54,412 bases of DNA, filler included, from Bipalium vagum (GCA_037834085.1; 3 parts of 3 records of this genome joined end to end with filler, not necessarily neighbours in it); one strand, 5' to 3'. Shown: positions 1-54,412, numbered from the whole stretch's first letter. Made by a program: numbers and translations. Notes: generated from the sequence alone by a model not told the origin.

Positions 1-527
1 TAAAGATCCATGCAGATCTACTGTATCCTGAAGAAAAAACTCAAAATTATTTTTATTAAATAAATGTTAATAATAATATATATAACAGATGAAAATTAAA
101 AAATCAACTTCATGTGCTTGTTCTAAGTGTCCAGTTAGTATAGAAAATATAGGTAGAAAAATTGAAAACCAATATTCACACTGAATACCCTTTATTAAAT
201 ATAAATATTTTTTATTATTTATTTTATATCATATTTTGTTTTTTTAATAAATAATTATATATTAATTATATTAACGATTGCGACCCACTTCAATTTTTAA
301 AATTGTGATTGACCCAGTAAAGGATTTGAGCTGGACACCGCTTTTTAGAGTAACTAGCCTTTTGTGGGGTCATCCTCTTTTTAAATACATGTTTTGTCAA
401 GACTTTTGACAGGACTTTCGTATATAAGAAAGTAAACTATAAGAAAGTAATAAACAAATATTAGATGATACTCACATACTTTAATAATAAAAATAATAAT
501 TTTTTTAATGTTTCCTTTTTATTTTAG

Positions 528-680
528 GTTTATTATGCCGGTCCGATATGCGGAGCGATAATTTCGGCCTTGACTTTTGAATTTACCATATCAAAAAGTG
601 CTTCGGTCAAAAAATTCAAAGAATTCTTTACCATGTCAAATATGCACAATTCGGTTCATAATAACAAGGCTGAATTTTAA
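528..680 (+). CDS. Aquaporin (MIP family), terminal exon: TM6 and C-terminal tail
   Basis: A pyrimidine tract ending ttttag (AG at 526-527) precedes VYYAGPICGAIISALTFEFTISKSASVKKFKEFFTMSNMHNSVHNNKAEF*. This matches the aquaporin (W)I/VYWxGPxxGA TM6 motif, and the intron falls at the position typical for classical aquaporins. Upstream exons lie outside the window. Confidence 0.85.
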   Translation, partial: VYYAGPICGAIISALTFEFTISKSASVKKFKEFFTMSNMHNSVHNNKAEF

Positions 681-1189
681 TACGATCCGATCATATCTCA
701 TCGACTTTAATATTGAAATTATATAATTCCAGTTCCTGATCACTTTTGAGTTTGATTCTTTATTTTTGTAGAACTATAACGCAATTATTTTTAACTATAT
801 TAAATGTAGTCTATCATCATTAAATACACTTACTTCGGTACTGATCCATTAATTTATTATCGTTTATTGGGCTGTTGTGAAATTCTGTTAACTTTATGAA
901 ATTAAAATTCTTGAAAAATATTTTTAAGTGTTAATTTTTTAGCTTTCAAAGTTGACATTACGTATAGTGCACGTTGCAATCTGACTCCTTAGTTGCATTG
1001 GTTGGTGTAACTAAACCAGTTGGAAAAACAATAAGTTTTATTGGTGCCAGTACAGAATCAATGTCAGTCAAATATTCAAAACAATTTAATCCGATTAAAT
1101 AATAAATGATCACGATATTTATAATTGATCGATTGTTAAATTGATCAAATTCAACACTCAACAGTGTTAGAAAAGGACAACAATTCCTC

Positions 1190-2420
1190 TGAAAAGAAAT
1201 ATCAATTTAGCTATAAGTTAAACCAATGAGAAAGTGAAATCAAAACAAGAAAATCAGAAATAAGAACAAAAATAATCAATTGTACTCACCAACACTGAAA
1301 GACGACTTTCAGGATTGGCCGGTTATCCTTACATGTAACAGTCATAAGGCTTACCAATTGATAAACTTCTTCCTTCGGCAATAATTTTCACAAATTGAAA
1401 TAAACCTCACGAACTCGCTGCTCAATGGATCACCAATTATAAACTTTATTTTATTTTAAACTTCGAGAAGTTTTTAGAAGTCCTTATTTCTTTAAATAAT
1501 AAGTTTTCTCCTGCCAGTCAAAGACCAATGTCTAGAAGCATTGCAGTCTTTGGATTCCACAAAATTTGGTATCTAAAATTAATTTCGTGTTAAATGGTAC
1601 CAAAAGATGGTACAGAAATATAACGGATTTCGTTCAAATTTAATTCATAACATTGCCATTTGTTAAATGTATTCCTTCGCTGATGAAAGTAAGCAGCAAT
1701 TCATTGTTTGAGCATTTACAGGCGAATCAAAACCAACAAAGAAAGATCTCTCAACGTCAACATACACAATTGGTACACATTTCGTTATTAATCGATAATG
1801 CAATTATACAAACATACGTCAAATCAGGATTTTTTACCAAGCTCTTCTCAAACTTTTGCCTCTCTACACCCCATAGTGTCTGTTTAACATCTATTAGAAC
1901 CGAGTATTGTGATTCTTTTTCAGAACACTGATTCCCTAACTTAATGAAAGCAGTTATCAGGAAAGAGTAAGCATGTACAGCCATCTTTCACTTCTTGTTT
2001 ATAGGCTAATCCTTTGGCTTCTTTCACCGCTAACGAATCATTTGGAATGATATCCAAGAAATCAGCCTGAAAATTATTACAAGTGAACATGGCTTTTAAC
2101 CATGTTCCAAATCTGGTGAGGATTGGAAAGGGTGACAAAAGCAAACCAGTAACGTCTAAATACTTTTTTGTTCTACTAAGTGATTTCTTCATCAATATTT
2201 TATACATGACATCAATCTATTTGCGTATGAATTTTCATGTTTCACGGACTCCCAAACGAGATGCAAAGCATGTGAAATGCATGTTACATGCTTCAGGTTA
2301 GGGTACATTTGTTATTAATAGAAAAACTCTGGTCTATTATCTGAACATTATAACCGGGGAGAGTCAACATATTCAAACTTTTGATCTATACTTCTTCAAT
2401 TAAATGTAGGTCTTGCGATT
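1190..2420 (-). mobile_element. Degraded hAT-like (CGGBP-related) transposase remnant
   Basis: Fragments PFPILTRFGTWLKA (cf. PEPILTRWGTWL), HFTCFAS (cf. HVTCLAH) and LVKNPD; many stops and frameshifts. Confidence 0.55.
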
Positions 2421-4059
2421 TACAATATAACGGAGCAGTGGTTTTTGATAGGATGTTGGTTTGACAAAAAATAGGAAAACGAGGTTTGGTTTGACTGACC
2501 ACTTTATTAGGCCCAGTACGTTTCGGCAAATAAATATGAGAAAGTATATTATATAAATATACTTATATTTCGCTATTCTCAAAACTTTTCGACTGAATCT
2601 TATACTTTTATAATTCTTAAGCACGTTCATTAAAACAAAAAATTTTGATCATGAAAGCTCTGTTCAATTTTGAAAAGATTAGTCATTTTCTATGGTTACT
2701 GTCACACCTTAAAATGAGAGAAATTTTTTTTTGGATAAATTTTTAGTACCGAAAAATATTAATATTATTATTATAAATAAATTATAATTAGAGTGTAAAA
2801 AATGAATACATTTAAACAATATAAATGTAATATGGAAATTGTTCGAAATGGTTAGACTGATCAAATGGATTACGCAAGCTCTGAATTCATAAGATAACGT
2901 CAGACATTTACACGTTCCCCAGATAGGATATTTCCACCGCTCAAAGATAAGTGATATGGTAATAAAATACGAGTTGAAAACAAAAATATATTTATACATT
3001 TGTTGTTTTACTAAGTCAAAGTAAACAAAATAACATTTAATTTTTTGTAATTAACATTCGAAATAAATAAATTTTACAGAGGAAACCAGAGCTCATAGTA
3101 ACGATAGTGACAGATACGGATGTGTGTTTGTGTGTTTGAATTTGTGTGCTTGTTCTTATCAAATGTGGATTATTTCAAGATTGAGAGATTTTGTTTAAAT
3201 AAATCAAATAAATATAATTTTTATATTTATATTTTTTATTTATATTTATAATTTTTACGATAGAAATTATTATTTTAATTAACAAGAGAATTTTATCTGA
3301 TTTATTTCATAAAGTTTATTTATTATTATCCAATGAGTATAATTTATTTACGATGACGTCATAATATATTTTAAAAATATTTTTATTTTAAAAAAGCTCA
3401 TATTTTGCAAAAAATATAAGTGAACAAATGAACAGTGATTTCGATAGGTACATCCATTAATAAAATGCTCGATATTCATTTCCTCAAAGCTCTCTTCAAT
3501 CACTTCTTTAAATGGTTAATTAAAACAAATATTTTTTCACTCTTGAAAAAATTAATTTTTTTTCATTGATAGAGATTTTGATTTCTGTTTTTTTGGAAAT
3601 CTTTAATTTGAATTTGCTTTATTTATTAAAAGGTTTTGTGAAATATTATGTGGTGACATCAACANNNNNNNNNNNNNNNNNNNNNNNNNNNNNNNNNNNN
3701 NNNNNNNNNNNNNNNNNNNNNNNNNNNNNNNNNNNNNNNNNNNNNNNNNNNNNNNNNNNNNNNNNNNNNNNNNNNNNNNNNNNNNNNNNNNNNNNNNNNN
3801 NNNNNNNNNNNNNNNNNNNNNNNNNNNNNNNNNNNNNNNNNNNNNNNNNNNNNNNNNNNNNNNNNNNNNNNNNNNNNNNNNNNNNNNNNNNNGATTTATT
3901 CCATTCTAAAAATATTAATTATTTTTTTCCATGTTACCCATAACACTAAATTCTGCAATTGGTAAATGTAACTATTAAGGGTAATTAAAACGATTGAAAT
4001 TGCGAAAATATTCTTCTTAAAGAATTTGAATCAATATGCGTGGGAAGGGTGACACGTAC

Positions 4060-4960
4060 TCAGAGTCTTCCAGAAATAATGAACTCAACTCAACAAAACT
4101 TTTTAACAATACGTATACATTTATAGGTCTCATTTCTCAACATAGGCACGGTTTACATTGACGCACTTTGACCTACCATTGTGAAGCCTATTTCAAAGAA
4201 GTTTCTATTCTTCTCCATGGGTAATTTTGTTACGTTATCCTCCATATTATCATTTTAAACAAATTTATGTCCACGCTTACGTTTCTTCGGATGATTAATC
4301 ATTTGGTGCAAGGTATGGACAGACCCAGCTTTCGTTAATGTGTCTTGTTTATTGTAGAATGTCTGAATAGCATCATTATCGTGAAGCAGAAAAGTTTCTG
4401 TCTGTTTGGTTTGTGTCGGATGATTTGGGTTTCAAGTATGACATTAATTTATTAATCTGAATTTAAGATTGCCTCAATAAAATCTAGCTTTGAGATGTCG
4501 TTTTCTTTCAAAATTCCGAGACCACAGACCTTGCTTGGCTTCTCATTTTTGAAAACCCATTCATATGACTCTCTTAAAAGAGACTGGGGTCTCGTCTGTA
4601 GTTATGATATTGAATAAAATATTTATTCCGACTGCATTCAGAAGACAAAGATTTTTTCCAGAGGTCATTTATCGACCAGCGACTGTTTTAGTAGATTCTT
4701 CACTAATTTCGACAGATCATCCACTTTTGGTTGTATTGAAAACACTTGTTCGACCAGGTGAAAATTCTTGTACCCAGTTAAAAATGGTTGTCTGAGATGA
4801 AGCTTCTTCACTGTATACCTTTCGAAATTGATTAATAATTTCTTTCTTGCCAGATGCCTAGAGAAATAAGATATCGATCACTCTGAGCAACTCCACATTG
4901 TCGAACATTGAATTTGAATTAATCTACTTCTGTTCAAACAAAATGAGAATATTTAAACCA
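4060..4960 (-). mobile_element. Degraded mariner transposon
   Basis: Minus-strand HTH-like EIINQFRKVYSEEASSQTTIFNWVQEFSPGRTSV and the first-Asp motif IITTDET; internally deleted, boundaries approximate. Confidence 0.65.
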
Positions 4961-5809
4961 GTCGCATATTTCATACTTTTATTGATTTTATTTTACGTGC
5001 AAAAATTCAATACTTTTGATAAAGTCTGAGATCTTTTGTGAGTGTGGGTTTCAAATAACTTTTTCCAAGCTTCGACCCAACGGCAGCCAACAGGGTACAT
5101 TGTAACCAAAAGAAAAAGATACAGAATTCTGAGGACTTCTTCAATCCTTTGCAATTTAACGGTATTTAAATGTATTTCAAAAGTCATGTGAATCTCTCTC
5201 TAAATGGATACAACCGAGTATTTAGAAGAATTATTTTGATTTTTTTAGTAATTCTTGTGTACCCATGTAAATAATATTGCCAAACCACGCAATTCTTGGT
5301 CTAGCACCTTACTTTGTGATATTTTTATTAATAAAAGAACAATTAAGTGACATGATAATTAGAGATCCATTTAATATGTATCAGGTTGTAACAGTGGATA
5401 TATTTCCCATCCCATTCTTAAGAGAACTGAAGCTTACGGTTAAAGCTTGTGTAAGTTTTACAGCTTTCCCTTGGCACCACTTTTAAAATTTTTTTATTAT
5501 TTTCCATAAAAAACCAAAAAGCAAGGATTTATTTCAAATCAAGGACGCGGATGTCATTGACACTGGCCTGTGTCAGTTGTTTGACTCGATGCTGTATGTG
5601 AGACAGTTAGATTTTTTGTATTTTTGTATATTTTCAGAATCCTTTATTTTATATTTAGGTGACAAACGTCAAATACTTTTATTTATATATTTAAAGAGAT
5701 TAAAATTATCTTTCTTAATTATTATTTTAAATAAAAATGTGACTCTAAAGAACAAAAATCACTCAGAAAACGGAAATGTGAACCCTGTTTAAAATATCAT
5801 TTCAAAGCC

Positions 5810-6080
5810 AATTTTAAAAATGAAAATAAAACTAAAATAAATAAAAGAATAATAATAAAATATTATAATTAATAATACAAAATAATTTTAAAAAAATAAA
5901 AAATATTATAATAATTATTATAATTAATAATAAAAGATAATTATAATTAATAAAAAAATTATAATTAACAATAAAAAATTATAATAATTAATAATAAATT
6001 ATAATTATAATTAACAATAAAACATTATTATAATTATTAATAAAAAAATATTATAATTAATAATAAAAATTCATTATAAA
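5810..6080. repeat. A/T-only low-complexity tandem repeat (ATTATAATTAATAA-like units)
   Basis: Repeated attataattaa(t/c)aa motifs are directly visible. Confidence 0.7.
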
Positions 6081-6706
6081 TCATGTTTGCCACTTAAATA
6101 TCTTCAGAGACAAAAAAAAGTTAATATTTCAAAGAACATTCCCTAAATCCGTTGCATCTGCCATTAAAACTTTCAACATAATATTTTTCAAAATAATGAG
6201 AGAATAAAAGCCCGTTTATTGATGAAAAGGTCAAAGATAACTCAGCTTCATTATCAGTCTAGCTACATCTACACATTTGCAAATGTTAATGCTTATTGTT
6301 GGTGCTTTGGTTGTTTTGTTTTATTCATAAACGTAATCAAGACTACCAAGTAACGGAAAAAAACATCTATAGACCGGTCTATGAATATATTATGACAGAA
6401 AATATTACTATAAAGTCAAAAAATATTTTTCTAAGTTGTTACCAGTACAAAGTTATGTTTCTTGATGTCTTCAATTTTTCCTTTTTTTTAATAGACTGCA
6501 ATCTCTCTGAGAAGGCTTAGATAATTGTTTAACTAAAGAAAATTCTGTTTTACAAGGATGAAAAGGGTTTCTAGTTGACCGTCCGAGACTCCCAAATTTA
6601 TTTTCATGCAAAAGAAAAAAATAATTATATCTAAATCCTTTTTAGGCACCGGTTTTATGATTAATGTGGTAATTGATAAGAAGAAAATGTTACTATAATA
6701 CTTAGA

Positions 6707-7501
6707 CGTAGTAACGTGTGATAGTGTGATCGTGACTCCTCACTTTGTAAAAATCGTTGTGTTCGTAACTCCTCGCAACCTTTTCGAATCAAAACACCCA
6801 CCACAATACCGTATCCGCACCCTTAAGAACTGAATCAAACTTCTAAAATACAACTTTATTTGCATAAAACACAATCACACTGGAAAATAATGACCATAAC
6901 GACAACCCACTTCTTTAAATCACCCTTTAATCAATGAGTCCAATAAATAAAAATGTCACCAAGTATAATCATAAATAAATAAAATAAATAAATACTGATA
7001 CTATTCTAATAAAAGAGAAGAAAGAAATGATCACAAAAGAGAGAGTCAGTTTTTAAAAAAATTAAATGGTCTCACCAAGAGCGACAAGGGGTCCCCGGTT
7101 TGTATTCATCTTGATAATTGGAGTTTCCCTGAATGGCGTGATCTATTGTCCTGATGAATGAGCGTCTTTGGGTAAATTGACGGAAATAGTCATCTCTTTA
7201 TATAGTCGTAGAGATTGGTCTACAATCAACAATTTCTACGCTTAGAGACGGCTATTTCCCTTAATTGCCATTTACTCTATCTCCACGCCGAGATAGACTC
7301 ATATCAAGTCTAATGGAATCCTGCAGTCCACCCAAGAACGACTGACAGGAAATTCATTAGCCTTATCTGTTGAAAATTCCCACGGCGGGATTTATTATTT
7401 ATTAATTTATTATTATTAATTAACGATTAATTAACTATCATTATTATAATTAGTATTATTAGTATTACTATTATAATTCTATTATCATTATTATTGCTAC
7501 A
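6707..7501 (-). mobile_element. Possible solo LTR
   Basis: Imperfect inverted ends (cGTAGTAA ... TTGCTACA), a minus-strand AATAAA near 6855, and higher GC than the flanks. No TSD found. Confidence 0.3.
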
Positions 7502-9349
7502 ACTCAAGAAAATATTCAGATATCAAGTTGTAAAAATAATATAATTATTTTTATTATTATTATATATTTTTTTAATATTATGATAATTACTATTACTATT
7601 ATTATTAATATTATTTATATTATTATCACCATTATTGTGATGTCATTTCTAATTCCCATAATCATCATCATTAATTCCAAAACCCAACAAAAAGGACAAT
7701 TTTAACGTCACGAGAACAAATTTGTTTAAATTCATATTGGTATCCATACAAACCAGATGCAGATGACAGTGAACTACATGGATTTCCGGCAGACTTTGGC
7801 ACACGCGGGTGTTTACAAAGATGATACTCTCCTTGATTTGAATTTATTTTAAGTATTGATTTATATATTTTGCATGTAACCTTTAATGAGTCTTATATGC
7901 AAATAAATCCTATTAACTAAAGGCATAAGATTTTTTTACGAACTTAACACGTGTATTTCTCTTTAGATATAATCAATTGTGTGTCTAATTTCTCTTATCT
8001 GTGTTAATAAAACATTTCATTTTGGTAATAATTCTTTTTGTGTAAATTGTCATTGATTAATTTCTTTGTTTGAATGAACTCTCAACAATAAATAATAAAT
8101 AAAATTCCTTTTAAAAATTATACACCAAAAACTATTATTTAAAAAATATAAAATAATAAATAATTATTTCTCTAAATACGACTATAATAAAAATAAATAA
8201 AAATTGTAAATATCTTTATTTATATTATGATTATATTAATATTATTCAAATTACATATTGACACGTATGTATTATCAATTAAAATATGGCTAAAAGTAAT
8301 TTATGAAAATATTATTAAGGTTAACATATTATTATTGTGTAAATAATATAATATAATAAATAATAGAATAATAAAAACAAATATTTTTAAATAAAATGTA
8401 AATTTAGTAATTAGTGATTATTATTTATAATCATTGGTAGTGAAAAATACCAATAAAAGAAACGGATAAAAGCTAACAGGACATAATAAAATATAACTAC
8501 GCAAAAATAATTCAAGTTACAAAAAGTTCTATAACCACACATTCAATAAATATCTCACAAAATATACAATTGTGCGCAATGATAAAATTATCAATAATAA
8601 AGACGCAACATTTTACGGAACCCTTGTTGGTCGATTTTAAAATTATTTCCAAAGTTAGTTAATAGATTGTAGAATTAGTTTAACATCTGCCCTAAATTGT
8701 AAAATATAGGGAGGTTTGTATGAAAGAAATTTTAATTTAAAAACTAACGATCGAAAAGAAAACGTTTATATAGGTCTTGTTCTTATTAAAAATTACTTCA
8801 AATTTAAGAATTCTTTAATTAAAAAAAACATATAACTTAACTTTTAATCTTGTTTATTTCTTATTTATGTTAATCAAAAATCAAATTACGTTTAATAGAA
8901 AAATAATTTATTTTAATTTTATTTTATGAAAATCTGTAATGTAATAAATTAATTTTTCATTTTGTTTTTATATTCGATTTTAAAATAACCTTTTCAAATT
9001 TCGATTGATTACTGTTAATATATTGTCGTTTATCAATTAGTAAATGACACGTTGATTTAGAACCAAATCTTGCCAATTTTGCCAATGATAACAATTAAGA
9101 CGAGTTTATTTTTAAAATATGAACATTTAAGAAACCATTAAAGTTAAATTTTTTAAATCTTTAAAAATATTTTGGAAAATTGTTTATAAAATAAAATGAT
9201 TGAAATTATTGAATTTTATTTTGGTTTTATTTTATTATCCTAAAGAATTTTCAAAAATTAATTATTCTTTTGTTCGTATAATGTCATTATTGATGATGAA
9301 AAGTTTGTATTTTTATTAATGATTTATTTTTGGTTTTACATTCAATTCT

Positions 9350-10400
9350 TCAAAATTTTTAATAAATAACTTACGGAAGACTTGATATAATGTGACCATC
9401 TTATGTTACAATCTGAACTCTTGCGTGACTTGTATAATATAATGAAAATAAGTAACGAAATTTTTGTTGAAATTAAAAAATGACTTGAGAATAATTTAGG
9501 TAAAAGTATTCGTTTAAGAATTGTAATTTATTCAAAATAGACAATGGTCTTGATTTATTATGTCGCTATCGATTTTTAATTAAGATTGATCTAAATTGTT
9601 AAAGTTAATCCTCAAGTTCATTCTTATTTCCTGGTTATCAAGTTTTATCGTTTTGAAAATATCTAAAGATCATTCATATTATCATCATGAAACCATTCAA
9701 ATTGTAAATAAATGCTATGACCACAACGACTGAAATGATAATTTTTGTAATTCTAATTATCAGGGTTCTTCAAATAGCAAGGCAAGAGTTCTTCCAAAGA
9801 ATAATAAGAATAGATTTAATCAAAACAATTAATTATTTATTGCTTCTCTGTTCTAAGTTCTGCCAGTCAAAAACTTAACTATTTAGATTGTAACAATTAT
9901 ATTGCATTATCACTTAAATTCCAACATTTGTTGGTTTTTGAAGTCCTAATCGACTTTGCTGCTATTGGTAAAGAAGCAAATTTCTTCGTTGTGCATGAGT
10001 TAATATTGAAAAATGAGCGCTACTGGATACTATTGAACCGAAGGAAACATCGGTATAATTAATATTTCCTCTTTGTGAAAGCATTCTTGTCAATTGATAA
10101 TTCTATGCACTCACAAAATTCTCCATATTTTTTTTCTTTTACCCATAATATTTCTAGGGATTACTTCAAATTTTCTCTTTAAGCAACCTTCGAACTCAGA
10201 CTCTTCTCAAATGATGAATGAATATCGATATTTGTTACGCAACGACTTTTTAGATAAACTTTAAAAGTACAATTTGGTATCCGATTTTCTAAAAGGCACT
10301 TTCTGAGAAAAATTGATTCACTGATATCGAAAATTCAGTGGATATCAACACAAGTGAATTATTTCCCAAATGAAAAACTCGAAAAGCTTTGACTTTTTTC
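9350..10400 (-). mobile_element. Possible degraded Penelope-like retroelement, N-terminal region
   Basis: IFLRKCLLENRIPN resembles the PLE FLxxCxxxxxxPK segment; heavily decayed. Confidence 0.3.
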
Positions 10401-10682
10401 TGTGTAAATATACGTTGAATACGTTCGTTGAGATAGTGGGTAAATTAACTGTCCATCTCGCAAATTCGTCATAGTTTTATCGTTCGGTGATAAATTAAAA
10501 CAAAAAATAACGAAATTTTTGTTAAAATAGATATAATAAACTAATAATCAATTTCCAATCGTCTAACATAAGAGCTCTGGTTTTTTTTAGAATAAATTAG
10601 ACAAAAGTATCTATTTACAAATTGTAAGTAATTCAATATATATATGACGATATTGATTTATTGAATCATTATCGATTTTCAA

Positions 10683-11551
10683 TTACGATCGATCGGAATT
10701 ATTAAAGTTTGTGGATAAGTTCATTCGAATTTCCTGCGGATCAATAATATTAATGGGAATAATACCGAAAACTGGAGCAATGATTAAAATAATGAAAGTC
10801 GACGTAGACGTTGAAAGCAAATAGATCCAGAACAGTAACCTGTCAACCACTTGAGCCACTTCGTGCCATTCTTGTATGAGAAAATAGCTCGACTCTTCCA
10901 TCTCGTGTCTGACGAGCATTTTGTTTAATACGAAAAGAATTTGCTGATTGACATCGTGTTGGTGGCTGTTGCAAAGAAAAGGATCCGTCGAGACAGCTTT
11001 GTCAACGGTAACTGAGGTACGGTTCACCAGACATTTGGATGATAGATAAGGAGTGGAGGAAGAGGAGGAAACACTGGTGGAATTGGAACGCATAATATTT
11101 TCCATGCACCGGTTGTCGGATTCAGAAACGATCATCGGTTCGCTTTCATGGTTACCGGTTACGGATCCGTTTAAAACGTCGGATTCAATAGTTGGGAATG
11201 AATTCAGTTTCAAATGTGTCACATCGACCGGACGTTGGTATTTGTTTGGGTATTCGTCGAAATGGTTGTGGGTGTTCTCAAACGAATTTCGCTTGGGAAA
11301 TGGAACTGATTTTAATTTGTCATTGATTGACATGATCAGCGACTCCAGATTTTTAATTCCTTTGAAAGGCATCTTTCTTCGGCTCGATATTTTCGTGTGA
11401 CAGGAAAAATATTTCTGATTGCAATTGACCAAGGTTTTTATCCAATTCGGAATTTTTCCTTTGTTAGGGCTTCGATGGTGTAGATTTAAAACGAAAACTG
11501 TCATGATGACAGATACAGAGGTCATGGACATGACGGTGGTTAAGTAAATAC
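10683..11551 (-). CDS. Nicotinic acetylcholine receptor subunit (alpha9/10-like), terminal exon: TM3, long intracellular loop, TM4
   Basis: Acceptor tttcag|GT at 11552/11551, reading (S)IYLTTVMSMTSVSVIMTVFVLNLHHR (TM3) ... EWHEVAQVVDRLLFWIY (MA-TM4 signature), stop at 10683-10685. The phase-1 junction matches the upstream exon. Confidence 0.93.
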
Positions 11552-11845
11552 CTGAAACAGAAATGAGTCTGAGATTATAAAATTGAAATTCGTTTACAGT
11601 AGGATAATAAGAAATAATATTTGGTCTTCATGATAAAAAATCAGTAGAAATTTATTTTATTGAAAATTACATTTGATCACTACAATGAGTGTTCTCATAT
11701 TTTCAATATCTTAATAGTGATGGTGTATTAGAAGGTCTAGGGTTTCTGAACAAAACACCATTAGGGTGTATTACCATCTCATTTAAGGTAGTGACTAAAG
11801 GAGAGAGTTCATAGAGGACAGTTGATGGAGAAAAACATTATTATT

Positions 11846-12600
11846 ATATTTGGTTGGCAAGAAAGTATTTCCAGACTTTATTGAAGAAATAAAAGATATG
11901 AACTATATGAAACAATAAAATTTTATTAAATTATTAAATGTCTATCATTATCAGGGACATGTTGCTATCTTCCAGGATGCATAAAAGTTCTTTTTCATTA
12001 AACCTCTTGAGTTGCTGAGCAAAAAATGAAAAAAGTCGAATTTAACATCATTATAATTAGTAAAAGTTTTGTATAGGACAAAACAAATTGTAATTGGAAG
12101 GTATTAAGTTACTTATATTGTTGATGTGGCAATACATACCAATTAATGCTCAATAATGTTTACCGAGTGGCCAATGTGTGTAATTTTGCATTGACATGAT
12201 GAAAAAATAATGCCTTTACAGATTACCAATTTTGATCATTTAACTCGGATTTCATTGTTCAATTTTGTCAACTTATCAATGTACATATCAGAATTAATCT
12301 TTTGTCTGCTTGAGAAAATTTCGAAGTATATGATTTCTTGATAATCCAACCAAACGCTTAGCATAACTTTCTTTTGTTGATTATCAGCCTTGAAAGACGT
12401 CTGCGGTGCTTCGGCCAACTTGAACCATGGTTTTTTCCGAAGAAAATTATAGCAACAATAATGCTATGAAAATTATTTGAATAATATAACAACAGAAAAA
12501 GATTTACTTGTTTAGATAATCGCCATATATATACTTTAACAAAATGAACAAATAATTGAAGAACTGTCAAGAAGAAAGAGACTGAAGACAATTGAAATTA
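11846..12600 (-). mobile_element. Mariner remnant in the nAChR intron
   Basis: KVMLSVWLDYQEIIYFEIF...INSDMYIDKLTKL (mariner core), plus a TIR-like ttggttggcaagaaagta near 11850. Confidence 0.75.
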
Positions 12601-13199
12601 CAGATACCGATCGGTCCTCAATGGATAAAAGAATTCAAACAGAAGAGTTGAGCGTGTCATCAATTTTTAAATTATTTGATGAAATTGTTAAGAACATTGT
12701 CCTGCTAAGCTCGATGAATCCTTCACAGACCTATATAATCAAATTCAAGCGACGATTTGCAAAAGCAAATGGAATTAGGATGTATTATTCTGAATAGTTA
12801 TTTTTTATAAAAAAAAATTGCTGGGATAATACAACAAATAATAAAACCTGTAAAATCCAGAATTAGAAATATTATGAAAAAATAATATAGAATTCAAAAT
12901 TGTGTAGTTTTCATATTTTTGGTAATAATATTTTTTCATTTATTTATTTTATTAGATGAATGCGGAACGTATAAGTAAATATAAAAATATATTATATGGG
13001 AAATATTTTTATCGAAAATTACAAGATTTTAATTTTTCTAATCCAGTCTCCAAGATTGGAAATTCTGATTTGGATAATTTTGAATGGTAAATCTGAAACT
13101 GAAGTTTACAACCACGGTTATAGGTAAAGGATTCCATTTTATATTTAGTGTTAAATATTAAAATATTTGATGCATTAAAAGATCCTGATACATTTTTCT

Positions 13200-14720
13200 C
13201 AAAATGCTAAAACGTGTACTTTACATTTAATGCCTTTTGGTTATTTGAAACGGAACAAAAAGAAGTTTTCAATGGATATTTACATTACAAAATTAAAGAA
13301 ACGTTAATAGTGAAAAACATTGAACCCAGTGGGTGGATCTAGATGAAATTCTAGACCAATGTTCCAAGAAAGATACATAAAACCTAGAAAATTAATGGTC
13401 CCTGGTGGTCTTTGGTTCCATTATGATACAGAAAATGAGAATAATATTTGTCGAGACCTGATTTGTAGTCAACACCACAGGGTTGTAAAATTATAAAATC
13501 TCACAAAAAGATAACCTTTTTTGCCAGGAAATCTATTTATTTATTTTATTTATTAAAATTTGATTAATTTTTAAAATTATTTACCAAGCCTTTGTTTGAA
13601 TGGCCTACATAAATGGAATTTTAGTACAGTGTAAAAAGAAAAAAAGTTTAACCATTTGTACCACGAAATTTGGTAAAATTAATTTTACATTAAATAAACA
13701 AAAATTATGGAATTATGTCATTAATTCCGGGAATAATTTGATTTGCTTATTACTGAAAAAGGAAAAAAATTTTTTTAAAAGAAAAATATTTTTATTTCAA
13801 AACTAATATTTTAGTTAATAAAAGCATTTTTTTGTAAAATTAATATTTTCAGAAAACAAAAAATAAAGACCGGTATTTATATAGAAAAAAGGTGAGTGTA
13901 GGACTATTTATTCTTCAACCAATAGTTTCTGTGAAGAAAAATATTAAAGTTGTTTGAATAAAAGGACTAGTTCATAGAGTATGGTCACTAATACCAGGCT
14001 CTAAAAAAATTTACAAATTATTATTAAAAAAAAAATTAAAGAAAGGCTAACAAAGAATGTACACCCAGATAGAAAGATAATGAATAAAACGATCAGCAAA
14101 AAAGGATGTGAAGAAGGACGATTCAAATTTTATAGAAATTAAAAAGAAAGAAGAAAATAAAATTTTCATCAAGGTTTACTATCTTCAAGAACTTAATAGA
14201 CAAAGCTGTAGGACATAAAGATTTAAAAGTAATATCGATTACAGCGAAAACGAATACTTATTTAAAAATTAAAACGCCATCGCCAGCAATATTGCAAGCA
14301 AATATTGTATATCAATTTAAATTTCATTGGTTTAATAGCCTTTACATAGGTGAGATACAGGATCACCGCCAAACATGTATTAGAAAACATTGGAAATTAA
14401 GCAGAACAAGTAAAATTTTAGGTCACTCAAAAAATTAAGTTGTGCGAAAAGGTAAAGTTAGCGCAGAAGAGTTCAGAGTAATTATCATCAATTTCATTTA
14501 CATCCATGAAAGAAAAATATGAGTTTTTATTAATATAAGAACAGCACCAGATATTTATATTCAAATAGCTGAAAGCTAAAACCAATGGATTGCCAGTGTG
14601 TTCTCTGATTAATTAAAATGGATTAAAATTTTGAATATTGATGACTGACGAGGAACGAAAAGAAAGTTCGAAATATATTTCATGATAATAAATTTGTTAA
14701 TACATTTTGTTGTAAATTGT
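13200..14720 (+). mobile_element. Degraded Penelope-like element (RT C-terminal part, GIY-YIG endonuclease, terminal repeat)
   Basis: ANIVYQFKFHWFNSLYIGEIQDHRQTCIRKH at about 14300-14390 (GIY-YIG). It is followed by the typical CTGACGA...CGAAA terminal motif and AATAAA at about 14687. Confidence 0.7.
14641..14683 (+). ncRNA. Minimal type I hammerhead ribozyme motif of a Penelope-like terminus
   Basis: ATGA-CTGACGA-g-GAAC(gaaaagaaa)GTTC-GAAA-TATA-T-T-TCAT. Stem I is ATGA/TCAT, the core is CUGANGA, stem II is GAAC/GTTC, followed by GAAA and a palindromic mini stem III. Confidence 0.6.
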
Positions 14721-15605
14721 TGAAGAGCGTTTATTTGAAAAATCAATTTTGAGAATTATGTAAAATCAATTTAATTTCGTTTTTGGATAAATATAATAAT
14801 ATTTCTGTTACGAGTGGTTTAAAATGAATTTAATATTCGAATTAACATAATAATTATTCTGTCTTAATTTATGAAGAAAAAAGAAAAATGATAATTTCAA
14901 ATCGTTTTCTTTTTGTTTAAAATAACGAATTTTAATCAATTGACTTAATTAAAACAAATAATGGTCATTTCTATGAAATTAAAATTGTAATCATTTGAGA
15001 ATATTGTTTGATTAAGAGTGGTAATCAAAAATTAAAACTAAAGTAACGAAAAATTAATTCAATTCCAAAATATTCACAATTTAATCCCCGGCCGAATGGA
15101 GAATCGATAAGTGAAACCATTTGTAAAAATAATATAAAATTAAATAATTTTTTTTTGGAATCAATTTTACAAATTTTCTCATTTCTTTTTGAAGATGAAA
15201 TAAAAATGTCAAAAATTAAATAAATTCCAAATTTAAAATGGAAATTGTCCTTTTCAATTTTCCCCTTTGAATCAATTCTCACAAAAAATCAAAACAATTT
15301 TTAAAGAGAAAAACCACAATACTTCCTAAGTATTATTTATTATTATTTCTCCACTACTTTCCCTACAAGAACTGAAAATCTCCAATTGGTTTTCGCCATT
15401 TTTATGTTTATAGTGGAAAAAATCACAAATTAACTGGAGCATGATAAGCAAAAATCCACAATATCAATTACCGGGATTCCAATTTAAATAATCAAATTAT
15501 CTCCTCTGATAAAGACCTCCAAGACATAAATAACACTTGATAAATCGATGTTAATATCGAATTTAATTTTTAATTTTTTCCTTAAAAATAAATATATGAT
15601 CGAAT

Positions 15606-16639
15606 GTGGGGCGTGTATCAAGTAAGTATCGGATTTGAAGATGGAATATTGTTGAGACAACTTCGTACATCTTTGTCACACTGAAATACATTTATTAAAA
15701 ATCAATACTTCGAACGCCCAGAAAGTTTTCAGACTGAATTTATATAAAATCATACGGCAAAGCTGTTGAAAAATAACAGTACTCCCCAGCAACATTAATA
15801 GCAACTTGACTATGAGTTTAAAGTTGTTCATGTTCATAAATGAAGCGATCATTGTGAATGTCTTTCACTCTACGTGACACGGCAGCCGCTACATCATCCT
15901 TGTTAGTCAAAATTTCTTTTCTCAAATGCCTTTTGATGAATTTAAACACCCATCCGTAGCACTGACTTAATCCTGGCCTTTTCAATTGATGCCACATTCT
16001 TCGAAAAAATGGTCGAGTCTCTCTAGAGGAACGAGACCGTGCTTTATCATGCATCCAGTGAATTTCATAGTGCAAAACTTTGTGAGTTATAAATTTTTGC
16101 CACTTGTAATCGATGATAGAAAGACGTCATAGCATTTTTACACATTATTAGTAAAGTTGTCTTTTCTTCGAATGGTTCTGTCACATTTCTTAGTTTCTTT
16201 GATTTTCTTGTATAAAAATTTGCTTTTAGATATTCACAAAGAAAAAAAATCAATCGGGGAAAGATCTTGTGATCTTGCAAATGAAATAATTCTGATCCTT
16301 GCATCCACCTGCCGTGAAAAGTGCTGTTCAAAAATTCTAATTTGAACTGAGTAATGAACAAGAACCCCATCTAATTCTCCGACAACGTTCATCTGTGCAA
16401 ATAATATTCTCAAAAAGCTGAATCGTTGTTAATTTAATTGATGAAGGTTTCGACTCGGTCTTCAATTGACAGTATCATTCGAAATTGAATTTGATGCATC
16501 TAAATGTGATTATATCAGCTTATTTAAACAATTGATCGCTTACATAAAATATAATCAATGATTTTTCTATATAAAATAAAATTTGTTGCAAAACATTTAA
16601 ATAAGTTCTAAATCTGATACGTACTTAATACACCCTCGG
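15606..16639 (-). mobile_element. TIR-bounded Tc1/mariner remnant carrying two transposase-like fragments
   Basis: TIR pair ggggcgtgtatcaagtaagtatcggattt / aaatctgatacgtacttaatacaccctcg. Fragments are WMHDKARS...WVFKFIKRHLR and RLIFFLCEYLKANFY (cf. DFFLWGYLK). Confidence 0.65.
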
Positions 16640-16752
16640 AAGCCGATTTATTAAGTTTTTTATTGATGAAAACACTTTTAAAATATTTATGAATATTAAT
16701 TTTTCGGATTAAATTAAAACAAACAATTGGCGATAATAAATTATAAGCTTAC

Positions 16753-16949
16753 TTATGAGTGGAACAGATTCTGATGTTTCCGGAAGTTTTTCCGCTATAC
16801 TTAACATTAAGACGGAAAATGCTAAGAGTACGGTTATTCCCAGCGCTATCTTCTCTCCGGAATCTGGCGGTAGACAGAACACGAACAGTGTCAGCGTCGA
16901 CATCATGATGCACGGATAAATTACATGATAGATGAAGTACAAGATTCGT
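16753..16949 (-). CDS. Nicotinic acetylcholine receptor subunit, TM1-TM2 exon
   Basis: Reads RILYFIYHVIYPCIMMSTLTLFVFCLPPDSGEKIALGITVLLAFSVLMLSIAEKLPETSESVPLI. Acceptor catttag at 16950; donor GTAAG at 16752. The ligand-binding exons are missing beyond the contig end. Confidence 0.93.
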
Positions 16950-17022
16950 CTAAATGCAATATATATCTTATCTTTACTAAAAGAAGACATTCCAATAAAG
17001 TTGATTTTCGCTAGTTACATCA

Positions 17023-17024
<2 letters not shown>

Positions 17025-17094
<70 letters not shown>
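17025..17094. repeat. (TTA)n microsatellite at the contig end
   Basis: Perfect TTA run leading into Ns. Confidence 0.95.
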
Positions 17095-17194
17095 NNNNNN
17101 NNNNNNNNNNNNNNNNNNNNNNNNNNNNNNNNNNNNNNTTAATTAATTAANNNNNNNNNNNNNNNNNNNNNNNNNNNNNNNNNNNNNNNNNNNN
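17095..17194. other. Artificial contig linker (44N-TTAATTAATTAA-44N)
   Basis: Palindromic six-frame stop linker, exactly 100 nt, with an identical copy at 34050-34149. Confidence 0.95.
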
Positions 17195-17280
17195 GTCTTG
17201 TGTTAATTGGCTCTCCTGTTGTTTTGATTTCGTGTTTCATCAGTTTCGTGCATCCAATATCCCACGAATCTAGCCCTACC
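17195..17280 (-). mobile_element. Gypsy pre-RT fragment
   Basis: LDSWDIGCTKLMKHEIKTTGEPINTR, homologous to the DIGC...KHHMQTRGEPINLKP segment at about 24475-24545. Confidence 0.7.
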
Positions 17281-17299
17281 TGATAGGTCCATTGCTTGA

Positions 17300-20030
17300 A
17301 TAGAGTGGTATTTTTCTACTAACGTTGAGTGAGGTATACCACCTAATCTCAGTGTGATTGCTTGGTTTCATACATGAATGTGAAAATTTTCATGTTTAAA
17401 TGTTGTTTCCTTAATATGGGAATGATATCTTTAAGATATTTAATGTCTGGGTTTCTAATGTTGTATATGTACGCGTTTTTCGGTGCTTAGAAATTTACAA
17501 TAATTGGGTATGGCTGCTACTTCTAGTCTTATGCTATTATGAAAGAATAAATCCTCGTGGTTGTTGATTAGTTTTACACATTCTTTGTAAGGGGGTTTTT
17601 GATACTGAACGATGTGTATCATGACCTTTTCATTACTATTGGGTAGGTACTGACTTAGGTGTATTTATAAATTTTTTGTAATGTGGTCTTGTATAACTTG
17701 TTTGGATGATGCAGAGACGTTTTGTGGGAGGGCATTGTGGTATTTGACTGTGGTTGAACATTTGGAGGGTTTTGTGGTCAATCCACGTTTTTGCATTGAA
17801 TTCTTTGATTCAAGAACTTGGCTCATTTCTATAAAAAATATAAATATATTTTGTCGTAACACCAGTCTATATTCAAAATCGTATATCTTGGTGTTAACAT
17901 TTACTTTAAAATATAACATAGAAACATGGTAACTTTAATAAGATACCTGTTTCATACTGTAGTTGCTATAAATCAGTTGATTCGTATACAACTGATGCAA
18001 CTCTTGAAGATATTTCACTTCTTATACACTAATTTTTACATTTTCTTTTAATCATATATTTTATTAAATAAAAGGAAAAAAATGAAATAACAACAAAGAC
18101 ATAAAAGTTGTAATTACAATAAGTGAAAGGAAAGAGCGATTTGACCGGGAATCAAATCAAGGATCAGATTTTTCATAATTTCATTATTATTTTGAAATTT
18201 TCTATTTATTTGTTCAACAAAGATATGGTTTTTGAATCGTTTTACAGTTGGATCTTTATGAGTATCCAAGATTTTATTTAATCGATCAATTGACATTATT
18301 CGGGTTGATTCATTTGTATAAATCATAAAGGATGTTAATACCGAATCGATTAACTCCCACTAATTTTTCATTCGGAGTTTGTTTTCTCCACTTTACGGTA
18401 TAATTACTTGATACTAAGTCTGTGAGGGTAATACTGTTTTTATTTTTATCCAGGATACCACAAAAAAATCCTCTATATTTATTAGGACAGTAGAGTATAC
18501 AAATAATTCTTTCTGATTGATGGGTTAGATAAGACTAAGATCGTTCACCATGAGATATTTTCATAGGAATCGTTATGCTTTTAAGCTGAATCTTCTTTTG
18601 TATTTTACAATGATGAAAAGTGTTATATTCGTAAATTGTAATGGTTACTTTGTATTTAAGGGTACTGTTTAAATCTCCTAGAATAAAGAATCGTATGTCA
18701 GGGTATACATCTGATGATAAAAAAGGAATTTATCAGCACTTATTATCATTTTAATATCCACTGAGGTATTTGGATTGAATATAATAGCTATTGCTGTTTT
18801 AGCTGGGATGATTGAGATGTTAGTAAAACATCTATTAATAATCAATGTTGTAATGTTATCAATTAATAAAAAGAATAATAAACAAAGTAATAATTTACTG
18901 GATCGTAAATTATACCTAGGTGTATTATTTGGTAATTCCACTGATGATGCCTGTTGAATTTTAGTAATATTATCAAATGACTTACTATCAGTCTTTCCTT
19001 TAGAATCAGAATCGATTTTTTACATCGGTTCATATGAATTAATTCGGGTTCTTTGCTGGGTTTCTTGGAATTTTGTAATAGAAGATTTTTGTCGAAGATC
19101 TTTTTGATGATATGGTGGCCTTTAAATGTTCTGCTCAATTTCGGTGTCTGACCTTTTTTAATGGTTGGGTTTTCCACCATAACTTGATCACCGATTGTTA
19201 ATTTAAGATTTTTGTCTTTTTATCATAAGATTTTTTCATTTTTTCCTGATTACATTTTATATTGAGACCTGCTGTTAGCCATGCCTCCTGCATGTGTTCT
19301 TTCATTAACGTCACATAATCTGGTTCCTCCATGTATTGACTTATAGGCTTCTGAAATATTAAATCAATTGGCATATTGGTATTGTGCAAATAAATGAGGT
19401 AGAACGGCGTATATCGCGTTCCCAAATGCACCTCATTCCTATTAGCGAATAAACATGAGGCTATGTGTATATCCCAATCGTTTTGTTGCTGATTAACGTT
19501 GAAAGATAACAAACTGCTAACGTGTAGTTGAATCTCTCCACTAGGCCATCTGTTTGAGAGTGATAAGGTGTGGTTCACTCATAAATTCTCTTCCTCTATC
19601 GGTAAGTAACTTTCTCGAAACTCCATACCGAAAAACAATTTGCTCAACAAAAATCTTTGAAATTGTTTCAGCTTTATGATTTGGTATTGGAAAGGCTTTT
19701 TTGTCAAATAATCGCTCATTACTAAAATATAAATGTTACCTGAGATGGTTTTCAGTAGTGGACCGACGATGTCCATAGCGATCATCTCCATTGGAGCTGG
19801 GGTACTGGCAGTGGCTTTAATGGTGCTTTCATTTTTTGACCAGTATTATTTCTAGTTTGACAAATTTTACAAGTAGTACACCATTTCTTGATTTCCTTAG
19901 CCATGTTAGGCCAATAATATTTTTGAGAAATTCTTGGTTTTGTTTTTCTATGCGATAAATGACCACCTAGTGTACCATCATGATATTGTAACAATACTGA
20001 TTCTCGTAAAATTTGGGGGACAAATATAAC
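17300..20030 (-). mobile_element. Ty3/Gypsy remnant: integrase followed by a decayed accessory env-like region
   Basis: HHCC zinc finger (YHDGTLGGHL...CKIC), core MDIVGPL, and a GPY/F-like GDQVMV...KLSRTFKG. This is followed by RYNLR plus hydrophobic LLLCLLFFLLI and a TM-like stretch near 18050-18120. Confidence 0.85.
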
Positions 20031-21049
20031 GGAATTTAATTTATTTCTTACTTTTAATAAATTGTTTTCCCAATGAAAAATGAAAGCGAAATAATATTGT
20101 TGGAAAATTTGCTAACAGCAGGAGAATCAGAAACCATCATTTTTTATTAAACTTAGTAATTCGATGACAGATAAAACATGTCAGGACTATATCAAAAAAC
20201 GCACTGAGTCGTACGCACTGCCAATAAGCACACTCATTGTTTTATATAATTCCCATAAAAAGAGTACATTTTATTTACAGCCAAATTTTTTTTTCAAAAA
20301 TTTTGTTATCATTGAGATNNNNNNNNNNNNNNNNNNNNNNNNNNNNNNNNNNNNNNNNNNNNNNNNNNNNNNNNNNNNNNNNNNNNNNNNNNNNNNNNNN
20401 NNNNNNNNNNNNNNNNNNNNNNNNNNNNNNNNNNNNNNNNNNNNNNNNNNNNNNNNNNNNNNNNNNNNGGAAAAGTTACAAGCCCTAGAGTATTGTGTGA
20501 AAGATATTCCCAAGAGCTTTAAATAACCATTGCAGATGGTGCATGGAAAATTAGAGGTTTTTTCAATTGAAACATTTTCCATTGTTAGAATCAAAAATAT
20601 AAAACTCCCAAAAGCTATTGTTCCAAATTCTCTTCAACATCTTTAAAAATATATCTCCAACTTGCAAAAACGTAATTGTTTGTGAACAGTGAAAGAAATT
20701 ATTTCCAATTTACAAGATATGTGAATGCAATAAAAATATAAATAAAGATTTCTCTTATAATCTTCTACTGGAATAAAATCTGGAAATAAAAGATAAATTA
20801 TAACATAAAATTTAGATGTATTTATATCAATATTTATTTATTTATTTATTATTTTATATATTTATTAAAATTTCGTTTACAAATTTTCGCGGAACGAGAA
20901 AAAAATAAAGTCAATGCAGAGTCAAGCAGATTTCGTTTTAGTGGACCTAGAGCACCAGATCAGTTTCATATACTTTGACCATTTTGAACAAAATTCAGAC
21001 CGAAACCTCTAAAAAATTGGATAAGAAAAATGGTAATGATACCGTGAGA

Positions 21050-21170
21050 ACCGCAGTTCAATAATCTCGAACACATTTTTTCTAAACATTTATTCTCATG
21101 AAACATGTTTCGAAATATTATCGGTTCATCGTCAGTCATTCATATTTAAAACAGCACACTTTAATCACTG
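21050..21170 (-). ncRNA. Solo Penelope-like terminus with minimal hammerhead motif (core 21098-21139)
   Basis: Reverse complement reads ATGA-CTGACGA-t-GAA(ccgataatat)TTC-GAAA-CATG-T-T-TCAT, then AATAAA. Homologous to 14641-14700. Confidence 0.6.
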
Positions 21171-21387
21171 AAACTTATTTTATTTAATATTTTAAAATGA
21201 TTTTTGGATTTTTAATGATTTATTATTGATACTTTTCGTTGAAAATATTTATCACATATTTCAAAATCAAAGTTTATTTATTTTATCAGTCATTTTGTGT
21301 TTGTTACTTTTTATGTTTAAATTTTTATTACTCTAAAACTTGTTGTTAATTGCAATTAAATTTTTGTTTTTTTATGGAAAAAAATTT

Positions 21388-22393
21388 TGTGCAACTTCTA
21401 TTTTGGACCAATTTCTAAAATGGGCCACTTCTATAATCGGACCAAACTCCATATTTGGACCAATAATTTTTACTTATCATATTTCTCGATATTTTCATAT
21501 AAAAAATAAAATTCTTGGTCCAAAAATGTGTTTAAAAATTAAAAAATTTGTTTTAATAATATTTTGATATATAACATTTTCAAAATCAGGAATGAGTAAA
21601 ACATTATCATATGAAAAAAAAATAGTATTGCCAAGCAAATCCCCAATAAAAAGCTTCCCAGCGAATGCTATGCAAGAAATATAAAACTAGCAAGTCAACA
21701 ATCCAAAGAATTTATACTGAAATCGGAATACATCCTTTAAAAATTCAGGAACAGACTTTGACAGTACTATTTTAGAAATGTCTCAAAGGTTACGTGAGAG
21801 AAACCTCCCGATAAATGGTACGACATTAAAAGGAATCTATTTAATGTAACAAAAAATTAAATAGAATTGATTTCAAAGCATCGACAGGCTCGTTGGATAA
21901 ATTTAAGAGGCGGTATAAAATCATTTGAAAAGTTTTATCCGGAGAAACGAAATCAGTTGGTCACTCTCAAACTGAAAACGTCCGAAATATCATGAAAGAA
22001 AAAATTAGTCAATATACAGCTGATAATGTAGATAACTGCGAGAAAACCGCTTTATACTACAGATCAATCAGCAGCAGAAGTTTCGTATTACCACATTATC
22101 TGCCCAAAAAATATAAATCTCTTTTATGATTTTAAAAGTAAGTTCATCATGGATATACGAAAAGAACATGGATTAAAAACTAAAATTACGAATTATTTAA
22201 TTCAAAAACGTTGAAATATATTAGTATTTATTGGACCTGATGTTGTTTTGTTTTAATTTTGTATTATTACATCCATATGAGATCATATAAAACATGTTTT
22301 ATAGCCTTTTTATGTCTTAACTTCTAATATTGGACCAACTTCTAATTTTGGATCACTTTTGAAATTTTGTGGTCTAAAATAGAAGTTGCACTG
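21388..22393 (+). mobile_element. Internally deleted pogo/Tigger element
   Basis: TIRs gtgcaacttctattttggacc / ggtctaaaatagaagttgcactg(TA). Coding remnants FKASTGSLDKFKRRYKI, SGETKSV and NVDNCEKTALYYR (CENP-B HTH and start of DDE_1). Confidence 0.85.
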
Positions 22394-23437
22394 TATTACG
22401 GAGTAAATATACCGTTACCTGATAACGATGATCGATTACAGTTTCACAAAATCCATATTTTTGAACTGGTCTTCCTGTCTGATAGACTTGAAAGTGTTGA
22501 ATTAATTTTTCCTTCTTAAACAGTGGGGAAGCGCAGTGGTCCTGTCCCACCAGTCTTAACCTTCTTCTCTGGTGAAATCTGCTTTTTTCTCGGTGAGCTT
22601 TTCCACTTAATTTTTATTTCTCTCTTTTTTTTGAACAACAACGAGAACTCCCACCCCTCATAATAAAAGGCAACTCGCGAAAACGTTATTGAAAGCGCTC
22701 CATGATATCTTCCGCCTCGAAAGCTTTTCATCTTTGCCAATGCTTTGAAATGTGAAGAACAATGTAAAACTTTCCCAACAAAATTATTCTGCGCTTTTCA
22801 TTGTTCTCTTTAGCCTTTTATCTACAAACGTTACCCTGTAAAATTTGATCTTATACAAAATCTTTTCAAATGGAATTTTAAAAAAAATCTTTCATAAAAT
22901 AAAAAGAGAAAGTTAAACATTTTTAAGATAAAAAACAATGCGATACCCGAAGGAAATTTGTAAAATATTATTTATTTTTTCTCTGTCTTTTGTTTCATTT
23001 AAGCACAATTTTTAGAAAGTTTGTTTTTCTGATTTTTCGTTTTTAATATTTAGTTAATAATAAAAATAATAAAAATTTAATATTATTATTAAATAATAAT
23101 AATAATAATAATAAGATAACTTCTAAACAAAAAAAACACTTTAACAAGTGAGATTTTTAATTAAAATTAAATAATAAAACATTTTTAAAAAATATTCTAC
23201 GTGTAAAAATAATAAATAATAAATATAATAAAATAATAATATTATTATTATTATTTTGAAAATCTATTTCTTTAAAATTATTTAATTTACTTTAAAAGAA
23301 TTAATTGTATTATTATTAACAAAATTTCTTTTTTAAAGTAATTATTTTAAATTTTATTAAATAAATGTAATTTTAAATATAATTTTTTATATTCACATAA
23401 TAATATTATTATTATTTATTAGTAATTATGACGAAAA

Positions 23438-23701
23438 AAAAAATATAAAACTCTTTTATGATTTTAAATGGAAGTTCATAATAGATATACGAAAATAAAA
23501 TGGATTAAAAACTGAAATTATGGATTATTTAATTCAAAAACGTTGAAATATATTATTATTTATTGGACTTGATGTTGTTTTGTTTTAATTTCGATTATTA
23601 CATCTATATAAGTTCATATAAAATATGTTTTTATAGTCTTTTTATGTCTTAACCTCTAATATTGGACCAACTTCTATTTTTGGACAACTTTTGAAATTTT
23701 G
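23438..23701 (+). repeat. Second copy of the 3' part of the pogo element (matches about 22107-22370)
   Basis: Near-identical direct repeat of about 260 bp (ctcttttatgattttaaa ... tttgaaattttg). Confidence 0.85.
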
Positions 23702-23899
23702 TTTACGTTAGGCACAATATAAAAATCCAAAAATTAGAAATCAGTTTAAATACTCACATTTATAAGTTATCATTTTTAAGAATTTCATCATTTTTATAAA
23801 ATTTTAAATGAATTAATTCTATAATGAAAATAATGATGCTGAAAGGTTTGGTTGGATTGCAGATTGGTTAACAGCAGATGAACAGAAAACAAGGAGTCC

Positions 23900-26719
23900 G
23901 AAAATAAGAAAATGATTATATTCTCAAAACACACCAATGCTGATATGCTTTCAAGAATTAAGTGCGATATGTGTAATCAATGTCAAATGCACCACAAAGA
24001 TCCGAAGACAGAGAAAATAAATACAAGGCAGATAAATCAGATGGTGAAAATAGGTAGATGTAAATTGCAAGCCGGTTAAAGGAAAAAAAATATTCTGGAA
24101 GAAAATGTTACGAAATTTCGAATGGAAAAAGATGTAGTGAAAACAAGAGAAAGAATGATTTGGATCCCAAAAGAAAAGAGAACATCTATGATCAAAGAAA
24201 GAGTAGCAAATGAGTCAAAACTGGTAAACTTTACAGTAGTAGAGGAAATCACACCGGATTTAATCGGCAAAATAAATCTCCAGAAGGTATTCGGATTTAG
24301 GTTGGTTAAAGAGAATGCCGGGCAGATCAAAACTGATGGAAAGGTAAGAGAAGAATCATATATGTGTAATATTGAAGGGAAGTTTGAAAATGAAGTTAAT
24401 GAACAGGCGTGACAAGCAACAAAAGACTGGTACAGATAATAAAAGAGAACGAGGGTGTTTTCATGGCCAGCATATTGGATGTCCGTTGCACTCATTTAGC
24501 GAAACACCATATGCAAACAAGAGGGGAACCAATTAATCTTAAGCCGTTTTGACAGCCAATGAACCTAGAGGAGAAGATAAAAGAGACAGTCAAGAACCTA
24601 TACGACAATGGAATTAATAAAAAATTCAATTCACCTTGGAATACACCGTTGATTTGCGTATGGAAGGAGAAGAAAGATACCCGCATATGTCTAGATTTTA
24701 GGCAGTTAAATGCAGTGACAGAAAGGCAGGCATTTCCGATGCCAAATGTTGATGACATGTTGGATGCCTTAGATGGGGCAAAGTATTTCAGTTTTATTGA
24801 TTTAGGTAATGCCTATTATCACGTGGAATTAGAGGAGACATCAAAGAACAAGACAGGTTTTTCTACCAAAGAAGGACAATATTGTTTTAATAAGATTCCC
24901 TTTGGAATAGCGGCAGTTCCAGGCACATTTCAGGAGATAATGACAAAGGTCGTCGGTGGTATAAAAGGAGCAATGGTCTATCTGGACGACATATTAGTTT
25001 TTACGGGGACTGAAAGTGAGCATTATAAGGTTCTGAACGAAGTACTGAGAGGAGTGCGCGAAACTAGACTACGGATAAATCCAGAAAAGTGTTATTTGCT
25101 GAAAAAGGAAATAAAGTTCTTGGGTCATGTGGTGAGTAAAAAGGGGGTAAAAACATATCCTTCAAAGTTGGAGGCGATTATAAATTTCGAAAGGCCAAAA
25201 TGTGTAAATGGATTGAGAAGCTTTTTAGGAATCTGTAACTATTATAGAAGATTTATAAAGGAATACTCGAAAAGATCTAAGCCCTTGGAGAGAGCGTGTG
25301 AAAAGAGTGAGAAAAAATTAATATGGACACTGGAGATGGAAGAAGCGTTCAAGGAGATGAAAAAAGCATTAACACCAAGTCCCGTATTGTGTTTCCCTGA
25401 TATTAAGAAGGAATTTATTCTAGATACAGATGCGAGCTTTGATTCAATAGGAGCGGTTCTGTCTCAACTGGACGAAAATGGAAAGGAACGAGTAATATCA
25501 TATGGCTCTCACGCCATGAGAAGCCATGAAATTAGCTACTGTATTACTCGAAAGGAATTGCTGTCCATTTATTACTTTTGTAATCACTTTCAATATTATT
25601 TATACGGAAGGAGTTTCAGACTGATAAAGGACCATTAAGCAATTACCTTCATGATGAGTATGAAGAAGCGGATCACGTCGCAATTCCAAACGTGGATTAA
25701 TTACTTAAGTAGTCTTGACATAAAGTTCGAATACAGGAGGGGTTCGATACATACGAACATATATTTGTTATCTAGCCCAAGATGCAAAACATGTAGTCAC
25801 TGCCAATTAGCGCATGAGGAGGCGAAGAAGGAAGAGATGAAAGTCAGGATGTTTGATGCAATAGGCACAGAAGATGTTAACGAGGCAGAGAAGAACTTGA
25901 TATGGCATGTTCATAGATTGTTGGCTAATGCAGGTACTGAGAAGGTCCTGGAATATGTGAAGGGAAAACATGATATAACTGGTTTGCGGAATAAAGTACG
26001 GAGGGTATTGTCAGAATGCGAAGCGTGTGAGAAGCATAAAGTGGTTACATCAACGACAAAAGATGCCACAATGACATTGGATAAAATCCAAATGTTTGAG
26101 AACATTTATATCGATATTTGCGGTCCATTAACGGAAACCAGATGAAAGAAAAAGTACATCATAGGCATCATAGATCAGTACAGTAAATATTTCTGTTTAA
26201 CTACGGTTGCAAGGTAGGACGAAGAGACAATTATGGAGGAGATAAAAAAAAGTTTGGCTTACAAGTTTGGTAGTCCCAAGACTATCAATGTGGATTGCGC
26301 AAAACGAAGGTCCATATCGAATCCAAAGAAAAATACATGGGAGACGGTATTTGATAGAACACGCAGAAGGAAGAATTCTGGATAGGAACGTTGAGAAGTT
26401 AAAAAAATTCTTGAGAGGAGGATATAAGGAGTGATTCGAAGAATTAATTTGTTTGAATTTGTTTAAATAAGGACCTCACGCCATGATTAACAATTATTAA
26501 ATGTTTTTAATTTAAAGTTTTTAAAAATTATAACGTTACGCTTTTAAAATTTTTAACTAAATATTTTAAATAAATGTTGGTTAATTTTAAAAAAGTAAAT
26601 GATTTAATTTTAATAAAAGGTGAGGTCCAAGTTTGAAAAGTTTGTTTGGTTAATCGGATTTAATGAAATATATTATTATTATTGCTTCGAATTTGAATTT
26701 TTATTTAAAAATGACTACA
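23900..26719 (+). mobile_element. Ty3/Gypsy LTR retrotransposon remnant (RT-RNaseH-partial integrase, PPT, probable 3' LTR)
   Basis: ORF 24559-25638 has SPWNTPL, RICLDFRQLN, YLDD, FLGH, LDTDAS and RKELL. The integrase part has HRLLANAG...CEAC and YIDICGPL. A purine tract gagaggagga at about 26413-26422 precedes an AT-rich segment ending ACTACA at 26719. Confidence 0.92.
24559..25638 (+). pseudogene. Gypsy reverse transcriptase/RNase H open segment (359 aa)
   Basis: Intact YLDD and RNase H DAS motifs; flanked by in-frame stops and frameshifts. Confidence 0.9.
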
Positions 26720-27934
26720 CAAGAATATAACTGTAATAATACTTAAACAAATTTCCCATTCTTAATAAATCAATATGTTGGTTTTTATATATCAAAATAC
26801 ATTTTAATTAAAATTAGATAAAAATAAATATTTATATTAAATTTACTACAAATTTAAAATTTAAACAAGGCACAATAAAAAAATTAAAAAATTAGAAATC
26901 AGTTTAAATACTCACAATTGCATTTAAATATATTTTTCCTTCATTACAGGTGTGTTCCAAATTGTGCCCCACTTCATCAAAAATCTCGTTTAAGTTTTTT
27001 TTACATAGGAGACTTATTTAAAAATATTAATTTTTGTGTCCTATTTAAGAGCACTTGTAAAGATAAACAAAATAAGTTCCCGATTTTTAAACAAAAATAT
27101 TCAATATTCATCCCGTTTTTCAAGTTAAAATTAAAAATATTGAAGGCCTTGAAACCCTTAGCCTATTTAACAAATATATAAAATTATGAGGAGCTTTGAA
27201 AGCCCTAAACATATCGCAAAACTAGGTGGGATTGACAGTCTTAAAAATAGGGAGACATTTAATGTCCGTCATCTTTATAAAAATAAATAAAAAGTAGAGG
27301 GCTTTCAAAGAGGAACCCATATTAAAAATAAATTTAAAAAGATTATTTGCACCATTTGAAATGGTGGCCCTTAAAAAATTAAAATAAATTTTGTAAAGGG
27401 ATTACTAATAGTAACCCAACATTTTTGTGAATTGCAAATAATAGGGTTAATAGCTCGATAAATATTTTATTGGACTATTTTCAAATATCCACTAAAATTA
27501 TAAATAAATAAATAAATATTTGCAGCTAAGAAATATATGAACAGTCGGTTAAGTTAAGTCACCGTTTGTACAGATGACATGATTCTTTGTGTTACAATCT
27601 TGATTATTTGAAGAGCGTTATGGGCCGTTGCACCATTTCGTTGAAATGAAATCGTAGAAATCTTTATGTTCGCTTTCCGGAGCGGAAAGAAAACTTTGCA
27701 TTGTACTGTAGCCATCTATAACCCATACCAAACAGTTACAAGAAAGGGGTGTAATGAACGTTGGTCCAAAGTCTCAGAATTATATGTACCCCATAGTTTT
27801 GGTCACTCTGCAGTTTTTTTTATTTACAAACCCACTCTGATGAAAATGTGCCTTGTCACTCATCAATAAATTTGTCAAAAGATATTGGTCAATGGCAGTG
27901 AGATTTGGAGTAATGTAAACGCAAGGTTATACTA

Positions 27935-29145
27935 TTAGGTAGTGCAGTATGAAATGTCGTATTTTAGTAGTCAATAAAATAAGTCATAAAAATCGGGAAA
28001 ATAAAATATTTTTCATTACAGTTTAAACACTTTTACCAACGAGGTAATAATTTATTTATTCCATCCTTATAAAATTCCGGACTTCTAGATTCAAAAAACC
28101 TTTTGAATGGAATTTTAATTGCGGAAATGTTTATCGACCAGAACAGATGATAATCTGTAAGGGAAAGATGTGGGGAATAAGCTGGTGAGGCAAAATTTCA
28201 TACTTCAATTAATGCAACTTTTTGTACAGTATTATTATAATGCATTATCATGAAGCAAAATTGAGCCCTTTTGATTTCAAGCAACTTTCTGTGTATAGTC
28301 TCTATTTGTTGACAGTATGACTGTGCAGTAATTGTCTCACCATATTTTAGAAAGTCGTAATGGATTACGCCAGTTGCAGACCACCAAACAGTTATCATAG
28401 TTTTCTTCCGGTGAAGATTTGGCTTAGGCATCTGCTTGGGCCGTTCATCAGCGTCCAGCCATTGTGCTGATCGTCGTCGATTATCATATGCAATCCACTT
28501 TTCGTCACATGTCACAATACAACACAAAAAGGGATCAATTTCATTCCGAATAATTAAGGAAGAACAAACTCCATATCAAGCTTTTTGTTGTCCTTCAGTC
28601 AATTCATGTAGAACCCATAAATCGAGCTTCTTGACCTTCCCAATCTTTTTGAGATGAACAGAGACAGTTGATTTTGAAACATTCAGATCTTGGGCAAGTT
28701 CTCTTACTGATTGGCGAGTGTTTTCTTCAACAGCTGCTTTCAAACAGTATTACTTAGGTGAGAAATTGATCTTCCGCGATCTTCATTGACTAAGCTGAAG
28801 TTACCATCCCGAAATTTTTTGAACAATCGCTGTGTAGTCCGTACGTTAGTGCTGCCTTCCCCCCATGCACCATTGATTTTTTCGGCTGCCTGTGATGCCT
28901 TGTGTTTGAGTTTAACCTAGTACAGCATGCATATGCGAATTTGTTGATCTACCATTTCTACATTAGAAAAGAATGAAAAATAAAAATATATATTTAATTA
29001 ATATTCTTACTTTTACAATGTGAATAAACTTTGAAAATCTGGCTTTTATTTGGAATATTTAAACAAGATTTTCGATTAATATTTATCGAATAATTTAATT
29101 TTGAAAATTTAGATAAAAAACGACATTTCATACTGAACAACCTAA
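27935..29145 (-). mobile_element. Near full-length mariner (cecropia/Hsmar1-like), defective
   Basis: TA-flanked TIRs TTAGGT(A/T)GT(G/T)CAGTATGAAATGTCGT, 1211 bp long. The ATG at 28955 gives MVDQQIRICMLY*; IVTCDEKWIAYDNRRRSAQWLD follows; several stops and deletions. Confidence 0.92.
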
Positions 29146-29149
29146 TACT

Positions 29150-30650
29150 AGAATGTATGTTTTAGGCTTACTAGATTTTATGTTGTGTTCAATTAACTCT
29201 GAAAAATTGTGCCTCGTGTTATACCCAGCTGTTGCCAACGTTGTCTTGTTGATGTTGAGATCTGCTCACAAGCTTCACATATTCAACGTTCACATGCTCC
29301 TGTAATTTAGCTGCCATGTCGCTAATAACATGAGCTATTGGGTAATTTAGAATTTCATAAAATATCTTATCTGCCCGTTGACTGGCAAAAAAACCCCTAT
29401 TTTCTAAATTTAAATAAAACTACATGTGATCGTTGTAGAATTGTAAATTGTTTAATTTATAAATCTCCCAAACCTACCTTGTTTTAGCGCAAGATGTGCT
29501 CGATATACTCGTATTTCTAAAAGCATTCAAGGCTGGAAAACTGTTACTTAATATCTTTGAAGTAAGTCTGATAGGAAACATTTTTTTTATCATAACCAAT
29601 AAAAAAAGGTTTAACAAATGGACAATTAAATTTATTTTATTATAATGTTTTCCTTAACTGAAATATGTAACATTTGCTCGAAATCGATAACTCTTCATTA
29701 TTCAACGGGCACACACTCTACTGAATGACAACCCCTACCAAAATCCTTATTTGCACCCCAAATTAATTCAAAACAATCACAATTAAACTTTGTTAAAACG
29801 CAAAAGTGTACCATTACATGTGTCACAAAAATCTCAATCAACCAAGGAATCAATGCTAGCCAAATTTTTAAAAACCAAGAGTTTAAACTGATGACTCTAT
29901 AAACTGAACTGGGATTTGTGAGATTAATATTATTAATCACCAACTTCAGGGTTTGTGTCTTTGGCAAACCCAACACATTTAAGGAACATATTTATATTTC
30001 AAGAGTGTATCCTGACTTAAGCAAAACATGTATACATAAATCAGTTTGTCATAAATATCCGTTTGTTGATTATGACCCCAATGTTCTCACTTAGAACGTT
30101 GATAGCTGCAACAACAAGATCAAAGAAAAGCTGAAAGCTGTAAATAAAGCATATAATCACAGACATTTCTGCACTTCCGAAATGAAAGACAGAAAATGGA
30201 AGGAAGCCGTTTACTTTTGAATCTGCATTCCCATCAAGTTAGACTGTGAATGTTATTTAAGAAAGCCAAGTCTTCCAGGGATCCGTTTGATCAGTTTTGA
30301 TCAAAGCTTTTTTGATGTGTGATCGCTTGAAGTTGCCTTGGACAGAATGTGAAGTCCTTCAGGGGTACTGATGGATTAGAATGTGGAATCTATTGTTTTA
30401 TAAAAGTCAAAAATTTTAAGCCTCTATGATGTATTGCGTAATTGCAACGAATACATACACAAAAGCCAAGATTATGTCACGCAACTGCTGCATGGTTTTC
30501 AAAAGCACCATGTTCAAAAAGAAAAAACATCAACACTTTATTTATGAAATTCTTTTCTATCAACTTAAACTGTAACTTTTGACTTTCAGTTCATTTCTTT
30601 TCTTCTTTTCTGCCTCTGAAATATATACTATGGTATAGTATCTGCTTCGT
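29150..30650 (-). mobile_element. Degraded P-element/THAP9-like transposase remnant
   Basis: VLTKFNCDCFELIWG resembles the P-transposase motif LTxRLNQDxLENFFG. An upstream LQLRN resembles HLxKxxRN. Confidence 0.5.
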
Positions 30651-32131
30651 TTTTTCATTGGAGAAGATACTACACCTCTGATTGGCTAATTTTCACAGGT
30701 TTTTTTAACTTTAATAATTTTAAAGTAATTTTAACTTTAACTTTAATTTTTAATCTGCTTTTTATGGAAAAGTTCAAAATTTCTACAATATTATTATTAA
30801 TGGAATGGTAATTTCTATGTAATTTAGATTATGATAGTACCATTTCAGGAAAAGTTCAATTGGATTCAGCAAGAAATATATTTGATAAGAGGGATTTAAG
30901 AAAAGAAAAAAAGAAACAATTTATGACATTTTTATATTATATATTAATATTAATGGTATAGTTTAATTATGTTAAGTTTCCCTAAAAGTGACTTAATTTA
31001 AACGTTAACAAATCGATAAAAAAACTGGAGGGTCACTTAACATGAACTACTTGACTTATCAGAAGGATTTATGGCCTGTAATTCGGAACAAGTATAAATC
31101 AAATGAAAACAATTAAGACTGCAATACAAATATTTTTATTTGTAAAAATATTGGTTTAAAAAGTGATTATAAAGGAAAATCTTTAAATCCTTACACAGTT
31201 ATCCTATAACTTGCGGTAAGGTCCTATGAAGATGTGCGAACCCTAACTGTTGTGCAAGCCCTAAACAACAAAAGAAATAATAGAGAATGTGAATTAAAAA
31301 AGGTAGATAATCCTATCAAATATTGATTATGGGAAAATAATTTTATTTAATTTGAAGTTCAAATGATCTGTGTAAATTATAATAATTTACCAGATAAATG
31401 GAGTTAATAATAATAATAATAATAAAAAAATAATTTAAAATAATTTAATAAAATTTACTATTTCAAAAAGAGCTTATAACGTTGCTTCTGGACGAAATCT
31501 GTTCTCACGTTTTCTTTGAAATTGAATTCGTATTATTTGTGTTTCTGATCCGCAACTTGTGTTTTTTTTATACTTGACTGTATTAAATTCTCGTTGACTG
31601 TCTAGACGTCGTTCGTCTGTGTTCTCAAATTTTGATATCCAATGTCAAAAATTTTGCTATGGAAATTCTCTTATTTTGCTCTCGTCACTGTCCGAGGAAT
31701 TGAATATCTCCGTGGAGGATTTTACTATTGTCCTTTTGTGTTTTTGTTGTGTTGATTTGAAATCCAACGGTCTTTTTTATATATTATTTATATATTATAT
31801 ATAAAGTTAGTTTTATTTTTATATTTTAATTGTTTCCTTTTTTAATTTTGTACTTAGAATTATTCCTATATTTTAATTTTTATTATATTATTTTGATAGG
31901 TTTCTATTTTTAGAAACCTTGTAATTTCTATTTTTAATTTTTATGTATTTTCTTTCTTTTAATATTAATTTGAATAATAATAATAATAATGATAATGATA
32001 ATAATAATAATTATTCGTTAGGGCTCAAATTTATTCTCATTTTTACAGTTTACAACAATAAAATAAATTTTAAATATTTTTATTAAAATGACAAATTTAG
32101 TGGTTTAATAATCAATAAGTCGATAAATGAG

Positions 32132-34049
32132 TCAATTTCTCTTGAGTCTCCAAATATCTTCCCCTTTTTGAAGACTTTTGTCCTCAAAAGGTGGCATGCG
32201 AAACATCAAGAGTTTTCCATCGGGTGTTCGGCCAATAAATCCGAGGACATCTACCGAGGCTCCATGGGGCGAAATGACTTCAGTTGGGAGATTGGTTGCA
32301 TTGTTGATAAGAATTTCCTTTTTGATTGGTTGAATGTTGGCAGCGGGGCATCTATATTCATTGAATGAGAGGGAGGCATTGTGTGAAAGGATTGGAAGCG
32401 ACCTCAACATTTTTACGATTGATGGTTTGTGTTTGAACTGACGATACTGTGGAAGAATCAGTTTGCGTGAACTGAGGAGTGATATATTTTTAGCCTTTTG
32501 CAGAAGTGTGGATATTCGGGGACGTTTTCTTTCCGATTTTTTTGTTTCAGTGCTGACGGAAACTGTTGACACAGTGGGTCCTAGTTTAATAGGCAACGGA
32601 ATTGCTGAGGTTTCTGGGACTTCAAAATATACATCATCGTCGTCATCTAGTGAGAGAACACAATCTTTGTAATCCGATTGATTGAAATTGGAAGACGACG
32701 CGACAGAGTGTACGTCGAAATGAGGTTCGGACGGTGATAGAGGAGGCGGGGCGCTAGGAATACGAGTATGGGGTAGTGGTTCTTCTGGAACTCGAAAATG
32801 TGGTGGTACTTTTGCCAAAAATCTGTTCTGAGTCCGCATAATATCATTAAGAATTTTTTTACCACGACCACTTCCACTAGTGAATGGCTGGTAGGATAAT
32901 GGAGGAAACGGAGGAGGTTTATTTAAGATAGTTTCATTGCTGTTGTGAAGAGGGGTTTCATCACACATCAATGTTAATTCACTGGCTAATGAGGTTTCAA
33001 TTTTGAACCAGACTTCTCTGAGCATATGTGTGTGTTGAACACATTGTACTTTGCGTCATTCAGGTCCTAATTTAGTGGTTGACGCCAATTCTGGAATTTT
33101 AAATTTACTGGCAATTTGATTTAATCTCAATACTGCGTTAGGGAGAAGTTTCATGGAATCCCGCAATTGTGGTATATATTGAAAATCAATATATCCATCT
33201 ATATGCTGTGTGGGGATTGCGCACATTGTCAAGAAATATTCAACTTGATTTCCTATGAGTTTTTTGTTGTGGACGCATTCTTTTATGCTTTCGAGTGCTG
33301 TTGGTTCATCCATGCCATTGACAAAACGGTATCCGATATTCCTGTTTGGGCTACATTGGGTTTAAAGCGATTGTGAGGCGAGATAATGGTCATAAGTACA
33401 TCCTTACCCAGATAATTCATAAGGTGTACTGCCTGCAATACATGCTCTGAAATAAGATGACCAGACTTAAATGTAGTGACATCTACAAAAATAGCCTTTC
33501 GTTGAAGTGCCACTTGATAAGGTAGCTTATATTTGGGCATATAATATGGATTTCGGGCACGTAGGGAACGATAGATTTCATCATTATCATGAAGTAGGAT
33601 AGTTGATGGGATATAATTTGTACTAAGTATGTCCTCAATAACCAAAATGGTATTGAGCTTAGTAGTTTCAAAGCAAAGGGTGCGACTTCTTTTGACCAAA
33701 TTTTCTAAGTGCACCGAAAAGAATTTTTCAATAGTAATAGGAGCAGGGACGCCTCCGACACGCAGAATCACAGAGTGATTGCATACGTTGAAATAAAATG
33801 TTTCTTTGGGATAAATAGTTGTCTTCATGTAGGGAATTATGTTGGGTAGATAAAAATAAGATGGTTGCATCACTTGGTGTATGTAAAAAGTTCGTTCGCC
33901 AGTCGATTGAAATTTGCACGAATTTAGGATTTCTGCAGTTTCCATGGTAAGAGTGGGTAAAGGCATGACGCCTTGTCGAGCTTCCAAATGTTTCATACAT
34001 TCTATGTATGGGAATTTGTTGAATTGCTTGACCCAGATAACGGCTTCGG
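32132..34049 (-). pseudogene. Intronless orphan reading frame (more than 630 codons, 5'-truncated by the linker), broken by one frameshift and one TGA
   Basis: The frame is open from the contig end through the 237-aa ORF, then shifts -1 into the 85-aa ORF. That ORF is in frame with the 297-aa ORF across a single TGA (33056-33058). GC is clearly higher than the flanks. No recognised domain. Confidence 0.7.
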
Positions 34050-34149
34050 NNNNNNNNNNNNNNNNNNNNNNNNNNNNNNNNNNNNNNNNNNNNTTAATTA
34101 ATTAANNNNNNNNNNNNNNNNNNNNNNNNNNNNNNNNNNNNNNNNNNNN
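34050..34149. other. Artificial contig linker (44N-TTAATTAATTAA-44N)
   Basis: Same structure as 17095-17194. Confidence 0.95.
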
Positions 34150-34679
34150 TATATTTTTTAATTAATTTACCTTATAAGTAAATAGATTTGAAAAATTTAA
34201 ACAATAAAAAATAGTTTAGAAATTTTAAAATTTATTAACAATTATTTAGAATTTTAGGGTGCTTTTTACTTTTTTCCATGAGTATAGATGTTCGAAAGAG
34301 ATTTAGTAATTTTGAAAATAATTTTTCGGTTATACTGGTTAGAAAATAAAGGCTGAACTTCGATATCACTGCGAGTCTTTTGTCAAAGTTAATTTAATAT
34401 TTCTTATGTTATAATTTTTTAATTAGCGCAGCGTTTTGATGGAAGCACATTGACTTTGATAGCAACAAATTTCGCTAAATTCAAATAGTATAATAGATGG
34501 TTAGAAAAGTAAAGCTAAAAATGAATATAACTTTGAGATTAAATTAATCATTTAAAACGAAAACAACGTGCTGAAGCTATGTCGAATGAGACAGAGAAAA
34601 AGAACATTTTATTTGTGATAACGATTTTATAATTTTATTTTAAAATGATGTTTAAAAAAATGTAAGTTATCTTATAAAA

Positions 34680-35130
34680 AATATGAAACATTTAATTATC
34701 AAGACTGAAAAAGATGAAATTGATTTTCATAATTCAGACAAATGTATTGGTTGTAATAAAAAAAATTAAATGTTGATATATTTTTTTCTAATTTCTCAAT
34801 TAATGAATTTTTGAACTTTGGAATTATTTTGATCGATCAATAAGTGAGTTAGAAAATCTATTAATATATTCTTGTTAAATAGGATAAATAGGAACAGTTG
34901 AATTTTTTTAATAATGTTTCACTTCTTTTCTCATTATTTTTAATAAAAAAAATTATATTTAAGATTTAAAATTTAAAAACTATTTAAAATTTTACATTAT
35001 ACAAAATAGAGACGATGACTCAAGAGATTACATTTTGAAGTAAATTTGCACAAAAGATTTTCATAAATATTTCAATCTTTGTCATTCCGTTTTCATTTAT
35101 AAGTCTTTTCATTAATATGATGTCATAAAA
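34680..35130 (+). mobile_element. Possible Polinton/Maverick DNA polymerase B N-terminal remnant
   Basis: DEIDFHNSDKCIGCNK followed by RDDD and IPF...YD-like pieces resemble the CxxC...RDHDH...IPVxFHN..YD region; very decayed. Confidence 0.3.
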
Positions 35131-35210
35131 TTTTATTCCTCCTGTTGTAATAAATTTAAAATTCAAATTATAATTATTATTTTTTTAAAAAATAAATTTT
35201 TACTGACTCC

Positions 35211-35600
35211 ATTCCATAAAAGAAACCCGAATTTTTTTACATAAAATAAGTAATCATTGTTATTTATTTATCTGTATTAAATTGATTTTAGAATTGATGG
35301 CTCTTTCAAATGATCAAAAATATTATTTCTTATCCATTATGAGAGGATCTTAATGAAAATGGGAAAGGTCCAGCCCGAATATGATACAGTCGAGCATTTC
35401 ATGCGAAAGATTTCATACCAATAAGGGTTATGTGCGCGATTTAAAAAAACATTTTTTTGAAAGAGGTACACTGGACGAAAGAGTAAATCTGTACAACATT
35501 CGCCATTAATAATTTTTTAAATAATTTGTTTTATTCTTGTTATAATTTAAATATAATATAAATACTCTTCGTATTAATAAATCGGGTTTTTTATGGAATT
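35211..35600. mobile_element. MITE-like element (about 390 bp)
   Basis: Inverted ends attccataaaagaaacccgaattt / aaatcgggtttttttatggaatt; no ORF. Confidence 0.5.
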
Positions 35601-37398
35601 GTTAAGATCCTAAGAGGGTGGTTAAAATGATGTTAAAATATGGAGCTGAGTGTAACTTAGGTCTCAACGGTTGAAGGTTGCGTAAGGTTATGTTCGTTTA
35701 AATTATTTAGACTGAAATAACGATGTAAGTTTAATATTTTTATTGAAATCGATTTAAAGTTTGACAAAACAACTATGTGACACCAATTCTGACCGATTAA
35801 TGAAAATTTATTAATTATAATTATTATTTAGAAAAACCCTCTCGCACTTAGGCTCATAGGTTCTCAGTAAAGAAAAACAAATATACTTCACCGCCTCACT
35901 TAGCGTGTGAAGTACAAACAAAAAAACAAAATAAATGAGAAATAGGAATTAAAAAATTACTTGATCTTCAGATCCTGGCCTGAATATTTAATTAATATTA
36001 ATTTATAATTTATATTAATTTATATATTTAATTTATATTAATTTTGTTAACTTAATTCATACTTTCACCATCTCTTATACTAATATCTGCTTCTGATGAA
36101 TGCTTAAGTTCAGTAATTATTTTCTTTGATAACCATTTCTTTCTTCATTAAAAATTATTTTTTTAGGTCTTCATATTACAATAAATTTGTGCAAGTTTTC
36201 TTCAGTTGACTCTTTCATTATTCTTTCTTTATTTTTTTGACAGAAAATTTAAGATTTTTTAAATGAAAATTTGAAAAAAAGTTTTAATAAGTATTTTCAA
36301 AATAAAATATATTTTATAAAAAGAAAAAAACGATAACATAAAAAGTTTATTTAGTGATGAACGTTATCATCATTCTTTAGGTACACATCTTAGTAATTCA
36401 TAAGGTTTTGTTCATAGATTTTTCTTTTCGAACATTTGGTTTTTCTGAAATGTGTGAAAATATAACCTCATATTTCCCTCTTCTTTCTCCTTTTATCATA
36501 TTTTCCAATTCTTATATTATATTTTTGGAGTTTTTGTTTTTTTTATGTTAACACTTTGCATATTTAAATAAATATTTTGAATATCATCTTTACTGATAAA
36601 AGAAGTTGAATTTGAATACTGTTCAATCTGTTCGATAGAGATGTTTAAATTCCTTTCACATTTTGAGATCCTCTCCATCATCTGAGCTTCATTATAAGGC
36701 ATGTTTACGTAATTTTATTCCAAAAAATAATCAATCAGACAACATTCAAGTAATCTAATTATAAAATATTTTTCCAATCATAGGTTACACAAAAAATCAA
36801 TTAATCTATCTGGTTTTTCATATTGTATTTTGCCGCTTTTATTATTTTCCGATGAAAAAAGTGGGGTAACGGTTATATTTGGAGGACTGCTCATATTTTT
36901 TTCCCGATTACTTAAAAAATCATAAAATATTTTAATATTTCAAATTTGTACAAAAGATACAGACATTTTAATCAAACACAGCTTAATCGTTTTCTTCTGC
37001 GACATCTGCGAAATAAGAAGATTTTGAAAACTGTCAATTAATTCCTGTGAATTGGATTTATCTTTGGTAAGGGGTCATAGTCTTTCATTTTTTATATTAT
37101 TTATATTTATATAATTAGAATTTATATTTACTACCGCTTCTATTTTTACAAGCCAAAAATACTCTTTTATTCTGGATACCGCTTATTAATAAGAAAAACA
37201 CGGTAGTAATAAATTTTCACAAATAACAATGCGATTCGTGAAGCCTCATAAATAAAAATATAATTTTTGAAATAATTTGTGAAAGTAAAAATAAAGTATA
37301 AAAAAAAGTTCTTAAAAACCGACTAAAACTTAAAAAATTAAATTGAATATCATTTGATAAAATAAATATGTTCTTTTCAATTTGTACCAATCTAAATA

Positions 37399-38055
37399 TT
37401 AGGTTGTTTTGAAATGAATGTCGGTTTTATAAATCTTTTTTATTTAATGTTAGTTTACCAAAATTTTGTGTTGTTTTAATATATTTTATATATCATTTTA
37501 AATCGTGAAATTTAAATTATATTTTGTAAGCATTTCGTAATTATTTAATTTTAAATAGCGTTATTATTAATGTTGTAAGGTAACATGGAAAATAATCAAT
37601 TACGTACTATTTATTTATGTGAATTTAGGCTGAGTCACAGAGCAGCAGAAGCAAGTCTGAACATCAACCTACCATTTGGCGAAGGAACGACTACCGAACT
37701 CCTCGTACAACATTGGTTCAAAAGATTTACCGAAGGAGACGAGACACTCGAAGATAAAATTGGTTGAGATCGAAGGCGTTCAATCAATAATGACGAATTG
37801 AAATCATTGGTGGAGGCGAATCCACGTACCACAGTTAGAGACCTAGAAAAAGAGTTAGGTGTAACAATTAGAACAATTTCGACCCATCTGAAAGAAATTG
37901 GGAAGTGGTAGTGGCATAAAGAAACTTGTGCCTCGTTAGACTAAATGTATTCAAGCTAATGGTGCATATTTTGCTTAATAAACTTTAGTCTTAATTGAAA
38001 ATTTTTACTTTAAAAGTTAAAAATCAAAAAACGACATTCATTCTAAATAACTTAA
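37399..38055 (+). mobile_element. Internally deleted mariner (cecropia-like)
   Basis: TA-flanked TIRs ttaggttgttttgaaatgaatgtcg / cgacattcattctaaataacttaa. HTH MENNQLRTIYLCEFRLSHRAAEA...HWFKRF; the DDD core is deleted. Confidence 0.88.
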
Positions 38056-38089
38056 TAAATATTATTTTAATATTAAATATTACAATAAA

Positions 38090-38800
38090 AATCGTAGAAA
38101 TGTCATTATACGTATTTTAACCATGTGTTAAATCAGAATTAACACTTTCTATTATTAATTTAGATAAATAAAGAAACCTTATTTTTTGTCTATTTAATAG
38201 ATAAAAGACAATCTTTAATTTCGTGTTTATTTAAAAACTACTTTTCTGTAACCCATTCTCATAAAATCTAACTAATATTTTTCACCATTGTTTTGTATAA
38301 TTTCACATATTGTACAATTGGTGAAGTAAAACGGGTTTCATTTATAATAAATATTTCTTTTGTGTATTTGCTGTGTATCCTTTTTCAAATTTATTTCTAT
38401 ATTTAAAAAGTCTTACATGATCTCCCATATTAAATTTTGGTTTTAAGGTTAATAGAGAAACATGAGGAGTTTTATCAGTTGTGATAGATTTTAGTTTTGC
38501 AGGATTTTTAGATACTTCTTGAGAAGAAATACCAATTGATGAGTAAATTTATTATTATAATAAAAATTAATTAAATTTAGTAAAAGATTTAACCATTTTC
38601 TATTACCTTTTTTTATTAATTTTTTGAAAATTATATTTTTTAATATTTTATAAGATCTCATCTTTTTTATTATTTCCCCTCATTCTCTGTTGAGTAAATT
38701 TCTATTTCATTTTTTTCAAAAAATATAAAAATGTTTAATTATAAAATTTTGTACCCTTATCATCCCAAGGATGATTTTGAGGAAATCCTTGATGAGGAAA
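38090..38800 (-). mobile_element. Polinton/Maverick-type rve integrase remnant
   Basis: WDDKGTKFYN, EIYSTENE, and KPKFNMGDHVRLFKYRNKFEKGYTA..TKEIFII...TSP match the Maverick integrase motifs TDKGKEFYN / YSTxNE / KFKVGDxVRIxxxKxxFEKGYxxNW. Confidence 0.75.
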
Positions 38801-38819
38801 TCCTACACCTAATATATAA

Positions 38820-39030
38820 CATTTACGTTTACAAACAAAGAGGAAGACCTACAAGAAAGGAAAATGGATATCTTTCGAGTTTCCGTTGAGAAACATTAAA
38901 AGATACTTGCAAAAGTTTGTTTGCTGGTCAAAGAAAAATATATTCTGGCATCAAATTGTTACCAGTGATGAAAAAATGGCTTATTTTGATAACTCTTAAT
39001 ACAGAAAAACAATTTGCAACTCCGGCGACT
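38820..39030 (+). mobile_element. Mariner fragment
   Basis: GKW...HQIVTSDEK..YFDN. Confidence 0.6.
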
Positions 39031-39724
39031 ATTATTTAAATTATTATTTCCATCATGTTTTGTGCCTTTGGCCAACCCAACAGGTTTCTAGCGATTTTAG
39101 AATTACCACCAGTATTTCATTTAAGCTAAGTGAAAAGACAATTTTTTCCACATCCAACCCAATTGGAAAGAAAATTAGAGAAGTTTCGTACAGACATCTG
39201 TTGCCAGTATACCCTTCGCCATATATCAGAAAACGTCATTGACTTGTTTAAAATTTTGTTTGTCAAGAATTACTTCACATTTTGAATAAATTATGAAAAC
39301 AATTATTTATTATTTTATTAAAATATATAATTTTTAAAAATATATTTTAACAGTTTATTAGAGCTTTTCTTAACATTGTATATAATACATTATATTTTCT
39401 TATGCACATTAATACTGTTTAATATTATTTCAACTCTTAATATTAACTTATAGTCAATAGTGTTACATCCTGTGTAGGTGTTCATTATATACATTAACAT
39501 ATGTAATATATAAGCATGTATAATTTTAATTTAAATGTCACCACAATCTTATATGAGACATAATATTTGAAAGGAAAACCCTTAAATATTTATCTCTCTA
39601 TATATAATAAATAGTTTGTATTAAATACTGTAGTATTTTGTTTTTAAGAATATTTTAGACTTTGTTTTTATTCTATTTTAATAAAATAATAATAATTTCC
39701 TTAAATATATATAAATATGTATAT

Positions 39725-40960
39725 AAGGGGTACAAATAAAAAATGCTGTTTTATTTGAAATAGATTTAGTGAGATATTGAAATACAATTGTGAATTGAAG
39801 TATAAATCGATTTGTTTGAATAATATCTGATCAGTAGGCTAATCTTTTAAATTTTCTTAATATGTTAATAATTTCAAAATTTTTAGATCTAAATAAGAAT
39901 TAAACCTTTAGACCAAACAAAGGACACTTGCGGGAAGTTTTCATACATTACTTCATGATGAACAAAACTGCCGCAGAATATTATGCAATCTTTATGGAAA
40001 ACATGTAGTATCTCAGGACACATACGAGAGTTGGTTTCACCGTTTTCGAAGTAATGATTTCAGTGTAAAGGTTAAAGAACCCCCAGGCCGTCCTTCAAAA
40101 TTTGAAAACCACGAATTACACAATTTATTGGATGATTATGCCTGTAAATCGCAAAATCAACTTGCCATAAGATTATGTGTTACCTAGCAAGATTTTAAAT
40201 GAAGGAAAATGGATGCCTCATCAACTGAATGAAAGATAACTCGAAAACCGTAAAGTATTCAGTGACATGCCCTTATAATAGCACGAAAAAAGGCTTTCTT
40301 CCATTGACTATTGATAAAAAAAATGAGATTTATTTTGAAAATTCCAAACGTAAGAAAGCATGGATCAACCCAGCTCAATCAATCAGAACAATTTGCATGA
40401 CCAGACTGCATCGGAAGGAAAACAATTTTGTGCGTTTGGTGGGATCAGCAAGGCATGGTGTACAATGGGCTTCTCAAACCAGGTGAAAGTGTTTATTCGA
40501 AGAGATACCAAAACAAAATAGCCCAGCTGAATCAGTCTTTAATAGTTAAACGTCCAGAATGGATCAAAAAACATGGAAAAGTAGTTCTTCTACATGACAA
40601 CGCAATGCCTCACACTTCTAAAGCAGTTAAAAGCATGTTAAAAGATGTGAAATGGAAAATACTTACCCACCCGCCGTATTGAAAAGATCTTGCGCCTTCT
40701 GCTTTTTTCCTGTTCCGTTCAATGACACATGGATTTGCTGAGCAGCACTTCAAATCGTACGTATATGTCCAAAATTGGTTCTCTGGATGATTCGCCTAGA
40801 AACCAGAAAAGATCTTTTAGGATGGCCTCCATAAATTGACTGTAAGATGGAAGAAATGTTGGATAACAAAAGTCATTATTTTGAATAAATTTATTTTTGT
40901 TTCGAAATTACCATGCTTCGATTATTAAACAAATTCCCCGTTATTTATTTATACCCATAA
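39725..40960 (+). mobile_element. Mos1-like mariner, defective
   Basis: EGKWMPHQL, CVWWDQQGMVYNGLLKPGESV, LLHDNAMPH and HPPY*KDLAPS. Degenerate TIRs ggggtacaaataaa / tttatttatacccat. Confidence 0.88.
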
Positions 40961-41624
40961 TAGTATACCAAAAACTAATATTACTAAATATCTTTCGAAC
41001 TTTATATCACTTCTTCTTCAGTCGTTAATATATGATATTAAGCATTTAAATGCATTAAATTATGGTATAATTTTTAATTAATATTAATTAATTAACTATT
41101 ATAAATAATAATTATGATTGTTTTTAAAAAAATTAATTTCAAGTAACCAGAATTTGTTAAAATATTTTAATTAAATATAATTTTTAATTAAAATATTTAT
41201 AAAATTCTTGTTAAAATTATTATTATTCATTTTAAGATAATTATTATACATATTATAACTATATTTNNNNNNNNNNNNNNNNNNNNNNNNNNNNNNNNNN
41301 NNNNNNNNNNNNNNNNNNNNNNNNNNNNNNNNNNNNNNNNNNNNNNNNNNNNNNNNNNNNNNNNNNNNNNNNNNNNNNNNNNNNNNNNNNNNNNNNNNNA
41401 TACAATATTTTTAATACATTATACTATCAATTAATGAATTAAAATGTATGATAGATTAAATATAGAGCTATAAAATTTATAGTGTCCAATCAAAAGGATA
41501 ATAAATTTGAAATAAATCGATATATTAATTAGTTAATAAATAACTGACCAATGAAAGCAGTTTGCGAAAATAATATATAATATTTATATATATAAGTGGA
41601 TTATGTACAATTTTATTTATATCA

Positions 41625-44600
41625 ATGTTTATCGGTAAAAGCCATTTGATTTCAACGGGTATATTTTAACTTTAAAAGACCTTTCTGAACTCAATATTTC
41701 AGTTTTGGTCAATTGTTTTCTTCTTTGGTCCTGCAACTACATTTATGAGAAAATAAATATCGAAGTTGAAAAGCTCAAGAACATCAGCTTTACACTATAC
41801 ATTCTTAATTCGCCTGGTATAATACTATACGTTACCGATTGCCAAAAATACAAATCCGTCATCGAAATCAAAGAAAACGGTGGGGAAAACTATTTCCGAT
41901 TAATTGGCAAGACCAAGATTTATTCAATGAAAATGGAAAGGTTATGTTAGTAAAACATTTCGATGTTGCATTTGATAAGGGTTTTTAAGGCAACCTTCAC
42001 TATTGTCCAATCAATTATCTCAATTTATCCATACATATACAAAGGAGATCTCTGGATATCGTTTGTAACAGGAAAAGGAACATTCTTACCGAAGGGAATA
42101 AAGTTAACACGACATGTTTATTTTATTACTTTTCTGTTATGATTATAAATATTAATATATAAAATATAATATTATATTTCGAAAAAGAAAAAAATATTTG
42201 GACCTCAAAATATGTTATACATTATCGCTTATGTGGAAGAACATCCGTTTCCATTTCATCTAGTAAACGGTACGAATCAAAAATGACAAAGCTTCGATTA
42301 CAAAAACACCCTAGTAATATCAGAATTAAACTCTGAAATGGTCACAATTATGAAGTTGCAATCACTTTTTGGAGTTTTTCAAAGAGAAATGTTACCATTG
42401 TTACCACTGTCCAAGTAAATTGATTTGATCATGTATGATTGATCATTCTATTCTTTAATGAGATTGATGTATTACACAAATACCTGCAGTGACTGTAACT
42501 CACTTATTTCTCCAAATGATAATAATACTTTGCATTCCTTGTTATCAGGTTTTTGTAGATTTCTCAGGATTTTACAAAACACCTTTAGAGCATTAAGGTG
42601 TTAGAGATTAATTGCTGCAAGGATTGATTTGAGCGAATAAAAATGCATTAGGTGATTGTGAATATTTTGAATAGCAATAATGTCATTTAATAACAAACAT
42701 GTGTACTTTTGTTATTGTGAAAACATTTCGAATTTTTCGACTAATACATATTGAGTAAATAATTTAAACCAATAATAAATGTTTAATTAACTTTTTTATA
42801 TATTATCTATTTATTGATTATATAATTAATAATTTTATTTTTTATAGAATTTTAATTAATTATTTTCTTTATTAATATTGTTTTATTGATTTCATCTTAA
42901 TACTTAAGTGCATAGTAAATATAATTTTAATTTTAATTTAAATCTATGATGTCATTTTTTATTATTTAAACAAAATTTCAAAAAATTTTTTGAATTTAAC
43001 AGGTAACTTTAATTCAAAAAAATTTTAAAAAGTGTTAAAATTTTAAAGTATACAGGTTTTCAATTAACACAGGTGACAATAACTTATATTTACAGTGTAC
43101 GGAATTAAATGTTCAAATAAAAGAGGTGTTCAGATAACAAAGGTGTTCATTTATGCAGGTTTCACTGTATTAGATAATTTATTTTTAATAACTCCATTAT
43201 TCATTTATTTTAATTTTATTTATTATTATTATGATTATATATATTTTGTTTTAATAACTTAATTTTATTAAAAAAATAACACGAAATATCCGACATAGAT
43301 GAATTTGCCGAATTTCCACAGCATTATTCTCTCTTCCAAAAGACCTTGCATTTTTGGATTGGCAATATTGGCTCAGTCGAAGGATTCTATAAATTAATAA
43401 ACGAGTCCTTTAAAAGGCAAATCATTGGCTGTCTCGACACATTCTTTGTTAATGGTAAAGAAATCTACCTTAAAAAGGCCCCAGGTTACTTTTCTTCACA
43501 CTGCGACCATTCCTATGTGACCCATACAATAAATACAAAATCTTGTTCCAGGTATTGGCATAATTTCACCTGTCAATTTTATAAAGTCGAAGAAAGTCAA
43601 GAAGTTTTGAAAAAGGGTTAGGAATATATTTGTTATATTAAATTATTTATTAACATTTTCCCTTTATAAATTCCGTTACCCTTAACTCGGTATATAAAAA
43701 ATTAATAGTTTTTTGAAATTATAAAGAAAGTTTTAAAAATTATTTTTCAAAAAAAATTAACATTTCAAATATTGATAATAATAATATTATTTTATATTAT
43801 TATTATCTATTATTCTATCATTATTATACTATTATCATTACACCATTATTATTATACTATTATTTAAAGTTAAAATATGAAAATTAATTTATCTGGCCTA
43901 TAATATTATTAATTAAAGAAATAATATAATATTTTAATTAATAAAATATTTACGTTTTAATAATATATCATTTTATACAGAAATATTTATAAAGAAAGAA
44001 AATTTCTAAAATAACTCAATTTTCATTTAAAATTCATAAAAAATATGTCTAAATATATTTTTAGCCCAATGATTCAATAAATATAATATGCTGTACGGAA
44101 ATTTAACGAACCAATTATCATTAATTATAAACAATTTGATTGGTTGTCATGAAAATTAATTTAGTCAAACAATTTTCACATGACCCACCAACAGTTAATT
44201 ATATTATTACAGATTTGTCTTTGTACAAAAATACAAATCTCTCCTTTCTGAGAAATGGTTCAGACGAAGACTTTATCTTCTTGAAGTTGACTTGGAAGCA
44301 GTTTTCCATAGACAATTACTGCCTCATGGAATTGAAATTCCGGTAAAATTTTATCTAAAAAATATTTTTCAATTCACTCTTAGGAATACGTCTTTCATTT
44401 TTCACGTCTTTCAGTTGCACGTAGAGATGGTACTCTTGAGGAGGAACGATAGTACAATTCTCGAACGAATATTACTGCACAAAATATCAAATAATTCCTT
44501 AAATGAACTGTCCGTTAATTTGAGTAATGGTAGTCTTGTTGGCCTCAGAGTATGAAAACCATAAACATTGTTCATGTTAACCGAAACGATTATTGTAGGT

Positions 44601-44716
44601 CACGGACAGAAGGTTCCTGACGGAATGTCAACATATCATAGACGAAGAATTGGAATTGTTGAGGATTGGGTTTGTGGAGCACGAAAATAATTGCAAAGCT
44701 TTTTCTGGAGAAATGA
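41625..44716 (+). CDS. Predicted multi-exon secreted/surface glycoprotein with divergent laminin-G-like domains (paralogue 1; 3' end uncertain)
   Basis: Predicted exons are 41625-41658, 41703-41945, 41990-42115, 43299-43616, 44213-44342, 44384-44549 and 44599 to about 44716. All junctions are GT-AG and phase-compatible (micro-introns of 44, 44, 41 and 49 nt). The N-terminus is signal-like (MFIGKSHLISTVLVNCFLLWSC). It has FWIGN...IIGCLDTFFVNG and LRIGF...FSGEM motifs and many NxS/T sequons. Confidence 0.72.
42990..43168 (+). mobile_element. pogo/Tigger-type right terminus in intron 3 of paralogue 1
   Basis: Subterminal acaggt/agaggt repeats ending caggtttcactg-TA. Confidence 0.55.
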
Positions 44717-45149
44717 GCTAATTTTAATTCCTTTTTTGTACAATATCAGTTTTTTTAGGTTTCAAATATGACATTTCTCAGTTTAGATTGAGTGGGCCAG
44801 GACAACGTGGAAATGTAAATTTTGTTTATTATGATTTTTAGTGACTGCCACGGTATCTGTATTGATTCAATTCATTAAGTTTATGGTAATTGAGTAGTTT
44901 AAAAGTGCTTCCCTTTATTTAATATTTAAACAAATCAATCTTTTATTTTAATATTTATATAATTATTTTTAAAATTTATTTAACTTTTAACTGACGATTG
45001 TGTTAAATTCATTACTTGAAAATTTATTTATTCCTTTATATTATTGATTTGCAAAACCAATTTGGGTTAAAAAACAAGGTTGATCACAAGTAATGAGCTG
45101 AAAAACGAAGGAGAAATACATAACAACCAAACATGATAATATGAACTTA

Positions 45150-45720
45150 TTAGGTTGTAAAGAAATTAATGACGGTTTATGAAACTTAATTTTTGCAGTA
45201 TGAATTAATAAAGGAAAATTTGTTTTATTAATATAAATTTGTTTTCATATTGAAGCGTACATTTCAAAAAAGGTATTTCAACAAAATAATTTAATAAATA
45301 ATTAATATTTATAATTTTGTAGGCATTTGAATAATGATTGACGACTTCCAAATTAGAGCACTTTTCTTATATGAATTCAAAATGGGTGGTCATGCTGCAA
45401 AAACCGCTCGAAATATCGTTCGCATTTTTGGAGAAGGTACCACTAGCGAACGTAGCGCTCAACGCTGGTTCCAGAGTTTTAAGGATGGAGATGAAGACAT
45501 TCAAGATAAAGATGGTCGTGGGCGAAGATCTTCCATCTCCAATGAAGATTTGAAACCACTGGTTGAGAGTGATCCACGTACCACTGTTCGAGAAATTAGT
45601 CGTAAGGTATGCGTTTCAGCTATGACTGTTTTGAACCATCTTTGCCAAATAGGAAAGTCAAAGAAATTGGACAAATGGATTCCGCACAATTTAATAAAAC
45701 TCAAAATTCTAATAAAATAA
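45150..45720 (+). mobile_element. 5' half of a mariner (cecropia-like)
   Basis: TA-ttaggttgtaaagaaatt TIR. ORF MIDDFQIRALFLYEFKMG...RWFQSFKDGD...KKLDKWIPHNL, then truncated. Confidence 0.88.
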
Positions 45721-46049
45721 CCAATTAAAATAAGACAGTAAATTTATATTTTAAATAATTCTTCATTCTTTAAATATTTGTCCATTAGCTGAGACAAGAT
45801 TCCAATTCAGTTCCATAAATTCCCCCTCAGCCATTTTGACTTATCTTTTTAAAGTTCACAGATGGAATTATTACTCTGGGTATTTGCATCAGTTTCCTTA
45901 TTAACAGAATTATCCTTAATTCACAGTACGATGTTGATAATTCTTGTCATTGGACAATTTACAACAGGCCTTCCACTCATCACTCATCATATATGAACGC
46001 TCTTTTACTAAAAATCTTATAAAAATTACGCAAAAAACAAATTTATTTA

Positions 46050-46580
46050 ATTATTAAAACAGTCAAATTCCTCATCCGATCTCGCCTTAAAGTTATCAAA
46101 CAAATCATATATAGAACCTGCAATGTCACACTCGGTCTCATGTTCAGATCCATCACTATCCTTGTCTTGAGATATCACAGTTGTTTGTATTTCGTGTGGA
46201 TATTTGCATATTTGACGGCTATTAATCCATTAATGCAATCTAGTGTTACTTCTTTCCAACTTTCGTCGATCCGTTGGCATATTTCATCGTAAGAAGCACT
46301 TTTCATTGATCCAGACTTGATAAAGTTATGATATCCATTGACCACCCAATCTTCCCATTTCGCAAGTATTTTTTCTTTTTTAAATCTATTGACGCTTAGT
46401 TCCCATGACTTCAATTTGCTTGTGAATATGTTTTCACCTTTTCTTTGATTTCTTTTGGTACATGAGGTTTTGCAGATTCATAAATTGCCATATTTGTTGG
46501 CATGGTTTACCGCTTCTAGTTTTCGATGACCTGAATAAGATTTTTGAGTTTTATTTGTATCCATTGCTATCCATTGCATC
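46050..46580 (-). mobile_element. pogo-family transposase C-terminal remnant
   Basis: SVNRFK...WEDWVVNGYHNFIKSGSMKSASYDEICQRIDESWKEV, followed by an acidic tail. Confidence 0.7.
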
Positions 46581-48579
46581 CATTTGGAAATTATATTGAT
46601 TTAATATTCCAACAAATGTGATTAAAAGTGATATGCATTAATTTTTATAAAAATTCATGTTACGGCTTATGCATGAGTTCGGCAGATAAGCAAGAGTTTG
46701 CGATAATAGGTAATAGAGTTGAACTACGTCTATCTTTAACTGGTATATTTTTATCGATTATCATTAATGACGATTATTTATATAACTGTAATTGGTCAGA
46801 TTACAAATTTGATTACATAATTGAGTTAGATTAAAAACATGACATACAAAATTAAAAGAAATTGCAAAAATAACGAAGCTAAATGTATGTAAGAGAACCA
46901 CCCAGTTGCTTCTAGACGAAATTGGTGTCCGACAGCTGTAGCAGGTTCGTTCTGAAATTTCTAACAGCCGAGATGACAGCTAAACAAAAAATGGCTTGTG
47001 AAAGGAATCTTAGTTTTCTGGATGTTGTTGGACCAATTTTTTATGGAATATCATAACTACAGACGAGACATGAGACCTATACATGAATATGTATTGTTAA
47101 TGAAAACTTTGTTTAGTGATCTTCATTTTTCTCGTACAATCTAAGTACCTTTTAGCCTTACCACGTATCTAACATTATTAAAATTTTAATTTTCGATGAA
47201 TTATAATATTTTTTAATGAACTTAGTTGACCCAACCTGTAAATGTGAAGGAAAATTTCAATTGGAAATTATTGGTTTTGGTTCCTTCCTCAATCACCATT
47301 GTCTTGGCAATGGTCATCTTTATTTCGTACAAAGCTTCAAAGGTAAACCGTTCTAAAATGTAGTACTTTTTTCCAATTTTTTAAAAAATTTAAAATGCTT
47401 TTAGAAATATTTATGAAATTCAACCCATTCCGCCACAATCTCAATTCGAAGACTCTCCGTACTATGAATATATAGATTGAAATGTCTTCTTTTCCTCCTT
47501 CGTTCGTTATTCATAATATTATGAATTTATTGTCACAAATATGCTTAAGGATACCGCAACATTTTGTAAAAATTGCATCATGCAGGATGATTATTAAGAA
47601 AGTCCAGACATATTTATTAATAAATTATTTTATTTACTGTTTAATTCCACAAAGCCCGGTCAAAGATTTCTCTTAGGTTAACGGAAAATGAAGAACGGTT
47701 TCTCACAATCTTCGTAACGTAACCGACAAGCGCTGAAGCATGTCATCCTTTCATTTCTCTCTCAAAAGGAATGTCAACATGATTTTCTTCGCGATGTAAA
47801 TTATAAGAAGAATGCATTTTCTCGGGAACAACGTCTTTTTCATTAGAAACCATAACATCACCCTTATATTATGTAAGAAATGGCTTACTAATAATAATTA
47901 TTAACTGGTGATATGTGAAGAATAATAAAAGAATATATGCAAAATAAAAATAGAAAATTTCGTAAACTGAAATAATGTTAAATGTAAAATAAAAATAAAA
48001 TAAATTAAATAATAATAAAAAAATTAATTTTTAAAAAGATAATAAAATTAAGAATAATAGCAATAATAATAAATAATAATAATAATAATAAATTAAATTA
48101 AATAAAGATGATAAACTGAAGAATAATCAAAATAATAAGAAATAATTTTTAAAAAATAATTAATATAATAAGAATAATTATAAAAATAATTTAAATAATT
48201 AAAAAAAAATAATGATAATAATATTATTATTATTTGTAAATAAATTAAATAATGATAATATATTAATTAATTATTAAATAAATAATAATAATATAGCATA
48301 ATAAAATAATACAAAAGTATAAACTTAAAATAAGTATGAAATAAAAAAGAAGAAATAAAATATGAATGTAACGAGTAAAAGGTACAGTTTTAGTACATTT
48401 ATTTTAATTTAATATTAACTAGAAATAGTTTTAAAATATTTAGAATAAAAGAATATTAAAAGATTAATATTACTGGTTGAAAATAAATATAAATTATTGA
48501 AGAAAAAATCTTTTTAAAAAAAGTTATTTGCAGATTTAATTTTTTGTTTCACAAATTATTATTTCACGAAGCAAACTTA

Positions 48580-49700
48580 GTAATTTCATAAGAACCTTCT
48601 TATTGGAATTATGTTTCTTTCTTCGTTGTGGTTCGATTTTAATTGACGCATTATTATCAATTTCAAATTCTCTGCGGTCTCGTTGATAAACTTGACTTTT
48701 ATCTCAATGCATTTCCATTTTTGCTGCATCAAAGCACTCTTTAAATTTTTTCCTCTATCTGTTAAAATGCTCATAGGTCTACAATTTTATAAATCCAGTT
48801 ATTCAGGATGGCCTTGAAAATAGATTGGTTATCATTCTTGTAGGCGCACTTAGACTCACCAATTTGCCAAAACGATCGATGATGACGATTAAGTACTTGT
48901 ATAAATCTGATAATCTTGACAAGCCTTCAGCATTACTGTGGTCTTCTCCTTTCTGTACTTTAATTCAAAGTTACATTCCGACAGATTATCCAGCCAAGCT
49001 TGAAATTGCAAATTAATCGGATTTTTTGTAGAATGCATAAAACGCAAGCTTTATGATCTGTATGAGCAATGAAACGTTCACAGTACGAATATTGTTTGAA
49101 ATGAAGAACAAATTCATACAGTGCTAATAGCTCTTTTCTGCTTTCACAATATTCCAGCTCATTAGTTGATAAATGTTGAGACCCATAAGCATAATCACAT
49201 CCGTCCTGTTTTCCTTAATCTGACTAAAGACTGTTCGAATACCTCCAAACTTGCATCAGCGTCAAGAACAAATACTGGATTTTTTCAAAGAAAATCTAGA
49301 ACTGAAGCTTTGCACAACTTATCCTCCATTCCTGAAAATTCTTCTGATATTTTTCAGTCCATTAAAACTGCGATCCACCGCTGATATAGCTGCGTATAAT
49401 GAAGCCGCTATGATAGCATATTTATCTATGAAACGTCGATAAAAATTAGTCAAACCTAAATATGGTCGCAGCTGGGCAAGAAATCCTGGTTGTTCATTTT
49501 GTTTGTCCAGTACTACTGACAGTGTGACCCAAAACAAAAGTTCCCATTGATGGAATTTGTATTTAGATGGATTGTGTTTTAGTCCAGAGTTTGCAATGCG
49601 ACGAGAAACGTCTTCCATAATCATGTGTTCTTTCTCCGAAGAGCTATGAATCAAGATATCCAATAACTCAATTGAAAAGTAGACCCTCTAATAATACCTT
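48580..49700 (-). mobile_element. Degraded Ty3/Gypsy pol (RT-RNaseH-integrase order)
   Basis: QLRPYLGLTNFYRRFIDKYAIIAASL, ADAS, YLIVIIDRFGK and ILTDRGKN. Confidence 0.78.
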
Positions 49701-50107
49701 ACCCAAAAACAGTAGCTTTTTTTCTGTTGCGGCCTCAGCTAGAGATATTTTTTCATTTATTTATAAGCCTGATTGTCACATAGTTCTTAAAACACGTTTC
49801 TTTCTTTCGAAACTTTTAAATTCCAATCGCATTTTATATATTTAAGACTGGTTGCTTTAATGTTTGTTTCTCGGATAATTAATCGACCTTTTCCATGAGA
49901 CAGATTTTTTATCGATCCACACTTCTTTTTTTCGATTCCAATATACTGGAAATAATAATGAATATAATTCACAGACATTCTGAGTTTATTTCCTATTAAT
50001 CTGATGGACTTGCACATACATCTGTAGACTTCAGTCATACATTTCTCTTTTTCTGTCATCCTGTCACTGATTGACATTTCTATTGTGTAAGTTAAAAATT
50101 ATGCTTA

Positions 50108-50993
50108 ACAGGTGTAACAAAAATTTTGATGAAAATAATGGAGTCATAAATAAACAAAAGTCATATAAATTTAAATAAAAAGTAGTTTTATTAAGAAATA
50201 CAGAACATCAAGTTGACATAACATTTATAATAAAACAAAAATTGGATCACTGTCTTCCATTTTCCATAAAATTGGTTTTGTTTTTACCCTTCATGCTTTG
50301 CAAGATGCTAACATTAAACTTTCATTTTTCTTGCAATTCTGAACTGCATAGACCTTGCGTTTTTGGCATCCCATCAGTTTTATATACTTCTTTACTCAAC
50401 CAGACCCAAACTTTTTATTTTAGCAGCTGCCTGTGGAAGGCTGCCGTTTTTTGGAACGAAATGCACATTTTTAATTTCAATCAATCGGTCATTGCATTTG
50501 AGTAATGCATCTGACCAAAAAGAATGTTATTATAATGGTATACTCTTATGAAGGAAGTTAATTTTGTGAGACACTTATTCTTAAAAGTATCAGAATTTAT
50601 TGCTTCACCTTTTGCTATTCTAAAAAGGAGAATTGAAATACCTATCTCTTACAAGACCTTCTGCCATCGACCAGGCAAGGTGAAAATCCAAACCTTTAAA
50701 ATTACTTAAGTGCTTTAAACTAAGATTTTAAAAACGTACAAAACAAGCGAAGTGGCTTTCCAAACAACCCAATATTACAAAAATTAGCCGTTTTGGCATG
50801 CTTCCAACCAATTGATATATATCTTTTCCTAATTCTAATTTTACAGTCATTTCAAATAATGAACGTAGCGTAAATATTTATTATTATAATATAAGCAATA
50901 TTAATTTATTTAAACAAATTCTGAGATATTAAAAAATATCAAAATTGTTTTAAAATGAGCTCCAAATTTTCACAAAACTCTTGTTACACCCGT
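50108..50993 (-). mobile_element. Tc1-like TIR element, internally deleted
   Basis: TA-flanked TIRs acaggtgtaacaaaaatttt / aaaactcttgttacacccgt; remnant KVWVWLSKEVY. Confidence 0.7.
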
Positions 50994-51165
50994 TATAAAT
51001 ATTTTACATATTTAATGTATTAACCTATCCAAATTTAAAATTTTATTCTTCTAATTAAAAATTATTTAATAAATTTAGTTTGAATTTGGTGCAAAAATAA
51101 ATTTGTGTCAACAAAGTATTTGAATTATTTAAACAAATGTCATTTAAATTGGAGGTATTGATACA

Positions 51166-51987
51166 TTAGGTTGCAAACTAATTTTTCGTGAATTTAATGT
51201 ATTACATATTTTGTTTAAACAGATTATATTTATTTTTTTAAAAAATAGATTTATTTGAAATCTATTTTACTTATTAACAAAATTATATCAATTATTTTGA
51301 TATATCATTTAATTTTTTAAAAAACCCACAGGTTTGAAATGAAATGCCAAAATTGTGTCTATACAAACTTAAAGTATAGAAAGATGAGTGGCTTTTGGTT
51401 GCGCAGGTACATCCAGAATTAAACCAGAATTGTATCCAAAAAATTATGATCTTCGTTTAGTGAAAATGAGATTGTCTGATACACTGGGAAATTATTCCAA
51501 AAGGTAAGGCAGTCGATAAGCTCCTATGCATAAACCAATTGCATCGAGTAAACAACATTATTAAAGTGAAATACCAGTATAAGCGAGTCAAAGTGATTCT
51601 TCTTCGTGTTAACGCTAGGTTGCACACAGCAAATATTACCAAAACCATCCTCCAAGAGCTCGATTTGGAAGTTCTCTCATATCCTGTATATTCTACGGAT
51701 CTTGCGACAACTGACTTTTTTCTCTTCCTCTCGCTGTCAAACCAAATTAAAAGTATTAATTTTCAGAAAGAAGATGATCTTAAAATTTGAATCACCAATT
51801 TCTTTCAGAAAAAATCTAGCAATTTCTGGAATAAAGGTTTCGACAAATTGTTGGAAGCCTTCGGTTCTAAACAATGACGGAAATTATGTTATAAAATGAT
51901 TTTCGCTATTATTCGTTAATAAACCATGCTTTAATTACTTCATTTTATATATTATAAAAAATCACGAAAAAGTCTGTTACAACCTAA
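51166..51987 (+). mobile_element. Internally deleted mariner
   Basis: TIRs ttaggttgcaaactaatttttcgtga / tcacgaaaaagtctgttacaacctaa; LLRVNARLH...YPVYSTDLATTDFFLF. Confidence 0.85.
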
Positions 51988-52288
51988 CACACATAAACCA
52001 AAATTAAACAGAATTTGTAAAATAGAATTTTGAGAAGAAAAAGAGCTCACTTTATTAAGGTATCAAATATTTTCAGTTTTCTAAACATATTTTTCATGAT
52101 GAAATTTTGTTTTATACAAAAATGCACTTTACACCGGATTAAACGTTAACTCAACACACGTTCGAAATTGACTAATTATATTTATATTATTATTAATACC
52201 AATAAACAACGGACGAATACAAGTGACTTGCAAAACCCCTAAACATTTCATATAACAGAGTCAATTTCGTACCGTATTAGTGATATTC

Positions 52289-53879
52289 ATGATTTGTTTT
52301 AATTATCATTTTATCACAATGGGTATGTTTTGATGTCCTTTTAAAGATGTCCCATGATCGCTCTGTCTTAGTTTTTATCAATTATTTTACCTATTGTTCC
52401 TGTAATTATATCTACACAAAAATTGATAAAGACATCCAAGTGGTGGAAACGATACATTTTCGGATATACATTCTTAATTTCCCTGGCATTATTATGTACT
52501 TTACGGATGCCATATATTTTAGAGCGGTGATTAAAATTGAAGAAATAAACGGAGAGAATTTTTTAATGTTGATCGGGCAGGACCGATATTACCAGAATAA
52601 AATGGCAAACTTGTGTTAGTAGACATTTATGGTATAACCATTTTCAAGGTTTCATTAAGGTAATCTTTTCAATTGTTCTCTCAATTATGTGAATATTGAT
52701 ATAAAAATATGGAGATTTAAAATAGAAGTCGTTTGCAACAACAAAAGCCACCAAATTTCGGAGGATGATAAGATTCACAAAAAAAGTTTATATTTTTTCA
52801 CCTTAAAATAAAAATATTTTATTATTTATTATTTATTATATATAATATATGAGTAGTTAAACATATTTTAAAATTTGTATAAAGTGTCCAATATTTAAAG
52901 GTCTTTTTTATTATATTTTTATAAAATTTTTTTAAGAATTACAAAATCGCGAACTTATTATAAATTGTTTTCACATGTTAAAATATTATAAGAAAGGCAC
53001 TATATATTAATTTATTGAATTTGTGTAAGTTTATCAAGTTTGTCAATTATTATTTTTATTGGTATTAATAAATCCTTTAAAAATTTCTTTTTTATATTTT
53101 CTGATCTTTATGGTGATAGGTGAGTGTATTGTGCAGAAACTAATTTGTTTTTATATTTCAAATCTTAATCTGTCGGGGTTCAAATTTGAGAGTTGTTGAC
53201 TATCTTATGACCAATTGCGTGAGATTTAAGAAAATTATTGATGTTATTTTGTGCTTTCTTTGTTGTTCTGTTGAAAAACAATAAATTATATTGTCTTATT
53301 GCTTGCTTCAGTTATTTTCCAGAATGGTAATTACTGAACCTAACATCGATAAAGTGAATGAATCAATATATGATGTTAACTATACATAATAAATCAATAA
53401 TATTTTTCTTAATTAGTCAATTTTTTTATTATTATTCTGAAATGTCACTTCAAGAAATTTTTGTCAAACAACTTTTCCTGATGTTTAAATATTTTTTAAA
53501 AAATTAAACTCTTTTTTTTTAAATCATTTACATTTTATTTAAATATATGATAAATTATTTAACATAGATATGTTTTTGGAGTTTCCGAATCCCTGGGTTT
53601 TTTCCGTTAATACCATGCACTTTTGGATGGGCAATGTTGGACCAGCAGATGGGTTCAGTATCAAACATCACATTTCCTTTAAAAACCAGTCTTTTGGTTG
53701 TCTGGATCTATTAAAGGTGGATAATAAAAGAGTCACTTTTAAAAAGGTCATAGGTTACTTTTCCTCATATTGTGACCATTTTTGTAAAAATTATGAATTA
53801 AACCAAATGTATTGTCCCATAAAGTCCCATAATTGCAGCATTTCCAAAATAGAAGATGATAAGCCATATTTTAAAAACG
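52289..53879 (+). CDS. Paralogue 2 of the laminin-G-like secreted/surface protein gene (probably continues beyond the window)
   Basis: Predicted exons are 52289-52322, 52372-52614, 52660-52785 and 53568-53879, with lengths 34/243/126/312 versus 34/243/126/318 in paralogue 1. Phases are the same, micro-introns are 49 and 45 nt, and it has FWMGN...SFGCLDLLKVDN plus conserved Cys residues. Confidence 0.75.
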
Positions 53880-54026
53880 GTTTGATATTTCCAATTTTAT
53901 TTATTTTTATTTTCATATTCACAATCATTAATATTTATTACTCTAAAAGGTCAAGTAACTTAACCTTTATTATTTTAAAATGACGAAAACAGTAAATAGA
54001 AGTTTAAAGAGTATTTTATGAATATA

Positions 54027-54412
54027 CCGGGTGTTCAAGTTAAAGTTCATAAAAAAAAGCGTAATATTTTTTATGCTGTAAAGTTTTATTGAAAATAAAT
54101 TTAGTTGATCGAATAACCTTTATTGCGGATTTAGTAAATCCTTCTTTATATATAAACTTATGTTGTTTAAATGCATAAATAATGACAATAAATAAATGTA
54201 CTGGTTTAAAATTATATTTTATTTTTAGATATGCCTTACATATTATCAAAATCGGATAAAACTAGGCTGGTAGAGCTATTTTTTAAAACTGAGCGTTTCG
54301 TTGAAACTCAGAAAAAATTTTCAACCAAAAAAAACTAAAACGAAAGAGTGACACACAAATAAGAAAGATTATTTTTAAATTCCAGCAAACTGGTTGCATT
54401 AATAAAGATCAC
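54027..54412. mobile_element. Possible start of a Tc1/mariner-type non-autonomous element
   Basis: TA-ccgggtgttc terminus-like motif, similar to TA-caggtgtgttcc at about 26946. Confidence 0.3.

Follow-up and report, generated by a model that had tools for sequence, protein, structure and literature searches.

A tandem pair of intron-split genes in Bipalium vagum and the diverged laminin-G-like surface protein predicted from it

The stretch of Bipalium vagum DNA analysed here (GCA_037834085.1; 54,412 nucleotides including filler, three parts joined end to end; called the window below) contains, as judged from its sequence, a tandem pair of intron-split paralogues. The best explanation for copy 1, to which we assign a probability of roughly 0.6, is that it encodes a diverged type I adhesion or recognition glycoprotein of LamG-EGF-LamG order (LamG, laminin G), resembling neurexins without being classed among them. 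If this is true, the pair belongs to a new, highly diverged LamG-EGF-LamG surface-protein family, likely in planarians, where RNAi can probe function directly, and domain-scan inventories of adhesion proteins overlook such genes.

Architecture of the two copies

The start codons of copy 1 (41625) and copy 2 (52289) are separated by 10,664 bp. Exons 1 to 3 have the same lengths in both copies (34, 243 and 126 nt), and exon 4 has 318 nt in copy 1 and 312 nt in copy 2 (Table 1). Introns 1, 2 and 3 are 44, 44 and 1183 nt long in copy 1 and 49, 45 and 782 nt long in copy 2, all of them GT-AG. In copy 1 they are all in phase 1, and because the exon lengths of copy 2 equal those of copy 1, the same phase applies there. 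Splicing was analysed by enumerating GT/GC-AG pairs in segments around the first three introns and collecting open models of at least 200 amino acids. Copy 2 gave one such model and copy 1 four, one of which had the 34/243/126 nt exons. The preliminary description had reported two copies with this spacing, with equal exon lengths and phases, and open after splicing, and on these points it was confirmed; splicing of both copies, and every junction given here, is predicted.

The same description had called the introns micro-introns. Their lengths of 41-49 nt hold, but they are at or just under the ordinary short class of planarian genes, for which a peak at 45-85 bp is given (PMC13594981); the available part of a Dugesia preprint (10.64898/2025.12.11.693146) contains no finer short-intron figure. 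Likewise, the genes are intron-split, as was put forward to explain why ORF-based annotation would miss them, but any intron-split gene escapes ORF scans.

Approximately 120 nt preceding the two start codons are alike, with a local score of 72.5 that none of 1,000 shuffles and none of 232 GC-matched stretches of the window attained. This similarity beyond chance shows that the duplication took in upstream DNA. In-frame stops are found upstream of the start in both copies and, together with the shared block, they support the predicted starts. The possibility of an upstream coding exon was rejected on account of these stops and of a third-position pattern that was absent by eye.

The copies had been presented as four-exon genes. 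Exons 1 to 4 stand, but copy 1 runs past exon 4, beyond an intron 4 of 596 nt, and has at least seven exons, probably nine, with 436 codons up to the end of exon 9. Exons 5 to 7 are open over 139 codons across GT-AG introns of 41 and 49 nt. This open length was reached by 2 of 1,000 Markov nulls and by 78 of 3,620 other acceptors; the latter all lie in seven places, each of which is gypsy pol, the exon of the acetylcholine receptor or a further long ORF. The GC content is 33-41% in exons 1-9 of copy 1 vs 16-31% in its introns. Five of the eight copy 1 introns are in phase 1, and phase 1 introns are typical of modular extracellular genes.

The window as a whole is AT-rich (17-39% GC per kb), with mariner and gypsy remains throughout. 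On its minus strand lies a gene for a neurotransmitter-gated channel of nicotinic receptor type, supported by Pfam (E 1e-20 and 4e-14) and by PDB matches.

Table 1. Predicted features of the two copies, with positions counted from the first letter of the window
Feature	Position	Strand	Length (nt)	Remarks
Copy 1 upstream block	41505..41624	+		Likely proximal promoter or 5' UTR; common to copy 2
Copy 1 exon 1	41625..41658	+	34	Start of likely signal peptide
Copy 1 exon 2	41703..41945	+	243	Remainder of signal peptide; N-terminal strands of domain 1
Copy 1 exon 3	41990..42115	+	126	Middle strands of domain 1
Copy 1 exon 4	43299..43616	+	318	C-terminal part of domain 1 (FWIG, GCL, closing Cys), then Cys-poor EGF-like remnant
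Copy 1 exon 5	44213..44342	+	130	Start of domain 2
Copy 1 exon 6	44384..44549	+	166	After 41-nt GT-AG intron
Copy 1 exon 7	44599..44716	+	118	After 49-nt GT-AG intron; FxGxM motif of domain 2 at end
Copy 1 intron 7	44717..44758	+	42	Non-canonical GC donor; immediate stop if unspliced
Copy 1 exon 8 (putative)	44759..44814	+	56	Final strand of domain 2, then beginning of stalk
Copy 1 exon 9 (putative)	47226..47342	+		Stalk, likely transmembrane helix, basic residues
Possible cytoplasmic-tail exon	47405..47479	+		Tyrosine motifs; three tail options from exon 9
Copy 2 upstream block	52169..52288	+		Common to copy 1
Copy 2 exon 1	52289..52322	+	34	
Copy 2 exon 2	52372..52614	+	243	
Copy 2 exon 3	52660..52785	+	126	
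Copy 2 exon 4	53568..53879	+	312	With donor 53880
Copy 2 read-through tail	53880..53983	+		Hydrophobic 19-mer (2.7), basic residues, stop; 17% GC, intron-like

Domain identity and relatives

A profile of exon 4 built from both copies had four matches at E up to 0.001 among 1.84 billion representatives. P0004, a bacterial protein with FN3 repeats, was dropped as a chance repeat match. The three relatives (E 6e-8 to 7e-6), independent of one another, are proteins on ENA contigs of 0.8-1.5 kb. They keep W[MI]GN.G, Q..GC, the N[GN] turn and a closing Cys about 24 residues later. When the two copies, the three relatives and P0005 (a cluster mate of P0001) were aligned, ten columns were invariant in the six sequences, including G-N-x-G, G-C and a Cys 24 residues on. 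P0001 and P0005 have a fuller, Cys-rich EGF-like stretch after the closing Cys. P0003 spans the equivalents of exons 3 and 4 in one frame and in collinear register; its exon 3 part alone was not significant, the score being reached by 266 and 233 of 2,000 shuffles.

Other collections added no relative. Word-index searches against longer proteins gave 0 of 11 candidates for copy 2 exon 4 and 0 of 5,175 for the query A4; with near-length proteins A4 gave 2 of 356, and the query itself contained both of these. Scans of metagenome contigs (0 of 130 and 0 of 437) yielded no relative, nor did those of prokaryote genomes (0 of 66) and of viral contigs (0 of 587). The literature, searched mainly for LamG and neurexin in flatworms, yielded no paper on this gene family, which planarian gene tables in supplements may contain. 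The pair may represent a lineage-specific, fast-evolving family, as had been proposed, three relatives among the 1.84 billion representatives being a weak test of this.

LamG domains end in a C-terminal motif consisting of hydrophobic-G, GC[ILM] and N, with a closing Cys 10-30 residues on. In domain 1 the invariant G, the G-C and the closing Cys are found in six of six sequences and fit this motif. Its elements follow one another in what we take to be LamG order: hydrophobic strand with G-I-I-[LM]-Y, alternating strand pair, hydrophobic-G, GC[L]xxxxV[ND] and closing Cys. The motifs YILNxPGII, FW[IM]GN, GCL and GYFSSxCDH, pointed out in the preliminary description, are present. The second domain of copy 1 is predicted to be beta-rich and presumably has the LamG elements alternating strand pair, LRIG and FSGEM; its C-terminal motif is present without the Cys. 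The last LamG domain of neurexins is without the motif Cys as well. The EGF-like part of the window copies is a remnant, with two of six Cys kept in copy 1, and had no match to the Pfam EGF domain. The full ordered motif pattern, which was drawn up from the sequence itself, matched copy 1, did not match copy 2, and matched 0 of 3,000 shuffles of each. From the LamG motifs only, we infer a LamG fold for domains 1 and 2.

Comparisons by tools gave no such match. Pfam, including LamG PF02210 and PF00054, yielded no LamG match above the cut-off with single exons as queries. LamG profile, sequence and fold comparisons with single exons and alignments of 2-6 sequences were blank or at noise level, and hhalign against a bacterial proxy profile returned a probability of 0.2. 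The exon 2 and exon 4 profiles found no neurexin in the PDB at E up to 10; PDB matches to a scorpion toxin (E 0.85), a GST (E 0.05) and an arabinanase (E 1.2) were treated as chance. Fold models were of low confidence (pLDDT 32 and 52), the exon 2 model being a five-strand beta meander (mean pLDDT 52), and LamG was missing from every fold-search list obtained with these fragment models. The Atlas had nothing for exon 2, and PHROGs gave only matches at E 0.08-0.17. GNAT clusters of the Atlas for P0003 were rejected, having few common features and being a misfit to a Cys-bonded exported protein.

These results could mean that the genes are real and their products exported, but that the domains have another beta-rich fold or constitute a family of their own, the LamG likeness being due to a GC motif combined with alternating strands of a generic kind. 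The blank or noise-level tests and the failure of the motif pattern on copy 2 agree with this. The tests were weak, however, with their single exons, small alignments, poorly scored models and bacterial proxy, and the residues invariant in six sequences coincide with the LamG C-terminal motif and closing disulfide; moreover, the same motif order recurs in the second domain. We consider a different fold unlikely. The proposed LamG fold fits the motifs; the tool comparisons were blank or uninformative.

Membrane anchoring, 3' ends and selection

The hydrophobic N-terminus (9-residue hydropathy 2.3 and 1.7 in copies 1 and 2) is plausibly a signal peptide, and exons 1-4 contain five and four N-x-S/T sites in the two copies. 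At the other end, after exon 8 of copy 1 (39% GC) there is a good GT donor, whose phase opens exon 9 (36% GC) across a 2.4-kb intron. Exon 9 encodes a helix with a 19-residue hydropathy of 2.77, followed by basic residues, and has a weak Pfam match to TMEM154 (E 0.038). Among 263 acceptors between 44860 and 52200 three open onto a transmembrane-like stretch, two of these being the exon 9 helix, which is also the strongest such stretch. The segment 47226-47342 can be read as EGF-like in a different frame; this alternative, which needs weak donors and gives no anchor, was set aside as less likely. Use of the GC donor of intron 7 and the link from exon 8 to the transmembrane exon are both predicted. 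Owing to the second domain and the likely transmembrane helix, the copy 1 product is more likely membrane-anchored than secreted. Of the earlier proposal of a secreted or surface glycoprotein, the glycosylation sites and the plausible signal peptide hold, whereas secretion has become the less likely option.

A length of 312 nt for exon 4 of copy 2 presupposes the donor at 53880, but the frame is also open to a stop at 53983. A hydrophobic stretch like that in the read-through tail occurs by chance at 3 of 726 comparable AT-rich GT sites. Homology of the tail to copy 1 intron 4 was not significant, and the final 530 nt of the window gave no match to copy 1 exons 5-9. With the length of intron 4 in copy 1, exon 5 of copy 2 can fall past the window end. 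Copy 2 would thus be either spliced at 53880 to exons past the window end, or terminated behind domain 1, part of intron 4 having been recruited as its anchor.

Products that are LamG-like but secreted or truncated would result if copy 1 stopped at unspliced intron 7 (at ~380 residues), if the exon at 47226 were unrelated, and if copy 2 were a partial duplicate of exons 1-4. The weak context of the GC donor, with its stop if unused, the lack of a match to exons 5-9 in the final 530 nt and the 17% GC of the copy 2 tail point in this direction. They are opposed by the GC content of exon 8 and its good donor in phase with exon 9, by the GC content of exon 9 and its top rank among the 263 acceptors, and by the room that an intron of 596 nt leaves for a copy 2 exon 5 outside the window. 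We regard secreted or truncated products as quite unlikely and prefer the anchored LamG-EGF-LamG protein.

The copies are identical at 98 of 238 aligned residues (41%). Identity is 37 of 80 residues (46%) in exon 2, within the 45-50% estimated previously, 15 of 41 (37%) in exon 3 and 40% in exon 4. Nucleotide identity at codon positions 1, 2 and 3 is 0.61, 0.68 and 0.49, third positions being the most diverged. The Nei-Gojobori method gave dN 0.49 and dS 1.19 and hence the dN/dS that the preliminary description had called for (~0.41); dS is probably underestimated owing to AT bias. The pN/pS ratio is 0.60 (bootstrap 95% interval 0.49-0.75; 0 of 2,000 replicates at or above 1). By these codon comparisons both copies are under purifying selection. 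That the pair represents a duplicate which has decayed or stems from a transposon, rather than working genes, is highly improbable: mariner and gypsy remains abound in the window, a dN/dS of ~0.4 is not very low and copy 1 has a GC donor, but no transposase, reverse-transcriptase or other transposon domain was detected in any exon although neighbouring elements were, the unit is present as only two copies in 54 kb, 238 codons are free of frameshifts and stops at dS ~1.2, the splice positions and upstream block are conserved, and relatives exist elsewhere.

Proposed function and comparison with known proteins

The function that we infer for the copy 1 product is that of one neurexin/Caspr repeat, acting in cell-surface adhesion or recognition. 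The protein would be exported via its signal peptide, glycosylated and anchored by one helix, with two beta-sandwich domains held above the membrane. Variable loops might bind a partner located in the matrix or on an opposing cell, and the two copies, being 41% identical, could differ in specificity. A wider scenario is very doubtful: a flatworm-type lineage in which single-repeat 'mini-neurexins', invisible to domain scans, expand in tandem and rapidly diversify as a variable cell-recognition code (neural wiring, self/non-self, host-microbe), with new anchored forms arising when an intron is recruited as a transmembrane segment, copy 2 being a possible case. Diverged neurexin-like proteins (BAM-2, PHRED-1) and tandem surface-protein duplicates are kinds already known, and the pair alone is of modest significance; it would matter more if the family were large and polymorphic.

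The alpha form of neurexin contains the LamG-EGF-LamG repeat three times, the beta form a single LamG domain (PMC12414531). The order predicted for copy 1 (LamG-like, EGF-like, LamG-like, stalk, transmembrane helix, short tail) corresponds to one such repeat plus the anchor. Copy 1 differs in having a single repeat with its own signal peptide, and the window pair consists of diverged tandem copies without sequence match to solved neurexins. With one repeat, and neither three as in the alpha form nor the single LamG domain of the beta form, copy 1 as modelled lies outside the classical neurexins. By eye, the PDZ-type end and band 4.1 motif of neurexins and Caspr are absent from its three candidate tails.

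Caspr/CNTNAP/Neurexin IV proteins have C-terminally the LamG, EGF, LamG, anchor and short tail of the copy 1 model. Caspr is described as having LamG domains, four in number, together with a fibrinogen domain (PMC10084454), whereas copy 1 as modelled has two LamG-like domains and no discoidin or fibrinogen domain. Most members of the Caspr group also possess a discoidin domain. Copy 1 would not be a Caspr, because the 436-codon model, with its supported start, leaves no room for the extra domains.

The planarian PHRED-1 is, like the copy 1 model, a flatworm transmembrane LamG/EGF protein. It is reported to have 2,536 amino acids, 6 LamG and 9 EGF domains and intracellular WD40, and to be without strong homology outside lophotrochozoans (10.1101/131789). 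Its domains are seen by scans, whereas copy 1 would be a protein of ~440-460 amino acids without WD40.

BAM-2 of C. elegans spans the membrane; its LamG and EGF-like domains are described as too diverged for InterProScan (PMC12414531), and its relation to other LamG and EGF proteins is treated as unsettled (PMC12414531; PMC10084454). Encoded by one nematode gene and known to act in axon branching, it differs from the tandem pair of the window. Likened by description and not by sequence, BAM-2 provides a precedent for domains that are missed by scans.

The paralogue pair and its surroundings

The two tandem intron-split paralogues (copy 1 and copy 2) share an upstream block (41505-41624 and 52169-52288, respectively), which was found to be conserved between them despite near-saturated synonymous sites. 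This block is a candidate regulatory element. Transposon remains were detected within an inferred intron of copy 1 and between the copies (Table). A stretch downstream of copy 2 resembles the end and the first codons of a Tc1/mariner-like element; its 36-codon ORF gave no match in a Pfam search.

Table. Features located in the window
Feature	Position	Strand	Remarks
Nicotinic acetylcholine receptor-type gene, 3' part	10683-17014	-	
Second, decayed copy of the long-ORF run	~17269-17628	-	tblastx
Gypsy-type pol (reverse transcriptase + RNase H)	24553-26145		within 22106-26919
Three long ORF pieces (long-ORF run)	32132-34101	-	272, 101, 307 codons
Mariner remnant	45331-45720		lies in copy 1, within its inferred intron 8; matches Pfam HTH_48
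Gypsy and mariner remains	48777-49700, 51457-51790		between copy 1 and copy 2
Stretch resembling Tc1/mariner-like element	54025-54412		starts 145 nt past copy 2 exon 4

Receptor-type gene

Two exons of the receptor-type gene were seen, separated by an intron longer than 5 kb that contains mariner remains. The gene's last codons and 3' flank occur as a direct duplicate (9485-9641 and 10586-10744, 74% identical).

Gypsy-type element and long-ORF run

Near the gypsy-type pol two repeats were found, a 266-nt direct repeat (22106-22370 and 23438-23702, 91%) and a 52-nt repeat (23710-23761 and 26868-26919). The long-ORF run extends over 2 kb without introns at a GC content of 38-39%. Searches with it against Pfam, PHROGs, the PDB and viral contigs gave no matches. 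The decayed copy is 33-34% identical to the run (tblastx), and both are adjoined by the same pattern of N-run, TTAA-repeat and N-run. The run is possibly a mobile or integrated element of unknown type.
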